In this document: positions 1 to 64,000 of the stretch, in pieces
Layout: every line of letters starts with the position of its first letter
How positions within the stretch are numbered: position 1 is the stretch's first letter
NCBI GenBank assembly: GCA_934402395.1
Contig: CAKRTQ010000006.1
Span: 16,964 to 80,963, forward strand
Length of the DNA stretch: 64,000 bases
Source of the DNA: an uncultured Eubacteriales bacterium
Lineage (GTDB): Bacteria; Bacillota; Clostridia; Oscillospirales; CAG-272
Direction of reading: 5' to 3'
The notes under the pieces: model-generated
The model's input: the letters and a program-made list of their open reading frames with translations, nothing else
Database searches by the model: none
Told to the model about the DNA's origin: nothing
Made by a program: the position numbers and the translations under genes

Positions 1-226
1 GAACAGCAATGGCAAGGAATACCCATGCCACAGCAAATTCGGACTTAACAGCCATCAATACGGTGAGTCCTACAAACAAAACGATTGCGATAACGGCGAT
101 CACGAGAAACACCGGATGCAGCTTGACTACGTTTTCACCTGTCGGCTTGTCCCGTTTTTCCGCGATAAAGAAAATAACGATCACGGCAAAGTAAACAATT
201 ATTGAGGTAATGATTGTTTGTAACAT
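1..226 (-). CDS. small integral membrane protein, 5' part only (ORF runs off window start)
   Basis: My own translation of the minus strand from ATG 226-224 gives MLQTIITSIIVYFAVIVIFFIAEKRDKPTGENVVKLHPVFLVIAVIAIVLFVGLTVLMAVKSEFAVAWVFLAIAV... It has hydrophobic helices. An AAGAAGGA Shine-Dalgarno (complement of 232-239) lies 5 nt upstream. It is not in the track because no stop lies in the window. Track ORF 9..194(+) is its antisense shadow. Confidence 0.5.
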   Translation of the reverse strand, partial: MLQTIITSIIVYFAVIVIFFIAEKRDKPTGENVVKLHPVFLVIAVIAIVLFVGLTVLMAVKSEFAVAWVFLAIAV

Positions 227-275
227 CTGAGTCCTTCTTTCTGTGTTTTTAGTGTTTTCTGTGCCTGAGCTGCGC

Positions 276-593
276 CTAACACATGGGCATCAATATAAGC
301 TGCTTGGGGCTCAGCCCCCAAATGTTTATTTGTGATAAATTACTTTTTCCGCATACCTGCGAACCGCCGCAGCTGCCAAGCAGATATTTACACGCTTCGT
401 AATGTTCGCAGTCGGAGTCTTTGACAAAGCTGTACAAAAAAATATATCCGGCTTTTTTCGGAGGAACTTTTGCAAATTCAAACCAAAAAGAAAATCTGAT
501 CCTTTTCAGTCTGTATCCATGAGACTCCATATCGCTCAAAAATTTTTCTGCTTTTTCATATTGCCATTGATGATATAAAAATATTTTACGCAT
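276..593 (-). CDS. hypothetical protein, DUF2812-like N-terminal region (possibly truncated)
   Basis: Track ORF 276..644. The internal start MRKIFLYHQWQYEKAEKFLSDMESHGYRLKRI resembles the N-terminus of DUF2812 proteins. There is no C-terminal TM region and no adjacent PadR gene. Confidence 0.4.
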   Translation of the reverse strand: MRKIFLYHQWQYEKAEKFLSDMESHGYRLKRIRFSFWFEFAKVPPKKAGYIFLYSFVKDSDCEHYEACKYLLGSCGGSQVCGKSNLSQINIWGLSPKQLILMPMC

Positions 594-748
594 CGTTATC
601 TGTACCGGAAAGCAAACAGCGGTTCTGACTTCCCGATCCCCCATTTATATATAACAAACGAGCGGCAAAAAAATTTGCCGTCTGAAATATTTTTTTAAAG
701 ATACAAACGTTTTCCTCGCTTTATGTACTTCAAAAATACCGCTGCCCA

Positions 749-777
749 TTGACACCCAAACGTCCGGCAGGTATAAT
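749..777 (+). promoter_or_regulatory. sigma-A type promoter (TTGACA-17-TATAAT) for the acetyltransferase gene
   Basis: Perfect consensus hexamers: TTGACA at 749-754 and TATAAT at 772-777, with a 17-nt spacer. This implies the transcript starts near 784, so the track start at 780 is excluded and ATG 876 is favoured. Confidence 0.65.
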
Positions 778-875
778 ATATGCATACCATGCGCCAGGAC
801 AAGCGGGCGCAAAACAGTTGCAAATTTCATATTGAAAATAACTGCGCTTTTGAAATTCATAAAGGGAGCTTTGAA

Positions 876-1619
876 ATGAACTATATCAGGATCACAAAAG
901 ACAACATTGACCGGGAACACATCTGCTGCGCCATGTCCGGCAAGCAAAGCATCGCAAAAAAGGAATGGATGAAGCAGCGTTTTGACGAAGGTCTGGTGTT
1001 TTACCGCAGTGAGGAGCGCGGCAAATGCTTTATCGAGTACATTCCCGCAGAAAACGCATGGGTGCCGATAGAAGCCGACGGATACATATACATTGATTGC
1101 CTGTGGATCGCCGGATCCATGAAGGGACACGGCTATTCAAACGATCTGCTCGCGGAATGCATACGCGATGCATGTGCTCAGGGCAAAAAAGGCGTCTGCA
1201 TTCTTTCCGCCGACGGCAGAAAAAGAGAATTCATGTCCGATCCCAAGTATCTTGCTCACAAAGGATTCACCGTTGCAGACACCTCCGACTGCGGCATCAC
1301 CCTTATGTATCTGCCACTCGATCCCGGGTTGGAGCCGCCGCGGTTCAGGGAATGCGCCGGGCACCCCAAGGTAGCGGACGACGGCTTTGTTCTTTACTAC
1401 ACAGATCAGTGCCCATTTACCTTCTATTGGGTACCGAAGGTACAGGAAGCTGCCGCGGAACACGGGATCCCGCTTAAGGTGATACACATCACAAGCAAGG
1501 AGGACGCACAAAACGTTCCCGCCCCCGTTACGACCTACGCACTGTTCCGCGACGGTAAGTTTCTGACGCAGGGGATCCAGTCCGACAAAAAATTTCTTGC
1601 TCTCGCCGAAGCGAAATGA
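876..1619 (+). CDS. YoaP-like GNAT family N-acetyltransferase
   Basis: Track ORF 780..1619. The start is refined to ATG 876, with AAGGGAG 8 nt upstream. The N-terminus MNYIRITKDNIDREHICCAMSGKQSIAKKEWMKQRFDEGLVFYR and the C-terminal thioredoxin-like YoaP domain (YYTDQCPF) recall B. subtilis YoaP. Confidence 0.6.
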   Translation: MNYIRITKDNIDREHICCAMSGKQSIAKKEWMKQRFDEGLVFYRSEERGKCFIEYIPAENAWVPIEADGYIYIDCLWIAGSMKGHGYSNDLLAECIRDACAQGKKGVCILSADGRKREFMSDPKYLAHKGFTVADTSDCGITLMYLPLDPGLEPPRFRECAGHPKVADDGFVLYYTDQCPFTFYWVPKVQEAAAEHGIPLKVIHITSKEDAQNVPAPVTTYALFRDGKFLTQGIQSDKKFLALAEAK

Positions 1620-1724
1620 ACGGCGGAGACTTCTCGCGCCTGAAATATCTTGATATGCGGCTGCCTTTTTTCGGATGTTCCGGTCTGTTGCCTCCGGTAA
1701 ACGGCCGATGTTAATATGCGTTGC

Positions 1725-1753
1725 TTGCAGCAACGGTGCACTTATCGTATAAT
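1725..1753 (+). promoter_or_regulatory. sigma-A type promoter (TTGCAG-17-TATAAT)
   Basis: Hexamers at 1725-1730 and 1748-1753, 36 nt upstream of ATG 1789. Confidence 0.5.
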
Positions 1754-1788
1754 TATGCCGACAACTGAAAGAAAGGATACCATTTACG

Positions 1789-2301
1789 ATGCTGAATGAA
1801 AATATCAGAACGCTGAGAAAATCAAAAGGTCTTTCGCAGGAGGAGCTTGCGGTAAAGCTGAACGTCGTCCGCCAGACCGTTTCAAAATGGGAGCAGGGTT
1901 TGTCGGTCCCGGATGCCGATATGCTGATCGCCGTTTCGGAGGCGCTTGAAACGCCGGTCGGAACTCTGCTGGGTGAAAAGATCGTCAAACCGGAAGCCGA
2001 CGAGATAAAGGCGATCGCCGAAAAGCTGGAGGTAATAAATCTGCAGCTTGCGCAAAGAAAAGCCGCGCGGCGAAAAATTCTGCACCTGCTGTTCATTCTG
2101 ACAGGCATTGCCACGGCAGCCGTTTTTGCGGTGCTGGCGGCACTGAAAAGCCCCTATCTCGGGTGGGATGTCAACGATCCCGAAACCGCCGTTTTTTCTG
2201 CGGCATTCCATATGTTTGAATACCTTTTTGTCCGTGCCGCGCCATTGATACTTGCCGCATCGGCGGTCGGCGCGGTCATGACAAGGAAAAAGCCGCAATA
2301 A
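1789..2301 (+). CDS. XRE-family helix-turn-helix regulator with C-terminal transmembrane helices
   Basis: HTH_3 signature LRKSKGLSQEELAVKLNVVRQTVSKWEQG. The C-terminal half has two hydrophobic helices (ILHLLFILTGIATAAVFAVLAAL and RAAPLILAASAVGAVM). Confidence 0.8.
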   Translation: MLNENIRTLRKSKGLSQEELAVKLNVVRQTVSKWEQGLSVPDADMLIAVSEALETPVGTLLGEKIVKPEADEIKAIAEKLEVINLQLAQRKAARRKILHLLFILTGIATAAVFAVLAALKSPYLGWDVNDPETAVFSAAFHMFEYLFVRAAPLILAASAVGAVMTRKKPQ

Positions 2302-2340
2302 GCTCCGACACGCAGACACATCCGTATTCAAAAAAGAAGG

Positions 2341-2370
2341 TCCCGCAGCTATTGCGCTGCGGGATTTTTT
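2341..2370 (+). terminator. rho-independent terminator
   Basis: TCCCGCAGC-tattgc-GCTGCGGGA hairpin followed by T6, 40 nt after the XRE stop. Confidence 0.7.
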
Positions 2371-2433
2371 CTGCTATAATATAGGACGAGCCGCAGTCTC
2401 GCGGCACGACAGAAAGGACAGAACATTTTTATC

Positions 2434-3087
2434 ATGCAAAAGCCCAAAATAAACGCAAAAACCAAAAAGCTACTGCTCGGTATTGCCGCACTTGCGATAA
2501 TTGCCGTTATAGTTTTCTTCTTCCCCGATCTAATACCCACGGGAGATGAAATAACCGTCACCACACCCGAAAGCAGCAGTACCGTACATCCGTCGACCAC
2601 CGCCGACATTACGACGGTATCACCTAAAACCGACACCGCAGCACCCGAAACCACATCAAAGCCCGCGCCTGCGACCTCCGCAGATGTCAGAACGCAAGCC
2701 CCCGAAACAGACAAGGCTCCGGAAACAGACAAAAAGCTCGACCGCAACGGCACATACACATCACGCGACGATGTTGCCCTCTACATACACCAATACGGCA
2801 AGCTCCCCTCCAACTTCATCACCAAAGCCGAGGCGCAGAAGCTCGGCTGGTCGGGCGGCGGTCTTGAAAAATACGCTCCCGGAAAGAGCATCGGCGGCGA
2901 CCGCTTCGGAAACTACGAAGGCAAGCTGCCCAAAAAGACCGGACGCACCTACACCGAATGTGACATTGACACTCTCGGCGCATCCTCACGCGGTGCAAAG
3001 CGCATAGTATTTTCAAATGACGGACTGGTCTACTACACAGACGATCATTACAACACCTTTACCCTGCTCTACGGCAAGTTGAGCTGA
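2434..3087 (+). CDS. membrane-anchored barnase-family ribonuclease (N-terminal TM helix, T/P/S/A-rich linker, C-terminal RNase domain)
   Basis: The C-terminal ~110 aa align by eye to barnase: YGKLPSNFITKAEAQKLGW...GKSIGGDRFGNYEGKLPKKTGRTYTECDID...SSRGAKRIVFSNDGLVYYTDDHYNTFTLLY. The catalytic Lys, Glu, Arg, Arg and His equivalents are all present. Confidence 0.85.
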   Translation: MQKPKINAKTKKLLLGIAALAIIAVIVFFFPDLIPTGDEITVTTPESSSTVHPSTTADITTVSPKTDTAAPETTSKPAPATSADVRTQAPETDKAPETDKKLDRNGTYTSRDDVALYIHQYGKLPSNFITKAEAQKLGWSGGGLEKYAPGKSIGGDRFGNYEGKLPKKTGRTYTECDIDTLGASSRGAKRIVFSNDGLVYYTDDHYNTFTLLYGKLS

Positions 3088-3181
3088 GGTGCCGTCCGCG
3101 ACAAACCGCCATAAAAGCCCGGGCGACGTTTAAAAGATCAACCGATTTTTCAAACGCCGCCCTCTTTTATGCTTTTTTTAC

Positions 3182-3210
3182 TTGACAAAACGACAAAAAA
3201 GTGATATATT
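3182..3210 (+). promoter_or_regulatory. sigma-A type promoter (TTGACA-17-TATATT, TG-extended)
   Basis: TTGACA at 3182-3187, a 17-nt spacer ending in TGA, and TATATT at 3205-3210. This places the TSS near 3217 and excludes the track GTG start at 3201. Confidence 0.6.
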
Positions 3211-3257
3211 ATGTCTTTGTTGATTTCATTCACCGAAAGGATCATATCAGGTCTGTC

Positions 3258-4532
3258 ATGACTACTCTTTTAAGCATTGCAATAGCACTTATAGCCGGAC
3301 TTCTCATGTCCCGCGCAGCCAAACCGCTGAAGCTGCCGGCGGTAACGGCATATCTTGTCGCCGGTATACTTATCGGTCCCTACTGCCTCGGCAGGCTCGG
3401 CATCGAAGGCATCGGCTTTACATCGACCTCCGCCGTCACCGCGCTCGGACTCATAAGCGATGTCGCGCTCGGCTTCATTGCCTTTTCAATAGGAAACGAA
3501 TTCCGCCTCAAGGAACTTGAACACATCGGCAAGCAGGCGTTGGTGATAGGCATTCTTCAGGCTCTTGGCGCCACCGCATTTGTTGACGTCACCCTGCTCG
3601 TCATGCACATTTTCCTCAAGGAAAAACTCCCCGTATCCACCTGCATCACCCTCGGCGCGATCGCAACGGCGACAGCCCCCGCCGCGACCCTCATGGTCGT
3701 GCGTCAGTATAAGGCGCGCGGTAAACTCACCGACCTGCTTCTGCCGATAGTAGCACTTGACGATGCCGTAGGTCTTGTGGTTTTTGCGGTATCTTTCGGA
3801 ATTGCCAAAGCCATGCACGTGGGCAGCTTCGATATTGTCTCCATAATCGTAAATCCGCTCGTTGAAATCCTGCTTTCTCTGGTGCTCGGATTTGTGATCG
3901 GCTGTCTCTTTTCTCTCTTCGAACGCTTTTTCCACTCAAAAAGCAAGCGTCTTTCGCTTGCCGTGACCGTTGTCATTCTCTCGGTCGCTCTCTCAAAGCT
4001 TGAATTCAACATAGGCAAAGTCCATGTCGGATTCTCCAGCCTGCTCGTATGCATGATGGTCGCCACGGTATTCTGCAACATCTGCGACTTTTCCGAGGAG
4101 ATCATGGAACGCGCAGACGCGTGGACCGGTCCTCTGTTCATTCTGTTTTTCGTACTCAGCGGTGCGGAGCTTGAGCTCAACGTATTCTCCGACCTTGCAA
4201 TCGTCGGTATCGGTGCGGCGTACATCATATCCCGTTCTGCCGGCAAGATGCTCGGCGCGAAATGGAGCAGCGAGCTTATGAAGTGCGACAAGAGCATAGT
4301 AAACAACCTCGGCTTAACACTTCTCCCACAGGCCGGCGTGGCACTCGGTATGTCTGTGACTGTCGGTGTTCTCGGGGACGAGGGCGCAATAATACGCAAC
4401 ATTGTGCTTTTCGGCGTTCTTATATATGAGCTTGTCGGTCCGATGCTCACAAAGATGGCTCTGACGCGTGCCGGAGACATTGTAAACGAGCCTACCGATT
4501 CCCGCAGGCTCAATACCGGCAAAAAAAGATAA
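3258..4532 (+). CDS. cation:proton antiporter (CPA2 / Na+/H+ exchanger family)
   Basis: Track ORF 3201..4532, refined to ATG 3258 (MTTLLSIAIALIAGLLMSRAAKPLKLPAVTAYLVAGILIGPYCLGRLG). It is polytopic throughout, and the N-terminal motif is typical of Kef/NapA-type exchangers. Confidence 0.85.
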   Translation: MTTLLSIAIALIAGLLMSRAAKPLKLPAVTAYLVAGILIGPYCLGRLGIEGIGFTSTSAVTALGLISDVALGFIAFSIGNEFRLKELEHIGKQALVIGILQALGATAFVDVTLLVMHIFLKEKLPVSTCITLGAIATATAPAATLMVVRQYKARGKLTDLLLPIVALDDAVGLVVFAVSFGIAKAMHVGSFDIVSIIVNPLVEILLSLVLGFVIGCLFSLFERFFHSKSKRLSLAVTVVILSVALSKLEFNIGKVHVGFSSLLVCMMVATVFCNICDFSEEIMERADAWTGPLFILFFVLSGAELELNVFSDLAIVGIGAAYIISRSAGKMLGAKWSSELMKCDKSIVNNLGLTLLPQAGVALGMSVTVGVLGDEGAIIRNIVLFGVLIYELVGPMLTKMALTRAGDIVNEPTDSRRLNTGKKR

Positions 4533-4540
4533 ATAAAATC

Positions 4541-4572
4541 GGTGGCTGTCGCGTTATTTCGCGACAGCCACC
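4541..4572. terminator. hairpin terminator between convergent antiporter and recR operon
   Basis: GGTGGCTGTCGCG-ttattt-CGCGACAGCCACC, a 13-bp stem starting 9 nt after the antiporter stop. The U-tract is weak. Confidence 0.5.
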
Positions 4573-4756
4573 TCTGTAATTATTACACTATTGCCGTGTC
4601 CGCGTATGATGTCCGGCATATCATAAGCCGGGAGCCCGATGCCCGTAAACACATCCATATTGTTGACCGCTTTATGCCCGGATAGCACAAAGCGGATATT
4701 CTTCCTTTCTCAGAAAAACATAAACTTCGTCTTTGTTTATTTCGTCTTCGGAGAAT

Positions 4757-5356
4757 TCAGAATTCCCTTCTGCCTTCAAGCGCGCGGGAAAGCGTGACCT
4801 CATCGGCATATTCCAGCTCGCCGCCAACGGGGATACCGTAGGCAAGGCGGGTCGTTTTTATTCCGGTGGGCTTTATGAGCCTTGCAATATACATTGCCGT
4901 CGCCTCGCCCTCAACGGTCGGGTTAGTGGCAATGATTATTTCGTTTATATCGTTGGTTCCGATACGCTCCATAAGCTCGCGCAGGCGCAGCTTGTCCGGC
5001 GTTACTCCGTTTACCGGAGAAAGTGCGCCGTGCAGCACATGATATGTTCCGCGGTATTCGCGCACACGCTCCATCGACATGACAGCCTTGGTATCCTGAA
5101 CGACGCATATCGTGCTGTGATCCCGCTCGGGGTCGGCGCATATCGGGCAAATGTCAAGATCGGTAAGATTCTGACATATGGGGCAAAGATGTATCTTTTC
5201 CTTAGCCTCTATTATTGCGCGTGCAAAATTCTCCGCCTCTTCACGGCTCATGTCGATAACGGAAAAAGCAAGACGCGTTGCCGTTCTTTTTCCGACTCCC
5301 GCCAGCCTGCCGAATTGCTCGGCGAGCACTTCAAGAGACGCAATATAGTCAGCCAT
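4757..5356 (-). CDS. recR: recombination protein RecR
   Basis: Full-length match to the RecR architecture: HhH (GVGKRTATRLAF), C4 zinc finger (CPICQNLTDLDICPIC) and Toprim (IIIATNPTVEGEATAMYI). Confidence 0.97.
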   Translation of the reverse strand: MADYIASLEVLAEQFGRLAGVGKRTATRLAFSVIDMSREEAENFARAIIEAKEKIHLCPICQNLTDLDICPICADPERDHSTICVVQDTKAVMSMERVREYRGTYHVLHGALSPVNGVTPDKLRLRELMERIGTNDINEIIIATNPTVEGEATAMYIARLIKPTGIKTTRLAYGIPVGGELEYADEVTLSRALEGRREF

Positions 5357-5358
5357 TA

Positions 5359-5721
5359 TTAAAATCCGAAGCCGCCGGCACTCGGAAGTCCCGATTTTGC
5401 GGTAAGTGCCTGGGTCTCCTCATCGTAAACAGTTTCGACCTTTCTTATTGCCTCGTTGACAGCGGCAATAAGTATGTCGGACAGCGTTTCGGTATCATCG
5501 GGATCGACCACCTCGGGCGCCATTTCGATAGAAACAAGTTCTTTTTTTCCGTTCATTTTGACCTTTACGGCTCCGCCGCCCGCCGATATCTCGTACTCAC
5601 GCGCTTCAAGATCTTCGGTAAGTGCAGCCATGTCATTCTGGAATTTCTCGTACTGGCGCATAAGCGTGTTCATGTTTGCGGGACCTCCCCCGCCTATTCC
5701 CTTGGGTATTCTTGCTTTCAT
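5359..5721 (-). CDS. ybaB: YbaB/EbfC family nucleoid-associated protein
   Basis: 120 aa with NMNTLMRQYEKFQNDMAALTEDLEAREYEISAGGGAVKVKMNGKKELVSIEM. It sits in the conserved position between dnaX and recR. Confidence 0.9.
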   Translation of the reverse strand: MKARIPKGIGGGGPANMNTLMRQYEKFQNDMAALTEDLEAREYEISAGGGAVKVKMNGKKELVSIEMAPEVVDPDDTETLSDILIAAVNEAIRKVETVYDEETQALTAKSGLPSAGGFGF

Positions 5722-5741
5722 TTTTCTGTCCTCTCCTTGAA

Positions 5742-6137
5742 TCAGGGTAGTTTTCTGCCGCAGTTATTGCAGAATGCAAAGCCATCGCCGACCTCGGCTC
5801 CGCAATACGGGCAAAATTTATTTTTTGAATTTTTATTTTCTTTTTTATCCTCTGAGCGCGCCGCGCGCGGTGCGCCGAACCGCTCGTTGAGCGGATCAGG
5901 TTCCTCATCGCCGTCCGTTATGTCAAATTGAGAGTAACGGTTTTTCCCTGTTGCATTTTTAAAGTTGTATATCGCCGATACAACGGCAACTCCGACAAAC
6001 ACCAGTCCGAACATTGAAAAGAGACCGCCGCCCATGGAGAAGGCAAATGCGGTCCAGCCTATGCCGAACAACGCCATAAAAATACACACAACGCCGCCCA
6101 TCAAGGACGGTCCGCGTCCCGGTTTTATGCTCTTCAT
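5742..6137 (-). CDS. small membrane protein with C-terminal zinc-ribbon
   Basis: Two hydrophobic helices in the N-terminal half, an acidic/basic linker, then CPYCGAEVGDGFAFCNNCG (CxxC-N10-CxxC). Confidence 0.65.
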   Translation of the reverse strand: MKSIKPGRGPSLMGGVVCIFMALFGIGWTAFAFSMGGGLFSMFGLVFVGVAVVSAIYNFKNATGKNRYSQFDITDGDEEPDPLNERFGAPRAARSEDKKENKNSKNKFCPYCGAEVGDGFAFCNNCGRKLP

Positions 6138-6154
6138 ACTCCTGTCCTTTCTTG

Positions 6155-7798
6155 TCAGCCCGCACCGCCGTCGGCAAGAGAGCTGAGTTCGCTGTCAAGC
6201 AGTGCAGCCGCATCCGGGTCATCGGATGCCGGAAGCACCTCGACCTTCACCGAATTCGGAACGATACGCCGCTCAAGCACAGCCGATGCCGCTGCAGCGA
6301 TCGTGCCGAGGCTTTTATCGCGTGACAGCAGGTTTTTGCTGAATTCTGTCTCGCAGCAGATCACTATCCCGCCGTTGTCGCCTTCGTATGCACGGCACTT
6401 CCGAACAAACCCGCCGAGTCCACGGTCATTTTCGGCGACCCGCTCGGCTATTTCGGCAAAATTGCGTATCGGCTTGCGCACGGGCGCAGTTTCTTCTTCT
6501 TTTTTCTTTGCTGTGTCAGGCACCGCCGGTTCTTTTTGCGGCTCGGGATATACGACCATCTGCGGCGGTGCCGCAGGTGCGCTTCCCAACGTGACCTCGG
6601 GGTCGGCAGCAGGGCGCGATTCATCAAACGACGGCAGTGTGACCGCCACGCCGCCCGCCAGTGCGCCCTCAAGTGCTGCAATACGCGAGAGCAACGCCTC
6701 CGGGCGCGTATCCAGCCGTTCGTCAGCCATACGCAGAAGAGTCATTTCAGCCACCGAGCGGCGGATCGCTCCTGCGCGCTGCATTGCAAGGTATGCCTCA
6801 TCAAGCAGCCGGCTGTGATACATCAGCGTCTCGCGCGGAAACAACGCGGCATCATGGCGCAGGCTTTCAGCCTCCGCCTCGGTAAGATCAAGATACTTTA
6901 CCGCATCGGCTCCCGTTTTTACAACAAGCATATCACGGTAGTAAGAAATAAGCTCGCCCCAGAAGACCGTTATATCCTTGGCAGATGAATCGGTTTCAAA
7001 AACGATATCGAAAAGTGTTGCAGCATCGCGCGCAGCCAGTGCACGGACGGTGCGCGATACGCTTTCGCGTCCCGTTGACCCTACGGCATCATTGACCACA
7101 GCGGGAGTGATGCGCTCGCGCCCGCCCGCACAAAGCTCAAGCAGACTTATGGCATCTCTCATGCCGCCCTGCGCCAGACGCGCCAATATCAGTGCGGCGT
7201 CACGGTCAAGTTCAATCCCCTCGTGCTCTGCAATATATTCAAGCCGCGCGGCAAGCACGGGGACCGGTATGCGCCTGAAGTCAAACCGCTGACAGCGCGA
7301 AATTATCGTTGCGGGCAGCTTCTGAAGCTCGGTCGTTGCAAGTATGAATATTACGTGCGCCGGCGGCTCCTCAAGCGTTTTCAGAAGTGCGTTGAACGCG
7401 CTCTGCGACAGCATATGGACCTCGTCTATGATGTAAACACGGTAGCGGAGGCTTGACGGAGTGTACACCACCTCGTCAAGTATCGCGCGGATATCGTCTA
7501 CCTTGTTGTTGGACGCGGCGTCCATTTCAAGGATATCGGTCTCGCCGCCCGAGTCCATCATACGGCACGCCGCGCATTTGCCGCATGGGCTGCCGTCCAC
7601 AGGGGACTCACAGTTGACGGCGCGCGCAAGGATCTTTGCCGAGCTCGTCTTTCCGGTCCCGCGCGAGCCGCAGAAAAGATAGGCGTGGCTTATCTGCCCG
7701 TGCGCCGTCTCGTATTTGAGCACGCGCGTTATATGCTCCTGACCGCACACATCATCAAATGTGCGCGGGCGGTATTTACGGTAAAGTGCCTGATGCAT
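6155..7798 (-). CDS. dnaX: DNA polymerase III subunit gamma/tau
   Basis: MHQALYRKYRPRTFDDVCGQEHI..., Walker A GSRGTGKTS, a zinc module (CESPVDGSPCGKCAACR) and SRCQRFDF. Confidence 0.97.
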   Translation of the reverse strand: MHQALYRKYRPRTFDDVCGQEHITRVLKYETAHGQISHAYLFCGSRGTGKTSSAKILARAVNCESPVDGSPCGKCAACRMMDSGGETDILEMDAASNNKVDDIRAILDEVVYTPSSLRYRVYIIDEVHMLSQSAFNALLKTLEEPPAHVIFILATTELQKLPATIISRCQRFDFRRIPVPVLAARLEYIAEHEGIELDRDAALILARLAQGGMRDAISLLELCAGGRERITPAVVNDAVGSTGRESVSRTVRALAARDAATLFDIVFETDSSAKDITVFWGELISYYRDMLVVKTGADAVKYLDLTEAEAESLRHDAALFPRETLMYHSRLLDEAYLAMQRAGAIRRSVAEMTLLRMADERLDTRPEALLSRIAALEGALAGGVAVTLPSFDESRPAADPEVTLGSAPAAPPQMVVYPEPQKEPAVPDTAKKKEEETAPVRKPIRNFAEIAERVAENDRGLGGFVRKCRAYEGDNGGIVICCETEFSKNLLSRDKSLGTIAAAASAVLERRIVPNSVKVEVLPASDDPDAAALLDSELSSLADGGAG

Positions 7799-7845
7799 TC
7801 CTCACGCCCCCATATAAAAATTTACAGAAATCGGCTGCAAAATAA

Positions 7846-8115
7846 GACCATACACCCCAAAGTCGAACATCGCCGCCGCGCGTTACTCGACATTCATGCT
7901 CAGAGCAGGCTCCCCCGCGGCACATCCGGTATACTGCTTAATGCTGCTTGGTTCCCCACCTGACATGGTTCACAGCTCCGAATTGCGCAGGACCCACTCC
8001 TCAACACACAAACACCGTCTCAGACCGCGTCGGTTCAGCCCTCGTTCGGGGAATGCACCCCCGCTTCAGCGGATTTCGGGTACAGGGCACCGCTAACTCC
8101 CCGGCTGGTATGGCC
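7846..8115 (-). ncRNA. ffs: signal recognition particle RNA, long Bacillus/Clostridium type (~270 nt, with Alu domain)
   Basis: The minus strand reads ...GGGGAGTTAGCGGTGCCCTGTACC... (5' Alu-domain motif) and ...GAACCATGTCAGGTGGGGAACCAAGCAGCATTAAG... (domain IV/helix 8). The 5' GGCCATAC pairs with the 3' GTATGGTC. It occupies the conserved position just upstream of dnaX, as in B. subtilis scr. Confidence 0.85.
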
Positions 8116-8157
8116 TTATTTCACAGCCGAAGCCTGAAACAAGTTTTCACACTATAT

Positions 8158-8186
8158 ATTATATCAAAAAACAGTGCGGAATGCAA
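8158..8186 (-). promoter_or_regulatory. promoter for SRP RNA precursor (TTGCAT-17-TGaTATAAT)
   Basis: Read on the minus strand. The -10 is at 8163-8158 and the -35 at 8186-8181, about 36 nt upstream of the inferred mature 5' end. Confidence 0.45.
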
Positions 8187-8245
8187 TAGGTTTTGATCAT
8201 TTTTTTAGATCAGATATGCAGCATCGCTTATTTTGACCTTATCGG

Positions 8246-8274
8246 TTGACAGCCGGGGCTTTATAATGTATAAT
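8246..8274 (+). promoter_or_regulatory. sigma-A type promoter (TTGACA-17-TATAAT)
   Basis: TTGACA at 8246-8251 and TATAAT at 8269-8274. If this promoter is used, the track starts at 8233 and 8266 lie outside the transcript. Confidence 0.5.
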
Positions 8275-8313
8275 TACAACAGAAAAATAAACCCGACGAA
8301 AGGACACATCCTC

Positions 8314-9525
8314 TTGAATTACATATCCGAAACACTGAAAACACCCGTCACCGCATCCTGCGATGTAGCCGTCTGCGGCGGCGGTTTTGCCGGCATTGCG
8401 GCAGCTCTTGCCGCAGCAAGGCGCGGAGCCGATGTCATGCTAATAGAACGCGAATACGCCCTCGGCGGTCTCGGCACACTGGGGCTTGTGACAATATATC
8501 TGCCCATATGCGACGGCACGGGGAATCAGGTCATATTCGGAATAGGCGAAGAGCTTTTACTGCTTTCGATGAAGCACGGATATGAGTGCAAGTATCCCGC
8601 GCCGTGGGTCGAGGGCGGTTCGCATGAGGAAAAAAAGCGCACGCGCTTTCAGGTCGGATACAACGGTCCCCTTTTCATGATGGAAGCCGAGCGGCTTTTG
8701 CGCGATGCGGGGGTGAGGATACTTTACGGCACACAGGTGTGTTCCGTTGCCGCCGATAACGGCAGAATAAACGCGCTCATCATTGAAAACAAGAGCGGAC
8801 GCAGCGCCGTCGGCATCGGACGCGCGGTAGTGGATGCCACCGGCGACGCCGATATCGCCGCGTTTGCGGGCACCGGGACCGCGCTTTATACACGCGGAAA
8901 CACACTGTCGGCATGGTACTATTACTGCAACGAAAAGGAACGCAAACGCTGCATGCTGGGTCCCGCCGAGCTGACAGACGAGCAGATAGCCGCCGGAAAA
9001 ACTCAGAAACCGCCGCTTTCCCCACTCCGTTTCACAGGTATCGACGGGACCGAGATAAGCGAAATGATGCAGCTGTCGCATGATGCGACCTTCCGCGACT
9101 GGCAGAAAAAGCATGAAGCAGACCCGACCTTCATGCCCGACACGATAACGGCAATACCGCAGCTGCGTATGACGCGCCGCATATGCGGACTTGATACGCT
9201 CGACATTTACGCCGACAAAAGATATGAGGACAGCGTGGGACTTATCAGCAACTGGCGCGTCCGCGGTCCCGTGTATGAGGTACCCTTCGGCAGTCTTATC
9301 GCGCGCGGATGCAGCAATCTGCTCGCCGCAGGGCGCAATATCTCGGTAACGGATGCATCGTGGGAGATAACCCGCGTCATTCCCTGCTGCTCTGCATTCG
9401 GCGAGGCAGCCGGCGCAGCCGCCGCGCTGTTTGACGACTTTTCGGCGCCGGACAGAGCAATGACGGAAAAACTCGGAGCATCGCTCCGCGAGGGCGGTGT
9501 AAAACTGCACAAAGACGAAATATAA
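8314..9525 (+). CDS. FAD-dependent oxidoreductase (FAD_oxidored/PF12831-like)
   Basis: Track ORF 8233..9525. Dinucleotide-binding motif DVAVCGGGFAGIAAALAAARRGADVMLIEREYALGG. The start is placed at TTG 8314 (GAAAGGA SD 8 nt upstream, downstream of the promoter). ATG 8266 is the alternative. Confidence 0.75.
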   Translation: MNYISETLKTPVTASCDVAVCGGGFAGIAAALAAARRGADVMLIEREYALGGLGTLGLVTIYLPICDGTGNQVIFGIGEELLLLSMKHGYECKYPAPWVEGGSHEEKKRTRFQVGYNGPLFMMEAERLLRDAGVRILYGTQVCSVAADNGRINALIIENKSGRSAVGIGRAVVDATGDADIAAFAGTGTALYTRGNTLSAWYYYCNEKERKRCMLGPAELTDEQIAAGKTQKPPLSPLRFTGIDGTEISEMMQLSHDATFRDWQKKHEADPTFMPDTITAIPQLRMTRRICGLDTLDIYADKRYEDSVGLISNWRVRGPVYEVPFGSLIARGCSNLLAAGRNISVTDASWEITRVIPCCSAFGEAAGAAAALFDDFSAPDRAMTEKLGASLREGGVKLHKDEI

Positions 9526-9529
9526 AGCC

Positions 9530-9700
9530 GTGGGTGTTAAAAAAACCATTTGAGTTTTTAACACCCACGACGGCTTGTTCCCGGCGGCTGAACACCGCCG
9601 TTTTGCCGTTAAGGAAGCTAAACGCCGAGGCAAAAAACGACCAATGCCGCATTAGAAATGCCTATCCGGATCCGCAGTTTAGCGCAACGGCAACAGCACC
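9530..9700 (+). repeat. composite intergenic repeat element, copy E1 (39-nt palindrome plus conserved 28-nt hairpin core)
   Basis: Contains GTGGGTGTTAAAAAAACCATTTGAGTTTTTAACACCCAC (9530-9568). It then carries CGGCGGCTGAACACCGCCGTTTTGCCGT (9582-9609), which is identical to the complement of 61360-61387. It begins 5 nt after the upstream stop codon. Confidence 0.7.
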
Positions 9701-9720
9701 GAGCCTTTTACGATCCCATT

Positions 9721-11058
9721 TTATTTTCTTTTAGCGGAATACCGCATTATTTCCGCCACGAGTCCGGCACAGGTGCGTCGGTCAAGCTTTGATCTTGCGG
9801 TGCCGCCTACGCCCGCACCGACAAATCCCGCCGCGCGCATCGTACCGTAGCCCGCCGCCGCCCATGCCGGCACGCTGTCGTCGGCACACCAGGCGGCAGT
9901 CGCACCATCGGTCTTTATTTCAAGCAATCCCGCCGTTATGACCGCAGCCTCGGCAACGGTTATAGCCTCATCCGGCAGGAAGCACTGTTTGCCGTCCTTT
10001 ATCCACCCATCGCATACGCCAAGGCGGTACGCAGCGTTTATATACGGTCTTGCCGACGCCGGAATATCCCCGTCATCGGCGAAAACTGTGGCTGAGCACG
10101 CCGGGAGGTCTCTTATCCCCGCAGCCGTCATTGCCATAACAATAAATTCAGAGCGGCTCACCGTTTTTTCGGGGTAAAAATATGTCTTGCTGCCAACCTC
10201 GGTGCCTCCCATTATACCGGCATCGGAAACGCGGATCGCCGCGCTTTCAAACACGCTGCCGCTCATATCGGCAAAGCCCTCTCTTCCTCCCCGGCGGCTC
10301 ACGGTAATGCTGACGGCAGCCGCGTCACCGGCGCGCGCTCCCCACTCGTCGCGCACTGTATAGGAAAAGCTGTCACGCCCCGAAAAACCGTCCTCGGGGA
10401 TGTAAAGGTAGCTTCCCGCCGTACGGTCGGTTATTATTACGCTCCCGTGGCGCGGATACGCAGTCAGGGTAAAGAAAAGGTCGTCGCCGTCCGCATCGTA
10501 TGCGGCAAGCCGCCCGGCTGTCGGCATACCGGAGTATGTCGCACCGGTAAGCGATGCCGCAGTTGCCGTACCGAGCACCGGTGCATTGTTTTTTCCGTCA
10601 ATAAAGTTGACGGTACAGTTATAGCTGTGCGCACCGCCGTTCACGCTGAATGTAAAATCGGTCTTTTTGAGCTCCGCTCCGGCAGGAACGAACGCCATGC
10701 GCGAGATATTGAGGCGTGACACGCTTTGCCCCTCGGCAAGAGCCAGCGAACCTATCTGAAGTCTGCCGTCGGCAGAAGCCGGTATTGAGGTGAGTGTGAT
10801 ATATTCAAGCGCCGACACGCCGGCAGCCGCCTCGAAATCCGCTACCTCAAATATCGCCTCGCCGCCTTTTTTTGCCGCGACCGCCATACGCTCGCCCGCC
10901 GCCACGACAGCAATTCCGGGCGAGAGCATTTTTGCGTTTTCGGATGCGCTTGCCGAAGCCGCCCGTGCAGCCGCCGTTCCCGCCGGCTTGGGCAGGATCG
11001 CCTGCGCCGACAAAAGTGAGATCATAAATGTAAGCAGAAAGGATAATGCTTTTATCAT
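9721..11058 (-). CDS. secreted SLH-domain cell-surface protein with cadherin/Ig-like repeat
   Basis: Signal peptide MIKALSFLLTFMISLLSAQA. A cadherin-like segment (YDADGDDLFFTLTAYPRHGSVIITDRTAGSYLYIPEDGFSGRDSFSYTV). Three C-terminal SLH-like repeats (FADMSGSVFESAAIRVSDAGIMGG...; FADDGDIPASARPYINAAYRLGV...). Confidence 0.75.
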   Translation of the reverse strand: MIKALSFLLTFMISLLSAQAILPKPAGTAAARAASASASENAKMLSPGIAVVAAGERMAVAAKKGGEAIFEVADFEAAAGVSALEYITLTSIPASADGRLQIGSLALAEGQSVSRLNISRMAFVPAGAELKKTDFTFSVNGGAHSYNCTVNFIDGKNNAPVLGTATAASLTGATYSGMPTAGRLAAYDADGDDLFFTLTAYPRHGSVIITDRTAGSYLYIPEDGFSGRDSFSYTVRDEWGARAGDAAAVSITVSRRGGREGFADMSGSVFESAAIRVSDAGIMGGTEVGSKTYFYPEKTVSRSEFIVMAMTAAGIRDLPACSATVFADDGDIPASARPYINAAYRLGVCDGWIKDGKQCFLPDEAITVAEAAVITAGLLEIKTDGATAAWCADDSVPAWAAAGYGTMRAAGFVGAGVGGTARSKLDRRTCAGLVAEIMRYSAKRK

Positions 11059-11241
11059 TCCGGAACCTCCGCATATATAATTTTGACTACTTAAATATAC
11101 TCGCGGCGGGGACGGTATATGACAGCCGCCGCAGAGTGCAAAATTACATTTTGTTTTTGCTCTATTAACGAAAAAAACTCAAGCGCGGGTTATAATAATA
11201 TAATAATTACTTGAAGATCTTTTCAGGAGCATAGTGCGGAT

Positions 11242-12141
11242 ATGATCATTGACATTACTCCGGAGCTTGACGGTCTGACCGTTTTTGATATTCTGAGGCG
11301 GCGGATGCACATTTCCACCGGCACGCTGACACTGCTTAAAAACTCGCCGTCCGGCATTACGGTTGACGGCGTGCGGGTGACAGTCAGGTACCGCCTCAGA
11401 ACCGGCGAAAAGCTCGCGCTCGACCTTGCCGATAAGCCCGAAACCGGGACCTCCGAGATCGTCCCCAAAAAGCTGCCGCTTTCCATCATATTTGAAGACA
11501 ACGACATAATAGTTGCCGACAAGCCGGCGGGAATGCCGACTCACCCCACTCACGGACACCTTGACGACACTCTCGCCAATGCGCTTGCCTACCGCGCTGT
11601 TGTGCGCGGCGAACCGTTTGTCTTTCGCCCCGCCAACCGCCTTGACCGCAACACGAGCGGGATCGTACTGCTCGCCAAAAACAGGCTGGCATCAAGCCGG
11701 CTTTATGAAGATATGAAAAACGGGGCGATACACAAAACATACGCCGCCGTGACAGCGGGCGTTCCCACGCCGCCGAGCGGCAAAATAGACGCCCCCATTG
11801 CACGCGCAGACGAGGGCATTCTCATGCGCGTCGTGCGCGACGACGGCGCGCCATCGGTTACAGAGTACAGCGTTATGCGTACATCGGGCGATGGAAAATA
11901 CGCGCTCGTGGCGCTTCGCCCCCTCACCGGAAGAACGCATCAGATACGCGTTCATATGGCGCATATCGGCTGTCCGCTCATCGGCGATTTTCTGTACGGC
12001 ACCGAATGCCCCGAGCTGATAACGCGCCACGCTCTTCACGCTGCAAGGCTCGAATTCACGCACCCGATCACGGGCAAGCTTTTGAGGATGTCCTCGCCCC
12101 TGCCCGCCGATATGCTGAAGGTCATACGCGATAATTTCTGA
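11242..12141 (+). CDS. RluA-family 23S rRNA pseudouridine synthase (RluD-like, S4 domain N-terminal)
   Basis: Catalytic motif RLDRNTSGIVLLAK and HQIRVHMAHIGCPLIGDFLYG. Confidence 0.9.
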   Translation: MIIDITPELDGLTVFDILRRRMHISTGTLTLLKNSPSGITVDGVRVTVRYRLRTGEKLALDLADKPETGTSEIVPKKLPLSIIFEDNDIIVADKPAGMPTHPTHGHLDDTLANALAYRAVVRGEPFVFRPANRLDRNTSGIVLLAKNRLASSRLYEDMKNGAIHKTYAAVTAGVPTPPSGKIDAPIARADEGILMRVVRDDGAPSVTEYSVMRTSGDGKYALVALRPLTGRTHQIRVHMAHIGCPLIGDFLYGTECPELITRHALHAARLEFTHPITGKLLRMSSPLPADMLKVIRDNF

Positions 12142-12159
12142 CAGGAAGGAAAAATTTCA

Positions 12160-13335
12160 ATGAGCGATACAGAAAAAAACGAAGGCATTGAGGAAAAAGC
12201 CACGACGGAGATCAGCCCGGAGGATAATTCCGCAGGATCGGAAACGGACGCGCAGAAAAAACGCTTCCCCATATGGGCACTTGTATTTTACGGACTGGCT
12301 GTCGTCGCACTTGCCGTATATATTGCAGCAAGGCTCTCGCCGTCATTTGCCGACTTCTTCAACTTCCGCATCAGCTCGGTGCTGCGCGGTTTTCTTGCGC
12401 ACCTGACCGGCTTTTTGCCCTTTTCGCTCGGCGAGGCGATCGTAATATTCATTCCCGTCGCCGCAGTATTCCTTATAATTCACGCCTGTCGGAAATACTC
12501 CGACAGCTTCAGGTCGGTCTTTATTTATGTCGGAGCGGTTTTTTCGGCGGTCTCGCTGCTTTTTTCGATTTTTGTTTTCAACTTCGGGACAGGATACTAC
12601 GGTACGACGGTTGACAAAAAGCTCGGCATTGACCGCACCGATGTTTCGGCAGAGGAGCTCTACCGCACAGCCGCAATACTTGCCGGGCATGTAAATGAGG
12701 AATCCGCCAATATAAAATACACCTACAGCAATTTCTCGGTTATGCCCTACTCGTTTGATGAGATGAGCCGCCGCCTTGTCGCCGCATACGACAGGGTTTG
12801 CGAGAAGTACGATTTTATTCCGCGACTTTCCTCACGCGTGAAGCCGGTAATGCTGAGCGAGCCCTGGACCTACACGCACATCTCCGGCGTTTACACTTAT
12901 TTTACCGGCGAGGCGAATATAAACACCAACTTCCCCGATTACACCATTCCGTACACGGCAGCGCACGAAATGGCTCATCAGCGCGGCATTGCACGCGAGG
13001 ACGAGGCAAATTTCATTGCTTTTCTCGTCTGCACCGCATCCGACGACCCATACATCCGTTACAGCGGATACCTTGAGGTGTATGAGTATGTGGCGTCGTC
13101 GCTCTATTCGGCAAATAAAAACTATTATTCCGCCGTTACCGCAGCAGTGAAACCGAATGTGCGTGCGGAAATGGCTGCATATTCCGCATTTTTCGACAAA
13201 TACCGCGAAAATGTCGCAGCCAACGTCTCGGAGGCGGTGAACAACTCATATCTGCAGATGCAGGGCACCGTCGGGTCGAAAAGCTACGGTCTTGTGGTCG
13301 ATCTTACAGTGGCATATTACCGTGCATCCGAATAA
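12160..13335 (+). CDS. DUF3810 family membrane-associated putative zinc metallopeptidase
   Basis: N-terminal TM helices and the HEMAHQRG(I)AREDEANF motif typical of DUF3810. Confidence 0.75.
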   Translation: MSDTEKNEGIEEKATTEISPEDNSAGSETDAQKKRFPIWALVFYGLAVVALAVYIAARLSPSFADFFNFRISSVLRGFLAHLTGFLPFSLGEAIVIFIPVAAVFLIIHACRKYSDSFRSVFIYVGAVFSAVSLLFSIFVFNFGTGYYGTTVDKKLGIDRTDVSAEELYRTAAILAGHVNEESANIKYTYSNFSVMPYSFDEMSRRLVAAYDRVCEKYDFIPRLSSRVKPVMLSEPWTYTHISGVYTYFTGEANINTNFPDYTIPYTAAHEMAHQRGIAREDEANFIAFLVCTASDDPYIRYSGYLEVYEYVASSLYSANKNYYSAVTAAVKPNVRAEMAAYSAFFDKYRENVAANVSEAVNNSYLQMQGTVGSKSYGLVVDLTVAYYRASE

Positions 13336-13597
13336 AATATCAGAGAGGAACTGTAATTTTATAACACAAAAGTTTTTGTATGTATCCGGATGCTTTAAAT
13401 GTGTCTTTTTGCGCATATGCAGCTCTGCTTTTTGATGTTGAAGGGAAAAAAATAAAAAAATTTTTCTTTTTTTTTCGTTTTTTTCCCTTCGCCTCTTTTC
13501 TTTTGTGTAAATATATGATATAATTAGATGGATTGGAATCTGAGCGCTCAATACGAGCAATACTATATATAAACTGCATCATACAACCGGGAAAGGC

Positions 13598-14899
13598 ATG
13601 GTAATATCCATGAAGAAAATCGTTATCGGCGGGGGACGCCCCCTTTACGGTGATATAAATGTCAGCGGAATGAAAAATGCCGCTTTACCGATAATCTTTG
13701 CCAGCATACTCACAAAAGACAAGTGCGTTATTGAAAATCTGCCCGAGGTCAGCGATGTTGCGCTGTCGCTCCGCATTCTTCGTTCAATGGGTGCATCGGT
13801 AAAAATGATCAACCGCACGACGGTCGAAATAGACACTGCGCACTTTGTCGGCGGATCATCGCCAGAACAGCTTGTCTCCAAGCTGCGCGGTTCAACATAT
13901 CTGCTCGGAGCGGAGCTGGGACGCTTCGGCGAGGCGCGCGTCGGTTTTTCCGGCGGGTGCGATTTCGGCACGCGCCCGATAGATCAGCACAAAAAGGGCT
14001 TTGAGGCTCTCGGTGCCGTAATGACGATAGAAAACGGATGTAATCATATAGTCACGGGACCTTCCGGTCTTTGCGGAGCATCGATATACTTTGATATTGC
14101 CAGCGTTGGCGCAACGATAAATGTCATTCTTGCCGCCGTCACCACGCCGGGGCGCACCTCCATTGACAATGCCGCCCGCGAGCCGCACATCGTTGACCTT
14201 GCCAACTTCCTCAATGCGTGCGGTGCGCGCATTTCCGGAGCGGGAACATCGTTCATTAAAATTCAGGGTGTGGAACGTCTGCACGGATGCAATTATACGA
14301 TAATTCCCGATATGATTGAAGCCGGGACATATATGGCTGCCGCAGCTGCGGCAGGCGGACGCGTGACAGTGCGCGGCGTTATCCCCAAGCATATGGAAAC
14401 CGTCACCGCCAAGCTGCTTGAAATGGGCGTGGCTGTGGACGAGTGCGACGACAGCATTATTGTCAGCCGCAGCGGCCGCCTTCAGCACGCAAATATAAAA
14501 ACGTATTTTTACCCCGGCTTCCCCACCGATATGCATCCGCAGTTCAGCGCGCTTCTTGCTATGGCAAGCGGAACGTCATCGGTCACGGAGGGCGTGTTTG
14601 AGGGCAGATTCAAGTACGTTGACGAGCTTATAAAAATGAATGCGGACATTTCCGTTGACGGCAGAACGGCAACCATCGTTGGCGTTGACAGGCTGACCGG
14701 CGCACCTGTAAAAGCGGTAGATCTGCGCGGCGGCGCCGCGCTTGTGATCGCCGGTCTTGCTGCCGAAGGCACCACCGAGATAAGCAATGTTGAGTTCATA
14801 GAACGCGGATATGATAATATCGTCGGCAAGCTTCGCGGAATCGGAGCGGACATATCGCTTGTAGACATTCCTGATGCCGCAATTGCAAAAGCCAACTGA
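13598..14899 (+). CDS. murA: UDP-N-acetylglucosamine 1-carboxyvinyltransferase
   Basis: GGRPLYGDINVSGMKNAALPIIFASIL..., the active-site loop (LRGSTYLLGAELGRFGEARVGFSGGCDFGTRPIDQH) and FPGFPTDMHPQF. ATG 13610 (MKKIVIGGG) is an alternative start. Confidence 0.95.
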   Translation: MVISMKKIVIGGGRPLYGDINVSGMKNAALPIIFASILTKDKCVIENLPEVSDVALSLRILRSMGASVKMINRTTVEIDTAHFVGGSSPEQLVSKLRGSTYLLGAELGRFGEARVGFSGGCDFGTRPIDQHKKGFEALGAVMTIENGCNHIVTGPSGLCGASIYFDIASVGATINVILAAVTTPGRTSIDNAAREPHIVDLANFLNACGARISGAGTSFIKIQGVERLHGCNYTIIPDMIEAGTYMAAAAAAGGRVTVRGVIPKHMETVTAKLLEMGVAVDECDDSIIVSRSGRLQHANIKTYFYPGFPTDMHPQFSALLAMASGTSSVTEGVFEGRFKYVDELIKMNADISVDGRTATIVGVDRLTGAPVKAVDLRGGAALVIAGLAAEGTTEISNVEFIERGYDNIVGKLRGIGADISLVDIPDAAIAKAN

Positions 14900-14919
14900 A
14901 TATATTTCTGTTATATTAC

Positions 14920-15030
14920 GGGCTGCCGGAAATCAAATGCTTTCGGCAGCCCGTAAAAATGGCGGCGCAGTGCCGCCAAAACAAAAATATCGTGGGTGTA
15001 AAAAACTCAAAAGGAGATTTTTACACCCAC
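14920..15030 (-). repeat. degenerate copy of the composite repeat element (palindrome 14992-15030 plus two further hairpins)
   Basis: Contains GTGGGTGTAAAAAACTCAAAAGGAGATTTTTACACCCAC, then (minus orientation) GGCGGCACTGCGCCGCC and GGGCTGCCG...CGGCAGCCC hairpins. It lies between the convergent murA and spoVT genes. Confidence 0.6.
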
Positions 15031-15056
15031 TATTTATTGTTTATGCGGAATTCTTT

Positions 15057-15614
15057 TTATGCCTCGAGGTGCTTGCCGAGGAAGCCCGCGGCGGTTTCGA
15101 CGAGCTTTGCCTCGGCACCGTTCGAGGCAAGCGCGCCCTTTCTGCCGTTATCGGAGCCGGCAAGCGACACAACGCATCCGAGTATATCGCCCTCGCTGAT
15201 TATCGGCATGGCACAGCTTATATAATAGGAATTTTCATTTTCAACAGGCGAGATTTTTTCATCGCCTTCGCGCCAGATATAAAGACTGCGCCCCTCAATT
15301 ATTTTTTCGAGCTCACCCGAGAGCTGCTTTTCGGCGTAATCGCGGCGCGGCACGCCGGCAGCCGCGATTACGGCATCGCGGTCGCATATCATGACGTTAA
15401 GCTCGCACGTTTTGTGGAGCGTCTCCGCATACTGCGCGGCAAAGGTATTGAGCTCGCCTATCGGCGAGTATTTTTTGAATATGACTTCTCCGTCTCTGTC
15501 GGTGTAAATCTCAAGTGGATCGCCCTCTCTTATTCGCATGGTCCTTCTGATCTCCTTGGGGATAACGACTCTTCCGAGGTCGTCTATCCTTCTGACGATT
15601 CCCGTTGCCTTCAT
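15057..15614 (-). CDS. spoVT: stage V sporulation protein T (AbrB-family regulator)
   Basis: MKATGIVRRIDDLGRVVIPKEIRRTMRIREGDPLEIYTDRDGEVIFKKYSPIGEL is near-identical to the SpoVT swapped-hairpin N-domain. A GAF-like C-domain follows. Confidence 0.93.
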   Translation of the reverse strand: MKATGIVRRIDDLGRVVIPKEIRRTMRIREGDPLEIYTDRDGEVIFKKYSPIGELNTFAAQYAETLHKTCELNVMICDRDAVIAAAGVPRRDYAEKQLSGELEKIIEGRSLYIWREGDEKISPVENENSYYISCAMPIISEGDILGCVVSLAGSDNGRKGALASNGAEAKLVETAAGFLGKHLEA

Positions 15615-15830
15615 TTATATAAAAACCTTCCTTTCACACGGCTATTTGATCAATGGATCAAAGGCACACGGCAAAAAGCGTCGAAATATATTGGCTTCTC
15701 TTCGCTTCAGCCGTTGGTCTGCCTTAATATTCTTTGCATCTTGTCGGAAAATATACTATCAATTGCTCCTATAACCGCTTTTTTGATATATAATGAAAGG
15801 CTCAGGCTGCGTCTTTACCGCTGAGGTCAG

Positions 15831-16943
15831 TCAATCTCCCTCGCCGGATTTGAAATTATAAACAGGACGCAGGATCTTATCGACCGTTACCGTTTCACCG
15901 ATATTTGAAATTATGCTTTCCATAGGCTTGTATGCCATCGGAGATTCGTCAATCGTGGCGCGCGTGACCGATGTTGTAAAAATACCGCTCATTGACTTTT
16001 TGAATTCCGAAAGCGATATACGCCCCATGGCATCGGCACGGCTCATCAGTCTGCCTGCTCCGTGCGGTGCGCTTTCGTTCCATTCGCTGTTTCCGAGTCC
16101 GGTGCAAAGCAGGCTCCCGTCGCGCATATTCATAGGTATCAGCAAGTGCTCGCCTTTTTTGGCGGACACAGCTCCCTTGCGCAATATCATGGACTCAATA
16201 TCAATATAATTGTGTACGGTCGTAAAGCTATCCTCGGCGTGCAGCTTCATGCCATCAAGAATATCCTCGGCGATCGCACAGCGGTTGAGCGCGGCAAATT
16301 CCTGCATTATTGCCATATCGTGCAGATATGACTGCATCTCATTTCCCGAAAGGCAGGCAAGCTCATACGGGATCTCCTTTTGCTCCTTGCCTCCGCACGC
16401 GGCATACGCCAGCTTTTGGTAATATTCCGCTACCCGCATACCCGGCGCACGGCTACCGCTGTGGATGACAAGGTACAGATCATCACCATCGGTATCGATC
16501 TCGATAAAGTGATTTCCACCGCCGAGCGTACCTATACTTTCATAAGCCGAACGCAGATCAAGCTTATCTGCCGCAATAAGTTCACCGAGCCTTGCCGCAC
16601 CGCTTTTGCGGTGAGATCTTTTTCTTGCCGCGCTGCCGTTCGGAATGTTTTTTTGTATGAATGAATCAAGCGCCGGCAGACGTACGCGCTTTTCGCGCAG
16701 GCGCACAACCAGCATACCGCAGCCTATATCCACGCCGACAAGTCCCGGAATTATCCTGTCTCCAACCGTCATGGTAGTGCCGACGGTGCATCCCTTACCT
16801 GCATGAACGTCAGGCATTATGCGTATTTTGCAGCCATCCGAATATTTAAGGTCGCAAAGTGCCTTTATCTGTCCCTCGGCGGCACTGTCTATGCTGTCGG
16901 CATAAACCGATGCGCAGGCATATTTTCCTTTTATCACGATCAT
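15831..16943 (-). CDS. rtcB: RtcB-family RNA 3'-phosphate ligase
   Basis: Track ORF 15831..16991, refined to ATG 16943 (GAGGAG SD). Motifs: PDVHAGKG, GGGNHFIE, HSGSR and the SAPHGAGR nucleotidyl-His motif. Confidence 0.9.
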   Translation of the reverse strand: MIVIKGKYACASVYADSIDSAAEGQIKALCDLKYSDGCKIRIMPDVHAGKGCTVGTTMTVGDRIIPGLVGVDIGCGMLVVRLREKRVRLPALDSFIQKNIPNGSAARKRSHRKSGAARLGELIAADKLDLRSAYESIGTLGGGNHFIEIDTDGDDLYLVIHSGSRAPGMRVAEYYQKLAYAACGGKEQKEIPYELACLSGNEMQSYLHDMAIMQEFAALNRCAIAEDILDGMKLHAEDSFTTVHNYIDIESMILRKGAVSAKKGEHLLIPMNMRDGSLLCTGLGNSEWNESAPHGAGRLMSRADAMGRISLSEFKKSMSGIFTTSVTRATIDESPMAYKPMESIISNIGETVTVDKILRPVYNFKSGEGD

Positions 16944-17131
16944 GTCATATATCTCCTCAACGATTTTCACTATATTATAACATATTTTCACGCCGGTTTG
17001 AACAGACTTTTCAAAAAAATCGCGTCACTCAACCAATGCGTCACACGGCTGATACCCGATGAGACCCGGTGAGACTTTTGCGACGCCGGGAAGCCTTATA
17101 ATCGTGGTACCGAACAGGAAAGGAGAACACA

Positions 17132-17719
17132 ATGGATAACATCAGCATCACGATCCGCAAACGGATAGCAACCGCCGATGAGGGCGCGTGCATCATTTGC
17201 GGCAACAACGACTATGCGGTTGAATTCGATTTTGACGATGAATGGGAATCGTACAGATTCAAGACGGCAAGATTCATAACCGATAACGGCAGCCTGGCGG
17301 ATGTTCAGTTCGATGGCAGTGTGGTGAAAGTGCCGATACTGAGGAACGCCCGCGCGGTTCTTGTCGGCGTGTTTGCGGGAGATCTGCGGACTACGACTGC
17401 GGCAATGATACGCACGCTTCCCTGCATAACCGACTCCGGCGGTATTCCCGCCGCACCGCCGCCCGACATTTATGCTCAAATTATGGAGCATTTCAACCGT
17501 CTTGCGGTGCCATCGATAGGAAGCAACGGGAACTGGTTCATAGGCGGCGTTGACACGGGACTTCCCTCGCGCGGAGCCAAGGGCGACACCGGCGCCGCAG
17601 GGTCTGACGGAAAAACGCCCGTGAAAGGAACAGACTATTTTACCGAGGCGGATAAATCCGCCATGATCGCCGCCGTTCTGGCGGCAATGCCAAACGGCGA
17701 TGAGGTGGCATATGGATAA
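17132..17719 (+). CDS. phage tail-fibre/baseplate-like protein with short collagen-like GXY stretch
   Basis: AAAGGAG SD. The N-terminal domain resembles phage BppU-type N domains. GAKGDTGAAGSDGKT GXY triplets (17573-17629) are followed by DYFTEADKSAMIAAVLAAM, which is typical of phage fibre proteins. Confidence 0.6.
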   Translation: MDNISITIRKRIATADEGACIICGNNDYAVEFDFDDEWESYRFKTARFITDNGSLADVQFDGSVVKVPILRNARAVLVGVFAGDLRTTTAAMIRTLPCITDSGGIPAAPPPDIYAQIMEHFNRLAVPSIGSNGNWFIGGVDTGLPSRGAKGDTGAAGSDGKTPVKGTDYFTEADKSAMIAAVLAAMPNGDEVAYG

Positions 17720-19847
17720 GGTGGCGGTAACGAAATCGAAGCTTGACGCGCTTGCCGCGCGCATAGGCGCAAAGGCCGGCAAGGCTTGTCCCATGACGAT
17801 AGCGCAAATGCAGGCGGCGGTCGACGGAATGGGGGCTTCCGCCTCCCCGCCGGTAACATACAATCAGGTGAATGCGGCGGCGGAGGGGTATCTTGCGGCG
17901 GCTGCGGGATACACGGCGGCGGATCGTTCGTCATCCGTCGTGGCGGCGTACGCCGCCGAGGCGCGTGCGGCGGACTATCGCGGGGATTCTCCCACGCCGG
18001 TCCCGCTCGTGCTTCCCGCGGGGCGTTTGTCACTACGGGACGCCTCGGGCGGTCAGCTCTCGGAGGTCGTGGCGGCTGGGGCGCGCGGGATATACGGCCT
18101 CACGCCCGGCACGGTCGGCGCGGACTACACCGTAGTCTCCCCGGCTTCCGGCGAGGTCGCCGCCTGCGGGCATATAACGCCCACCGGCGCGCTGCGCATG
18201 ATACGCGTCGGCACGACGCGTGAGGAGCATTCCCCGTGGAACATGCGCGACCTCGGCGGCTGGGCTTGCGACGGCGGCACCGTGCGCTACGGCAGGCTTT
18301 TGCGCGGCAGCGAGCTTGACGCGGGCACGTGGTACGGCACAGTCCTCGGCGACGGGGACAAGGCTGTCATGCGCGGGCTTTTAGGCATCCGCGAGGAGAT
18401 AGACCTGCGCACCGACACAGAAACGGCGGGGCGCACATCCTCCGCTGTCGGCGGCGGAGTAAAGTATTTTCATCACACCGTGCTGCCCTATGCCGACGGT
18501 GTGGCTGCGGGGGGAGCCGGGCTCGGCTACGCTCCGCTTCTGCGCGAGATATTCGACTGCGCGGTATCAGGGCGCACGGCGTACATCCACTGCGTAGGCG
18601 GAGCCGACCGCACAGGCACGGTCTGCGCCATTCTTGAGGCTCTGCTCGGCGTATCTCTGCCCGACATAGAAAAGGACTACGAGCTGACATCCTTCACGCC
18701 GCAATTCGGCACCGAGATCACGACGCGCACGCGCACGTCCGACGTCTGGGTCGGCTTTGTAAACTACATCGGCACGATGAGCGGCGCGACCTTCCGCGAC
18801 CGTGTGGTGAACTGGGCGGAGCGCATCGGCATCACGACAGACGAAATAAACGCGTTCCGTGCGGCGATGACCGACGGCACGCCCGCCCTTCTGACCTCTA
18901 CGGTCGCACCGGCGGCGGTCGGGCTGAGCCTTACGTCCGCCGTATCGGACAACACGGCGGCTGCGGCTGACCGCTACCGTCCCTACCGCGCGGTGATATC
19001 CCCGGCTCTGCCGCAGGGGTATGTCATCGGCTCGGTGGAAGTGAAAATGGGCGGAAAGGTGATAACGAGCTCGGTATGGCGCGGAACTCCGGCGGTGCGC
19101 CGCTTTGCCGTGAGCCTTGCCCTTACCGGCTGCACGTCCGGAAACACGCGCCGCACGGTGATAGAGGGGCAGTCCTACGCGGCTGTGATAACGGCATCGG
19201 CGGGATACCGTCTTGACGGCGCGCCGGTACAGGTAAAAATGGGAGGAACGGAAATGTCATCGACATATTACAAAAACGGCGTGATAGCCATCCCCTCGGT
19301 CACGGGGGACATTGAGATAACGGTAACTGCCGTGAGCACAGCCACGGCGTACACAAACCTGCTGCCGATATCGACCGATGCGTCGGGCGCGGTATACAAC
19401 GGCAAGGGCTTCAAGGAGCACACAGCCTTCGGCGAGACGGGCGCGGAGCTTGACCGAACCGGGAAATCCGACAGCTATGTAGCTGCGACCGGGTTCATTC
19501 CGATACCCGAGACCGAGAACCCGAACCTCGGACAGATCGCGGTGCGTATAGCGAATGCCGCCGTCGTGCTTGCGGCTGAGACGCGGCTTTGCTTTTACGA
19601 TTCGACCAAGGCTTTCCTCGGCATGGTATACGGCACGAATATGGTGACCGACGCCTCGACCGCGACGGCATCCACAAAGGTATTGGCGTACCTTGACAGC
19701 GAGAGCCACCTCGTAAAGTTCGACCCGAGCGTGCTTGCGAATTATTACCGCACGTCAAAGTCGAAGCCCGCGGCATATTTCCGCATTGCGGGCGCAGGCA
19801 TCGACGCCGATACCGTTATTACCGTGAATGAGGTGATAGAAGAATAA
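17712..19847 (+). CDS. phage tail-fibre-like protein with embedded tyrosine-phosphatase-like (Y_phosphatase3/HCX5R) domain
   Basis: Track ORF 17700..19847. ATG 17712 (GAGGTGG SD) overlaps the upstream stop as ATGGATAA. Fibre-type N-terminus MDKVAVTKSKLDALAARIGAKAGK. PTP-like region WNMRDLGGWACDGGTVRYGRLLRGSELD ... IHCVGGADRTGT (18588-18617). The C-terminal YTNLLPISTDASGAVYNGKGF domain is typical of receptor-binding tips. Confidence 0.65.
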   Translation: MDKVAVTKSKLDALAARIGAKAGKACPMTIAQMQAAVDGMGASASPPVTYNQVNAAAEGYLAAAAGYTAADRSSSVVAAYAAEARAADYRGDSPTPVPLVLPAGRLSLRDASGGQLSEVVAAGARGIYGLTPGTVGADYTVVSPASGEVAACGHITPTGALRMIRVGTTREEHSPWNMRDLGGWACDGGTVRYGRLLRGSELDAGTWYGTVLGDGDKAVMRGLLGIREEIDLRTDTETAGRTSSAVGGGVKYFHHTVLPYADGVAAGGAGLGYAPLLREIFDCAVSGRTAYIHCVGGADRTGTVCAILEALLGVSLPDIEKDYELTSFTPQFGTEITTRTRTSDVWVGFVNYIGTMSGATFRDRVVNWAERIGITTDEINAFRAAMTDGTPALLTSTVAPAAVGLSLTSAVSDNTAAAADRYRPYRAVISPALPQGYVIGSVEVKMGGKVITSSVWRGTPAVRRFAVSLALTGCTSGNTRRTVIEGQSYAAVITASAGYRLDGAPVQVKMGGTEMSSTYYKNGVIAIPSVTGDIEITVTAVSTATAYTNLLPISTDASGAVYNGKGFKEHTAFGETGAELDRTGKSDSYVAATGFIPIPETENPNLGQIAVRIANAAVVLAAETRLCFYDSTKAFLGMVYGTNMVTDASTATASTKVLAYLDSESHLVKFDPSVLANYYRTSKSKPAAYFRIAGAGIDADTVITVNEVIEE

Positions 19848-19854
19848 TCAAAAC

Positions 19855-19893
19855 GGGGCTGTTAAAAACTCATAATGAGTTTTTAACAGCCCC
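19855..19893. repeat. 39-nt perfect palindrome repeat, copy 3 (probable bidirectional terminator)
   Basis: GGGGCTGTTAAAAACTCA-taa-TGAGTTTTTAACAGCCCC lies between convergent genes ending at 19847 and 19901. Confidence 0.8.
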
Positions 19894-19900
19894 GGAAATC

Positions 19901-20578
19901 TCAATTCTCTTTTTTGCCGTAATAGCGCTTACGGTAATATCCGCCTTCCCTGTATGACACAAAATTGCGCACCACACCGAGGACACGGCAATCGCTCTTG
20001 CGCAGCTGCTCAACCGTCCCCTGAAGCTGGCGGTAATGCGTATTGGCATTTCCGATGACCAGGATCATTCCGTCGCACTGCGTGGCAATAACGGATGCAT
20101 CTATAACGCGGCCGAGCGGCGGCGTGTCAATGAAAATGTAGTCGTAAAAATCCCTTACCGCGCTTATTATTGATGAAAAATACTTTCCGCTGAGAAGCTC
20201 GACCGGATTCGGCGGATATTTGCCCGCAACGAACAAATCAAGCCCCTCATACTGCGTTGAATAAATGCAGTTGTCAAGCGTGGTAAGACCGGTAAGGACC
20301 TCGGAAAGCCCCTTGGCATTTTTTACGTTTGCATTGCGGCCCGCCATTACGGACTTGCGCATATCGGCATCTATGACCAGCACCTTCTTGCCGAGCTCTG
20401 AAAAGCTCTTACCTATTCCGAGGCACACGGTGGATTTGCCCTCATTTTCACCGTAACTGGTAAGACCTATGACCTTGAGGTCCTTGCCGCAGAACTGGAT
20501 ATTCGTTCTCAGTGTCTTATAAGCCTCTTCGACAATAAAATTGTCGTCGCCCGGCATTGTGATATTTATTTTTTCCAT
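19901..20578 (-). CDS. CpsD/CapB-family tyrosine-protein kinase (BY-kinase catalytic subunit)
   Basis: Walker A GENEGKST, Walker A' VLVIDADMRKS, Walker B IFIDTPP and a C-terminal Tyr cluster VSYREGGYYRKRYYGKK. Confidence 0.9.
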   Translation of the reverse strand: MEKINITMPGDDNFIVEEAYKTLRTNIQFCGKDLKVIGLTSYGENEGKSTVCLGIGKSFSELGKKVLVIDADMRKSVMAGRNANVKNAKGLSEVLTGLTTLDNCIYSTQYEGLDLFVAGKYPPNPVELLSGKYFSSIISAVRDFYDYIFIDTPPLGRVIDASVIATQCDGMILVIGNANTHYRQLQGTVEQLRKSDCRVLGVVRNFVSYREGGYYRKRYYGKKEN

Positions 20579-20581
20579 TTT

Positions 20582-21337
20582 TCAGCTTCCCTTCTTGCCG
20601 CTCGTGCCGGAATGTCTCCCGTATGAATAATATCCGCCCTTCTGTGCGGTGTTGGCATTCGGAATTTCTCCGAGAACGCTGAGTCCGAGATACTTTCTTA
20701 CATCGTCATCAGAGCGTATACCGTCGTCCAGTATATATATGAGCAGGAAAACGACATACATCACAACAGCGGTCAGCAGCCAGACAAGCAGATAAAGCGC
20801 CTTGCCGGTGCGGTTGCACGGCTCGCTGTCAATGATCCCGTACTCGCTTATATTGACCTGCGCAAAGCCCATGTCTTCTTTGATCTTTTCGGCTCCCACG
20901 GTGCATATGCTGTCAACTATTGATTTTGCCAGCTCGGGTGAATCCGCCTCGACAGTGACCTCGAGAATACGCGTGTTTGCGGGATTCGACGTTGACACGC
21001 TGCGCTTCAGCTTTTCATAGGGGATGTCAAGTCCCACTTCCTCACTCACCTTATCAAGCACAGAGTGCATTTTAAGAATATACGTGCAGTCGTTAACAAC
21101 ATTGAGCGCGAGCGAAAAGTCGCTTGCCACGGCGCCGCCGGTATTTCCTTCGTCATTCTGACGCAGAATGTAAAGCGTGGCGGTGGACTGATAGCGCGGA
21201 ACGAATGTCACCTTTTTTACAAGCGCCAGTACGCCCGTCACCAATGTGGCAACAAGTAAAATAACAACGGAATATTTCAAAAATATATTTCCGATATCCT
21301 TGAGAGTTATCGTTTTAACTGAAGAATCGTAGTCCAT
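20582..21337 (-). CDS. wzz: Wzz/CpsC-type polysaccharide chain-length determinant (BY-kinase transmembrane activator)
   Basis: Two TM helices flank a periplasmic-type domain. It sits immediately upstream of the BY-kinase (3-nt gap). The Wzz N-terminal motif is present (FLKYSVVILLVATLVTGVLALVKKVTFVPRYQSTATL). Confidence 0.85.
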   Translation of the reverse strand: MDYDSSVKTITLKDIGNIFLKYSVVILLVATLVTGVLALVKKVTFVPRYQSTATLYILRQNDEGNTGGAVASDFSLALNVVNDCTYILKMHSVLDKVSEEVGLDIPYEKLKRSVSTSNPANTRILEVTVEADSPELAKSIVDSICTVGAEKIKEDMGFAQVNISEYGIIDSEPCNRTGKALYLLVWLLTAVVMYVVFLLIYILDDGIRSDDDVRKYLGLSVLGEIPNANTAQKGGYYSYGRHSGTSGKKGS

Positions 21338-21397
21338 ACTATGGAGTTCCTTTCGTATTACACGTTTTCGGTTTCCGGCGCGGTGTCAGGCCGGATG

Positions 21398-22588
21398 TCA
21401 TTTTTTACGCCAGACCATACGGTCGACAATACCGGTATAGCTCTGAATGATCCTGACCACACGCGCGGATACGTCGCGGCACATATAATCCGCCACGGGT
21501 GTTCCCGCGGAGCCCTCACGGTTCAGCTCCACCGCCGTATCCACAGCGCACAGGAGCGACCTCTCATCTATACCCGCCAGCACGAAGCAGCCCGTATCGA
21601 GCGCTTCGGGGCGTTCGGTAGAGGTCCTGATGCACACTGCCGGAAAAGGATGCCCTATGCTTGTGAAAAAGCTCGACTCCTCGGGCAGAGTGCCCGAATC
21701 GGACACAACGGCAAAGGCGTTCATCTGCAGGCAGTTGTAATCATGAAAGCCGAGCGGCTCATGGCGTATCACCCGGCGGTCAAGCGTAAATCCGCTTTCA
21801 TCAAGCCGCTTTTTTGACCTCGGATGGCAAGAGTAGAGCACGGGAAGATCGTATTTCTCCGCCATTGCGTTTATTGCGCCGAACAACGAACAAAAATTCT
21901 GTTCGGTATCGATATTTTCCTCTCTGTGGGCGGAAAGAAGGATGTATCTGCCTTTTTCAAGTCCCAGACGCTCGTGTATGTCGCTTGCCATTATACCGTC
22001 AAGATTTGCACCCAGCACCTCAGCCATAGGCGAACCTGTCACATATGTCCGTTCCGGCGGCAGCCCGCACTCGGCGAGATAACGCCGCGCGTGCTCGGAA
22101 TACGCCATATTCACATCCGAAATTATATCCACTATCCTGCGGTTGGTTTCCTCCGGCAGGCATTCGTCCTTGCACCTGTTGCCCGCCTCCATGTGGAATA
22201 TCGGGATATGCAGACGTTTGGCGGGTATTGCGCTGAGGCATGAGTTCGTATCGCCGAGGATAAGCAGTGCCTCCGGCTTTATTGCCTCCATAAGCTTGTA
22301 CGAACAGTTTATGATATTTCCGACTGTTGCTCCGAGATCGTCGCCGACCGCGTTCATGGAAACATCCGGCGGGTCAAGCTCAAGGTCGTGAAAGAAAACG
22401 CCGTTCAGGTTATAATCGTAATTCTGCCCTGTATGGGCAAGTATGCAGTCAAAATATCTGCGGCATTTTTTTATCACCGCCGAAAGACGTATGATCTCGG
22501 GTCGCGTGCCCACGATTATAAGCAGCCGCAGTCTGCCGTCGTTTTTGAAATGAATATCGGAATAGTCAAGCTTTATATCCATCATCAC
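21398..22588 (-). CDS. fnlC: UDP-N-acetylglucosamine 2-epimerase (non-hydrolysing), FnlC/CapG type
   Basis: LLIIVGTRPEIIRLSAVIKKC..., 396 aa. It is the last gene of the capE-capF-capG-like triad, and an ATGA overlap couples it to the upstream gene. Confidence 0.88.
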   Translation of the reverse strand: MMMDIKLDYSDIHFKNDGRLRLLIIVGTRPEIIRLSAVIKKCRRYFDCILAHTGQNYDYNLNGVFFHDLELDPPDVSMNAVGDDLGATVGNIINCSYKLMEAIKPEALLILGDTNSCLSAIPAKRLHIPIFHMEAGNRCKDECLPEETNRRIVDIISDVNMAYSEHARRYLAECGLPPERTYVTGSPMAEVLGANLDGIMASDIHERLGLEKGRYILLSAHREENIDTEQNFCSLFGAINAMAEKYDLPVLYSCHPRSKKRLDESGFTLDRRVIRHEPLGFHDYNCLQMNAFAVVSDSGTLPEESSFFTSIGHPFPAVCIRTSTERPEALDTGCFVLAGIDERSLLCAVDTAVELNREGSAGTPVADYMCRDVSARVVRIIQSYTGIVDRMVWRKK

Positions 22589-23748
22589 ACCACCTCTCCG
22601 AATGTGTCGGGATGCGTGGGGTCAAAGCACTCGTTTGCCCACATTACGGTAACAAGATCTTCTGTGTCGCTGAGATTGACTATGCTGTGCGTGTATCCCG
22701 GCAGCATATGCACAGCCTCGATCCGGTCGCCGCTGACCTCAAATTCAAGCACCTCGTCGCTCCCCACGCGCCGTTCACGTATCAGTCCGTGCCCGGAAAC
22801 AACAATAAATAACTCCCATTTGGAATTATGCCAGTGCTGCCCCTTTGTGATACCGGGCTTTGATATATTGACCGAAAACTGACCGCATTTCGGTGTTTTC
22901 AGCAGCTCGGTGAAGGAGCCTCTCCCGTCGCAGTTCATTCGGAGCGGAAAGGCAACCGCCTCTGCGGGAAGATATGAAAGATATGTGCTGTACAGCTTTT
23001 TTTCAAAACTGCCGTCCGGTATTTCGGGCAGCATGAGAGTACGCGGCTGCGCCCGGAATCCTTCAAGCAGTGACACGACTCTGCCGAGCGTTACGCGGTA
23101 AGACACCGGAACGCGGCAGAAGCGTCCGTCACGGCATTCGCGTCCCGACAGCGCATCAAGCATTTCCGCAACAAGATCGTCAATATAGACAAGCTCAAGC
23201 TCGGTCGCAGGATCATCCACGCGGATCGGCAGGTCGCGCGCAATATTGTGACAGAATGTTGCAATAACGCTGTTGTAGTTCGGGCGGCACCATTTGCCGA
23301 AAAGATTCGGGAACCGATACACAAGCACACGCGCGCCGGTTGCCTCGGCATAGCGGAAAAACAGCTCCTCGCCCGCTTTTTTGGACCTGCCGTACTCGCT
23401 GCCCGCGTACCTTCCCTCAAGGCTCGCCTGGACCGAGCTTGAAAGCATAACGGGGCATATGTTTTTGTGCGCGGCAAGACGCTCAAGCAGGCATTCCGCA
23501 AAGTCCGCGTTGCCCTTCATAAAGTCTGCGGGGTCACGCGGGCGATTCACACCCGCAAGGTTGAACACAAAATCCGCCCTGCGGCAAAACTCATCAAGCG
23601 CATCATGCGGCGTGTCGGTATCGTATTCGAAAATTTCATCGATCTTCAGTCCGGGACGGGTCCTGTCCTTGCCGTCGCGCAGATTTGCCAATGCCGCGCA
23701 AAGATTTTTACCGACAAATCCCGCCGAACCGGTAACAAGTATGTTCAT
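22585..23748 (-). CDS. fnlB: CapF/FnlB-type bifunctional reductase/epimerase (SDR N-domain plus cupin C-domain)
   Basis: MNILVTGSAGFVGKNL Rossmann motif. A C-terminal cupin region (GITKGQHWHNSKWELFIVVSGHGLIRER) resembles S. aureus CapF. Confidence 0.85.
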   Translation of the reverse strand: MNILVTGSAGFVGKNLCAALANLRDGKDRTRPGLKIDEIFEYDTDTPHDALDEFCRRADFVFNLAGVNRPRDPADFMKGNADFAECLLERLAAHKNICPVMLSSSVQASLEGRYAGSEYGRSKKAGEELFFRYAEATGARVLVYRFPNLFGKWCRPNYNSVIATFCHNIARDLPIRVDDPATELELVYIDDLVAEMLDALSGRECRDGRFCRVPVSYRVTLGRVVSLLEGFRAQPRTLMLPEIPDGSFEKKLYSTYLSYLPAEAVAFPLRMNCDGRGSFTELLKTPKCGQFSVNISKPGITKGQHWHNSKWELFIVVSGHGLIRERRVGSDEVLEFEVSGDRIEAVHMLPGYTHSIVNLSDTEDLVTVMWANECFDPTHPDTFGEVV

Positions 23749-23749
23749 A

Positions 23750-24790
23750 TTACCTCTCCCAACGTCCGAGGACGTCCTTTATATAATCAAGCGATGCTAT
23801 TCTCTCTTTTACTTCGTCAACACCGAGCATACGGGTGTTATTGGAATTGAATTCGGCAGAGGTGTTGCGGTTCTCATCTCCGTCCCTGAAATATTTGTCA
23901 TAATTCAGTCCGCGCGTATCGGCAGGCACACGGAAAAAGCCGCCCATGTCTATCGCTCTTGAGCACTCCTCGTTTGTAAGGAGTGTTTCGTACATTTTTT
24001 CGCCGTGGCGTATGCCTATGATCCTGATATCGGACGGGGATGCCCCAAACAGCTCGCACACCGCCTCCGCCTGCGTGCCGATCGTACAAGCAGGCGCCTT
24101 CTGGATCAGCAGATCGCCGTTTTCTCCGTGCTCAAAAGCAAAAAGGACAAGATCGACCGCTTCGTCAAGCGACATTATAAAGCGCGTCATACCCGGTTCG
24201 GTCACCGTGATCGGGTCGCCGTTTTTTATCTGGTCTATCCACAGCGGGATCACAGACCCGCGCGAACACATAACATTTCCGTAGCGGGTGCAGCATATGC
24301 GCGTTTTTCCCGAATGGCGCGATTTTGCGACAGCGACTTTTTCTTCAAGCGCCTTTGTGATGCCCATTGCGCTTATGGGATATGCAGCCTTGTCGGTGGA
24401 AAGGCAGATAACGCACTCCACGCCCGCATCTATCGCGGCGCTCAGCACGTTATCGGTACCGATAACGTTGGTCCTGACCGCCTCCATCGGAAAGAACTCA
24501 CACGACGGCACCTGCTTCAGCGCCGCAGCGTGAAAAATATAGTCAACACCGTGCATTGCATCCCGCACCGAGTCGATGTTACGCACGTCTCCGATATAAA
24601 ACTTGATCTTATCAGCAAATTCGGGCATTTTTGCCTGAAATTCGTGCCGCATAGTATCCTGCTTCTTCTCATCGCGCGAGAAAATGCGTATCTCCCCTAT
24701 GTCGGTGCGGAGGAACCTGTTCAGTACGGCATTTCCGAACGACCCGGTACCGCCGGTTATAAGCAGCGTTTTGTTCGTAAAAAGATTCAT
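23750..24790 (-). CDS. fnlA: UDP-N-acetylglucosamine 4,6-dehydratase/5-epimerase, FnlA/CapE type
   Basis: KTLLITGGTGSFGNAVLNRFLRTDIGEIRIFSRDEKKQDTM is close to CapE/FnlA N-termini. 346 aa. Confidence 0.9.
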   Translation of the reverse strand: MNLFTNKTLLITGGTGSFGNAVLNRFLRTDIGEIRIFSRDEKKQDTMRHEFQAKMPEFADKIKFYIGDVRNIDSVRDAMHGVDYIFHAAALKQVPSCEFFPMEAVRTNVIGTDNVLSAAIDAGVECVICLSTDKAAYPISAMGITKALEEKVAVAKSRHSGKTRICCTRYGNVMCSRGSVIPLWIDQIKNGDPITVTEPGMTRFIMSLDEAVDLVLFAFEHGENGDLLIQKAPACTIGTQAEAVCELFGASPSDIRIIGIRHGEKMYETLLTNEECSRAIDMGGFFRVPADTRGLNYDKYFRDGDENRNTSAEFNSNNTRMLGVDEVKERIASLDYIKDVLGRWER

Positions 24791-24805
24791 TTTTATGACC
24801 GTTCC

Positions 24806-26041
24806 TTATTTCATTGTCGCGCGTGTCAGATATGTGACACCGTATTTTTCATCCGTTTCGCAGCTGCGCCATTCCGAGGCATCAATGAGAAAGTCGCCTC
24901 TCTCATCTGCTGTTTTCATGACCGCACGCCGCAGCTTTGATATCCGCCGCGCAAGTGCTGCCCTTTGCAGCACGTTCAGATACGGGCGCAATTTTTTTGT
25001 AATGGCAGCGGTGTCTGCGCGCAAGAGTCTTTCCGCCGTCGCCGTGTCAAGATGCTGCCTTGCCACCCTGCCGCGCCTGTCAACAAAGGGAGCGCACCCG
25101 GAAAGCGCGCGTCCTATGCCGCATGACGGAAAGAACGCCGTGGGATTATCGTTGTCAAAAGCACAGACGGAAAGCCTGCCGTTTTCATCTTTTAAGACAT
25201 TGTAGTTGTTCGGACCGTGGTCCGGCTGGCAGGAGAGCACGTCAAGCAGGTTGAGATCGGTCAGCGCGCACGCCAGCGCGCCGTCCGGAGCGACTTCGGC
25301 ATCCAACATTCTCATTCCCGGCACAGCCGGACAAAGCAGACCGAGCATACAGCCCTCGCCCGTGACATCTATAATGCACCACTGCGCATCGGCTATAAGG
25401 TGAGAGAGCCCCATTTCCTCGGCGAGGACGCGGGATGCAAGCGTTCTTACGGAGCCGAAAAACGAATGCCCCTCTCCTCGAGCCACACGCAGCGTGCGGA
25501 AAGTAATCGCCGACGAGCGCATATACCAGAGAAAATATATCCCGATATCGGAAAGCCCATCCGGCATATCGCCGAACCCAAAGGCATCAAAAAGATTCGC
25601 ATTGTTTCTTGTTGCGCCGTTCCAGATGGAAAAACCCATTCTGTCGGCAATTGCATCGGCACCTGCCATAGTACCGAAGAATCTGCGCATTCCGCGCTTT
25701 TTATTTACGTATTCCGCAAATCCCGATATTTCGGCACCCGAAAAATCAAGTTTTATCGGCATCTCCTGACCGAAATTTTCACTTGGTATGCCTATGCGCC
25801 CAAGCGTTGAAAAAAAACGTTTGATGCGGCAGTCGAAGAATTCATCCCGGGGCATGAGCACGGGACATTCCCTGAAATAATACGACCTGCCGGCTCGGCG
25901 GAATGAAATTATCGGATTTGTTGACAGACTGAAATATGAGAGTTCGTTCCCGTTGAGCGCGATGCGCACGGGGACAAGCCCGGATTCGTCAATGTATTTG
26001 GATGTAAGGCTGTACGCCAGCCTGCGCAGCGTCCGCTTCAA
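24806..26041 (-). CDS. uncharacterised protein of the capsule operon with a kinase-catalytic-loop-like motif
   Basis: 411-aa ORF tightly packed in the operon (gaps of 12 and 15 nt). I recognise no family. Local motif LLDVLSCQPDHGPNNYNVL...VCAFDNDNPTAF (25133-25258). Confidence 0.6.
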   Translation of the reverse strand: MKRTLRRLAYSLTSKYIDESGLVPVRIALNGNELSYFSLSTNPIISFRRAGRSYYFRECPVLMPRDEFFDCRIKRFFSTLGRIGIPSENFGQEMPIKLDFSGAEISGFAEYVNKKRGMRRFFGTMAGADAIADRMGFSIWNGATRNNANLFDAFGFGDMPDGLSDIGIYFLWYMRSSAITFRTLRVARGEGHSFFGSVRTLASRVLAEEMGLSHLIADAQWCIIDVTGEGCMLGLLCPAVPGMRMLDAEVAPDGALACALTDLNLLDVLSCQPDHGPNNYNVLKDENGRLSVCAFDNDNPTAFFPSCGIGRALSGCAPFVDRRGRVARQHLDTATAERLLRADTAAITKKLRPYLNVLQRAALARRISKLRRAVMKTADERGDFLIDASEWRSCETDEKYGVTYLTRATMK

Positions 26042-26053
26042 GTCTGTCTCCTC

Positions 26054-27343
26054 TCATTTTATATTTTTAAAGCATATACCTTCCACCATGAGAAGCGAAT
26101 TACGCCTCAGGCTTTTCATAAAGAACGGCACGACAAAGGTTATGATCATCTGCGTTAAGAGCGAAGTGAACGCAGCGCCGGTAGCCCCCCAGATCGGAAT
26201 GAATATGAAATTCAGTATCACATTGCAAACTGCCGCCGAAATATAAATATATTTCAGGTATTTCTGCTTGTCCTCGCATACCACCCACGCATTTCTTGCC
26301 ACTCCGAGATAGGAGAAAGCCGTATACCACGTGACGACACGCAGCGGAGCAACCGCCGGAAGGTATGCATCACCGTAAAGTATTTTTATTATCAGTCTGC
26401 CGAATATGCAGAACAGCGCCGACACCGATACGGCTGCATAAAACACAATGGCATAAAGCCGGCGGTTCTTTTTTTCAAACAGCTCATGATCGGTTTTGTA
26501 CGCCTCCATTATCGAAGGATAGACCGAATCGATTATTGCCGCAAGTACGAAACTCCACATACCGCACACGGCGGTCGCCGTAGAATAGTAACCGACATCG
26601 GCATCGCTCAGCATATGTTTGAGCATGAATTTATCCGCGTAACCGTATATTGCCACCATCAGGCTCGGAAGTATGAAATGCACGCTTCGGGAAAGTATGC
26701 GGCGGCAATCCTCGGTCGAAAACGCGAGCCTCCCCCCGCCTTCTCTTTTGTAACAGATGATGAGGAAAACGCCAACGCAGATGTAATCGAGCGCATAGGA
26801 AAATGCAAACCATTCAACGCTCTTTCCGAGGATAAGAAGCACGACCTTGTAGGCGGAGGTTATCACATACGCCGCCAACGTCGCCACAGTTGTGATCTTG
26901 GAGCGAAGCCGAGACTGGAACCAGTAGTTGAAGGTCTCAAATATATTGAATATAAGTCCGAGGCTGCAAAGTGCCGTGACCGTAATGGTCACCGGCTCGT
27001 CCGCTTCAAGCACACTGACTATGAGTATTATCACTCCAGCCGACAAAAAGCTTGAAAGCGCACGCATTGCCAGCGTTGAGCCGATTATGCTTCCCTCTCT
27101 GCCCGGATGGTCGATAAACTCCTTTACAAGCACGGAATTTATGCCAAGCGTGCAAAACGCCATAAAAAACACCGTATAAGCCGTAGCATAATTTATGAGC
27201 CCGTAATTCGAGGGTCCGAGGTAGCGCACGGTAAACAGACCGACCGCAAAGCTTATAAGCATCTGAGCCGCCTTGCCGAAGATCAGCCATCCCGCATTTT
27301 TCACAACGGCATTGCCAAGATACCGTTTTACAGTCTTTATCAT
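26054..27343 (-). CDS. wzx: Wzx-type oligosaccharide flippase (MOP superfamily)
   Basis: Track ORF 26054..27421, refined to ATG 27343 (MIKTVKRYLGNAVVKNAGWLIFGKAAQML), just after the upstream stop at 27352. About 12 TM helices. Confidence 0.85.
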   Translation of the reverse strand: MIKTVKRYLGNAVVKNAGWLIFGKAAQMLISFAVGLFTVRYLGPSNYGLINYATAYTVFFMAFCTLGINSVLVKEFIDHPGREGSIIGSTLAMRALSSFLSAGVIILIVSVLEADEPVTITVTALCSLGLIFNIFETFNYWFQSRLRSKITTVATLAAYVITSAYKVVLLILGKSVEWFAFSYALDYICVGVFLIICYKREGGGRLAFSTEDCRRILSRSVHFILPSLMVAIYGYADKFMLKHMLSDADVGYYSTATAVCGMWSFVLAAIIDSVYPSIMEAYKTDHELFEKKNRRLYAIVFYAAVSVSALFCIFGRLIIKILYGDAYLPAVAPLRVVTWYTAFSYLGVARNAWVVCEDKQKYLKYIYISAAVCNVILNFIFIPIWGATGAAFTSLLTQMIITFVVPFFMKSLRRNSLLMVEGICFKNIK

Positions 27344-27351
27344 TTGTCTTT

Positions 27352-28500
27352 TCACCCCGTAAACCAATCGTCGTCGAACGGCTCTGCCGCGCTGCAGGGT
27401 CCATCGGGATAAAGGTCGCATCTGCCGTGTGCGCGCAGCTCGTCCGCAAGCTTAAGAAAACGCTCTGCGGCGACATCGGCGTTCCAGGTGTCTCTTATCG
27501 TGCAATATGCACGTTCGCCAAGACTGCGGCGGCGGTCGGGAGCATCCATAAGGCTGCGAACGGCAGAATAAAGCCCGTCCGTATCTCCGCTTCTGTACAC
27601 GATCCCGTTCTCGCCGTGCTTTACAAGGTATGGCACCGCCCCCGCGGCGTGGCTTGCAACAACAGCGCAGCCGCTGTTCATCGACTCATTGAGGACAGCC
27701 CCCCAGCCTTCTCCGCGATCGCTTGTAAAAAGAAATATCTCAGCCTTTTCCATATGCGCCCTCACTTCATCCGGCGTCATTGCGCCGAGAAGCTTAACTT
27801 CATTTTCAAGCGCGTATTTTTTTATGCTTTCCTCAAGCATCTGACCTTTTTCTCCGCTGCCTATGATCTCAAGGCTGAAGGAATATCCGTCGCTTTTCAG
27901 CCTTTTTGCCACCTCAACGGCGGCTTCCGGGTGTTTCCAGTCAAGAAATCTGCCGCACCAGAGAACGGAATTTTTTCGTTTTGCGGACATAAGCTCCCCG
28001 ATGTCATACGTTTTTGCCTCGGGAAAATAGCCCCACTTGTAGCTTTTCCCTCGAAACGCACCGTATTTTTGATAATCGGCAGCGGCAAACGCCCCGGCGG
28101 AAAGCAGGTAAAGTGAGCGATGCCTGCCGTAGAGAAAGTAATACTTTATCACGCGCGGCAACCGCTTGCGGCGGTCATATCCATGCTTGAAGAGACGTTC
28201 GGAATACCTGAACACAGGCTTCCCCGCGCGCAGTCTCTCCTTTACCGCCTCTGGCGGAGCACTGCCGTATATCACAACATCGGCATCGTTCACAAGCTCT
28301 GCGGCATCTCCCGCCGGCGCACCGTCGCAATGAATCACAAACGGCGCGTCCTCATCGGGGTCCCACCCCATAAGACGGCGTTCTTCGGAAAATTTCTCGG
28401 TCGCCACAAACGCAAAGCTGTGCCCCGTAAGCCGTTCAAAGGCGCGCGAGAGCGGTCTCTGATGGTGATTGTAGAAATTTGACAAAAACACAAGCCGCAT
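27352..28500 (-). CDS. glycosyltransferase family 4 (GT-B, GT1-type C-terminal domain)
   Basis: Track ORF 27352..28554, refined to ATG 28500 (MRLVFLSNFYNHHQ). The C-terminal EGWGAVLNESMNSGCAVV matches the E-x7-E region of retaining GT4 enzymes. Confidence 0.8.
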   Translation of the reverse strand: MRLVFLSNFYNHHQRPLSRAFERLTGHSFAFVATEKFSEERRLMGWDPDEDAPFVIHCDGAPAGDAAELVNDADVVIYGSAPPEAVKERLRAGKPVFRYSERLFKHGYDRRKRLPRVIKYYFLYGRHRSLYLLSAGAFAAADYQKYGAFRGKSYKWGYFPEAKTYDIGELMSAKRKNSVLWCGRFLDWKHPEAAVEVAKRLKSDGYSFSLEIIGSGEKGQMLEESIKKYALENEVKLLGAMTPDEVRAHMEKAEIFLFTSDRGEGWGAVLNESMNSGCAVVASHAAGAVPYLVKHGENGIVYRSGDTDGLYSAVRSLMDAPDRRRSLGERAYCTIRDTWNADVAAERFLKLADELRAHGRCDLYPDGPCSAAEPFDDDWFTG

Positions 28501-28519
28501 CTTTATGCGCCTCCTTAAT

Positions 28520-29749
28520 TTATTTTTTCCGTATCGCAGCGGGGCTTTTTTCAATTAAGTCATGGTATATTCCGATGTATTTGCCAAGCCGCTCACGCCG
28601 ATCAAAATGTGCGGCACGCGCACGGCACGCCTCGCGCGTATATGGATGCTCCTCGCAAATACGCACTGTCTCACGCAGCATTGAAGCCATGTCGCCGGTA
28701 TCGACAGCCACTCCGCAGGTCCCGTCGATGCATTCGGCGCTTCCGCCCGTTGCGAACGTCACCACGGGAGTGCCGCAGGCAAGCGCCTCTATGTTCACGG
28801 TCGGCAGATTGTCCTCGCGTGTGGGATTAACGAACACGTCTGCTGCCGAATATATTTCAGCCAGCTCATGGCGGTCCGCCGTTCGCGGGATCGATATCAC
28901 ACCGCGCGGAAGACTTTTATCGACCTCCGCGTCTGTTCCGACCAGCACCACGGCATACCCCTCAGGGAGTTCCCCGGCAAGCTTTATCATTACATCGAGC
29001 CCTTTGCGGAAGCTCCAGCCGAATGACACGCCGAGCACTGTTTTTTTGCCTTCAAGACCATATTTTTTTCTGATGTCGGACGGTGTATATTTGAAAACAT
29101 CAAGATCAATGCCATTGTTGACCGTAACGGTGGGATAACAGCCGAGAAAAGACTTCCCGGCAAGCTTCCTCAGCCACTCGGACGGCGTTACGACAACGGC
29201 AGTACCGATGCCGGTAAACCACTTTCTTTTTTTATTCCACACAAAACGTGTGTTGTCGGTGGGAGAAAGTGAATATACGCGCCGCACGGGACATCTGCCG
29301 CAGCCGGTCTTCCACCGTTCGCACCCGGACAGCATAAAATGCGGGCATATCGCCGTAAACGCCCAGCAATCGTGGAGCGTCCAGACAACGGGTATATCGT
29401 GCCGTTTGATGTACCCGAAAAGCAGCGGCAGATTGACATAGCTGCCGTGCAGATTGTGCAGGTGGATGACGTCGGGCGAATACTTACGGACGCGCCTGAG
29501 AAACGCCGCCGTGTGAAAGAAGGAAAAGAAGCCCTTGAGCATCGTCAACCTTGCGAGAAATCCGTGAATGCGGCTGTCTGTGCGCGTGCTTATGCATACT
29601 GTGTCGGGGCATTCCGGATCTCCGTCATCGCGGCACCTGTATGCCGTCAGACATCCGATCCCCGAAGAGACGCAGATATCGTGTATATCGCGGGCGATCT
29701 TTCCCGTGCTTCCCTTCCCATATACCGTGTTTATCTGTAATATCTTCAT
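28520..29749 (-). CDS. glycosyltransferase family 4 (paralog of 32260-33369)
   Basis: Track ORF 28520..29836, refined to ATG 29749, which overlaps the wzy stop as ATGA. Motifs: MKILQINTVYGKGSTGKIARDI, HLHNLHGSYVN, WTLHDCWAFT, and EDNLPTVNIEALACGTPVV. Confidence 0.85.
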   Translation of the reverse strand: MKILQINTVYGKGSTGKIARDIHDICVSSGIGCLTAYRCRDDGDPECPDTVCISTRTDSRIHGFLARLTMLKGFFSFFHTAAFLRRVRKYSPDVIHLHNLHGSYVNLPLLFGYIKRHDIPVVWTLHDCWAFTAICPHFMLSGCERWKTGCGRCPVRRVYSLSPTDNTRFVWNKKRKWFTGIGTAVVVTPSEWLRKLAGKSFLGCYPTVTVNNGIDLDVFKYTPSDIRKKYGLEGKKTVLGVSFGWSFRKGLDVMIKLAGELPEGYAVVLVGTDAEVDKSLPRGVISIPRTADRHELAEIYSAADVFVNPTREDNLPTVNIEALACGTPVVTFATGGSAECIDGTCGVAVDTGDMASMLRETVRICEEHPYTREACRARAAHFDRRERLGKYIGIYHDLIEKSPAAIRKK

Positions 29750-30969
29750 TTTTCCGCGTTTTTTTGCTTTTTGAAATATGACGCATTGAGACCGGTGAGG
29801 CTCCCGTTTATCAGACAGTAAAACGGGAAGAGCCACGCCATGCCGGCTAAAATGGGCTCAACACAGAATTCGAGCAGCACGGCAACGTAAACGCACAAAA
29901 ACGCCAGCTTGAGGCTCACCGCATGGTCGGTGCGGCGCAGGAATATCCACAGCCGGCGCACGCCGGACACGATTATCCCCGCAAGCATTATAAATCCCGC
30001 CGCGCCGTATTCATCGTATCCGTCAAGCAGCAGGTCATGCGCATAGCCGTACATTGCGCGCATATTGAGTCCGCCGAATGGGTACTTGTACGCTGTCGAA
30101 AGGAATGCAAGCTTTGCGTGCAGACGCGGAAATGAGCTTGATGTGATTTTTGAAAGCGCGCTGAATCTCGCAAACAGACTTGAATTCATAACTATTTTCT
30201 GTATGCCGCCGATGTCGAATGCAAATATCACTGCCAGAAGCAGGAACGAACCGGTAATACAAAAGCGAAGCCGCTGCTTTGCGCCTCTGTCTTCAAGCAC
30301 GCGCATGGCATACAGAAATCCGACCGCAAAAACTATAAGAAGTATAACAATGGATGTTCGGCAGGCGAGGATGAGATTGTACGCAAGCACACCGATGATG
30401 CACACAGCTCCGATCGCCCTGAAGCCGCGGCGCGGCGGCAGTATGATCATTGCAACGGCAAGACCGAGCATGAGGCAGGCAAGCGCCGTCTGTCCCGTTG
30501 CCGCCAGTGCGCTTCCCGTCCATATATCGTTGGTGTTGCGCCCGATCTGCTTGCCGAAATTGATAACATAATTCAGAATATAATGCGAAAACGACCCGAA
30601 TGACATAACAAGCAATAACAGATAGGAATTTTTTTGCGCTTCCGCAGGGTCGAAATCCGCCGCCGCATCGTCTTCCTGCGACCTTACGACCGTCATGTTG
30701 TATCCCACCCAATAAAGAAGGACGGGTGTAAAGCATCTGAGCATGGACAGAACTCCTTCGTTCCGGTTGTACACCGCCATAAGGAGGCAAGGTAATATGT
30801 AAATGACCGATGTTAGGTCGATAATTATCTTTTTTTGAAGAAGAAACATAAAAAGGAGCGAGGCAAAAGCAAAATAGAAATATTTGGAGCAGAAATTGAT
30901 CGCAGCAAAAAACAGCAGCGTACAGACCACTGCGTTTTTTATTTTGCCGACATCGATCTTCAGTTCCAC
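29746..30969 (-). CDS. wzy: Wzy-type O-antigen/capsule repeat-unit polymerase (O-antigen ligase-like membrane protein)
   Basis: 407 aa with about 10-11 TM helices and a large external loop. It is the lowest-G+C gene of the locus, as is usual for wzy. Confidence 0.75.
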   Translation of the reverse strand: MELKIDVGKIKNAVVCTLLFFAAINFCSKYFYFAFASLLFMFLLQKKIIIDLTSVIYILPCLLMAVYNRNEGVLSMLRCFTPVLLYWVGYNMTVVRSQEDDAAADFDPAEAQKNSYLLLLVMSFGSFSHYILNYVINFGKQIGRNTNDIWTGSALAATGQTALACLMLGLAVAMIILPPRRGFRAIGAVCIIGVLAYNLILACRTSIVILLIVFAVGFLYAMRVLEDRGAKQRLRFCITGSFLLLAVIFAFDIGGIQKIVMNSSLFARFSALSKITSSSFPRLHAKLAFLSTAYKYPFGGLNMRAMYGYAHDLLLDGYDEYGAAGFIMLAGIIVSGVRRLWIFLRRTDHAVSLKLAFLCVYVAVLLEFCVEPILAGMAWLFPFYCLINGSLTGLNASYFKKQKNAEK

Positions 30970-32180
30970 TTTTTGACCTCACTCAAAAAATTTTTTATCT
31001 TTTTCCCCTGATTCAGGGGGCCTTTTTCTCTTACGATAAAATCCTGAGCTTCCGCTCCGATGCGGAGAAGCTCATCGGATGAGTGTGAAAGCGCGTTCCG
31101 CATTGCCGCAAGCAGGCTTTTTACGCTGTTGTCATCGGCGGAAAACACATATTTCATATATTCGTCCGGTATTCCGCCCAGCCTTGTTGTAAGCAGAGGC
31201 GTGCCGGACAGCATGTACTCCGTTGTTTTGGACGGAAAACTGTATTTTGTGAACTCTTCATGCGGATCGCGCGGATTCACGAGAAGAGTTGCTTTTTTTT
31301 CGTATTCAAGTATTTCGCTGCGCGCGACAGTTCCGAAATACCGTATTTTTTTATTGACGGCAGAGCGTTTTTTTATTTCCTCGACCGCCGTACCGTCGCC
31401 GAACAGCCAGAGCTCAACGCCGTCATTTTCACGGGAAAGCTCCGAAAAAGCGTCAACAAGGTTGAGGATACCGTATTTTTCGTGCAGCATTCCCGCATAC
31501 ATCACAGCGGCAGGACGTGATTTTTCCCCGGCGTGACGGCGTGTGACACCTGAGGTATCTGCTATTCCCTCCATCACGATATACGGCTTGTCCGGCGCCA
31601 CGACCGAATGCATGGCTTCGGTAAGGTAAATATACCCGTCATATTTTCCCTGAGCCTCAAGCGCGGAACGGAGGTACATCTGCTTCAGCTTTCCCGCAAG
31701 TGCGCCGTTTTTTTCGTTAATATACATATCGCGCGGCAGGTCCGGGATTATTGCCACCGTAACGAGCGAATATTTTTCGGCATACCGCATGACATCTTCT
31801 GCCATAAACGGCGGGACGGAATATGTGACCACAATGCCGCCGGGATGAACCTTTCCCCAGTGCTTCAGCACACCCGCGGCGTCGGCGCGGCGTGTGAGCT
31901 GCTTCAGTACGGGCAGATTAAGCGTTCTCAGCCACCGGCCGGAAACACCGCACGCGAGAGCTTCGGTTTGTCCGCCGAAGTACAGCAGTCGGCAGGACGG
32001 AAATGTGGGGATCATCGGAAAGCTGTACACTTCAGCTCTGCACCCGTTTTTTGCAAGTCCGCCGAGCAACGCCGATTCAAACACTATCGGCGCGACAGAG
32101 GGCTTGTTTTTACAGTCCGAGAGGAGCCTGTCATATCCGGCAATATCGCACACAGTGCCAAAATACAAGATATCTTTCAT
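30960..32180 (-). CDS. glycosyltransferase family 4
   Basis: GT-B C-terminal signature NPRDPHEEFTKYSFPSKTTEYMLSGTPLL. Confidence 0.8.
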   Translation of the reverse strand: MKDILYFGTVCDIAGYDRLLSDCKNKPSVAPIVFESALLGGLAKNGCRAEVYSFPMIPTFPSCRLLYFGGQTEALACGVSGRWLRTLNLPVLKQLTRRADAAGVLKHWGKVHPGGIVVTYSVPPFMAEDVMRYAEKYSLVTVAIIPDLPRDMYINEKNGALAGKLKQMYLRSALEAQGKYDGYIYLTEAMHSVVAPDKPYIVMEGIADTSGVTRRHAGEKSRPAAVMYAGMLHEKYGILNLVDAFSELSRENDGVELWLFGDGTAVEEIKKRSAVNKKIRYFGTVARSEILEYEKKATLLVNPRDPHEEFTKYSFPSKTTEYMLSGTPLLTTRLGGIPDEYMKYVFSADDNSVKSLLAAMRNALSHSSDELLRIGAEAQDFIVREKGPLNQGKKIKNFLSEVKKWN

Positions 32181-32259
32181 CTTTTGTTTTGAAAAGCTCC
32201 GTTTCCTGTCATTTTACAGCGCGGTGAGCCGTACACGCGTAACCAAGAAGATCTCACAT

Positions 32260-33369
32260 TCAGCTCTTTTTTCTGCCAAGTTCCACGATCCTCCGCACGA
32301 CCGACTCAAGGTCGCCCGGCTCCACCGCATTTTCGGGCGGGACCATTTCGGCGCACCCGCCCGTGCGGTACGTTATGCACGGCGTGCCGCACGCCTGCGC
32401 TTCAAGATTTACGGTCGGATAATTGTCCTCATATGTCAGATTCAGGAACACATCCGCAGCCGTGTATATCCTCGCAAGCTCTTTTTTTGAATCAGTACGC
32501 GTTATCGGAATTATCCCGCGCGGCATTTTTGCCGCCTGCGAGGGCGTCAGCCCCGCAATGACCACGGCGTAGCCGTCGCCGAGCATTCCGGCAAGGCGCA
32601 CAAAATCGCCGAGTCCCTTGCGCTCACTCCATGCGGAGGCAACGCCGAGGACAACGATCTTATCCTCTATCCCGTATTTTCGGCGCATATCGCTCGCGGT
32701 CGGCACAAATGCCTCACGGTCGATGCGGTTGTTCACCACCTCGATAGGATAGCCGCCGAGAAAGCTTTCGCGCACGAGCCCCGCCAGCCATTCGGACGGC
32801 GTTATGAGCGTCATTTTGTTCACACCGCAAAACGCCGCACGCTTTTTTTCAAAATTTCTTTTGCAGTTGTCTGCAAAAAGGCTTTTGGGATAACTCTTTT
32901 TCTGCGGACAGCGCATGCAGGCGCTGCGCCACTGCTCACACCCGACATATGAAAAGTGCGCGCAATGACCCGTAAATGCCCAACAATCGTGAAGAGTCCA
33001 CCTGACTTCCATCGCGGGGCGCGATTTTATCCAGTCGAACAGCATGCCGACGTTTATATAATACCCGTGCAGATTGTGGAGCCACAAAAGATCCGGATCG
33101 TATGCGCTTGCCCTGTCAAGAAAGCGCGCGGTCGCACGTACAGCGCCAAAACCTTCATTGTCAAAAATACGCGCCGCAAGCGCGTTGGCTCTTACTCCCG
33201 CTTCACTGCCTATACGCACCGCTATATCGGAATATTCCTCCGGTACGCGCTCGCGCCCATAGGCTATCCTGCATTCGTCGCCGCGCGCCATATATTCTTC
33301 GGCAATATCGGTGGCGATCCTGCCGGTGCTGCGTATACCGCAGACAGAATTGATGATCAATACTTTCAT
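32260..33369 (-). CDS. glycosyltransferase family 4 (paralog of 28520-29749)
   Basis: MKVLIINSVCGIRSTGRIATDI, WLHNLHGYYIN, WTLHDCWAFTGHC and EDNYPTVNLEAQACGTPCI. Confidence 0.85.
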   Translation of the reverse strand: MKVLIINSVCGIRSTGRIATDIAEEYMARGDECRIAYGRERVPEEYSDIAVRIGSEAGVRANALAARIFDNEGFGAVRATARFLDRASAYDPDLLWLHNLHGYYINVGMLFDWIKSRPAMEVRWTLHDCWAFTGHCAHFSYVGCEQWRSACMRCPQKKSYPKSLFADNCKRNFEKKRAAFCGVNKMTLITPSEWLAGLVRESFLGGYPIEVVNNRIDREAFVPTASDMRRKYGIEDKIVVLGVASAWSERKGLGDFVRLAGMLGDGYAVVIAGLTPSQAAKMPRGIIPITRTDSKKELARIYTAADVFLNLTYEDNYPTVNLEAQACGTPCITYRTGGCAEMVPPENAVEPGDLESVVRRIVELGRKKS

Positions 33370-33387
33370 TGGGATATCTCCGACCGT

Positions 33388-33419
33388 AGGTCATGCTGCG
33401 CCGCAGCGCAGCATGACCT
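33388..33419 (-). other. intercistronic 14-bp GC-rich hairpin without U-tract (RNA-stability or partial-termination element)
   Basis: AGGTCATGCTGCGC-cgca-GCGCAGCATGACCT lies between the stop of the 1871-aa gene (33473) and the next glycosyltransferase start (33369). Confidence 0.5.
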
Positions 33420-33472
33420 GAATTGTACCGGGCTTTATGTCAGTGAGGCAACGCCGGCGTCCCGGCTTCGGA

Positions 33473-36400
33473 TCATCTTGCCGTAAAGCTGATGCCGTGC
33501 TCGGTCGCAAACTTTTCGGCGTAAGAGCCGGCTGCAACATTCAGGACCAGCTTTGCCGATCCGTTGAAGGCACTGAAATAGATGTTATTCACGCCGGCAG
33601 GGAGATACAGGCTCTCAAGCGCGAAACAGTCGCCGAAGGCGTACGCACCGAGCGAGGTCACTGTTTCGGGAAGCACCACCGATGCAAGCTTCGGAGCATT
33701 GATGAAGGAAAGAACTCCGATGCCGGTAAGCACGCTTCCCTCTTCAAACACTATGCTCTCAAGGTTCTGGCAGTATGCGAACGCATAGTTGCCGACCGAG
33801 GTGATATCCTTACCTATTATGACCTTCTTTATCATGTGGCGGAAGGTTCCCCACGGCTGCTCGGTATAAGCCTTGTAGTTGACCATGGCTCCGCTGCCCA
33901 TGACTCTGAATTCGCCGTTCTCGTAAAGCTCCCATGTGATGCTGTCGCCGCATTCGCCGCTGAGGAAGGGCAGATCGGCAGCCGCACGCACCGTGTGCTT
34001 TATGTTATGGGCAACAGCAAACTGTTCGGAATATGTTCCCGCCGCAACATCAAGCACGACCTTGGTCGAGCCGTTGAAGGCACTGAAGTAAATATTGTTG
34101 ACACGCTGAGGAACATAAAGTGACTCAAGTGCAAAGCAATCGCCGAACGCGTACGCGCCTATGTACATAACGCTTTCGGGAAGCACGACAGATGTGAGCT
34201 TCGGTGCGTTAATGAAGGCAAGTATGCCTATTCCGGTAACCTTGCTGCCCTCAAACACTATCTCGCTGAGGTTCTGGCAGTATGCAAAGGTGTAATTGCC
34301 GACAAATGTAATGTCCTTGCCGATCGTGACCTTCTTGATAAGGTGACGGTAAGCAGCCCACGGCTGTTCGGTGTAAGCCGAATAATTTGTCATGGCGCCG
34401 CTGCCTTCAATTCTTATCTCGCCGTTTTCGTACATTTTCCATACGGCGTTGTCGCCGCAGCTTCCGGATGCAAACGGAATATACTCAAATGCACGGGTGG
34501 TGTGGTTTATTCCGTTTGCGTTTGCAAACTGCTCGGAGTATGTTCCAGCCGCAACATCAAGCACGACCTTGGTCGAGCCGCTGAACGCGGTATGGTAGAT
34601 AAAGCTTACGCCCTGGGGAACATAGAGGTTCTCAAGCGCGAAGCAGTCGCCGAATGCATAAGCATTTATAGATGTTACCGTTTCGGGAAGGACCGCAAAT
34701 TTGAGCTTAGGTGCGTTGATAAAGCCGAGAACGCCCACATTGACAAGTCTGCTTCCCTCTTCAAACACGATGCTCTCAAGGTTCTGGCAGTATGCGAACG
34801 CATAGTTGCCGACCGAGGTGATATCCTTACCGATCAGTACCTTTTTGATAAGGTGACGGTTGATGCCCCACGGCTGCTCGGTATAGGACTTGTAATTCGC
34901 CATAGCACCGCTGCCGCGGACTTCAAGAGTTCCGTCCGAGTAAAGCGCCCATGTCACGGAGTCGGTGCAGTTGCCCGAGTAAAGCGGAGGAACGCTGCCC
35001 TCGCGCAGCTCATAAGCAAGACCGTATTCCTCGGCATATGCCTGAGCTACCGAATATCTTGCAACGAGAAGCTTTACCGATGCGTTGGCTTTGTCGAAGA
35101 TAGCCGCGCCCAGCACGGTAACGCTGTCGGGGATATATACGCTTGCAAGCACATGGTCGTTCACAAACGCCCAGCTCTTGATTGTAGTGAGTCTGCTGCC
35201 CGCCTCAACGTCAAAGTATTCAAGCGCGCCGCACTCATAGAATGCGTATTCGTCAAGCACCTCAACGCTTGCGGGGACAGTAACGCCCTCAAGACGCCAG
35301 CAGTGACCGAACGCGCCCCAGCCTATGCTTGTGAGAGAGGAACCGGGTGCAAACGTTATCTTTTTGAGGTATCCGTTTCTGAAGAATCCAAACTTACCTA
35401 TTCTTGTAATGCCGGAGCCTACTTCAAGCGCGGTGATCGCGCTCATGTCGTTTTTGATTATCCACGCGGGATATGTGCCCTTGGATGAATAATCCTTCAT
35501 TGCGCCCTCGCCGTCGATCTTAAGCGTTCCGTCGGTGAGGAGAACGTATTTGATATTTGTTCCGGAGAATCCGGCATCCGCAACCATGCTGTCGTCGCTC
35601 GATACGAACGCACCCTTCTCATCGAACAGGCAGCTGTAGCCGAGCATATCAACGGTGCCGCTTACGGCAATGCCGTTTTTATCAAAGAAATACGCGTTGG
35701 GATAAATGCATACCTCGCCCGTCTGCATAATGCCGGCGGCAAAGTATCTGTATGCTCCAACAGATTTGTCAAAGTAGAATCCGTCAAGCTTTGCGCGGTT
35801 CGGGCAGACACCGTCATCGCCGAAGTCGTAGTAGTAACCGTCGATGAGCTGAAGTCCGGTCAGCTTTACGCCGTCGCGGTAGTAGGAATCATCCTGCCAG
35901 CCGTCGGCAACGACAACACCGTTTACATAGGTCTTGCCGTCTGTCCACTTGCCGTTAAAGAGGTCGCTGCACACCGAGCATTTGAGCACGCCACCGGCGA
36001 GCTTGTAATCATGCCCCGCAACGGGAACAACGGTGCCCCAGTCTACTACCGAGGAGCAGCCCTCGCAGTATGTTCTTCCCGTATAGCCTGCCTCGCGGCA
36101 GGTCGCGGGCTTGTCGGCAACGGCGGCGGGGGTGTGAATGTGTCCGCCATTCCATGAATTGTAATACTCTTTACCCTCCGCAGTGGAGATCATATCCTTA
36201 GCCATACGATACGACTCTGTGTCCACCTGCGGACCTTCGCCGGAGAATGTTGTTACGGTTCCGTCGGTCCAGCCCACGATACCGCGGTCGATATCCATGC
36301 TGATATCGATCGGCCAGAATTCCTTCATATTCTTGAACTGCGCGTACGTATAGGCGGGCTTTCCTTTTTGCGTTCCGCTCTCATACGTATAGCCCATCTT

Positions 36401-39088
36401 GAGCTCCCATGTGCGTATGGGGAGAGACACCAATGCCGCTTCACCGACATCGGTCACATCGCCCGTACGAACAATGGAAATCGTAGCGATGTTTTCATCG
36501 TCCTGAATGGAATATGTTGCGCTGAAGCCGTTGGCTACTTCCATATGATCAAGCTCCCAGCGGCTCATATTGTTGAGGTCAATGTCAACAAGCACGGAAC
36601 GGACGTTCTCGATACGGGTCGCCACGATATCGGCGTACCATACGGAGCCCAGCTTGATCTTATCAAGCGTCGGATCATGAGCCACGACCTTTACCGTTTC
36701 CATGCCGGAGCCCGCCTGCACGTTGATCGTGCGTATTACGGATGCGTAGTTGCCCTGATTATCGCACACAGAGAACTTTACATGATGTATACCGTCGGCA
36801 AGCGCCACATCGGATACAGTGAAAACGCCATCTTTGAACGTGAATCTTGTCTCTGCACCGTCTATATATGCCTTTGCAGTGGCGGCATCAAGTCCGGTGA
36901 AGTTGTTTTTTGACATATCGTCAGCAACTCTTACCGCAAAGCTGAGTATGTTTTCGTTCACGGTCTGACCGTTCAGCACGGCAGCGTCTGACATACTGCC
37001 GGTAGCATAAGTCACATCCTCAAATTTCGGTGCTTCGCGGTCGTCAACAGCATCCGAGTAATCAACGGTTATATCGTCAACATACATGACATATCTGCCG
37101 TTGTATGACTTGTGCTGATTATAATAATATCCGTAAGAAGCACCGTCACGGTCGGAGATATAAAACTGTACGATATATCCCGCGCTCAGGTACAGTCCCT
37201 TGTACTTGCTGAGATCGATGGAAAGATAATGCCATCCCGGCTCATGGTACTGGTTGACAAAACCCGTAGTGGAAGAGACACCGTCAGCCTTTGTGTCTGT
37301 TATGCTGTCACTGCTCATTACATATTCGCCCGCATCGTTAAGCACAAGCGGGTACACGACATAGCGTATCCATGTGGAAACATCCTCATCGGATATGTAT
37401 ATCCACATACCGAGCTTTGTGGCATTCTCGAATGTTTTGACATCGCCCTTATATTGAAGTGCGGTCATCATGTATCCCGACTCCCAGGAGTTGCCGTAGT
37501 TTATATCCAGCGCCATAGCTCCGTTGCCGCTGTGCACTTTTCCGGTCGCCGGAGTCACAGGGTAGACCTTGCCCTCCGGAAGCACATAGTTGTATGTACC
37601 ATAGCCGAGATCGAACATGCTTGTATCGCCGTCCTCAAAGTCAAAGACGACCTCGGAGCCCTTTCCGAGTCTTATGATGGCAGTAGCGGCGATCTCGGTA
37701 CCGTTTATCACGGCAGTGATTCTGCTTTCAGCCACGCTGCCGTCGGCAGCCGTAAAATCGAAACCGCTCAATAAGCCGATGCCATTGTTTTCAAGCGTAA
37801 AAGTAATATCGCTTGCGCGGAATTTGACCTCGTTGAGACCGTATGTCGCCGTCATGCTCAGGGCTACCGTTGCGCCGAACGGAACGGTTATTTCCGAGCT
37901 GTTGAATAAAAGTCTTTCGGGTACAACAGCATGGATCGTTGCCGAGCCGACTTCCTTTCCGTTGTAAACGGCAGTCAATGTAACATCTCCCACCGCATCG
38001 GCAGTCAGAAAACCGTTTTCAAATTTGCCGTTTTTGACGCTGTATGTAATGTCGGCGGGAATTTCCGCCGCATTGCCCGTAGTGCTTACTCCGGCAACGT
38101 TTACGGCGACGGGAGTGCCCGCGGTCGCATATTCGGTTTCAACATTGAATGCAACACGGTCAAATGTTTTTGACGCGACCGCAGTTGAAACTACGATAAG
38201 TCCGTTGGAAATGCTGCGTTCGGAACCATCGGACGGTCTGTTGACGATAACAAAGTTATCCTCTCCTTCGGGCTTGCTGCCGTATGTCATCGAACCGCCG
38301 CCGTCAAGGTGGCCTGCCCATTTGCAGCCGAGGTCAAGCATGACCTGCGCCTGCTCCATGAGTGTGAGACCTATCGAGTAAGGGGTCTGGTTGCCGTCTG
38401 CCGAAAGCAGAATGACCTTATTGTCGGCAGTTACGCCTATCGTCTGGCGCGGATATTTGGATGTATCCTTCTGCTCGTTTTCCGAAAGCACTATCTTGCC
38501 GTCGAACACAAGCATTTTGTAAATGCCGATGGCTTCCCTGATATTGCCCTTGTCCGATTCGTAATCGGCTGCATTGCCTATTTTGGCGGTGCCATCGTTC
38601 AGAATGGCAAAATACGCCGATCTCTCGCTGCCGGTAACGTCATTGCCGTTCATAACAAACACGCCCGTGGGCTTGCCTGTTGTCATGTTGTAGTAGGAAG
38701 CGTTGATGCCTACGACCACCGTTCCGTTGTAGTAGGGATCGCCCGCAGCCGACTTTCTGTCGAATGCAGCCACCTGCTCTGTAAGCTTGGACATTCCGTA
38801 AACGGTATTGTCCATATTCTGATATGAGGTGAACAGCTTTACCGTATCGACCGACATATCAACTGTTGCGGCGAACATTTTTACCTGATTGCCGTTCTTG
38901 TCGTAAACGGTATAGATATCCTGTGTCACGCCGCTTGCAAGCGTTGATTTTTTGTCCGCTACAAGTGAAAGCTGTGAGTTCTGGAACTGCGCTTCAGCTG
39001 CCGCGGCAAAAGCCGGAACCATGCCGATAAGCATGACGAAGCACACGATCCCAGCCAAAGCCTTGACCAAAGGGGTGTTGCGTTTCAT
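33473..39088 (-). CDS. giant secreted multidomain surface protein: phosphodiester glycosidase (NAGPA/DUF2233) domain, Ig-like domains, CBM-like and cohesin-like modules, cell-wall-binding repeats, four BspA-type leucine-rich-repeat modules
   Basis: 1871 aa. Signal peptide MKRNTPLVKALAGIVCFVMLIGMVPAFAAAAEA. NAGPA motif ...PRQTIGVTADNKVILLSADGNQTPYSIGLTLMEQAQVMLDLGCKWAGHLDGGGSMTY. Big_2-like segments. GWQDDSYYRDGVKLTGLQLIDGYYYDFGDDG cell-wall-binding repeats. C-terminal LRR modules (GNYAFAYCQNLESIVFEEGS...AYAFGDCFALE). Confidence 0.85.
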   Translation of the reverse strand: MKRNTPLVKALAGIVCFVMLIGMVPAFAAAAEAQFQNSQLSLVADKKSTLASGVTQDIYTVYDKNGNQVKMFAATVDMSVDTVKLFTSYQNMDNTVYGMSKLTEQVAAFDRKSAAGDPYYNGTVVVGINASYYNMTTGKPTGVFVMNGNDVTGSERSAYFAILNDGTAKIGNAADYESDKGNIREAIGIYKMLVFDGKIVLSENEQKDTSKYPRQTIGVTADNKVILLSADGNQTPYSIGLTLMEQAQVMLDLGCKWAGHLDGGGSMTYGSKPEGEDNFVIVNRPSDGSERSISNGLIVVSTAVASKTFDRVAFNVETEYATAGTPVAVNVAGVSTTGNAAEIPADITYSVKNGKFENGFLTADAVGDVTLTAVYNGKEVGSATIHAVVPERLLFNSSEITVPFGATVALSMTATYGLNEVKFRASDITFTLENNGIGLLSGFDFTAADGSVAESRITAVINGTEIAATAIIRLGKGSEVVFDFEDGDTSMFDLGYGTYNYVLPEGKVYPVTPATGKVHSGNGAMALDINYGNSWESGYMMTALQYKGDVKTFENATKLGMWIYISDEDVSTWIRYVVYPLVLNDAGEYVMSSDSITDTKADGVSSTTGFVNQYHEPGWHYLSIDLSKYKGLYLSAGYIVQFYISDRDGASYGYYYNQHKSYNGRYVMYVDDITVDYSDAVDDREAPKFEDVTYATGSMSDAAVLNGQTVNENILSFAVRVADDMSKNNFTGLDAATAKAYIDGAETRFTFKDGVFTVSDVALADGIHHVKFSVCDNQGNYASVIRTINVQAGSGMETVKVVAHDPTLDKIKLGSVWYADIVATRIENVRSVLVDIDLNNMSRWELDHMEVANGFSATYSIQDDENIATISIVRTGDVTDVGEAALVSLPIRTWELKMGYTYESGTQKGKPAYTYAQFKNMKEFWPIDISMDIDRGIVGWTDGTVTTFSGEGPQVDTESYRMAKDMISTAEGKEYYNSWNGGHIHTPAAVADKPATCREAGYTGRTYCEGCSSVVDWGTVVPVAGHDYKLAGGVLKCSVCSDLFNGKWTDGKTYVNGVVVADGWQDDSYYRDGVKLTGLQLIDGYYYDFGDDGVCPNRAKLDGFYFDKSVGAYRYFAAGIMQTGEVCIYPNAYFFDKNGIAVSGTVDMLGYSCLFDEKGAFVSSDDSMVADAGFSGTNIKYVLLTDGTLKIDGEGAMKDYSSKGTYPAWIIKNDMSAITALEVGSGITRIGKFGFFRNGYLKKITFAPGSSLTSIGWGAFGHCWRLEGVTVPASVEVLDEYAFYECGALEYFDVEAGSRLTTIKSWAFVNDHVLASVYIPDSVTVLGAAIFDKANASVKLLVARYSVAQAYAEEYGLAYELREGSVPPLYSGNCTDSVTWALYSDGTLEVRGSGAMANYKSYTEQPWGINRHLIKKVLIGKDITSVGNYAFAYCQNLESIVFEEGSRLVNVGVLGFINAPKLKFAVLPETVTSINAYAFGDCFALENLYVPQGVSFIYHTAFSGSTKVVLDVAAGTYSEQFANANGINHTTRAFEYIPFASGSCGDNAVWKMYENGEIRIEGSGAMTNYSAYTEQPWAAYRHLIKKVTIGKDITFVGNYTFAYCQNLSEIVFEGSKVTGIGILAFINAPKLTSVVLPESVMYIGAYAFGDCFALESLYVPQRVNNIYFSAFNGSTKVVLDVAAGTYSEQFAVAHNIKHTVRAAADLPFLSGECGDSITWELYENGEFRVMGSGAMVNYKAYTEQPWGTFRHMIKKVIIGKDITSVGNYAFAYCQNLESIVFEEGSVLTGIGVLSFINAPKLASVVLPETVTSLGAYAFGDCFALESLYLPAGVNNIYFSAFNGSAKLVLNVAAGSYAEKFATEHGISFTAR
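33476..34990 (-). repeat. three tandem ~0.5 kb in-frame repeats encoding near-identical LRR modules
   Basis: For example, 33734-33812 recurs at 34751-34829 with one mismatch (offset 1017 nt, in frame). A more diverged middle copy lies near 34240-34330. Confidence 0.8.
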
Positions 39089-39148
39089 TGTTGATTCTCC
39101 TTGTTTTTGATTTTATATATCACTGCGTTGGCAATGTATAATCTGATT

Positions 39149-40348
39149 TTATTCGCGGCCGGTGACCTCGCGCATGATATCTTCAAGCCTGTCTGTGAGC
39201 ATATCGCACCTGAATTCGCTCATGTAGCAGTTTCTTGCGTTCGTACGCATAGCCTCAAGTGCCGCCGGGTCGGAGCGCAGGCGCATAACGGCATCAGCCA
39301 CCTCTGCGGGGTCATGCCCGCACGACACGCCGCAGCCGTGCTTTTCCACAATGTCGCGGCTTTCGCCGCCGGCGACAGCCAGCACGGGCGTTCCGCAGGC
39401 AAGATAGGTCTGAAGCTTGGCGGGAATGATGATGTCAAACAGCTTGTTTTTTCTGAATGACAGGTAAGCACAGTCCGCATAATGCACATATCTGTCCGCT
39501 TCCTTTTCGCTTACCCTGCCGATGAATATTACATTTTCATCAAGCCCCGCCTCGGTCACACGTCCACGTATTCGCGCACACGCGCGTCCGTCGCCGACAA
39601 GGAACCACCGCACCTTTTCGCCGCGCAGCCTTGCTGCGGCATCTACGAGCAGATCGAGCCCCTGCGCCTCGCCGATATTTCCGGCGAAAACTATGTTGAA
39701 GAACTCATCGCTGTATTCCAGCGGCTTTTCGCTGCCGTCAAGCTCCGGTTCGGGCGCGAACTGCGGCCAATAGACAAGCTTTTTGCGTTCGACGCCGCGT
39801 GCGGCAATATTTTCGACCGCGCCGCGCGATGTACACAGTATGCGGTCGCTTGCCGCATATATTTTATCGACTATTCTGTTTATCGTACCTATTACGAGCC
39901 TGTTTTTCACGCCGAGGACGACCTCAACGCTCTCCGGCCACAGATCCTGTACATTGAAAAGCACCGGCGCGCCGGTTTTCTTTTTGTATGCCACAGCGGG
40001 CAGACCGACCGTCACAGGCGACACCTCAAAAACGTATACCACATCGTAAACGGTCCGGCAGCGTCTGACCCACCTTTTGCCGCGAACGACAAACGAAAGA
40101 CAGTTGAACAGCAGTCCGAGCGGAGTCCTGCCGCGCGGCAGCGCTTTTACCCTCTCGATATGCACACCGTTCCACTCATGCTCATACGGGACTGCGAAGC
40201 CGTAGCCCGGATATATCCTTCCGCCCGGATACTGCGGATACCCGGTAAGCACGGTGACGTCATGCCCGCGCCGCACAAGCTCGCGGGAAAGCAGGTTGAT
40301 TCTGAATGCTTCGGGATAGAAATATTGCGATATTATCAATATCTTCAT
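39149..40348 (-). CDS. glycosyltransferase family 4, WbuB/Cap5L-like (putative L-FucNAc transferase)
   Basis: MKILIISQYFYPEAFRINLLSRELVRRGHDVTVLTGYPQYPGGRIYPGYG is typical of WbuB-type enzymes that accompany fnlABC. Confidence 0.8.
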   Translation of the reverse strand: MKILIISQYFYPEAFRINLLSRELVRRGHDVTVLTGYPQYPGGRIYPGYGFAVPYEHEWNGVHIERVKALPRGRTPLGLLFNCLSFVVRGKRWVRRCRTVYDVVYVFEVSPVTVGLPAVAYKKKTGAPVLFNVQDLWPESVEVVLGVKNRLVIGTINRIVDKIYAASDRILCTSRGAVENIAARGVERKKLVYWPQFAPEPELDGSEKPLEYSDEFFNIVFAGNIGEAQGLDLLVDAAARLRGEKVRWFLVGDGRACARIRGRVTEAGLDENVIFIGRVSEKEADRYVHYADCAYLSFRKNKLFDIIIPAKLQTYLACGTPVLAVAGGESRDIVEKHGCGVSCGHDPAEVADAVMRLRSDPAALEAMRTNARNCYMSEFRCDMLTDRLEDIMREVTGRE

Positions 40349-40350
40349 TG

Positions 40351-41217
40351 TTATCTTTCCGTTTCGTTGACCGACTCCTCAAGAGAAATGCATTCAAATC
40401 CCGGATATACGCTGAGTGCGCGGTCATAAGTCAGACTCCCGAACGCCTTTCCGACAGCTCCGGTGAAATGCCCGAGAATGCCGAGCAACCATCCAAAACC
40501 GCCGACAAGACGTATCTTTTTCCCGTGCGCTGCCGCTATCATACGAACCATTTCGCCAGTGTCGGTGTATTCCGCATTTTGCGGAAAGAATATGCCCGAC
40601 AGGCGGTCGTCTATCAGCAGCTTCACAAAACGGCAAAGATTGACTATATATATCATGGAACGTTCGTTTTTTACGCGCGGAAAAGCAGGAAGCTTCTGTG
40701 CCAATGCCGAAAGACGCGGGTAGTTGCCACGGCTGCCCCTCCCGTACACCATAGGCGAACGTATCACCGCCACGCGAAAACCGTCGTCTGAAAGCGGCAG
40801 TATTCCCGCTTCGGCTTCCAGCTTGCTTTCGCCGTAGCGGTTGGAGGGCGATGGTACAGTATCGGCAGTTATGACCTTGCGCTTACCAGGCGCTGCGCTG
40901 TCGCCGTAAACAACGATGCTGCTCATGAATATGAACTGTCCAACGCCGTCTGCTTTCGCTTTTTCAGCCGTTTCGACCGCAAGACGTGTGTTTATCGCAT
41001 TGTATATATCGTCTCTGTCACCGCACCGTCCGGAATCGGAATGCGCTATTCCCGCAACATGAAAAACGGCATCGTAGCCGGAAAAGCTCACATCACGCCA
41101 TGCATCGCCCCTCATGTCAACGGTATCGACAGAATATTCCCCGTCCTGCGTTTTTATGAATTTCTCAAATGAGCAGCCGATATAGCTGCCGGCGCCGGTA
41201 ATAAGTATTTTTTTCAT
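40351..41217 (-). CDS. SDR-family NAD-dependent sugar epimerase/reductase (Cap5N-like)
   Basis: GAGSYIG Rossmann motif and YGESK catalytic Y-x3-K. 288 aa. It overlaps the upstream sugar transferase by 4 nt. Confidence 0.8.
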   Translation of the reverse strand: MKKILITGAGSYIGCSFEKFIKTQDGEYSVDTVDMRGDAWRDVSFSGYDAVFHVAGIAHSDSGRCGDRDDIYNAINTRLAVETAEKAKADGVGQFIFMSSIVVYGDSAAPGKRKVITADTVPSPSNRYGESKLEAEAGILPLSDDGFRVAVIRSPMVYGRGSRGNYPRLSALAQKLPAFPRVKNERSMIYIVNLCRFVKLLIDDRLSGIFFPQNAEYTDTGEMVRMIAAAHGKKIRLVGGFGWLLGILGHFTGAVGKAFGSLTYDRALSVYPGFECISLEESVNETER

Positions 41218-41858
41218 TTTTCAACTTTTTGCGACGGTAATTCATCTTTTTCGCCACTGCCGCACTCCACTACGCCTTCATGACGCAGGACCGAGCGCAC
41301 AGTACCGAAAAAGCAACGGCAATCCATAATAAATCCCTTACCGTGGCCCATATTCAGCGCATCGGAATATACACCGTCAAGCTTCGCTTTTTCGGAAATT
41401 TCAAGCTCATCCCTGCCGTTTATCTGCGCCCAGCCGGTAAGCCCCGGCTTTACATCGTTGGCACCGTATCTGTCGCGCTCGGCAACAAGATCAAACTGAT
41501 TCCACAACGCGGGACGCGGACCGACTATGCTCATCTGCCCGACAAAAATATTGAATATCTGCGGCAGCTCGTCTATGCTTGTACGGCGGATAAAACGCTG
41601 CCACCGCGTGAGTTCAATGCGCGTATGCACCAGCTCGTGAGTCGGCATATCGTGCGGCGCTGACATCGGCATGGATCTGAACTTGATTATCCTGAATTCC
41701 TTCTTGTGCAGCCCTACGCGATTCTGAACAAAAAATACAGGTCCCGGCGAATCTGCCTTTATAATAACGGAAACTATCAGCATGGGTACCGCCAGAACGA
41801 CGATAGCAATGCCGCTGAGAAGTATGTCAAGCACCCGCTTGAAAAAAGCTTTATACAT
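41214..41858 (-). CDS. undecaprenyl-phosphate sugar-phosphate transferase (small PglC/Cap5M-type initiating transferase)
   Basis: Track ORF 41214..41909, refined to ATG 41858 (MYKAFFKRVLDILLSGIAIVVLAV). Motifs: PGPVFFVQNRVGLHKKEFRIIKFRSM and PGLTGWAQINGRDE. Confidence 0.88.
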   Translation of the reverse strand: MYKAFFKRVLDILLSGIAIVVLAVPMLIVSVIIKADSPGPVFFVQNRVGLHKKEFRIIKFRSMPMSAPHDMPTHELVHTRIELTRWQRFIRRTSIDELPQIFNIFVGQMSIVGPRPALWNQFDLVAERDRYGANDVKPGLTGWAQINGRDELEISEKAKLDGVYSDALNMGHGKGFIMDCRCFFGTVRSVLRHEGVVECGSGEKDELPSQKVEK

Positions 41859-41937
41859 TAATGTATATCCTGTCCTGAAACGTATGTTTTTCGACTTCTG
41901 AAGAAGCAACTGCTTTTTGAAAATTACAGCCCACTAT

Positions 41938-41966
41938 ATAATATCACCCGATGGGGTTTTTGTCAA
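41938..41966 (-). promoter_or_regulatory. sigma-A type promoter of the capsule operon (TTGACA-17-TGaTATTAT)
   Basis: Read on the minus strand: TTGACA at 41966-41961, a 17-nt spacer, and TATTAT at 41943-41938. It lies about 75 nt upstream of the first capsule gene. Confidence 0.6.
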
Positions 41967-42136
41967 TAGAAATCGAAACCAAAACGTTTTCTAATGTGTT
42001 GTCAATCCCGCGCGTGTTCTTTACACGGACAGAAAAGAGTGCTATAATTAACCGTGTTGACACCAAAGAGCACAGAATGTCGAGAAAAACCGTGGCGCGC
42101 CTGCTATAATATACGCAAACGGAAGGAGAAACGAAA

Positions 42137-43018
42137 ATGAACTGGATCACGGGAATACAGCGAGCCATAGACTATGTTGAGGCTCACATCGAAGAAGATA
42201 TCGACTATACGGCAGCGGCGCGCGAGGCGGCTTCATCGCCTTTTCACTTTCAGCGTATGTTCAGCATGCTGACAGGCTTCACGCTCGGCGATTATATCCG
42301 TATGCGCAGGCTGTCGCTTGCGGCTGACGAGCTGCGGCGCGGCAAGGAAAAGACCGTTGACATTGCGCTTCGCTTCGGCTATGACACGCCCGAAAGCTTT
42401 TCCCGCGCCTTCCAGCGCTTTCACGGCATCACGCCGACCGAGGCTCGGCGCGGAGGAAATGTCCGTTCGTTTTCACGCCTTTCCGTAAAACTTACTTTAT
42501 ACGGAGGCAATTTCATGGATTACAGGATCGAAAAAAGAGACGCTTTTCGCGTTATCTGCAAAAAGAAGCACGTAAACAAGCCGGAGGGCGCATCGGCAGA
42601 AGCGGATATCGCCCCCTTCTGGGCGGAATGCGGTGCTGACGGAACTATCGCAAAGCTTCAGAAATACGCAAAGTACGACAAACTGCACGGCATTCTCGGC
42701 ATCTGTTTTTCGGACGAAATGGATGACTCGAGCTTTCCCTACGGCATCGGCGCGGAGTACAACGGGGTGCCGGTGACCGACGCGGGCTTTGAGATCAGGG
42801 AGATACCCGCGCACACATACGCGGTGTTCCCCTGCCGCGGCAAAATGCCCGAGGCGTTCCGCGACACTTATATGAAAATATGCTCTGAGTTTTTCCCGCA
42901 GAGCAGCACATATGAGTACGGCAGCGGAACAGAGCTTGAGGTATATCCCTCAGCCGACGTTTCGGACCCGAATTACAGCTGCGAGATCTGGATCGCGGTA
43001 AACGAAAAGAAAAACTGA
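42137..43018 (+). CDS. AraC-family transcriptional regulator with GyrI-like effector-binding domain
   Basis: N-terminal HTH_18 (SSPFHFQRMFSMLTGFTLGDYIRMRRLSLAADEL...FGYDTPESFSRAFQRFHGITPTEAR). The C-terminal GyrI-like fold ends EIWIAV. Confidence 0.9.
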   Translation: MNWITGIQRAIDYVEAHIEEDIDYTAAAREAASSPFHFQRMFSMLTGFTLGDYIRMRRLSLAADELRRGKEKTVDIALRFGYDTPESFSRAFQRFHGITPTEARRGGNVRSFSRLSVKLTLYGGNFMDYRIEKRDAFRVICKKKHVNKPEGASAEADIAPFWAECGADGTIAKLQKYAKYDKLHGILGICFSDEMDDSSFPYGIGAEYNGVPVTDAGFEIREIPAHTYAVFPCRGKMPEAFRDTYMKICSEFFPQSSTYEYGSGTELEVYPSADVSDPNYSCEIWIAVNEKKN

Positions 43019-43058
43019 CAGACAGTGCTGCCGCGCAATTGCGCGGCAGCACTGTCTG
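43019..43058. terminator. 18-bp perfect hairpin, bidirectional terminator
   Basis: CAGACAGTGCTGCCGCGC-aatt-GCGCGGCAGCACTGTCTG lies between araC-like (stop 43018) and the convergent operon (stop 43064). On the minus strand it is followed by TCAGTTTTTC. Confidence 0.7.
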
Positions 43059-43063
43059 ATATA

Positions 43064-44267
43064 TCAGCCTCGAAGCACCGTGCCGTTTGCAAGCGTGACG
43101 GTGTGACCGCCGAAGTTAATCGTGCCGTTGTTCGTGAGGCTCGTGACCGTGCAGTCACCGGTGAGGTTCCAGGTGCAGCCCTCGCCGACCGTAACCATGG
43201 CGTTGTCGGCAACCGCCGTGCCTCCGGCGGCGTTTGAAACGATATTCACAGTTCCTGTAAGAACAGAACCGTTTTCAAGCACAAGATCGAGCGTTGATAT
43301 GCTGTCAATGATAATGTCGCCCTCAACGGTCTGCGCATCGGCGGTAAAGGTCACCTCGGCGCCGTTCTTGCCCGCCGTCCCCCAGCCGCGCGAGGCACTG
43401 TTGCCCGCAACACGGAGAAAGGCACCGGTCTTGTCCTTGTTTTCGATCGCAACGCCGGACATACGAATGACCGCATTTGTGTTCGTGACGAATATCATAT
43501 CGCCGTTGCTGCCGGTAAGCGTTCCGCCCGTCATTGTGAGCGATGACGTACCGACATCCGCATCCCCCGACATTGACTGGTAAAGCATGATGTTGTGGAC
43601 GTTTATATTCCCGCTTGAGCTTTTGTCGGCTGACATATTGCCAGATACAGTGCACCCCTCAAGCGTTATCGAATTTTTTCCTTCAATGACCAGAGCCTCA
43701 GAGTTTTCGGCGTTCAGAATTGCATTTTTCACGGTTATCGCGGCTGTGGAATATGCCGCAGGCGAATTATATCCCGCACTCGTGTAACTGCCGCCGCTGA
43801 CCGTTACCGTTCCGCCGCCGCGGTCGGAGCGTATCGCAGCCGATGAATTTCCGGACGTGCTGACCGTAAGATCATACGCATTTGTCGTGCCACCGCCCGT
43901 GGTCTGGATCCCGCCGGAATTATCCGCGCCCGTTGTTATCTTTGTACCGTAAATATTGACAGTCGTCCCTTTGCCGTAGCTGAACACGCCGTTTCCGTTG
44001 CGCGCGTCCGCCGGTTTTTTCGGGCGGCGTCCCGCCCGCACTGTCGTCCGGCATTTCCGGAGGCGTGCCGTCCGCATTTCCGCCCGGCATCTCCGGTATT
44101 GCGTTATCTTCGGTCACCTCACCGAGCGTTAGCGTGACCTTTGTTCCGCTTATTTTTGTTATCTCTCCCCAGACGGTGCCGAGCGCATAATCCGGCACGC
44201 GCTGCCCGCAGGCAGAAAGCGAAAGCATGAGCATTGCCGCACATATAACAGCCAATGTTCTTTTCAT
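43064..44267 (-). pseudogene. frameshifted (or phase-variable) lipoprotein with Cthe_2159-type parallel beta-helix repeats
   Basis: Track ORF 43920..44267 supplies the lipobox N-terminus (MKRTLAVICAAMLMLSLSAC). ORF 43064..44077 supplies the beta-helix body. The frames switch at the A6 run (complement of 44015-44020). Removing one A gives ...GGTPPEKPADARNGNGVFSYGKG... in one frame. Confidence 0.75.
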
Positions 44268-44288
44268 GATAATGTCTCCTTTTGCGAT

Positions 44289-46667
44289 TTATTTTTCCCA
44301 CGCAACGCCGTTGCCGTCGGTCGCCGACGGCTGACTGCCGGAGGCGATCTCAGCCGATGTACTGCCGAGCAGCACGACAAGTGCATTCATTGCCGACGGT
44401 ATTTTTACCGAAACTATGCCCGACACGCCGAGATACGAGCCTGCCGCAAGATTGAGCATTGCTTTTTTGCCGACCGATGAGAAATTCCGGCACATGGTCG
44501 ATTCGTTGCCCATGCCGCCAGAAAGTCCTATGCCGACAACATAACCGCCGGTGTAGCTGTACCCGCGTTCGGTGTCAATAGAGGAATCCGCTCTGCCGGT
44601 CGAAATTATTACAGAGTGCCCGCCCGCAAACAGGATGCCGCCGTATTGCGTTCTGCTGTTTGAATCAACGCCGTCGCCGCCCGCGAGCACATAAAGCGTG
44701 CCGCCGGATACCGTTATCCCGGTGCCCTCGGTCGCTGTGGCGTTCAGCCCGTCATCGGAGGATATCACCGACACGCTTCCGCCCGATATTTCGACCGTGT
44801 TGCCCTCAATGCCCTCGTAGCTATGGAGGACCGTCACGCTGCCGCCGCCGATAAATACTTTTCCGTCGGCGTGCACCGCATCATCGTTCGATGAGAGCGT
44901 AAGAGTACCGCCGGTGACGGTCACGTTCCCGCTCGGCATCGCGCTGCTCTCTAGCGTGCCGTCATTGTTGGCGTGTATCGCGTCATCATAAGCATTTATC
45001 GTTATAACGCCGCCGCTTATCACTATTTCGTTGCCGGCTTTTATGCCTTTGGTCGAATGATCTCCCTTGTCGCTGTTCCCATCGTTCATGCCGCCGGGAC
45101 CGCCGGGCCTTCCGCCCATACCGCCGGGACCCGCTGCTGCGGTGGAGTAGTTCGTCCAATCAAAGCCGCGACCGGAAAAAGCTATCGTATCATAGCTTGC
45201 GTTGGGCGTCATCTGCCCCGACGAGCGGTAATATGCCGACGACTGCCCCTGCTCCTGCCCGGCACGGTAAGCGTAAACGTCCATATAGTCATAGCCAGCT
45301 GCGCGTTCAACGGTGTAATAGCAGTAGGTCTGTCTGCCAAAGCTTACTTTTTCGTACTTTCCGTCGGTGTTCACCCACACGCCCTCTCCGTCACTATTGT
45401 AATAATGCACCGAAAAGCTGTATTCGGCAGATGCGGATCTGATATAATAAGTGTCACCGGCTACCGCCGTGACCTCCTCGGAGTAATCGGAATACTTATC
45501 GGTGTAAATATTCAGCGTACCGTCGGCTATGACGACGTCGCACGCCGCGTCGATACCATCACAGGCGGCATAGATGTTGACAATGCCGCTTTCTATCGAA
45601 ACGCTCCCCTTTTGCTTGCCCTTCTTTGAAAGAGAGGTGTCAGATGTCTTTATCCCATCGCCCCGGCGGGATATGAGTGTTATATCACCCGACGAGACCG
45701 TAACGCCGTCATTGCCCTTCAGAGCATTATCGACCGCGCTAACATAAAGCGTCAGCTTCTGCACCGCAAGATCATCCTTGGTGTGGATGCCGTTGTTGTT
45801 CGCGGATATCACGCGCAGTATGCCCGCGCCCTTCAACTTGAGGTCGCACTCGGAATACACCGCCGACTTCATCTCGCCGGCAGCCGCGCGATCGTCGTAA
45901 ATATTGTTCTCGGTACCCTTTTTGGCGGAAATATCGGCGTTTGCCGCGCTTTTTACATACAGCGGACACGCCGCCGAGCCGCCGAGCGTGAATCCCGCAA
46001 ATTCTACCGTGATATCATTTTCCTCCCCCGCGTCAAAGACGAGCGAGCCGTAATAGCTGCCCGAGAGCGTCCATGTGAGCTCCTCCGCCGTCTTTGCCGC
46101 CGCCGTAAAGGTAAGCGCACCGCTCGCGCCGTCAATGCTGTATGCGGTCCCCGCGGGCAGTGCGATATCCGCCGCATATACCTTATCGCCTTCCGGATGC
46201 ACAACGTGAAGCACACCGCCCTCCTCGGTCGCATCATACGAAAGCCCGCTCTCGCTCACAGTCCATGCAATGACCACCGTATCGACCGTGCCGTCAGCCC
46301 ACGCATACTTTTCGGTATTGCGCAGCGTCACAGCCGCTGTGTAGCCGCCGACGGCTGTCGCGCGGTTGCCCGTTATCTCCATGAGTGATGGATCAAAGCC
46401 GTCGGGGATAAATTCAAGCTCGCCGCCGGTATATTTCAGTGCGGCGGAGGCTGCCGATGGCTTTGCGAGCGCCACTCTGCCGCTCATATCGACTGTTTCG
46501 GGCACCGTTGTCTCCGGCATCCACGGCGCCGTGGCAGCGTCGTTGCCGGTCTGATTTGTCCGGCTGTCGGTAACGTCACCCGCTCCATGCCTGCCGCAAG
46601 CGGCAAGCGATGCCGCCAATGTCAGCGCACAAATGAATGCCGCGCCCCTTTTCACTTTACAGCTCAT
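44289..46667 (-). CDS. lipoprotein with carbohydrate-binding parallel beta-helix repeats (Cthe_2159/PF14262-like)
   Basis: Lipobox FICALTLAASLAAC. There are repeated G-D-G-I/D-x motifs (RRGDGIKTSD, ACDGIDAACDVVIADGTLNIY, DDAIHANNDGTL, NDDAVHADGKVFIGGGSVTV, SDDGLNAT, GGDGVDSN). Confidence 0.75.
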   Translation of the reverse strand: MSCKVKRGAAFICALTLAASLAACGRHGAGDVTDSRTNQTGNDAATAPWMPETTVPETVDMSGRVALAKPSAASAALKYTGGELEFIPDGFDPSLMEITGNRATAVGGYTAAVTLRNTEKYAWADGTVDTVVIAWTVSESGLSYDATEEGGVLHVVHPEGDKVYAADIALPAGTAYSIDGASGALTFTAAAKTAEELTWTLSGSYYGSLVFDAGEENDITVEFAGFTLGGSAACPLYVKSAANADISAKKGTENNIYDDRAAAGEMKSAVYSECDLKLKGAGILRVISANNNGIHTKDDLAVQKLTLYVSAVDNALKGNDGVTVSSGDITLISRRGDGIKTSDTSLSKKGKQKGSVSIESGIVNIYAACDGIDAACDVVIADGTLNIYTDKYSDYSEEVTAVAGDTYYIRSASAEYSFSVHYYNSDGEGVWVNTDGKYEKVSFGRQTYCYYTVERAAGYDYMDVYAYRAGQEQGQSSAYYRSSGQMTPNASYDTIAFSGRGFDWTNYSTAAAGPGGMGGRPGGPGGMNDGNSDKGDHSTKGIKAGNEIVISGGVITINAYDDAIHANNDGTLESSAMPSGNVTVTGGTLTLSSNDDAVHADGKVFIGGGSVTVLHSYEGIEGNTVEISGGSVSVISSDDGLNATATEGTGITVSGGTLYVLAGGDGVDSNSRTQYGGILFAGGHSVIISTGRADSSIDTERGYSYTGGYVVGIGLSGGMGNESTMCRNFSSVGKKAMLNLAAGSYLGVSGIVSVKIPSAMNALVVLLGSTSAEIASGSQPSATDGNGVAWEK

Positions 46668-47343
46668 CTTTTTCGTCCTCCTTCAATAATAATATCTCAA
46701 GATTTCCGTTTTTTACGCGCAGACTGTCGATGAATTCCTTCTCCGCCGCCCCCGCCTTCATGCCGATACGGTAGGTCAGTTTAAAAAGGCTGCCCATATT
46801 GGATGTCTTCACCGAAAGCGGCTCGCACACATCGGTGTATATGCCGAAGATACCGTCAAACGCACCGGTGTAATCGATATCCTCGGGCACCGTCATTTTA
46901 AGTATGCGTGTACGGCTGCTTTTTTGCCTTTTTGCAGCGATAAGATTGCATATCATCACGACCGCGCACATTATCGCGGTGAAAAGCACCGCATATGCAA
47001 GATATCCCACTCCCGCAACAAGCCCCGAGCACATCGCCATAAAGATCATGCTGATTTCCTTGGCATTGCCCTGTGCCGATCGGAAGCGAACGAGCGAAAA
47101 CGCTCCCGCTGTCGCCACACCGACGCCGATATTGCCGTTGACCATCATTATCACTACGGCGACCACCGCAGGAAGCATAATGAGCGCCGTGCGAAAGCTG
47201 CCGCTTGCGCGGTTTTTGAAGGAATAAGCCCCGAAATACATGAGTCCGGTCAGAAGCGCGGCTCCGACACACAAAAGAAAGTTTCGTACAAGAACGGTCG
47301 ATCCCGCTCCATCGGTAAAAATACCGGCAAACAGATCAGGCAT
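46657..47343 (-). CDS. DUF4956-family membrane protein (4 TM plus cytoplasmic C-domain)
   Basis: Track ORF 46657..47376. The start is probably ATG 47343 (or 47352), overlapping the VTC stop. Motif AFSLVRFRSAQGNAKEISMIFMAMCSGLVAGVG. Confidence 0.75.
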   Translation of the reverse strand: MPDLFAGIFTDGAGSTVLVRNFLLCVGAALLTGLMYFGAYSFKNRASGSFRTALIMLPAVVAVVIMMVNGNIGVGVATAGAFSLVRFRSAQGNAKEISMIFMAMCSGLVAGVGYLAYAVLFTAIMCAVVMICNLIAAKRQKSSRTRILKMTVPEDIDYTGAFDGIFGIYTDVCEPLSVKTSNMGSLFKLTYRIGMKAGAAEKEFIDSLRVKNGNLEILLLKEDEKDEL

Positions 47344-48055
47344 AAATATCATATCTCCTTGAATTTTTATTTTCACATTTCAGCGCATCGATGTACGCCA
47401 TACCGTACTTTGAAAAGGATGTGGGATATATCTTCTCACGCGCAAGCGCCGCCGAGAGCCAAAGCGGAACAGCCCTCGCTATCTTAAGCTCCATAAGCAC
47501 CGTCCCCGGCGCAAGTATCGGACTTCCGTACACTCCCGCCACAAGCCCGACATCCTCTGCGCGCCACAGTATGTCGGTATCGAAGGTGATCCTCAGGTCG
47601 CGGTCGTCGGCTCCGAAAAACGCCTCCCGCGCATATGAAATGAACATTGCGGGATAAAGCGTGCCGTAAAATTCCATGAAATACGCGATCTCACGCGTTA
47701 TCTGCGAATACGGCAGCGGCTGTTCGATAAACTTCATGGCGGCATCATATGTCATATCCGCGCGCCGCTTGTAGACCACCGAGTCGTATTTCTTTTTAAG
47801 CTCAAGAAAAACCTTTGTGTCCCCGCGCGGCGTACCGTAGCTGCGCAGCCGCATTTTTTCCTTATACGGCGGCTTTTCGAGCGAGCGGCGGATTATCCTG
47901 TGATCCGGTGTATCGTAATAAACATTGCATATCGTGCTTCTGCCGTACTCATCGCCTACCGTTCTTCCCTCCATCGCGCGCCGCACCGCCGCATACTGCC
48001 GCCCGTCGAGCAGATATTTTATCTCATACCGTTTGAACTGATTCTGGATCTTCAC
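47336..48055 (-). CDS. VTC-domain (polyphosphate-polymerase-like, triphosphate tunnel fold) protein
   Basis: MKIQNQFKRYEIKYLLDGRQYAAVRRAMEGRTVGDEYGRSTICNVYYDTPDHRIIRRSLEKPPYKEKMRLRSYG and MELKIARAVPLWLS match my recollection of PF09359 bacterial members. Confidence 0.75.
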   Translation of the reverse strand: MKIQNQFKRYEIKYLLDGRQYAAVRRAMEGRTVGDEYGRSTICNVYYDTPDHRIIRRSLEKPPYKEKMRLRSYGTPRGDTKVFLELKKKYDSVVYKRRADMTYDAAMKFIEQPLPYSQITREIAYFMEFYGTLYPAMFISYAREAFFGADDRDLRITFDTDILWRAEDVGLVAGVYGSPILAPGTVLMELKIARAVPLWLSAALAREKIYPTSFSKYGMAYIDALKCENKNSRRYDIYA

Positions 48056-48157
48056 CGTTATCCCCTCCCCTGTGACTGTATTATAAGCCCGAAAGCTAAA
48101 ACGGAATTAAAAAAACGACCTTTCCGAAAAAAGATCGTTTTTAATTTTTATGTTTTG

Positions 48158-49432
48158 TCAGAGCGTGACTGTAAACACCGCTGTTTTTCCGTCCGGTGAC
48201 GCGGCGTTTATCCTTCCGCGGTGAGCCGTCACTATCGACCGCGCCACCGAAAGACCTATTCCGTGCCCCCCCGTTTCGCTGTTGCGCGAACCGTCAAGGC
48301 GGTAAAACCGCTCAAACAGCATATCAAGGTCGCCGCGCGGCAGTCCGTCGGCTGTATTCGTGACTGTGATCCTTTTGTTTTTTCCCGCATTCTTCACCGA
48401 CAAAAACACATCGCTGCCGTCCGGAGAATATTTGAACGCATTATCAAGTAGGATCCCGAAAAGCTCACTTATCATTTTCATGTCGCCGCAATATGAAATG
48501 TTTTTGTCGATATCGCAGGTAAAGCGTTTCCCGCGTGATGCCGCAAGTGCGAAATACGGCCGCGCCGATGCTTCTGCGACCTCGGAAAGCGAAAAGTCCG
48601 TATTTACAGCGTGTCCCGCACCTTCATCAGCCTTTGCAAGGAACACCAGGCGGTTCGTAAGCTCGGTAAGCCTGCCTACCTGATCCTTTATCGTGTCCGT
48701 CCACTCGTTTTCTCCGCCGTTGTATTCAAGTATCTCGCAGGCGGCTCCGATAACGGTAAGCGGCGTTTTCAGCTCGTGACTCGCATCTGTCACAAAACGG
48801 CGCTGCTTTGCATACATCTCAGAAAACGGTTTCATTATCACACCGGAAAAAATGACCACCAGCACAAAAACGACCAGAAAACCCGCAACACTTATAATAC
48901 AGCTCGTAAGCAAGAACTGGCGAAAGGTCTCAAGACTGCGCCTGCAATCAAGGAAAATATACATTTTGCCGCCATCGGCTGTGTCCGATGCGAGATAGCG
49001 GTAATTATCAAGAAATCCCGCCGCTTTTCCCTCACCGTACAGCCCCGTTGCATATTTTTCCGCATCGGCGGAGGATACGGCTGCGATCTTATCGGTGTCG
49101 GCAGCCGATACGCTCCCGTCAGACGAAAATCTGACTGTGAAGAAACGTGTCTCAAACGGTGTTTCCGGCGACATTCCGGGCGGAATATCGCCTCGCATAT
49201 CATCTTTTTTTACGTTGCCGCCGTCCGTCGGCGGCTGCTCGCCGCGCGGCGGGTCGGAGCGTCTGACGGGAAACTTTCCGTCATTGCGCGCAAGCAGCTT
49301 CAGCATACTGTCCGCATTGTCGCGCATTACGGTATAATTTCGGATATTTATAAATCCTATTATCGACACAAGAACTATCGCCGTGGCGCACATGGCAGCC
49401 GCAATAAATTTTATCCGCAGTTTTTTAAGCAT
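48158..49432 (-). CDS. sensor histidine kinase (two TM, HisKA, HATPase_c)
   Basis: Track ORF 48158..49450, refined to ATG 49432, which overlaps the response-regulator stop by 8 nt. H-box FVTDASHELKTPLT, N-box LLDNAFKYS, G-boxes GGHGIGLSVA. Confidence 0.9.
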   Translation of the reverse strand: MLKKLRIKFIAAAMCATAIVLVSIIGFINIRNYTVMRDNADSMLKLLARNDGKFPVRRSDPPRGEQPPTDGGNVKKDDMRGDIPPGMSPETPFETRFFTVRFSSDGSVSAADTDKIAAVSSADAEKYATGLYGEGKAAGFLDNYRYLASDTADGGKMYIFLDCRRSLETFRQFLLTSCIISVAGFLVVFVLVVIFSGVIMKPFSEMYAKQRRFVTDASHELKTPLTVIGAACEILEYNGGENEWTDTIKDQVGRLTELTNRLVFLAKADEGAGHAVNTDFSLSEVAEASARPYFALAASRGKRFTCDIDKNISYCGDMKMISELFGILLDNAFKYSPDGSDVFLSVKNAGKNKRITVTNTADGLPRGDLDMLFERFYRLDGSRNSETGGHGIGLSVARSIVTAHRGRINAASPDGKTAVFTVTL

Positions 49433-50102
49433 CGCCGCACTCCAATGCATATCCTATATTTCGGACAGCCTTTATCGAAACGCGTGAGCCGAGCAGTTTC
49501 AGCTTCTTGCGGAGATACGAGATATATGTCCACACCACATTGATCTCCGCCTCGCTATCGATCCCCCAGATGCGCTCCATCAGCCGCTCCGCCGAAATGA
49601 TCTGAGACGGATTTTTCATCAGCAGCTCCATTATCTGAAATTCCTTTGCCGTGAGCGCAAGCTTCCCGCCCGCTGCCGACAGCTCAAAGCTTGCCCGGTC
49701 AAGTCGCACATCTCCGTATACGAGCGAATTGTCCCCCTCGCCGCCCTGTCTGCGCGTTATGGCGCGCAGGCGCGCCAAAAGCTCCTTCGTAACGAACGGC
49801 TTTGTAAGATAATCATCCGCGCCGCAGTCAAGCCCGGCGACCTTGTCGTCCACATCGCTTTTGGCGGTAAGCAGCAGCACCGGGACCTTGTTGCCCGCCG
49901 CACGTATCGTCCTGAGAACTTCTATTCCATCGACCTTCGGCATCATTATGTCAAGTATCACGCCGTCATATGTTCCGCACGCGAGATAATCAAGCGCGTC
50001 GGCGCCGTTGTAAACTGCGTCCACCGTGTAGTTGTTGTGCTTCAATATCGTAACGAGCACATTTGAAAGCGCCCTCTCGTCCTCTGCCAGTAAAAGCTTC
50101 AC
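49425..50102 (-). CDS. OmpR-family response regulator
   Basis: Track ORF 49425..50135, refined to GTG 50102 (GGAGGTG SD 6 nt upstream; VKLLLAEDE). Receiver Asp in VILDIMMPKVDG. Winged-helix C-terminus (VWTYISYLRKKL...IKAVRNIGY). Confidence 0.92.
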   Translation of the reverse strand: MKLLLAEDERALSNVLVTILKHNNYTVDAVYNGADALDYLACGTYDGVILDIMMPKVDGIEVLRTIRAAGNKVPVLLLTAKSDVDDKVAGLDCGADDYLTKPFVTKELLARLRAITRRQGGEGDNSLVYGDVRLDRASFELSAAGGKLALTAKEFQIMELLMKNPSQIISAERLMERIWGIDSEAEINVVWTYISYLRKKLKLLGSRVSIKAVRNIGYALECGDA

Positions 50103-50163
50103 CTGTTTCACCTCCGCCGATACTATAACGTACAAACCTTAAATCCGGCTTAAATCCGTAAAT

Positions 50164-50192
50164 ATTATATCACATATACGGCGTGTAAGCAA
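50164..50192 (-). promoter_or_regulatory. promoter of the TCS/VTC operon (TTGCTT-17-TGaTATAAT)
   Basis: Read on the minus strand: -10 at 50169-50164 and -35 at 50192-50187, about 55 nt upstream of GTG 50102. Confidence 0.55.
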
Positions 50193-50201
50193 TAAAAAAA
50201 C

Positions 50202-50230
50202 CTGACACGCTGCGCCGTTTATGATATAAT
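50202..50230 (+). promoter_or_regulatory. divergent plus-strand promoter (CTGACA-17-TGaTATAAT) with no protein gene downstream
   Basis: -35 at 50202-50207, a 17-nt spacer, and -10 at 50225-50230 preceded by TG at 50222-50223. Confidence 0.5.
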
Positions 50231-50235
50231 CGGCA

Positions 50236-50331
50236 GGTAAATAATATTCTCCCACCGGGGAGAAATGCAAAAAGCATCCGCCGCACATCGTTAGGTCTTT
50301 GAAGATGTGCCGACGGGTGCTTTGTTTTTTT
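50236..50331 (+). ncRNA. candidate ~95-nt small RNA (promoter-to-terminator unit)
   Basis: Starts about 6-8 nt after the -10 at 50225-50230. It contains a 7-bp hairpin TTCTCCC-accg-GGGAGAA (50247-50264). A ~15-bp interrupted hairpin at 50274-50320 is followed by TTTGTTTTTTT (50321-50331). All flanking protein genes are on the minus strand. Confidence 0.3.
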
Positions 50332-50364
50332 GGAGGTACAAATGATAAAAACAGCAAAACGTCG

Positions 50365-50405
50365 GGGGATGTTAAAAACCCACGAATGAGTTTTTTTACA
50401 TCCCC
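50365..50405. repeat. degenerate copy of the palindromic repeat (copy 4)
   Basis: GGGGATGTTAAAAACCCACGAATGAGTTTTTTTACATCCCC, 33 nt downstream of the glcK stop. Confidence 0.6.
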
Positions 50406-50437
50406 GTTGACATTATCGTTTTGGCTATTCGTCCGGT

Positions 50438-51394
50438 TCAGTGCAGCATGGCTGCACCGACTATCCCCGCGTCATTGCCGAGCTTCGCTATGCGGATCTC
50501 GGTCTCGGATACTATACCGCCGCCGTACTGCTCCTTGCGGACCATCGGGATCAGCGGCTCAAGCAGAAAATCGCCCTCGTTTGAAATACCGCCGCCGAGA
50601 GAGATGACCTCCGGCTGGAATATGTTCACTATGTTCACAAGCCCGCAGGCAAGATAGTAAACATACATTTTAAATACCTCTGCAGCCGCCTCGTCGCCCG
50701 CACGCATTGCATCGCAGGCTGTGCGCCCGGATATTTTGCCGCGCTCGCGCGCTATATCCTCGATAAGTGTCTTGCGTCCCTTGAGACGGCACTCTTCAAG
50801 CTTTTCACGGGTCATATTGATAAGCGCGGTCGCTGAGCTGTATGCCTCCCAACAACCGAGTCTGCCGCAGGAGCACTGTCTGCCGCCGGCAGCTATCACG
50901 ATATGTCCCAGCTCTGCGCCGGCATTGTTGAAGCCGGTCAGTATCTTATTGTCGATTATAACGCCGCCGCCGACACCGGTCCCGAGCGTTATCATCACAG
51001 AATCGGATGTTCCCTTAGCCGCGCCTGCGACCGCCTCGCCCCATGCCGCAGCGTTTGCATCGTTGGCAATATGTACATCGACCTTGCCGAGACGCTCACG
51101 GAGCAGCGCGGCAAGCGGAAACTGTCTGAAGGGCAGATTGTTGGCATACTCGATGCAGCCGTTGCGGTCATTGGCGATGCCCGGAGACGCTACGCCCACC
51201 GAGGCTATATCAGACATCGGAACGCCATGCTCCTCCGCAACGCGGCGGCAAAGCTCCGCCATATCGTCAACAATAAGCTCCGGGGCGCGTTTGGGAAGCG
51301 TCGGGGTGCTCTGCTTCGTGATGATATTCATTTTTTCGTCAACAAGTCCTACGGCAATGTTGGTTCCGCCGAGGTCGATTCCGATCCTGTACAT
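50438..51394 (-). CDS. glcK: ROK-family glucokinase
   Basis: MYRIGIDLGGTNIAVGLVDE, the ROK signature, and the zinc motif GHIVIAAGGRQCSCGRLGCWEAY. Confidence 0.9.
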   Translation of the reverse strand: MYRIGIDLGGTNIAVGLVDEKMNIITKQSTPTLPKRAPELIVDDMAELCRRVAEEHGVPMSDIASVGVASPGIANDRNGCIEYANNLPFRQFPLAALLRERLGKVDVHIANDANAAAWGEAVAGAAKGTSDSVMITLGTGVGGGVIIDNKILTGFNNAGAELGHIVIAAGGRQCSCGRLGCWEAYSSATALINMTREKLEECRLKGRKTLIEDIARERGKISGRTACDAMRAGDEAAAEVFKMYVYYLACGLVNIVNIFQPEVISLGGGISNEGDFLLEPLIPMVRKEQYGGGIVSETEIRIAKLGNDAGIVGAAMLH

Positions 51395-51565
51395 TTATTC
51401 CTCCCGCCGCAAAAGCGGCTGTTACTGATCTTAATGCGGTCAAAAGTATCCCGCCGATAATATTATACAGCATGAAAAACGCACTGTCAAGCACTCAAAG
51501 CTGTTTTTTTGCCGGTTCGCAACTGATTTTTTACATTTATCCGCAACCTGCGGTTGCGGATGTGG

Positions 51566-51601
51566 ATAAAAATGAACTGCCGCGCCAATGCGCGGCAGTT
51601 C
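51566..51601 (-). terminator. rho-independent terminator
   Basis: GAACTGCCGCGC-caat-GCGCGGCAGTTC (51574-51601) is followed on the minus strand by ATTTTTAT, 12 nt after the stop at 51613. Confidence 0.7.
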
Positions 51602-51612
51602 GGGGGATCTGA

Positions 51613-53328
51613 TTATTTCTCGCGTACAGCCTTGACCGTCACAGCGATGCCGAGCATGGCAACGACAGCTACGACAAGGATAATAACGGCGGTGTTGTCG
51701 CCGGTAACGGGAGAGGACGGCTCGGTCGTGGGAGCGTCCGTTGCGGGAGCATCGGTCACAGGCGCATCGGTCGTGGGAGCGTCTGTGGTGGGAGTCTCGT
51801 AAGTCTGGCTTACAACAAGGCCCTTGAAGACAGAGCAATCCTTGATGCTTATGCTTCTGTTCGCATTGTAAATGTAAAGGAATATGGCAAGATCGTCGGA
51901 ATCGAGATACTGCTCTGCGGTGAGCGGCACGGATTTGTAGAGAGTCATCTCGCCGTTCTTGTCGGCGTTGCCGAGGTATACGGACACAGCATATCCGTCT
52001 ATCTCGTATGCCATATCGGTGTATCCGTCGGCATCGATTGCGGGATTGAACTGATCGTAAGCCATATCATCGTATGCATATCCGGAGATCTCCGTACCGT
52101 GATTGGCAAACTTGAGCGCGCGTTTGACGTCCATATCGTTGAAGTTGCCGTAGAGATTGAAGCGGCTGCTGTTGGCAGTGTTTGTCGCATACGGCCAGTT
52201 TAGGTTGTATCCGAGAGAACCGCTGGTTGTTCCGGTAGTCTTGATCTTGAATTTCACCGTGTACTTTGTATCGGCGTTTATCTTAAGACCATGGATATTG
52301 CTTCCCCAGTATGTACCGCCCTTTTCCGCGCCCTTTGTAAGGGTTATGGTCCTTCCGTCGGCAGATACTTCCTTGGTGGTATCCTTGCTGTTTGCAATGC
52401 GTCTGAGAGTGAATACACCCTTTTCGGCGGCAAAGTTGACATCATACAGCTTTGCGCCGAGAGCGGCATCGTTATAGGAAACGAGCAGCTGATTGGATGC
52501 ATCGTTGCGGATGGTAGCAGCGCCGCTCTTTACGCCCTTGTAGATCTTTACGTTCTTGACATTGAGGTTGACATTCTTGTTGTAAACATAGAATGTGATA
52601 CCGAGGTCGTTTGCCTTGTCAAGCACTGTGGGGTTCAGAGTGACCTGATCATAGAATGCATCATTGAGATATACGGCGTAGAAATAACCGTCGATCTCAA
52701 CGCGTACCTTGCAGTATTCATCGCCGACACGGGCTGCGGCGGGAATCGCGGTATATACCGCGCCATCTGAGACAAACTCACCGGGGATCTTTGCGCCTGC
52801 GCCTGCCGAAAGAGTGAAGCAATCATCTTCGGTCTCGGTGCGGCCGTAAATACCATAAAGATTGGCATATGAGCCATCGGCTATCATTGCCTTGTTGCCG
52901 TCGGTGGAGTTGGCATCATAGGGGGCATAGGTTCCGAAGTTGAAGTAAAAGCCGCCGTTGCCGGAGGATGTGAGCGGGAACTTCATATCAAGCTCAATGG
53001 TGTACTTTTTGCCGGCACCAAGCTTGAGACCGTCCACCTTACCGCCGTAGAAAACTCTGCCGGCAGATGCGCCGCTCGCGGTGAGCGAAAGCTCGTTGCC
53101 GTCAGCGGAGTGGGTGACTACCAGCTCTTTGGCGTGAACTTCTTTGCCCGCGCCGAAAATAAAGGGCTGATACACACCGGATTTTTCACCGAATTTCACT
53201 TCGTAAAGCAGCTCGCCGTCTTTTGCGGCATCATAGCTCTTTACAAGCTCGTTTGCGGCGGAAACGGACATGCAGAGCATTGCACCGATCATCACAACGC
53301 AAAGGAGAACTGAGAGGATCTTCTTCAT
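51613..53328 (-). CDS. cell-wall-sorted surface protein, two tandem jelly-roll-like modules, PT-rich stalk, SPXTG sorting signal
   Basis: Track ORF 51613..53484, refined to ATG 53328 (AAAGGTGA SD; MKKILSVLLCVVMIGAMLCMSVSAANE). The C-terminus is TDAPTTDAPVTDAPATDAPTTEPSSPVTGDNTAVIILVVAVVAMLGIAVTVKAVREK: an SPVTG motif, then a hydrophobic helix and a basic tail. Confidence 0.8.
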   Translation of the reverse strand: MKKILSVLLCVVMIGAMLCMSVSAANELVKSYDAAKDGELLYEVKFGEKSGVYQPFIFGAGKEVHAKELVVTHSADGNELSLTASGASAGRVFYGGKVDGLKLGAGKKYTIELDMKFPLTSSGNGGFYFNFGTYAPYDANSTDGNKAMIADGSYANLYGIYGRTETEDDCFTLSAGAGAKIPGEFVSDGAVYTAIPAAARVGDEYCKVRVEIDGYFYAVYLNDAFYDQVTLNPTVLDKANDLGITFYVYNKNVNLNVKNVKIYKGVKSGAATIRNDASNQLLVSYNDAALGAKLYDVNFAAEKGVFTLRRIANSKDTTKEVSADGRTITLTKGAEKGGTYWGSNIHGLKINADTKYTVKFKIKTTGTTSGSLGYNLNWPYATNTANSSRFNLYGNFNDMDVKRALKFANHGTEISGYAYDDMAYDQFNPAIDADGYTDMAYEIDGYAVSVYLGNADKNGEMTLYKSVPLTAEQYLDSDDLAIFLYIYNANRSISIKDCSVFKGLVVSQTYETPTTDAPTTDAPVTDAPATDAPTTEPSSPVTGDNTAVIILVVAVVAMLGIAVTVKAVREK

Positions 53329-53374
53329 TATAATTTCACCTTTCTTTTTCGGTTTGCACCGATTTATGAGTACT

Positions 53375-53403
53375 ATTATACCATAAAAAAACGCAGTCTG
53401 CAA
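53375..53403 (-). promoter_or_regulatory. promoter (TTGCAG-17-TGgTATAAT) of surface-protein gene 51613-53328
   Basis: Read on the minus strand: -10 at 53380-53375 and -35 at 53403-53398. Confidence 0.55.
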
Positions 53404-53441
53404 TAGAAATACAGCATTTTGCAACAAAAAAGATTCAAAAA

Positions 53442-53475
53442 GGGCTGCCAAAAACATCGAGTTTTTAACAGCCCC
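53442..53475. repeat. degenerate copy of the palindromic repeat (copy 5)
   Basis: GGGCTGCCAAAAACATCGAGTTTTTAACAGCCCC lies between the two paralogous surface-protein genes. Confidence 0.55.
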
Positions 53476-53498
53476 GGAAATCATTATTGTATCGTATT

Positions 53499-54464
53499 TT
53501 ATTTCTCGCGTACAGCCTTGACTGTCACAGCGGTGCCGAGCATGGCAACAATAGCTATAACAAGAAGGATAACGGCGGTGTTATCGCCGGTAACGGGAGA
53601 GGTCGGCTCGGTCGTGGGAGCGTCCGTTGTGGGAGCATCGGTCACAGGAGCATCGGTGGTGGGAGTCTCGGGCTGAGTGGCGGGAGCTTCGGTCTCGGTT
53701 GACAGAGCAGTGAGATCGCCCTTGAACACCTGGAAGTCCTTGGCGATAACGCCTGAATTCTTGTTGTAAACGTAGAATGCAATACCGAACTTATTGGATT
53801 TTGCAAACTCTTCGGCAGTACCGATGTGCTTGTCAAACAGCACGTTGTTGAAGTATACGGCAAAATCGTAGCCGTCAACAACGATCATGAACTCTGCAAA
53901 ACCGTCGGCATTGGCTTCCTGAGCAGCCTTGAAATCATACTTTGCATATGCAGAACCGTCGCAAAGGAGCGAACCGTCATCTTTTTTTACGGAACCGGTA
54001 GCTTTTCCGCCGCCCTTGCCGAGGCTCATATCGTTGTTATCCTGTCTGCCGCCGTAAAAGCCGTAGAGATTTTCGTATGTAGCACCGTCATTGGGGTAGT
54101 TGATGTACACACCGGCATTGGTTCCGAATATCTGGACTTTGCCCTTGAGCGTGTAGCTCTTGCCCTCGCCGATCTCGAGTCCGGCGATTTCGCCGCCGTA
54201 CCAGAATCTGCCCTTGGCAGCGGATTCGTGAGTGAGCGTGAGTGTCTTACCGCCATCGGATGTTTCAACAGTGCATTCCTTTGCCTTGCTGATGACATCG
54301 GGAATGTACACGCCTTCTTTGGCGCCGAACACGACATCGTAAAGCAGCTCGCCTGCTTTGGCATCGTCGTAGCTCTTTGCAAGCTCGTTTGCGGCGGAAA
54401 CGGACATGCAGAGCATTGCACCGATCATCACAGCGCAGAGGAGTACCGAAAGAATCTTCTTCAT
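53499..54464 (-). CDS. cell-wall-sorted surface protein, single-module paralog of 51613-53328, SPXTG sorting signal
   Basis: Track ORF 53499..54545, refined to ATG 54464 (MKKILSVLLCAVMIGAMLCMSVSAANE). C-terminus TEPTSPVTGDNTAVILLVIAIVAMLGTAVTVKAVREK. Confidence 0.8.
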   Translation of the reverse strand: MKKILSVLLCAVMIGAMLCMSVSAANELAKSYDDAKAGELLYDVVFGAKEGVYIPDVISKAKECTVETSDGGKTLTLTHESAAKGRFWYGGEIAGLEIGEGKSYTLKGKVQIFGTNAGVYINYPNDGATYENLYGFYGGRQDNNDMSLGKGGGKATGSVKKDDGSLLCDGSAYAKYDFKAAQEANADGFAEFMIVVDGYDFAVYFNNVLFDKHIGTAEEFAKSNKFGIAFYVYNKNSGVIAKDFQVFKGDLTALSTETEAPATQPETPTTDAPVTDAPTTDAPTTEPTSPVTGDNTAVILLVIAIVAMLGTAVTVKAVREK

Positions 54465-54512
54465 TGTTGTTTCACCTTTCTTTTTCCGGCATACCGCCGG
54501 ATCATTGAGTTC

Positions 54513-54541
54513 ATTATACCACAGTGCCGAATTGAAATCAA
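54513..54541 (-). promoter_or_regulatory. promoter (TTGATT-17-TGgTATAAT) of surface-protein gene 53499-54464
   Basis: Read on the minus strand: -10 at 54518-54513 and -35 at 54541-54536. The architecture is duplicated from the paralog upstream region. Confidence 0.55.
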
Positions 54542-54603
54542 GCATTTTATAAATATTCGCAACAAAAAATATGATTTTGGAAAAACAATATCACACGCGG
54601 CGC

Positions 54604-56982
54604 TCAATCGGCGTTTTCGATTTCAAGTCCGGCGAACATATATTTGTTGGTCGAAACGGTAAGCGGCTTGCCCGACGATGTGACAATCCCCTTCACAGTT
54701 ATCTTTTCAGTCATGTGCATGGGGTATTCCGACAGGTATCCCGCGCTGCTGAACGCAGGGTTGAAATCGGAAAATACGACCGGTCCGGCGTATGTCGATG
54801 CGGACGGTTTTTTGTCGACTATCTCAAGTCCGTCAATAGTCACTGTACGGGGGAGGTAGCACTCGTATCCGAAATCATGCCCGCCCTTGTTTGACCCTCC
54901 GATTATCACGGCATCGCACTTTGCACCGTTTGCGGGAATGTATTTGCAATTGCGGATGATGATATCGCCGTTCCAGGTGCTTCCGTAATCCGAACGCAGA
55001 TTGATGAAATTATTGCTGTACACAGTGGTATTTTCAATAAGTGCCGTACCGTGACCTATCAGGTTTATCCCGTGGTGTCCGAGGCGGCAGTTTCTCAGTG
55101 TAACATTGTAAACGCCCTGGTGCGCGTCAAAGCGCGAGAAGGTGACATTTTCAAACACGATGTTTTTGGAATAGTTGGATGCGAAAATGCCCCACAGCTT
55201 TTTATTGTTTATGTCGTTTGACTGGTATGTATCCGCAACGATAAGCCCTATGCAGGAATCTGATGTGATATCGTACGTTCCCATGCTTACCGTCTTGCCC
55301 GCACTGCCTATCGCCGTGTACGTCCTGTGACCTGTAAGTATGCAGCGGCGCACCTCCGAATCGGCGGCGCCGTTGAATATGAGAAAACCGAAATACGGCG
55401 CACCGTTCGACCCCTCGCCCTCGATGTAGTGTTCAAGTCTGTCTACAACGACGTTTGAACGGTATATGCGGATGCCCCGGTAATAATACCCCTTTTCTTT
55501 ATCCGCATTCGCCAGCGTGGTAAATACGCCGCCGCGCAGGTAAAGCTTTTCGGTGTCTATCTGACGCGCCACAGCAGACGTTACCTTGTCAAAATCCCAG
55601 AGTATCGGCGTATCGGCGGAAACATTGCCATCCTTGTCAACACGGATTATGTCGCGCTGGTCGGTGCCGTTGTTCTGGTTGTTGCCGTAGCGTATGTACA
55701 TCTTTTTTTCTTTGTTCGTTACTGTAACGATGCAGTCGCCCGGCAGTTTTACTCCTATGTTCTTCTGCCCCGCCGAAAGCTTTTCTATACCCGAAAGCGT
55801 GATAAGGGCGTTTTCCGGCATTACGACGAAGATCTCCTTTGAACGGTTTTCCACCGACCTGTCATCGAATATGAAATGCGCGGTGCTCCAGTCGGTATCG
55901 GTGCGCACGACCGTTGTACGCGCCGTACCGCCGATGTAATATGTGGCGTCCTCGCGCGCAAAAACGGGAAGCCGTACGCTGTTTGCGTATTCATGAGCAG
56001 CCGATATCGCCGCACCGTCATCGGTCTTGCCATCGCCTGCCGCTCCGAAGTCCTCGTACATCACCACATCACCGTACTTTGCCGAAAAAACGACTCCGCT
56101 ACCAAGCTCGTATGTGCCGTTTGGGGCAGCTTCCGCAAGCGCATCAGCCGCTGCGCGTATACCGCGCGTCAGACCGCCGCGCTCATTGCCCGTAATGCGG
56201 ATATCTTTTTTATCATCGCATTCAACGGTGAATTCGCCCGCATCCTTGCCGTTTGCGGCGGTAAGGGATATGACGATGTTGTGACCGCTCTTTTCTTTGG
56301 TCTCCGCCTCGGGAAGAAGTATTCCGGAAGCGCGGAACACCTCGCGGCGCAGGCTTGCCGCAGCAATGCTGCACAGCTCATTGCCAGATGGGATCACGAG
56401 CCTGTATTCTCCGAGTGAAACACCGCCCGCTGTAATGTCGGAAAGCGGCGCGCCGCTGTATCCGAAGATCACAAGACCATCGGGAATATCAAACGCGCCA
56501 GACGACGGAATCATTGCCGCAAAACGACTTGCCGCCTCCGCAATTCCGGCATCTCCGCCGGATATGACGATCTTACTGCCCGATACGGCTATGCAGTAGC
56601 CGCCGTCGCCGAGCTCGCTCCAGTCCGGCACCGGAAAAGCCGCCTGTGTGCGCATTGTATTGCCAACCAGAATTTCGTACTCGGGCGGTTCGCCTATGTC
56701 AAGATCGTATTTATAGTCGATAGTGACGCCTGCCGCCTCAAATGCGCGGCTTATCGTACGTCCCGCCGCGACCGCCGCACTGTCGGAATCAACATCTATC
56801 GACCTCGTTACCACAAATGCGGTCTTGCGGTCATCGCCGAATATTCTGACAGACTCCACCGTGTCCTCTGTGGTTGTCTCAGGCTCGGAGGTTCCGGTCT
56901 CACCGCCCCCCTGCTGCTTACAACCTGCAAGCAGACCCCAAAGGAGCAATGCGGAAACAAAAAACGGGATGATTCTTTTCAT
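54604..56982 (-). CDS. lipoprotein with right-handed parallel beta-helix (pectate-lyase-3/GH28-related) domain
   Basis: Lipobox LLWGLLAGC. YEDFGAAGDGKTDDGAAISAAHEYAN is typical of the Pectate_lyase_3 N-cap. Beta-helix-like repeats fill the C-terminal half. Confidence 0.7.
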   Translation of the reverse strand: MKRIIPFFVSALLLWGLLAGCKQQGGGETGTSEPETTTEDTVESVRIFGDDRKTAFVVTRSIDVDSDSAAVAAGRTISRAFEAAGVTIDYKYDLDIGEPPEYEILVGNTMRTQAAFPVPDWSELGDGGYCIAVSGSKIVISGGDAGIAEAASRFAAMIPSSGAFDIPDGLVIFGYSGAPLSDITAGGVSLGEYRLVIPSGNELCSIAAASLRREVFRASGILLPEAETKEKSGHNIVISLTAANGKDAGEFTVECDDKKDIRITGNERGGLTRGIRAAADALAEAAPNGTYELGSGVVFSAKYGDVVMYEDFGAAGDGKTDDGAAISAAHEYANSVRLPVFAREDATYYIGGTARTTVVRTDTDWSTAHFIFDDRSVENRSKEIFVVMPENALITLSGIEKLSAGQKNIGVKLPGDCIVTVTNKEKKMYIRYGNNQNNGTDQRDIIRVDKDGNVSADTPILWDFDKVTSAVARQIDTEKLYLRGGVFTTLANADKEKGYYYRGIRIYRSNVVVDRLEHYIEGEGSNGAPYFGFLIFNGAADSEVRRCILTGHRTYTAIGSAGKTVSMGTYDITSDSCIGLIVADTYQSNDINNKKLWGIFASNYSKNIVFENVTFSRFDAHQGVYNVTLRNCRLGHHGINLIGHGTALIENTTVYSNNFINLRSDYGSTWNGDIIIRNCKYIPANGAKCDAVIIGGSNKGGHDFGYECYLPRTVTIDGLEIVDKKPSASTYAGPVVFSDFNPAFSSAGYLSEYPMHMTEKITVKGIVTSSGKPLTVSTNKYMFAGLEIENAD

Positions 56983-57007
56983 GTCTGCACCTCTTTTTTA
57001 ACAATGA

Positions 57008-57038
57008 GGGGTTGTCGCGCATAATGCGCGGCAACCCC
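57008..57038 (-). terminator. hairpin downstream of groEL (no clear U-tract)
   Basis: GGGGTTGTCGCGC-ataat-GCGCGGCAACCCC, 20 nt after the groEL stop. Confidence 0.45.
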
Positions 57039-57057
57039 GATCGCAGTTATTCTGTTA

Positions 57058-58701
<1,644 letters not shown>

Positions 58702-58728
58702 TTATCCTCCAGTTATATTGTCCTGCGT

Positions 58729-59101
<373 letters not shown>

Positions 59102-59113
59102 CCTACGCGTATA

Positions 59114-59141
59114 ATTGTACCACTATATTGAAAAAAATCAA
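59114..59141 (-). promoter_or_regulatory. groESL promoter (TTGATT-16-TACAAT)
   Basis: Read on the minus strand: -35 at 59141-59136 and -10 at 59119-59114. CIRCE begins about 13 nt downstream. Confidence 0.5.
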
Positions 59142-59259
59142 GGGGTAAACGCGTGAATTAACACTTATTTAACAATTTATTTTAGCACCCGCCTTTGTAA
59201 TTGCCAACGCGCGCACCGAATATATTTTAATTGAAAGATGCGGTCGGAGGGCGTTCATT

Positions 59260-60651
59260 ATGCTGGAATTTATAAACACATATGTGATCGGAGCCGTGCT
59301 GCCGTCGGTCCTTACGGCGGCGGGTATTTTTTTCGGGATATACACAGGCGTTTGGCGGCGGCGCACTGTCGGCGCGGGAATGCGCGCTCTATGTGACAGG
59401 GAACACGGCGGCAAAACACATGACGGTATTTCGCCCCTGCGTGCTCTTTCGGTGGCTCTCGCAGGGGTGCTCGGAGTGGGCAATATTGTCGGCGTTTCAG
59501 CCGCAATATGGTGGGGCGGCGCGGGTGCCGTCTTCTGGATGTGGCTGTCGGCTCTTCTTGCAGCATCGCTAAAGTATGCCGAAACCGTGCTCGGGGTAAA
59601 GTTCCGCCAAAACGATGGTAAAAGACTTCGCGGAGGTGCGCCGGTATATATAAGGAAAGCGTTTGAAAAGCACCGCATGCCGCACCTCGGCGCTTTTTTG
59701 GGCGCGTTGTTTTCTCTGCTTTGCATTGTTGACGCGCTCAGTATGGGCTGTATCGTTCAGGTCAATGCCGTCTCCGGTGCGCTTGAAGGTTCATTCGGAC
59801 TTGACCGCCGCATCTGCGGGGTCCTGATGGCTTTGACGGCATTTGCGATCGCCTCGGGCGGACTCGGGCGAATCTCCGCCGCCTGCTGTGCGCTCGTACC
59901 GTTCATGACAGCAGGATTCACACTGCTATCGGCAGCAGTGATCATAATACGCGCACCGGAACTGCCGCGCGTTTTCGGTGAAATAATGAGCGGAGCGTTC
60001 TCGTTCATAAGTGAAGAAAAAGCGCGCGCCGACGGCGCGCAGGAAATATTTGCGGGCATCGGCGGCTTTTTTGTCTCCCGCGCGGTGCGGTACGGCGTCA
60101 TGCGCGGTCTTATATCAAACGAAGCCGGCTGCGGCACATCTCCGCTCGCCCATTCCACCGCCGACACCGATTCCGCAGCTCGTCAGGGCTTTCTCGGCAT
60201 CGTCGAGGTCATAGTGGATACCGTCATTCTCTGCACCGCTACCGCTCTTGTAATTCTCGCCAATTATGCTGATGTCGCAATTTACGGCGAAAACTCGGTC
60301 ATGATGACCATAGGAGCATATGCCGCCACGCTCGGCAGCTGGGCGCAGCCGGTGCTTGCCGTCGCGGTGCTGCTTTTCGGGCTTGCGACCGTTATCTGCT
60401 GGGCGTATTACGGTCAGGAATGCATATTTTTTCTCGGGCTTTCTCCGTCCCGCACCCGCATTGCCGTGCGGATATTCAACCTGCTGTACGCAGCTGCGGC
60501 GTATATCGGAGCCGTTTCTCCCCCCGGCGGCGTATGGACGCTTGCGGATTTTTCAATAGGACTTATGACATTCATCAACATTGCCGCGCTCATACTTCTG
60601 CGGCGCGATGTGAAAAAGGAAACAGAGCGCTTCGCAAACAAAAAAGCATGA
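59260..60651 (+). CDS. alanine/glycine:cation symporter (AGCS family amino-acid carrier)
   Basis: 463 aa, polytopic. GISPLRALSVALAGVLGVGNIVGVSAAIWWGGAGAVFWMW matches the AGCS signature region. Confidence 0.88.
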   Translation: MLEFINTYVIGAVLPSVLTAAGIFFGIYTGVWRRRTVGAGMRALCDREHGGKTHDGISPLRALSVALAGVLGVGNIVGVSAAIWWGGAGAVFWMWLSALLAASLKYAETVLGVKFRQNDGKRLRGGAPVYIRKAFEKHRMPHLGAFLGALFSLLCIVDALSMGCIVQVNAVSGALEGSFGLDRRICGVLMALTAFAIASGGLGRISAACCALVPFMTAGFTLLSAAVIIIRAPELPRVFGEIMSGAFSFISEEKARADGAQEIFAGIGGFFVSRAVRYGVMRGLISNEAGCGTSPLAHSTADTDSAARQGFLGIVEVIVDTVILCTATALVILANYADVAIYGENSVMMTIGAYAATLGSWAQPVLAVAVLLFGLATVICWAYYGQECIFFLGLSPSRTRIAVRIFNLLYAAAAYIGAVSPPGGVWTLADFSIGLMTFINIAALILLRRDVKKETERFANKKA

Positions 60652-60683
60652 ACCGACACTCATTGCTCGTGACACAAAAAACA

Positions 60684-60712
60684 TTGACATCTCCTCCGGC
60701 ACATGCTATAAT
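60684..60712 (+). promoter_or_regulatory. sigma-A promoter (TTGACA-17-TGcTATAAT) inside the 3' end of / just after the symporter gene
   Basis: TTGACA at 60684-60689 and TATAAT at 60707-60712, with TG at 60704-60705. Confidence 0.55.
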
Positions 60713-60719
60713 GGAAGAA

Positions 60720-61220
60720 ATGAAAGGAGCAAGCAAAAAGAAGCAACTGAGGCTGTTTATCATCATCTCAGCGGCAATAGTCACTGTCATTGCAGCGGCG
60801 ATCATCGCATCGGAGCTTACACTCGGACACATCGTTTCGGCAAATGTTGTATGCACCGGTTCGAGTTGCTCAACGCCTGTCTTTGACGGCGTTGCGCTGA
60901 AAGCCGATCTCAACGATTTTTCCTTTTCGGTAAGAAACGCGGAAAGCCTTGCACAGGTAAAAAAGCTCGCGGACCGCGCCAAAAGCATTGACAGGTCTGA
61001 AAAACTCAACCCCTTTTCCGGGACCATAGTGTCGCCGACATGGACCATACAGATCGAATATCATTATTCATCCGGACGTTCAAAAACGGTAAAGTACCGT
61101 GGTCACGCCGATCTTGAGATATCAGATATAATACTTGATCTCAACGACCGCGAACTGTTTCTCACCGACGTACCGCGTGATATGATCGCTCCACCCGGAA
61201 CGACATCCGTTGAAGAATAA
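60720..61220 (+). CDS. small membrane-anchored protein of unknown function (possibly leaderless mRNA)
   Basis: The track ORF 60420..61220 overlaps the symporter gene in its 5' part. The plausible product starts at MKGASKKKQLRLFIIISAAIVTVIAAAIIAS, with one TM helix and then a ~130-aa soluble domain. ATG 60711 lies inside the -10 box, and ATG 60720 coincides with the expected TSS. Confidence 0.5.
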   Translation: MKGASKKKQLRLFIIISAAIVTVIAAAIIASELTLGHIVSANVVCTGSSCSTPVFDGVALKADLNDFSFSVRNAESLAQVKKLADRAKSIDRSEKLNPFSGTIVSPTWTIQIEYHYSSGRSKTVKYRGHADLEISDIILDLNDRELFLTDVPRDMIAPPGTTSVEE

Positions 61221-61239
61221 TTCGCTTACACATACAAAT

Positions 61240-61441
61240 GGGGCTGTTAAATAACTCGATGTTTTTAACAGCCCCTCAAAATGCCGGTCGGGGTTCCGGC
61301 ATTTTTGATGCGATCTTGGTCGGTTTTGCCCGCAGTGTTCTTATCTTCTCGGTTTTTATACGGCAAAACGGCGGTGTTCAGCCGCCGAGACCAAGACGAC
61401 GGGGGTGTTAAAAAACTCAAATTGAGTTTTTTAACACCCCC
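61240..61441 (-). repeat. MITE-like composite repeat element, copy E2, bounded by two copies of the palindromic repeat (copies 6 and 7)
   Basis: 61401-61441 is GGGGGTGTTAAAAAACTCAAATTGAGTTTTTTAACACCCCC. 61240-61275 is GGGGCTGTTAAATAACTCGATGTTTTTAACAGCCCC. The internal 28-nt core at 61360-61387 is the exact complement of 9582-9609. The element begins 6 nt after the hisS stop. Confidence 0.7.
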
Positions 61442-61446
61442 AGTGA

Positions 61447-62679
61447 TCAATATTCAACGAATTCGCTGTATCCGTCGTCGGCGAGCTTGGTCTTCTGGAA
61501 ACCGACATTCTTCATACGCGGTGTGACAAGCACACGCGCACCCTCTGCTCTGAGCTGTGCAGCATCGGAAAGCATTGCAAGCATTTTCTCCTCATCCATA
61601 TTTTTGGAAGCAAGGAACGCCACACTCCGCTCGGCTGCCGGCGGTTCAAATCCGCGGTCGGCAAGCGCCGCTACTATTCGTTCAAAGCCGAGCGAAAAAC
61701 CGCACGCCGGAGTCTTTTGCCCCGAAAACTTTGCAAGCATCTCGTCGTATCTTCCGCCGCCGCCGACCGAATAACCGTAGCCGTCCATACTGATCTCAAA
61801 GATCGTGCCGGTATAATAGGACATTCCGCGGACAAGCGTGGGGTCGAATTTCAGGCTGCATCCGCCCGCAGTTGCGGCAGTCGCGCAGCGCATAATGCCT
61901 TCAAGAGACGCCGCGATATCGGCTCCGTTGCCGCCGAGACGCTCGGCTGCAAATTCGGAAACGCTCACGCAGCCGCAATCCTCATAAAGTGAAACGTATT
62001 TTTCCACCGATTCAGGAGCAAAACCTTCTTCTGTCAGCTCTTTTTTTACACCGTCAAGTCCTATCTTGTCCATCTTATCAAGCGTGATGAAGACCTTGTC
62101 GCAGTCCTCGGGCTTGAAGCCGCAAAAATCAGCACAGACCTTGAGCAGGCGGCGGTCGTTGATGCGGACCGTGAAATTATCAAAACCCAGCTCGCGCAAA
62201 ACACCCGTCGTGGCGGAGATAAGCGTGATCTCGGCAAGCGGTGTGGCATCGCCGAGAATGTCGATATCACACTGAGTAAACTGACGGAAGCGTCCCTTCT
62301 GCGGGCGGTCGGCGCGCCAGACGTTACCTATCTGCATAGCCATAAACGGAGACGAGAGCTTTGCCTGATTATTGGCATAGTATCTTGAAAGCGGAACCGT
62401 CAGGTCATAGCGCAGACCGCTGTCGCACAGCTCCGCATCGCCGTTTGCGGCTTCGTTGAGCTTTTCGCCGCGCTTCATGATCTTGAATATCAGCTTTTCG
62501 TTATCACCGCCGTTTTTGCCGGTCAGATTTTCTATATGCTCGACAGCCGGAGTTTCTATCATGGAAAATCCGCTTTTTTCATACGCACGGATTATAACGC
62601 TTTTTACATATTCGCGAAGTCTTGTTTCCCGGGGAAGGTAATCGTTCATTCCCTTTGTCGGAGTCTTTATAAGTTGCAT
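61447..62679 (-). CDS. hisS: histidine--tRNA ligase
   Basis: Track ORF 61447..62754, refined to ATG 62679 (MQLIKTPTKGMNDYLPRE). Class II motifs: RYDLTVPLSRYY, FRQFTQCDIDILG and GGGGRYDEM. A C-terminal anticodon-binding domain is present. Confidence 0.93.
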   Translation of the reverse strand: MQLIKTPTKGMNDYLPRETRLREYVKSVIIRAYEKSGFSMIETPAVEHIENLTGKNGGDNEKLIFKIMKRGEKLNEAANGDAELCDSGLRYDLTVPLSRYYANNQAKLSSPFMAMQIGNVWRADRPQKGRFRQFTQCDIDILGDATPLAEITLISATTGVLRELGFDNFTVRINDRRLLKVCADFCGFKPEDCDKVFITLDKMDKIGLDGVKKELTEEGFAPESVEKYVSLYEDCGCVSVSEFAAERLGGNGADIAASLEGIMRCATAATAGGCSLKFDPTLVRGMSYYTGTIFEISMDGYGYSVGGGGRYDEMLAKFSGQKTPACGFSLGFERIVAALADRGFEPPAAERSVAFLASKNMDEEKMLAMLSDAAQLRAEGARVLVTPRMKNVGFQKTKLADDGYSEFVEY

Positions 62680-62771
62680 TTTTATTTTTCCTTTTTTCTT
62701 CCCCGCGCCTTGCGGAGGCTTTTTATCTGATATATTATACATTATGAGCGGCAAAATGTCAATCTTTCAGA

Positions 62772-62816
62772 CAAAAAAAGCTCGGGGCTGACGCGCTAAT
62801 GCGCGTCAGCCCCGAG
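62772..62816 (-). terminator. rho-independent terminator after rplQ
   Basis: The minus strand reads CTCGGGGCTGACGCGC-atta-GCGCGTCAGCCCCGAG followed by CTTTTTTTGTC. Confidence 0.85.
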
Positions 62817-62849
62817 GACCTATATAAGTCAGACTTATTCAGCCTTGGC

Positions 62850-63260
62850 TTAGTCGATCTTTTCTTCAGCCTTTGCAGCTTTTTTCTTGCTCTTTTCCTC
62901 GACCTTTTCGTCAACACTCTTGGTCAGAGTGATGATAGCCATCTCAGCGGCATCGCCGCGGCGGGGACCGAGCTTGTAAATAGCGGTGTAACCGCCGTTT
63001 ACATCGGCGTAAAGAGGAGCTATCTGTGTAAACAGCTTAGCAACTACCTCCTCTTTGGTAATATAAGCAAGAGCGGCACGGCGGCTTGCAAGTGTATTTT
63101 CTTTGCCGAGAGTGATCATCTTATCAGCCATCGCGCGAACTTCCTTCGCACGTGTGAGAGTCGTCTCGACCTTACCGTTCTCAAGCAGATATGTCACAAG
63201 TCCGCGAAGCATCGCGTTTCTGTGAGCAGTGGGTCTGCCGAGCTTTCTGGTTCCGGGCAT
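62850..63260 (-). CDS. rplQ: 50S ribosomal protein L17
   Basis: [42 protein letters not shown], with a lysine/glutamate-rich C-terminal extension. Confidence 0.97.
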
Positions 63261-63313
63261 CTTATGCTCCCTCCTTAATGTTTCTTTTCGTTTCGCTTTA
63301 CCCTGCCCCGCGC

Positions 63314-64000
63314 TTATTCTTCATCCCGGCGCAGACCGAGACCAAGCGACTGGAGCTTCTGGGTAACTTCTTCAAGCGATTTCTTACCGAGGTTACGCAC
63401 CTTGATCATTTCATCCTCGGAGCGGCTGACAAGATCCGAAACCGTGTCAATTCCCGCGCGCTTCAGACAGTTGAAGCTGCGCACGGACAGGTCAAGATCC
63501 TCAATGGTCATCTCAAGAACCTTTTCTTTGGGGCTTTCGCCGCTAATAACCATTATTTCAGCGTTCTTTGCTTCATCCGACAAATCCACAAACAAGTTGA
63601 GATGCTCGTTGAGAATCTTGGCACCGAGTGAAATCGCTTCTTTTGCCGTTATTGTCCCGTTTGTCAGGACTTCAAGCGTCAGCTTGTCATAGTCGGCAAT
63701 GTTGCTGCCGACACGTGTATTTTCAACACTGTAGCTGACATTGTAAACAGGTGTGTAAATCGAATCGGTATAGATCAGACCGATAGGCGCGCTTACGTTG
63801 GGTCCGTATGCATCGGCGTGGATCAGCTTGTTGCGATCCTGCGACACGTATCCGCGGCCGCACTCAAATGTGAGCTCAACAAACAGGTGTCCGCCCTCAG
63901 CCAGCGTTGCAAGCACATGATCGGGATTGAGTATCTCAATATCCGAATCCTGCTTTATGTCGCCTGCCACGACTTTGTGCGGTCCCGTTACGTCAAGTAT
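63314..64000 (-). CDS. rpoA: DNA-directed RNA polymerase subunit alpha, 3' part (ORF continues past window end)
   Basis: The dimerisation-domain end and the alpha-CTD ([47 protein letters not shown]). The reading frame is open to position 64000. Confidence 0.95.

Follow-up and report, generated by a model that had tools for sequence, protein, structure and literature searches.

The window analysed here, a 64,000-nt stretch of DNA from an uncultured Eubacteriales bacterium, carries a series of ~39-nt palindromes between its genes, and the question arises of what these sequences are. A first-pass annotation of seven of them had proposed a genome-specific REP-like element doubling as a bidirectional terminator. 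The results presented below indicate that the palindromes probably form a new family of REP/SPRITE/BOX-like, non-autonomous interspersed repeats whose members are also terminator-like hairpins.

Palindromes at gene ends in the window and in other genomes

All seven palindromes were confirmed. The half-site GGGGSTGTTAAAAA, with up to 2 mismatches allowed, was matched 13 times in the window versus 0.71 times expected from shuffled sequences (none of 100 shuffles reached 13), and 12 of these 13 matches fall inside the seven palindromes. A covariance model (R1), built from other-genome copies only and run on the window with filters off, recovered exactly the same seven copies (E 3e-11 to 3e-3) and added one degenerate eighth copy. 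Each of the seven is predicted to fold with an energy of -15 to -29 kcal/mol (z -4 to -9). Their description as perfect palindromes holds for copies 3 and 7 only, whereas the other copies contain 1-3 imperfections. Copies 1 to 5 and the eighth copy are listed here, and copies 6 and 7 with the composite unit below.

3122-3161, no strand assigned: eighth copy, degenerate, GGGCGACGTTTAAAAGATCAACCGATTTTTCAAACGCCGCCC; R1 22.8 bits, E 0.007; -21.1 kcal/mol, z -6.35 on the minus strand
9530-9568, minus strand: copy 1, long (right-type) palindrome with a GTGG...CCAC foot; R1 41.5 bits
14992-15030, no strand assigned: copy 2, long-type palindrome with a GTGG...CCAC foot; R1 28.8 bits; -21.3 kcal/mol
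19855-19893, no strand assigned: copy 3, solitary perfect 39-nt palindrome, 20-nt arms 100% complementary; R1 48.2 bits; -28.4 kcal/mol, z -9.2
50365-50405, no strand assigned: copy 4, solitary long-type palindrome, imperfect, with GCAAAACGTCG before it; R1 45.4 bits
53441-53475, minus strand: copy 5, solitary short (left-type) palindrome; R1 29.6 bits; terminator-like, 15 pairs

All window copies are extragenic and, as first described, they lie just 3' of a stop codon. Copy 1 is 4 nt past the stop of an FAD-oxidoreductase gene (8233-9525), copy 2 is 26 nt past that of spoVT (15057-15614, minus strand), copy 4 is 32 nt past that of a ROK-kinase gene (50438-51394, minus strand) and copy 5, whose loop CATCGAG sets its minus orientation, is 23 nt past that of gene 53499-54545. 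Copy 3 fills a 53-nt convergent gap, with 7 nt to the stop codon on each side, and copies 6 and 7 are 19 and 5 nt from the nearest stop. The adjoining genes are housekeeping genes in both orientations. The eighth copy has a gene end on one side and a strong promoter-like site (3182-3210) on the other. The GVKKLK-type ORFs reported for the window are translated repeats and are not to be treated as genes.

The palindromes are not genome-specific. A strict pattern of 26 specified bases, for which ~0.002 chance matches are expected, matched at least 112 stretches in at least 33 species-representative Clostridia/Oscillospirales assemblies. No copy was found among 2.9 million viral contigs or in the plasmid and phage collections. 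The palindromes are common to a clade of uncultured gut and rumen Clostridia (Oscillospirales). Among the matches listed, about 20 lie at contig ends, as one would expect if the repeat breaks assemblies. A census of the window and the 112 loci (828 kb) yielded about 150 palindromes (152 at first count, 151 after merging an overlap). When genes were called by a crude longest-ORF procedure, 42 of the sites fell between convergent genes, 36 between tandem genes and 11 between divergent genes, and in most cases the distance to a stop codon was 5-30 nt. The palindromes occupy 26% of convergent gaps, 10% of tandem gaps and 6% of divergent gaps (chi-square p = 7e-6). The REP-like behaviour that had been suggested is thus borne out: the copies lie outside genes, at 3' ends, and with a preference for gaps where genes converge.

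The basic module is a hairpin of 34-42 nt, and palindrome lengths are bimodal (34-37 and 39-42 nt). Its base is a conserved 14-bp sequence, GGGG-N-TGTTAAAAA / TTTTTAACA-N-CCCC, its middle is A/T-rich and its apex is free in sequence yet self-complementary, with a centre of 6 to 13 nt. It is usually flanked by an A-run on the 5' side and a T-run on the 3' side. The conservation of the arms is partly an ascertainment effect of the search pattern. Among 89 palindromes, 98.2% of basal stem cells are paired, and position 5 carries CG in 54, GC in 17, AU in 8 and UA in 8, being unpaired in 2. The palindromes are nearly strictly Watson-Crick, with G·U in 6 of 1246 cells. In the genome of the window, gene ends also carry another set of long perfect hairpins, which share the GGGGNTG...CANCCCC clamp.

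The composite unit and terminator-like features

The 39-nt palindrome had been taken for the whole element. It turned out that copies 6 and 7 form the left and right ends of a single composite unit of ~205 bp and that copies 1 and 2 carry parts of such a unit.

61240-61441, plus strand: intact ~205-bp composite unit; fold -104 kcal/mol, z -10.9
61240-61275, plus strand: PL (copy 6), left palindrome of the intact unit
61276-61308, plus strand: H2 hairpin of the intact unit
61311-61330, plus strand: S3 left half of the intact unit
61331-61361, plus strand: variable loop of the intact unit
61362-61369 and 61389-61398, plus strand: S3 right half of the intact unit
61370-61386, plus strand: H3 hairpin of the intact unit
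61401-61441, plus strand: PR (copy 7), right palindrome of the intact unit
9569-9662, minus strand: decayed core of the copy-1 unit, left palindrome missing; blastn 9532-9662 versus 61298-61439 reversed, 78% over 142 nt
14956-14991, plus strand: H3-like hairpin module GGCGGCGCAGTGCCGCC joined to copy 2 (half unit); blastn 14956-15028 versus 61365-61439, 74.7%

The intact unit occupies a convergent gap, bounded by the ends of an unannotated ORF (at 61220) and of hisS (at 61447). It is laid out as a palindrome, two further hairpins with a long-range stem, and a second palindrome, and is predicted to fold into four local hairpins and one long-range stem, not into a single long hairpin. The outer arms GGGGNTGTTAAAAA... 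/ ...TTTTTAACANCCCC form the terminal inverted repeats of the solo palindrome as well as of the 205-bp unit. The copy-1 unit is decayed and in reverse orientation, with copy 1 as its outer end, and fills the convergent gap up to a gene ending at 9721. Its core keeps the long-range stem halves, the variable loop and the H3 hairpin (cggcggctgaacaccgccg followed by TTTT, about 9582-9600; H3 module match at 9582-9607). Read on the minus strand, the GGCGGCGCAGTGCCGCC module is a hairpin followed by ATTTTT, that is, a canonical terminator after spoVT (scan match 14978-14960).

The full-length unit was found at no fewer than 18 non-syntenic loci in many genomes, with 70-86% identity, sharp boundaries and unrelated flanking sequences. 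In the same 828-kb census, 22 palindrome pairs show a fixed spacing of ~126 bp. A CGTC/CGAC tetranucleotide occurs 5' of many right-type palindromes, inside units only. Within the unit helices 89.6% of cells are paired, and both sides have changed in 37 of 70 pairs, versus 13.8 ± 2.2 in shuffles (0 of 500 reach 37) and 9-21 in slid controls. These helices are maintained by compensatory change. In the core helices, G·T wobbles exceed A·C (H2, 19 vs 7; S3a, 39 vs 10; H3, 12 vs 5). H2 is still paired in one genome where its U-tract has been lost, indicating that the core is kept as a structure and not as a terminator.

Contrary to the view that no copy is followed by a canonical U-tract, on the minus strand TTTTTGAATCTTTTTTG comes after copy 5 and GTTTTG after copy 3, and these two copies are, on that strand, among the best terminator-like sites of a generic scan. 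Copies 1, 2, 6 and 7 each have a second hairpin after them, of canonical type and with a T-run. The flanks of solo copies hold ~4 A or T per 8 positions on each side versus 1.9 expected, and at one locus (L016) a tRNA gene is immediately followed by a palindrome flanked by A5 and T8. Where genes are in tandem, the T-run on the downstream side does not exceed the A-run on the upstream side in strength (3.92 vs 4.19, p = 0.49), so the flanks are not tuned to the incoming gene. Bidirectional termination, as proposed for the window copies, is compatible with the A-run/hairpin/T-run layout and with the generic scan; judged from these sequence features, the palindromes are plausibly putative two-way transcription terminators or 3'-end hairpins.

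Copying, loss and alternative readings

Units cluster by genome, with a mean identity of 0.76 within genomes versus 0.66 between them, and two unit pairs, 98% and 91% identical, occupy different sites with unrelated flanks. At one site shared by two genomes (L096/L083, flanks 95% identical), a solo palindrome is present in one and the full unit in the other. No target-site duplication was detected at 19 aligned units, at the 98% and 91% identical pairs or at the L096/L083 polymorphic site. Among the syntenic loci compared, there was one clean unit/solo polymorphism and no clean empty site, the L013/L080 flank being not alignable. Since both a target duplication and a clean empty site are missing, gene conversion, as against transposition, is a possible route. 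Palindromes also persist at orthologous gene ends even though the adjoining gene has only 66-68% identity, as at the ROK-kinase gene end of copy 4, which has an orthologous palindrome in synteny in L090 (66% identity). Unit orientation showed no bias relative to replication direction inferred from GC skew (13/22) or to the neighbouring gene strand (14/22), both being low-power proxies, and one locus (L080) carries two units in opposite orientations.

Several other readings of these observations were weighed. A specific, enzyme-naming version of the interspersed-repeat reading is a true REP/REPIN-RAYT system, in which the palindromes would be cut and rejoined as single-stranded hairpins by a single-copy Y1 (HUH) transposase encoded elsewhere in the genome. 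High-copy extragenic hairpins without target duplication, REPIN-like sequence populations within genomes and the excess of G·T over A·C, which implies that one strand folds, are all in its favour, as are the CGTC/CGAC tetranucleotide and the GTGG...CCAC 'double foot' of two window copies, known for some RAYT subclasses (PMC6006769); moreover, group 1 RAYTs are present in Clostridia (PMC5581495). However, most copies start with GGGG paired with CCCC instead of an unpaired GT[AG]G tag 0-2 nt 5' of the foot, and where GTGG occurs (2 of 8 window copies) it is paired. No RAYT homologue was found in the window and the 112 loci (~8 kb per site; tblastn with E. coli RayT, best E 1.3), nor was any ORF with an HUH...Y motif. 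ORF clustering near palindromes (828 kb) yielded nothing beyond ABC transporters and paralogues of that sort, no nuclease or transposase family being enriched, and palindrome pairs 1-2.3 kb apart enclose ordinary genes, with no gene recurrently palindrome-flanked and no related autonomous IS seen. Known CGTC REPs have 8-9-bp stems and none is reported from Firmicutes, and the units lack an orientation bias relative to inferred replication and are opposed in L080. The RAYT/IS200 link raised in the first-pass annotation is thus unsupported by the 828 kb searched, which contain no Y1-like ORF, and by the tag, absent from most copies; we regard this reading as rather unlikely. It is quite improbable that the 205-nt unit or the palindrome is instead a multi-copy structured RNA, serving as an sRNA or as a site of protein binding or processing in a 3' UTR and kept by selection on RNA. 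Such a role would agree with the strong compensatory covariation in all helices, the very stable fold (z = -10.9), the retention at orthologous gene ends and the tolerance of G·U in H2, S3 and H3 on the PL-to-PR strand only. The palindromes themselves, on the other hand, are almost free of G·U, the two strands fold with equal ease, the units do not share the orientation of the adjacent gene and show no apparent conserved promoter, and no Rfam family matches. Copying explains the near-identical units at unrelated loci and the grouping by genome better than independent selection does.

Ordinary intrinsic terminators, alike through shared ancestry or convergence and without a copying mechanism, would account for the position immediately 3' of stop codons, for the A-run, GC-clamped stem and T-run, and for the second hairpin set sharing the clamp. 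They would not be expected to have 14-nt arms in common, still less an entire 205-bp sequence with its spacers, at unrelated loci of at least 33 species, nor to yield 98% identical units at two sites in one genome. The T-runs are not oriented to incoming transcription, and the stems of 15-19 bp far exceed the ~10 bp quoted for terminators of streptococci, another Firmicute group (PMC3049150), so that this explanation appears decidedly unlikely. The two-fold symmetry, the conserved half-sites TGTTAAAAA and the almost purely Watson-Crick arms would also suit duplex-DNA sites bound by a protein dimer with matching symmetry, for example a nucleoid protein or roadblock repressor, or a tyrosine recombinase acting at a core site. 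Yet position 5 and the apex vary while staying self-complementary, as a hairpin needs and a duplex-binding dimer does not, the centre varies from 6 to 13 nt, and the sites are at 3' ends, not promoters; such a function is very unlikely. In Neisseria and Haemophilus, inverted pairs of DNA uptake sequences serve as terminators at 3' ends, a precedent that the present palindromes could be thought to follow. Lone half-sites, however, are rare here (38 loose matches vs ~150 palindromes, essentially none in the window), and what is repeated is the whole palindrome and even the 205-bp composite, which makes uptake sequences an extremely unlikely identity.

Further known elements were rejected. Integron attC sites run from RYYYAAC at the 5' end to GTTRRRY at the 3' end and come after cassette ORFs that all point one way, whereas the order here, GTTAAAAA...TTTTTAAC, has the opposite polarity, and the neighbours are housekeeping genes in both orientations. 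In parS, Xer and other recombinase core sites, neither a variable centre length nor self-complementarity at uncontacted positions would be expected. Tn3-type inverted repeats share only the GGGG start, and no 5-bp duplication is present. In the window, only SRP RNA passes an Rfam gathering threshold; at permissive thresholds the unit best matches miRNA-precursor models, scoring 14-21 bits where 60-200 bits would be required. A literature search for comparable elements of Clostridia gave no match. That the sequence had not been recognised as a named family is borne out, with no Rfam match at gathering or permissive thresholds and the sequence absent from the literature searched.

On the interspersed-repeat reading that we favour, two modules bracket a 126-bp structured core, composed of two terminator-like hairpins and a long-range stem, to give the ~205-bp unit. 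Units and modules are copied to new sites within a genome without target-site duplication, this being the demonstrated part of the scheme; the enzyme responsible would act on the folded single strand. Units may then collapse to solo palindromes by recombination between their ends, in a solo-LTR-like manner suggested by the one polymorphic site. Copies would persist where they are least harmful, a few bases past stop codons and especially between convergent genes, and their A-run/hairpin/T-run layout at gene ends could make them Rho-independent-type terminators or 3'-end hairpins in both directions.

Comparison with known repeat systems

Interspersed palindromic repeats have received much attention in Proteobacteria and pneumococci, and we found almost nothing on them for uncultured gut and rumen Oscillospirales. 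These bacteria dominate gut and rumen metagenomes. A conserved and easily searched gene-end repeat explains some of the contig breaks in metagenome-assembled genomes (MAGs) of dozens of species and would improve the annotation of operons and terminators in Oscillospirales MAGs. The family also offers a tractable case of the spread of terminator-like hairpins and the upkeep of perfect palindromes.

The closest parallels are with the REP, BIME and REPIN sequences of Proteobacteria. These too are high-copy extragenic hairpins of 20-40 nt, concentrated between convergent and co-directional genes and proposed to act as terminators or mRNA stabilisers (PMC3733652, PMC6006769, PMC3116915), and the present palindromes are likewise short extragenic hairpins in many copies (8 in 64 kb; ~150 in 828 kb from 33 assemblies). 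Mosaic units with other motifs, lack of target duplication and within-genome sequence populations are further shared traits. In contrast, the present family mostly lacks the unpaired GT[AG]G tag, has perfect rather than imperfect, bulged stems, yielded no RAYT in the 828 kb searched, and resides in a Gram-positive clade outside the REP surveys cited. REPs have been called species-specific (PMC6006769), whereas the present sequence is common to dozens of species. Each palindrome is self-symmetric and its orientation is thus undefined, which bears on the inverted pairing of REPINs and BIMEs. It is conceivable, if doubtful, that the family is a Gram-positive counterpart of REPIN-RAYT: a long-lived, vertically inherited repeat population without the REP tag, which would persist across a family-level clade of gut Clostridia, supply a large share of its terminators, have its arms kept perfectly complementary by a templated process (arm copied from arm) and not by ordinary selection, and be driven by a not-yet-recognised enzyme.

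In a Firmicute host, SPRITE offers a similar hairpin: its duplex of ~18 bp far exceeds the stems of normal terminators, its termini are AAAA/TTTT and its tail is T-rich (PMC3049150). It has no established target duplication and no known transposase, and is regarded as MITE-like and maybe terminating transcription. SPRITE is AT-rich, with ~30 copies confined to S. pneumoniae and S. mitis, whereas the present family, in a comparison drawn from the SPRITE description only, has a GC clamp, many host species and a 205-bp composite that both begins and ends with a palindrome. The BOX elements of S. pneumoniae are also modular (boxA, boxB, boxC), highly structured as single strands, intergenic, co-transcribed and without a dedicated transposase (PMC3049150), but they possess terminal inverted repeats with target duplications, and their modules are not perfect palindromes.

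MITEs, including the Correia elements of Neisseria, resemble the units in being non-coding, intergenic and shorter than 300 bp, with inverted-repeat ends and long hairpins in transcripts; the present units differ in that they lack a target-site duplication, in that no related autonomous IS was seen in the 828 kb searched, and in that each end is a complete palindrome. The PATEs of the IS200/IS605 family share a hairpin at each end on the same strand, the lack of target duplication and an implied single-strand folding. Their hairpins are sub-terminal and imperfect, while those described here are terminal and perfect, came with no TnpA or TnpB in the sequence searched, show no detected strand bias by low-power proxies and, in place of a defined 4-5-nt target, have a left flank that is merely A-rich.

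Palindromes and a composite unit in the window

All seven palindromes reported by the first-pass annotation were located at their coordinates, and each lies 4-32 nt from a stop codon, such closeness having been claimed. Two lines of evidence agree with these sites. Allowed at most 2 mismatches, the half-site GGGGSTGTTAAAAA matched 13 times in the window against 0.71 expected, a count reached in none of 100 shuffles, and the seven palindromes account for 12 of the 13 matches. Independently, a covariance model built on 89 sequences from other genomes only (14 basal pairs, apex free) was run on the window with filters off; it found exactly copies 1-7 (E 3e-11 to 3e-3) and added a degenerate eighth at 3122-3161 (22.8 bits, E 0.007). 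Folding energies of the window copies (-15 to -29 kcal/mol, z -4 to -9) are far beyond those of shuffled controls.

Palindromes and units in the window
9526-9720: convergent gap occupied by a decayed, reversed unit, of which copy 1 (9530-9568) is the end
14992-15030: copy 2, with an H3-like module
19855-19893: copy 3, solitary palindrome
50365-50405: copy 4, solitary palindrome
53442-53475: copy 5, solitary palindrome
61240-61441: intact unit, from copy 6 (61240-61275) through copy 7 (61401-61441)

Copies 6 and 7, previously counted as separate, belong to one element of ~205 bp (61236-61441) that BLAST against related loci recovered, non-syntenically and at 70-86% identity, in at least 18 other loci. 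The flank of copy 1 is the reverse complement of that of copy 7. Unit edges are sharp: the GGGG of the left palindrome is the start and the CCCC of the right palindrome the end, the flanks being otherwise unrelated. The predicted fold (-104 kcal/mol, z -10.9) is in line with the following layout.

Parts of the unit, in order
PL: palindrome of 34-37 nt, loop CTCGATG
H2: hairpin, AAAAATGCCGG...CCGGCATTTTT
S3, left half of a long-range stem: GATCTTGGTCGTTTTTGCC
Variable loop: ~25 nt
S3, right half, interrupted by hairpin H3: GGCAAAAC-GGCGG...CCGCC-GAGACCAAG
PR: palindrome of 39-42 nt with extra CTCA/TGAG pairs

The window (G+C 52.9%) is Clostridia chromosome and not a mobile island, with ordinary chromosomal genes (aroA, spoVT, hisS, rpoA, a ROK kinase, a response regulator and a large-type SRP RNA). 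The SRP RNA (7848-8113, minus strand, Bacillus-type, 176.6 bits) fits a Firmicute host and is the sole Rfam family above threshold in the window. Within the 40 kb scanned for promoters, five perfect 12/12 TTGACA-17-TATAAT matches were observed (749-777, 8246-8274, 51490-51462, 60684-60712 and 62762-62734), and promoter-like sites numbered 27 and 31 against ~16 expected; from these motifs, the organism seems to use near-consensus sigma-70-type promoters.

Other hairpins were also observed. One of 15 bp at 14916-14956 (TTACGGGCTGCCGG...CCGGCAGCCCGTAA), between the aroA stop and the copy-2 module, is related to neither hairpin family, so that this intergenic gap contains three successive hairpins. 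The gap before aroA carries an A/T-only quasi-palindrome (13445-13476, GAAAAAAATAAAAAAATTTTTCTTTTTTTTTC), to which the palindrome model gives a weak score that comes from the A-run and T-run only. Gene 3' ends also carry a second type of hairpin, long and perfect (12-18 bp; 4541-4572, 33388-33419, 43019-43058, 51574-51601, 57008-57038 and 62781-62816); the apex is CGCGC-N4-GCGCG in most, a T-run comes after several, and those at 57008 and 62781 have the GGGG-N-TG...CA-N-CCCC basal clamp of the main family. The hairpin at 33388-33419 comes after an ORF of 1871 aa (33473-39088, minus strand) with BspA-type leucine-rich repeats and a phosphodiester glycosidase (NAGPA) domain, whose product is probably a surface protein. 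As a strict pattern for the second type matched 4 times in the window and only twice in 764 kb of other species, one match being the orthologue in locus L066, this type appears to be mostly confined to the lineage of the window.

Distribution, copying and decay

A strict full-palindrome pattern was run over 596 Gb and hit at least 112 stretches, from at least 33 species-representative assemblies; with 26 specified bases, only ~0.002 chance matches would be expected. The family is thus clade-wide, and its earlier description as genome-specific is refuted. Among the matches listed, assemblies are labelled Clostridiales, Eubacteriales, Acutalibacteraceae, Anaerotruncus, Oscillospiraceae and Firmicutes CAG:272, and the sampled sources are human gut, rumen and horse. 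The strict pattern had no match among 2.9 million viral contigs, nor the composite unit any in plasmid or phage collections. In about 20 of the 112 listed matches a true contig end is no more than ~150 nt from the palindrome, and it often splits a composite unit in two (L035, L042, L045, L038, L056, L074, L033, L034, L044, L020, L041, L039, L040, L067, L001, L005, L009, L015, L060 and L076). This is what an assembly-breaking repeat would give, and the palindrome appears to be a frequent breakpoint in the MAGs that carry it.

A looser census of the window and the 112 loci (828 kb) gave ~150 palindromes (152 at first count, 151 once an overlap was merged) of bimodal length, including 22 pairs spaced ~126 bp apart; ~85 copies have no recognisable module beside them. 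In a MAG labelled Lachnospiraceae (SIG295; L075, ~7162-7255), the palindrome stands at the apex of another, 94 nt long and perfect (AAACGTTATGTCGCTAACCGAGCAAAT-P-ATTTGCTCGGTTAGCGACATAACGTTT), which may be a different, larger element around the same module.

Comparison of the loci shows that the family is copied and decays. Units group by genome, nearest neighbours being from the same genome (mean identity 0.76 within and 0.66 between genomes), and near-identical units occupy different sites with unrelated flanks (L019/L044, 98%; L104/L069, 91%). One site, whose flanks are 95% identical and alignable to the outer feet, has a complete unit in L083 and a single long palindrome in L096, and the pattern recurs at another shared site (unit in L070, solo palindrome in L081). 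The simplest reading is that the unit would have collapsed through recombination between its two ends, much as solo LTRs form; the opposite direction, from solo palindrome to unit, may also apply. Orthologous gene ends also keep their palindromes with an identity of just 66-68% in the adjacent gene (L011/L023; L090 and window copy 4). No target-site duplication was seen at aligned units, near-identical unit pairs or the L083/L096 site.

Pairing and gene context

Over the 22 full units, pairing holds in 89.6% of cells, and both sides have changed in 37 of 70 pairs, against 13.8 ± 2.2 after shuffling (none of 500 as high) and 9-21 in slid controls. G·T outnumbers A·C in each core helix (H2, 19 vs 7; S3, 39 vs 10; H3, 12 vs 5). 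This excess points to folding of the PL-to-PR strand and is only suggestive, since the copies share descent and two S3 wobbles are consensus features. The palindromes are maintained in a different way: wobbles, tolerated in the core, are nearly absent. Among 89 distinct palindromes, 98.2% of basal cells are paired, double-sided changes number 55 where 7.9 would be expected, and G·U is limited to 6 cells; position 5 is CG in 54, GC in 17, AU in 8, UA in 8 and an unpaired intermediate in 2. At the orthologous hisS end, window and L066 (flanks 91% identical) differ symmetrically in both palindrome arms.

A dimer bound to duplex DNA needs neither a self-complementary uncontacted position nor a variable-length centre, which argues that intra-strand pairing is what has been preserved. 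The scarcity of wobble and mismatch intermediates fits folding of both strands, as in bidirectional use; it equally fits a hairpin needed at the DNA level, or arms corrected by a templated process, a type to which quasi-palindrome template switching, an established mutational process, belongs.

Gene context, assigned with a crude longest-ORF caller, was convergent at 42 palindrome sites, tandem at 36 and divergent at 11. Set against background gap frequencies in these sequences, palindrome occupancy is 26% for convergent, 10% for tandem and 6% for divergent gaps (chi-square p = 7e-6). Of 21 full units, 11 take up a whole convergent gap, leaving a palindrome 5-20 nt away from the stop codon on either side; relative to neighbouring genes, the units show no clear orientation bias. 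The first-pass statement that no canonical U-tract follows was wrong. Solitary copies usually have an A-run before and a T-run after (~4 of 8 positions, 1.9 expected), and copies 3 and 5 rank among the strongest terminator-like sites of the window in a generic scan. In L016 a tRNA gene lies directly upstream of the palindrome. By its sequence, the A-run/palindrome/T-run layout is that of a putative bidirectional intrinsic terminator, and palindromes at gene ends probably serve as terminator-like hairpins. Two observations caution against "just a terminator". The downstream T-run is not stronger than the upstream A-run in tandem contexts (3.92 vs 4.19, p = 0.49), so that the flanks are to be assigned to the element or to its target and not to the incoming gene; and in the JAGAFQ genome H2 pairing is kept while the A-run and T-run are swapped and the U-tract is lost.

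Mobilisation and known elements

The RAYT/IS200-like gene envisaged in the first-pass annotation has no candidate in the window and ~8 kb around each matched palindrome. There, tblastn with E. coli RayT gave no homologue (best E 1.3), none of 3,917 ORFs carries an HUH...Y motif, clustering of ORFs from the palindrome-selected loci returned common paralogues only, and genes between nearby palindrome pairs are ordinary. By these low-power proxies, unit orientation tracks neither GC skew (13/22) nor gene strand (14/22), and L080 has two units 5 kb apart in opposed orientations. Because the searches covered ~8 kb per match, the copying enzyme may be encoded as a single copy elsewhere in each genome.

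The sequence is absent from Rfam and the searchable literature, consistent with the earlier view that it is not a named family. Its general nature as a REP-like intergenic palindrome was also correctly recognised, since it behaves like REP/BIME and REPIN elements. It is nevertheless not filed as REP, because most copies lack the unpaired GT[AG]G tag that defines REPs, and the loci searched yielded no RAYT. The REP surveys consulted, PMC6006769 among them, list no Firmicute families; Group 1 RAYTs have been reported from Clostridia (PMC5581495). A classical MITE was rejected on the target-duplication test, and an IS200/IS605 derivative for want of sub-terminal imperfect hairpins.

The finding is therefore larger than first described, with a ~205-bp composite unit and many species: these interspersed palindromic repeats make up a new family, spread across a clade and built on two levels, of a kind already known. 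Judged from its description, the closest Gram-positive analogue is the pneumococcal SPRITE, with an 18-bp duplex, AAAA/TTTT termini, a U-rich tail, no known transposase and duplication not established (PMC3049150); in modularity, pneumococcal BOX elements come closest (PMC3049150).

Follow-up and report, generated by a model that had tools for sequence, protein, structure and literature searches.

A 1871-residue protein with an N-terminal NAGPA (DUF2233) domain is a conserved mid-locus component of capsule-type clusters in many gut Clostridia, and this suggests cleavage of a sugar-phosphate bond in the surface polymer that the same bacteria export. The protein (hereafter the giant) is encoded in the window, the whole 64,000-nucleotide stretch of contig CAKRTQ010000006.1 analysed here, and an identical protein is present on 10 contigs of a public collection. 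The release of Gram-positive Wzx/Wzy polymers from the lipid carrier or wall, and the balance between bound and shed polymer, are poorly understood. The giant is a concrete candidate for polymer release: it is apparently operon-encoded, predicted to be extracellular, and from a family whose sole characterised reaction is sugar-1-phosphate diester cleavage. Members of its family occur widely in gut and rumen Clostridia that are abundant but have received little study, and the surface glycans of these bacteria influence immune recognition and susceptibility to phages. A literature search turned up no paper on a bacterial NAGPA protein encoded in a polysaccharide locus, and this context is the clearest clue found to the role of bacterial NAGPA/DUF2233 proteins.

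Catalytic domain and architecture of the giant

The gene and the features of its product are as follows.

33473..39088 (-), giant gene, an ORF with an ATG start, 1871 aa plus stop codon
39096..39102 (-), Shine-Dalgarno AAGGAGA, 7 nt before the giant's ATG, in the 60-nt gap between the GT4 gene and the giant
39005..39088 (-), signal-peptide-like N-terminus, aa 1-28 (MKRNTPLVK, a 15-aa hydrophobic core and AFA/AAAE, the slash marking the putative cleavage site)
38186..38956 (-), predicted NAGPA / DUF2233 phosphodiester-glycosidase domain, aa 45-301 (Pfam and PDB matches)
38291..38305 (-), predicted catalytic / phosphate-binding loop DGGGS, aa 262-266 (sequence motif)
37664..38164 (-), two Ig-like beta-sandwich modules, aa 309-387 and 392-475 (AlphaFold block at pLDDT 81-94; Foldseek matches to multi-Ig chains)
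37061..37657 (-), ~200-aa beta sandwich, aa 478-676, with FDFEDGD...QFYISDRDG...VDDITVDYS (AlphaFold)
36215..37012 (-), Ig-like module, aa 693-790, and ~160-aa beta sandwich, aa 799-958 (AlphaFold, Foldseek)
35939..36154 (-), Cys/His-rich segment, aa 979-1050, of low AlphaFold confidence
35489..35911 (-), weak cell-wall / choline-binding-type repeats, aa 1060-1200 (sub-threshold Choline_bind_3 and glucan-binding repeat)
33476..35482 (-), four BspA-type LRR_5 modules, at aa ~1203-1371 and as three tandem ~170-aa copies in aa 1372-1871

The NAGPA assignment, made by eye in the preliminary description, holds. The Pfam profile PF09992 matches aa 123-300 (E=1.5e-33, 116.8 bits against a cut-off of 25, profile positions 2-169 of 169), and the best solved-structure match, PDB 3OHG, covers aa 45-301, the whole catalytic domain (E=1.4e-16); the vertebrate NAGPA structures 6PKU/6PKY match with E about 5e-6. 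3OHG is reportedly a Bacteroides ovatus DUF2233 protein, said to have been described by Das et al. in JBC in 2013; unlike the giant it is a single-domain protein of 285 aa, without stalk or anchor. The active-site motif is intact, as GHLDGGGSMTY in the giant, and DGGGS is found in 38/38 N-terminally complete family members.

In human NAGPA, the 'uncovering enzyme', DGGGS (D286-S290) is needed for activity and D286, proposed to partner the C6 hydroxyl of the sugar, is essential; the phosphate is bound by DGGGS, T260 and R316, and the anomeric configuration is retained (PMC13474241). The giant shares the DGGGS loop and, by alignment, the phosphate-binding arginine: R291 would correspond to R316 and lies 29 residues past D262 (30 in the human enzyme). 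A DG.Q.P.S loop appears to align to the human T260 loop, its threonine being T235 in the window protein and E in most relatives. R291, DGGGS and the DG.Q.P.S loop are invariant across all five catalytic classes of the giant family. In contrast, the loops aligned to human sugar-reading residues appear constant within a class and different between classes. Recognition of the GlcNAc N-acetyl group falls to E226/T227 in the human enzyme; phmmer placed these on D208/T209 of the giant, in a poorly aligned, class-variable region, and they do not seem clearly conserved. The likeness extends to the layout, with an N-terminal catalytic domain that a stalk spaces from an anchor, and, as proposed for the giant, to extracytoplasmic action on the product of cytoplasmic-face or luminal transferases. 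However, identity to human NAGPA is <20% outside the motifs, the human stalk consists of EGF-like domains where the giant has beta-sandwich modules, and the human anchor is a transmembrane helix where the giant has wall-binding/LRR repeats.

The stalk between the NAGPA domain and the wall-binding part spans ~650 aa of all-beta Ig-like/sandwich modules. The AlphaFold model of aa 300-1060 (mean pLDDT 75) shows, in order, two ~80-aa, one ~200-aa, one ~95-aa and one ~160-aa beta sandwich, followed by two short helices and the low-confidence Cys/His-rich stretch; the ~200-aa sandwich is the most conserved part of the stalk across relatives. No second catalytic fold was found in the stalk with this model and Foldseek, and Pfam searches at E<=10, run on aa 300-1200 in six sub-segments, yielded only sub-threshold Ig-like and choline-binding hints. 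The domain order first read by eye is borne out in outline by Pfam and AlphaFold, but the labels 'CBM' and 'cohesin' are not, Foldseek returning generic multi-Ig/CBM chains. In the Cys/His-rich segment, H983, H985, C997, C1008, C1011, H1026, C1037 and C1040 are invariant. The ~48-aa core of this segment also occurs in other proteins (P0363, P0389), where it repeats 13-19 times in tandem.

At the C-terminus, LRR_5 (PF13306) matches four stretches far above its cut-off (E=2.4e-71, 238 bits against 27.7). The underlying DNA forms direct repeats with a period of 507-510 nt and 64-79% identity, found with a direct-repeat finder; they are absent from the Tandem Repeats Finder output because the period exceeds its limit. 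While PF09992 and PF13306 were confirmed by profile search, the expected CW_binding_1/Choline_bind_3-type repeats stay below threshold: Choline_bind_3 reaches E=2.5e-4 (21.4 bits against 27), a resemblance only, and a glucan-binding repeat model E=0.006 (16.8 bits against 147.7). Many relatives carry PF19127/PF01473 wall-binding repeats. A hydrophobic N-terminus equivalent to that of the giant is found in 38/38 N-terminally complete relatives, and the signal peptide together with the C-terminal wall-binding/LRR part predicts a secreted, surface-held protein, as previously proposed.

The polysaccharide locus and its transcription signals

Around the giant, which has a middle position, lies an apparently complete 22-kb Wzx/Wzy polysaccharide locus, all of whose genes are on the minus strand.

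41938..41966 (-), best promoter-like site of the locus, TTGACA-17-TATTAT with TG (11/12), upstream of the initiating transferase
39149..41909 (-), upstream genes: initiating polyprenyl-phosphate sugar-phosphate transferase (Bac_transf), CapN-like SDR, GT4 (WcaI/WbuB-like)
within 19901..33369 (-), downstream genes, first part: GT1, GT1, 8-TM Wzy-like, GT4, GT1, Wzx
within 19901..33369 (-), downstream genes, rest: kinase-like 411-aa protein, FnlA/FnlB/FnlC-like, CpsC-type Wzz, BY-kinase
33388..33419 (-), hairpin with a 14-bp GC-rich stem, 4-nt loop and no U tract (RNAfold dG -32 kcal/mol)

Profile matches identify Bac_transf (E=4e-52), five GT1/GT4 genes, Polysacc_synt (Wzx, E=7e-29), the CpsC-type Wzz (TIGR01006, 3.6e-32) and the BY-kinase (TIGR01007, 1.3e-59, above cut-off); I infer that the 8-TM protein (407 aa, without profile match) is the Wzy. 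Among the window ORFs that were scanned, none was a CpsB_CapC or LytR_cpsA_psr (LCP) gene. In a profile search of the window, the initiating transferase was the sole enzyme known for making a sugar-1-phosphate diester; no sugar-1-phosphate transferase of the Stealth type or another recognisable kind was found besides it. The sugar-1-phosphate-linked polymer of the preliminary description can therefore only be presumed.

This gene set resembles the Staphylococcus aureus cap5/cap8 loci, which encode a small initiating transferase, a CapN-like reductase, a GT4 L-FucNAc-type transferase, CapE/F/G (resembled here by the FnlA/B/C-like enzymes), a CpsC/CpsD-type regulator and tyrosine kinase, Wzx and Wzy. 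However, cap5/8 is not known to include a NAGPA protein or a counterpart of the kinase-like 411-aa protein, and the phosphatase there is CapC-type, whereas in the window a Y_phosphatase3 protein lies beside the kinase.

Two neighbours had been taken as hints of phosphate in the polymer, and they fare differently. The 411-aa ORF (24806-26041), noted for a kinase motif, has a kinase-like predicted fold: its model is confident (pLDDT 93, pTM 0.91), the top-50 Foldseek matches are all kinases, the best being PI4K type II (E=2.4e-5), Ron13 and CotH, at modest TM values of 0.2-0.38, and D274, N279 and D296, candidates for the catalytic-loop Asp/Asn and the metal-binding Asp, are invariant. Since Pfam, NCBIfam and PDB sequence searches gave no match, the assignment rests on the predicted fold. 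The 'phosphatase-bearing fibre', on the other hand, belongs to a Cys-based tyrosine-phosphatase family (Y_phosphatase3, motif HCVGGADRTG), and its gene adjoins the CpsC/CpsD-type BY-kinase pair in convergent orientation. Because of this position, and as no CpsB is found in the window, it is probably a regulatory partner of the BY-kinase, and I rejected it as evidence of polymer phosphate.

The giant's co-orientation with its neighbours, the 60-nt upstream gap with AAGGAGA, and the 103-nt downstream gap with a 14-bp hairpin were all confirmed. Neither gap holds a standout promoter-like or terminator-like site, in agreement with the earlier view that no promoter or U-tract terminator isolates the gene; between 30000 and 44500, 14 promoter-like sites were observed against a shuffle expectation of 13.2, and the site at 41938..41966 is the sole strong one found on the minus strand. 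These short gaps, the gene's own Shine-Dalgarno and the lack of isolating signals support the giant's putative co-transcription in the window.

Between the giant's stop codon and the hairpin are 53 nt, and a further 18 nt separate the hairpin from the ATG of the next gene. Such structures recur: 87% of post-giant regions reach dG <= -20 kcal/mol, against 6% of those after other co-oriented genes (p=3e-18). In 10 related loci, an HDV-like self-cleaving ribozyme (RF02682) follows the hairpin, 29-67 nt past the stop; three of these are covariance-model matches (L008 59.5, L028 55.7 and L001 51.7 bits, gathering score 44) and seven more were found by nhmmer. At those loci transcription therefore reads through the hairpin, and the junction is a natural bacterial context for this ribozyme class. 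In the window no HDV-like ribozyme reaches the gathering score, nothing relevant appears at E<=10 in 33200-33600, and no Rfam family was found in the post-giant gap.

Conservation and mosaicism of the giant family

The ~1060-aa N-terminal module of the giant is present in at least 39 species-level genomes, spanning Oscillospiraceae, Acutalibacteraceae, Ruminococcus and Lachnospiraceae. In 30 of the 32 cases with both flanks, the gene is embedded and co-oriented in a polysaccharide locus, with differing glycosyltransferase sets, and loci sampled independently through the kinase-like gene also contain it (3/3). This strengthens the functional tie between giant and locus. The giant is not specific to one locus type: the closest relative (79%) is in a non-syntenic locus while a syntenic locus holds a 68% relative. 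This suggests that the substrate involves a feature shared by all the loci.

The preliminary description had called for orthologous loci to be compared in case the gene was an insertion. A recent insertion, or a hitch-hiker unrelated to the locus, might be suspected, as the giant is the sole large extracellular protein of the locus and its flanking gaps are larger than most of its neighbours'. However, the GC content of the gene (0.51-0.53) equals that of the neighbouring genes, its mid-locus position is kept across several families and in the independently sampled loci, and the neighbours in the syntenic locus L006 have 48-83% identity; the synteny survey effectively refutes this explanation, which is almost certainly wrong.

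Clustering at 50% identity gives at least 154 clusters with the fixed architecture, a mosaic in which catalytic-domain classes and C-terminal anchors exchange around the conserved stalk. The C-terminus is swappable: some relatives carry LRR_5 there, others wall-binding repeats. A coupling of capsule and LRR adhesin expression, suggested earlier, is therefore tenable for the subset bearing LRR_5, and fails for relatives with wall-binding repeats instead.

The catalytic class varies with one gene of the surroundings: LicD-family phosphotransferase genes, which immediately precede the giant in 11 loci, occur in 0/16 loci of the window's class against 14/21 others. I rejected the idea that the class tracks the initiating sugar, as each initiating-transferase type pairs with both main classes, and a CapN-like versus DegT partner is no predictor either.

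Possible substrates and roles

I tentatively read the giant as a surface-held phosphodiester glycosidase that cuts a sugar-1-phosphate linkage, its presumed substrate, in the polymer of its own locus; I put this slightly below an even chance. The giant's gene would share a transcript with the biosynthesis genes, starting at the promoter in front of the initiating transferase. The signal peptide would direct export, and the C-terminal wall-binding/LRR region would hold the protein on the cell surface, with the beta-sandwich stalk spacing the NAGPA domain from this anchor. Outside the cell, the NAGPA domain would break the anomeric C1-O bond of a sugar-1-phosphate diester, leaving the phosphate with the other partner. 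The preferred substrate would be the bond descending from the initiating sugar-1-phosphate, because this is the sole sugar-1-phosphate diester that all these differing loci must make. Candidate partners of the polymer-sugar-1-P are undecaprenyl phosphate, peptidoglycan MurNAc and the next repeat unit. A cut at that bond would release or trim the polymer.

Several observations argue against own-polymer cleavage. The mismatch between catalytic class and transferase type is unexpected if the giant reads the initiating sugar, and the class correlates with LicD instead, which may reflect linkage or a different substrate. The locus genes suggest 6-deoxy sugars of FucNAc/QuiNAc type, which would lack the C6 hydroxyl that human D286 would bind. 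LCP genes, absent from the window, lie within 10 kb in 6/42 related loci, so that a wall phosphodiester would be conjectural. A wider proposal is that the extracellular giant is a missing step of Wzx/Wzy assembly in Gram-positive gut anaerobes, which would break the bond holding the finished polymer to the lipid carrier, the wall or the next repeat and so decide between bound capsule and shed exopolysaccharide. With exchangeable heads matched to the polymer and the hairpin/ribozyme junction setting the enzyme dose relative to the rest of the operon, this proposal is doubtful.

The LicD association could also point to a bacterial form of uncovering, the reaction known for the NAGPA family on mannose-6-phosphate (PMC13474241). 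A cytoplasmic enzyme would add a sugar-1-phosphate side group, and after export the giant would strip the sugar, leaving a phosphomonoester on the capsule. The co-variation of class and LicD fits this, the apparent sugar-loop differences beside an invariant phosphate site would fit different covering sugars, and the conserved kinase-like enzyme makes phosphate chemistry on the polymer plausible. Yet LicD is absent from the window as from its whole class, and the window lacks a recognisable transferase for the side group. In L052, LicD adjoins an IspD-family cytidylyltransferase and an SDR, the usual alditol-phosphate donor set, which would not yield a sugar-1-phosphate. A kinase would also give the monoester directly, making uncovering superfluous, and linkage by itself might explain the LicD correlation, since the giant's 5' end, which LicD adjoins, encodes the catalytic domain. 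Overall I consider uncovering distinctly unlikely.

The scarcity of LCP genes raises another option, that the NAGPA domain replaces LCP as a transglycosylase/ligase, detaching the reducing end of the polymer from undecaprenyl diphosphate and joining it to a wall or protein acceptor. Retaining glycosidases often transglycosylate, and NAGPA is of the retaining kind. With an uncleaved signal sequence, the catalytic domain would directly follow a membrane anchor, near the lipid-linked polymer. But the giant's signal sequence has a typical AFA/A cleavage site, the NAGPA family offers no precedent for such a reaction, and LCP genes may lie elsewhere in the genome; six loci carry both an LCP gene and a giant. 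A ligase role is thus very unlikely.

Giants with NAGPA and prok-TelC domains in spore-forming Bacillota have been predicted to be conflict systems (10.1101/2025.01.14.632903 / eLife RP108061). They share with the present family large size, secretion, and NAGPA, Ig-like and wall-binding modules that vary among close relatives. Their core, as described there, pairs two enzymes, one of them TelC; I rejected the window giant as such a protein, as Pfam, AlphaFold and Foldseek revealed no TelC or other helical enzyme domain. The passage on them in this Lipocone preprint describes no polysaccharide-locus context, in contrast to the embedded family of the window giant. The giant might be mainly a surface adhesin, or an enzyme against foreign glycans (those of the host, or teichoic acids and capsules of other bacteria), placed in the locus for co-expression. 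The four LRR_5 modules and the diversification of catalytic and C-terminal modules are consistent with this, as is the predicted conflict role of NAGPA-containing Bacillota giants with Ig-like and wall-binding domains (10.1101/2025.01.14.632903), and a HupY/LrrG adhesin model matches with E=1.6e-20, far below its cut-off. LRR_5 is however confined to a subset, the preprint giants have the TelC domain that is missing here, and co-regulation alone hardly explains a mid-operon position kept over family-level divergence in unrelated locus types. Such an adhesin or foreign-glycan role is therefore unlikely.

Cleavage of the locus's own polymer would have parallels in PslG, BcsZ, AlgL and PelA, glycosidases or lyases encoded inside exopolysaccharide operons, co-transcribed with the biosynthesis genes and thought to trim, release or clear polymer. 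These enzymes are periplasmic, belong to Gram-negative, mostly synthase-dependent systems, and cut ordinary glycosidic bonds. The giant resembles them as a predicted extracytoplasmic cleaving enzyme encoded among biosynthesis genes, but differs in being an 1871-aa surface protein from a family that cuts sugar-1-phosphate diesters, in a Gram-positive-type Wzx/Wzy locus.

Organisation of the polysaccharide locus and of the giant protein

From 41909 down to 19901 every gene lies on the minus strand, and adjacent genes overlap or are separated by no more than 103 nt. The locus starts with a small polyprenyl-phosphate sugar-phosphate transferase, a CapN-like SDR and a GT4 (WcaI/WbuB-like), all upstream of the gene for the NAGPA/LRR_5 protein (hereafter the giant). 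Downstream of it are found, in order, GT1, GT1, an 8-TM Wzy-like protein, GT4, GT1 and Wzx, then a 411-aa protein without a family, FnlA-, FnlB- and FnlC-like enzymes and, at the end, a CpsC-type chain-length protein and a BY-kinase. Together these genes form a full Wzx/Wzy locus that includes a pathway of the L-FucNAc type, and its gene content resembles that of S. aureus cap5/8. GroEL encoded in the window shares 98% identity with its counterpart from "Anaerotruncus sp. CAG:390", which places the organism among uncultured Clostridia of the human gut. The features of the giant gene and its flanks are:

33473-39088, minus strand: giant ORF, uninterrupted, 1871 aa, ATG start
7 nt before the giant ATG, within the 60-nt upstream gap, minus strand: Shine-Dalgarno sequence AAGGAGA, read from the sequence
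33388-33419, minus strand: hairpin with a perfect 14-bp stem and a 4-nt loop, dG -32 kcal/mol
41966-41938, minus strand: one strong promoter-like site, TTGACA-17-TATTAT with extended TG, from a consensus scan

The giant stop and the next gene are 103 nt apart, and 3' of the hairpin are a GGAGA Shine-Dalgarno-like sequence and then the next ATG, without a U tract. In neither gap flanking the giant did the consensus scan pick out a promoter-like or terminator-like site, and the 14 promoter-like matches between 30000 and 44500 are no excess over the 13.2 of shuffled sequence. The one strong site is located 5' of the first locus gene, opposite a divergent AraC/GyrI-type regulator. The giant gene has the same GC content as its neighbours. 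All gene features listed in the preliminary description (gaps of 60 and 103 nt, AAGGAGA, the 14-bp hairpin, no promoter or U-tract terminator) were recovered in the sequence.

The assignments to NAGPA (residues 123-300, E=1.5e-33) and LRR_5 (four stretches, E=2.4e-71), previously made by eye, are borne out by Pfam, both far over the cut-off. The DUF2233 crystal structure 3OHG aligns to the entire catalytic domain (residues 45-301, E=1.4e-16), and vertebrate NAGPA structures align more weakly. The N-terminus resembles a Sec signal peptide, with basic residues, a 15-residue hydrophobic core and AFA/AAAE. [quoted passage not shown] In an AlphaFold model of this region, made with 32 homologues (mean pLDDT 75), the stalk is all beta, with modules of ∼80, ∼80, ∼200, ∼95 and ∼160 aa; after them come two short helices and a Cys/His-rich stretch modelled at low confidence. 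Its Foldseek matches are chains of Ig-like/CBM modules (the ZmpB CBM51 region, the Sap S-layer protein, PrgB, a multi-modular xanthanase), and no second enzyme fold is found among them. The LRR region consists of one divergent module and three tandem copies, each of ∼170 aa. The domain order initially proposed is therefore correct in outline, as judged from Pfam and the model, but its "CBM" and "cohesin" labels are putative, and the matches to cell-wall-binding repeats fall under the threshold.

35939-36154, minus strand: Cys/His-rich segment, giant residues 979-1050 (low-confidence model)

In this segment H983, H985, C997, C1008, C1011, H1026, C1037 and C1040 are invariant. It is retained by nearly all members of the giant family, and may be a metal-binding extracellular repeat. 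Other large proteins (P0363, P0389) carry its core of ∼48 aa in 13-19 tandem copies.

For human NAGPA, a 2026 structure paper reports an invariant DGGGS loop and an essential D286, phosphate held by the glycine backbone, T260 and R316, an N-acetyl group read by E226/T227, and cleavage at the glycosidic C-O rather than the P-O bond (PMC13474241). DGGGS is present in 38/38 N-terminally complete giant-family members. In a sequence alignment of low identity, R291, spaced like human R316, and the DG.Q.P.S loop are unchanged throughout the five catalytic classes (clusters of the giants' NAGPA domains), while the T260 position is not conserved (T235 in the window giant, E in most relatives). The loops aligned, also at low identity, to the sugar-reading residues are constant inside a class and unlike between classes (KYPRQTIG, RHSRTCVG, AAPRSVVG). 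Profile, motif and phosphate-site tests on the sequence place the catalytic domain in the NAGPA/DUF2233 family, and catalysis is predicted.

Conservation and mosaic architecture of the giant

Residues 1-1100 of the giant have 584 relatives, the best 120 of which are 61-79% identical. The matches listed are 914 to 1891 aa long (full-length ones about 1260-1890), and their C-termini vary, with choline-binding repeats in some and LRR_5 in others. In 6/6 contexts with precomputed Pfam labels the giant lies mid-way in a polysaccharide locus and shares its orientation, and the glycosyltransferase sets are unlike. A scan of species-representative genomes identified it in 39 loci, with identity down to 32%, from Oscillospiraceae, Acutalibacteraceae, Ruminococcus, Lachnospiraceae (Roseburia, Faecalimonas) and the cultured Acetitomaculum ruminis DSM 5522. 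Pfam-labelled genes served as seeds for labelling the ORFs of every locus by phmmer. The giant is embedded among co-oriented polysaccharide genes in 30 of the 32 loci having both flanks; the exceptions are one locus where it is the final gene, and a tandem pair in Acetitomaculum. Because this survey was conditioned on the giant, I took an independent sample through the 411-aa protein, and a NAGPA+LRR_5 giant is found at the same position in 3/3 of these loci. Whether the gene is an insertion had been asked in the preliminary description; this comparison of orthologous loci identifies it as a conserved component of the polysaccharide locus, and not an insertion. With the stalk (residues 478-1050) as query, a full HMMER search returned 154 clusters at 50% identity (E<=1e-30), where the match nearly always starts at residue ∼475-630; the architecture is therefore fixed.

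Two segments of the giant were compared over L001-L047 (related loci from other genomes or contigs, most of them gathered by homology to the giant):

38186-39088, minus strand: catalytic segment
35939-38185, minus strand: stalk and Cys/His-rich part

Over the classes, catalytic domains are about 40-78% identical to that of the window; clustering puts 16 loci in the window class and 18 in a second one (∼40-46% to the window), with three small classes besides. The L006 giant is 45% identical to the window giant in the catalytic domain and 77% in the stalk, and the L012 giant 73% and 52%, respectively. The wall-binding/LRR C-terminus is found again (47-76% identity) mostly where the downstream GT1-GT1-Wzy-GT4 genes are shared as well. 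The best overall relative (79%, among the matches listed) belongs to a locus of quite other content (DegT, TupA, GT2), and the giant of the syntenic locus L006 is 68% identical. As judged from these alignments, the giant is a mosaic protein, in which catalytic classes are swapped independently of the conserved stalk, and in which the C-terminal module and the downstream half of the locus travel together.

In raw counts that ignore relatedness, LicD is present in 0/16 window-class loci versus 14/21 others, and TupA is restricted to loci with the window's catalytic class. Since the LicD gene abuts the 5' end of the giant, its correlation may be explained by linkage.

The sole cultured carrier found, A. 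ruminis DSM 5522 (L026, NZ_FOJY01000012.1), encodes two tandem giants of 2435 and 1851 aa (2535-9842 and 9962-15517), of different catalytic classes, with a BY-kinase gene downstream of them. It is a possible experimental model.

A hairpin and a ribozyme past the giant stop

A hairpin with dG <= -20 kcal/mol is present at most 80 nt past the giant stop in 87% of 30 non-redundant loci, compared to 6% after 396 other co-oriented genes of these loci, or 13% if gaps of 40 nt or more are counted alone (post-giant versus other-gene hairpins, p=3e-18, Mann-Whitney). It is GC-rich, its position is kept across loci but its sequence is not, and a U tract is mostly absent; it is probably an element for RNA 3'-end protection or processing.

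Ten distinct loci have, 3' of the hairpin and 29-67 nt past the giant stop, a conserved element that matches the HDV-like ribozyme of F. prausnitzii (RF02682). Three of these were identified with Rfam, at 59.5 (L008), 55.7 (L028) and 51.7 bits (L001) against a gathering score of 44, and seven further ones with nhmmer (L003, L009, L022, L030, L033, L036, L039).

L001 14217-14290, coding strand: HDV-like ribozyme (Rfam)
L008 14230-14304, coding strand: HDV-like ribozyme (Rfam)
L028 15099-15165, coding strand: HDV-like ribozyme (Rfam)

The ribozyme is always on the coding strand, and is found nowhere else within the ±10 kb flanks of the ten loci. The Rfam search found none in the window, which has the hairpin alone. 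A self-cleaving ribozyme acts only inside a transcript, so in these ten loci transcription must, on the evidence of sequence, read through from the giant to the genes 3' of it. The upstream RNA, once cleaved off, would have the hairpin at its 3' end. The published example of this ribozyme sits upstream of glmM (PMC6765202); the post-giant position is a different, recurrent context.

In TupA-type loci, a protein of 505-510 aa with 9-11 hydrophobic segments and no Pfam match directly follows the giant and ribozyme. It is probably the flippase of loci without a recognisable Wzx.

L001 15380-16912: 505-510-aa hydrophobic protein
L003 14816-16333: 505-510-aa hydrophobic protein
L008 14370-15896: 505-510-aa hydrophobic protein

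Phosphate-related neighbours and the predicted role of the giant

Two neighbouring ORFs had been read as hints of phosphate on the polymer:

17700-19847, plus strand: "phosphatase-bearing fibre", 715 aa, cytoplasmic-looking, Y_phosphatase3 with CX5R motif HCVGGADRTG
24806-26041, minus strand: "kinase-motif" ORF, 411 aa, kinase-like fold predicted

The Y_phosphatase3 gene is convergent with the BY-kinase gene, 54 nt apart, in a window without CpsB, and relatives of its phosphatase domain (31% identity) are located within polysaccharide loci L017 and L028. The protein is probably the phosphatase partner of the BY-kinase, perhaps as an alternative to CpsB, and is uninformative on polymer phosphate. 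Its gene is located in a stretch of 62% GC, and its C-terminal 320 aa carry no domain assignment.

Searches of Pfam, NCBIfam and PDB sequences gave no match for the 411-aa protein, and the 120 relatives listed are all nameless or "hypothetical". Its model (pLDDT 93, pTM 0.91) retrieves kinases for 50/50 of the top Foldseek matches (PI4K type II at E=2.4e-5, Ron13, CotH), with modest TM-scores, and D274, N279 and D296 are invariant, with kinase-like spacing. It recurs in window-type loci, and in L006 a single 773-aa ORF (22730-25051) joins it to FnlA. The locus thus probably holds a new atypical kinase tied to the FucNAc pathway, a candidate new kinase family of capsule loci. With a kinase-like protein in the locus, phosphate on the polymer is possible. 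The kinase part of the earlier hint is supported at the level of fold, but such an enzyme would yield a monoester, which would not serve NAGPA as a substrate. An "uncovering" step by the giant, exposing a phosphomonoester on the polymer, is quite unlikely.

The giant would act extracellularly on the polymer that its own locus makes, and I tentatively favour cleavage of a sugar-1-phosphate linkage in that polymer. The preferred substrate would be the bond from the initiating sugar-1-phosphate to undecaprenyl phosphate, MurNAc or the next repeat, because no other sugar-1-phosphate diester is shared by all these different loci; in addition, the stalk sequence follows relatedness, not locus type. 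Against this substrate, the catalytic classes show no correspondence to the initiating transferase type or to its partner (CapN-like versus DegT); the proposed binding of the C6-hydroxyl by the catalytic Asp would not fit 6-deoxy sugars; and no wall phosphodiester is documented. No LCP ligase gene and no CpsB phosphatase gene were found in the 64-kb window. That the giant is instead a co-regulated adhesin or an enzyme for foreign glycans is unlikely, and ligase-like transfer by the NAGPA domain seems improbable.

Cleavage of the locus's own polymer would be akin in working to the glycosidases of Gram-negative exopolysaccharide operons, from which the window system differs in bond type, envelope and architecture. 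Giants combining NAGPA and TelC are predicted to be conflict systems (10.1101/2025.01.14.632903). As described there they carry a TelC domain; the window giant has none, and its membership in that group is therefore ruled out. In the literature, which was covered in part, no paper describing a NAGPA giant within a polysaccharide locus was found, and novelty is unproven thereby.

Beyond the locus and the AraC-type regulator, a cluster encodes a 792-aa Cthe_2159 carbohydrate-binding protein, DUF4956 and a VTC-domain protein (44289-48055, minus strand), adjoined by a histidine kinase and response regulator pair (48158-50135, minus strand). A bacterial large SRP RNA (RF01854, 176.6 bits) is located at 7848-8113, minus strand, beside a dnaX-like gene.
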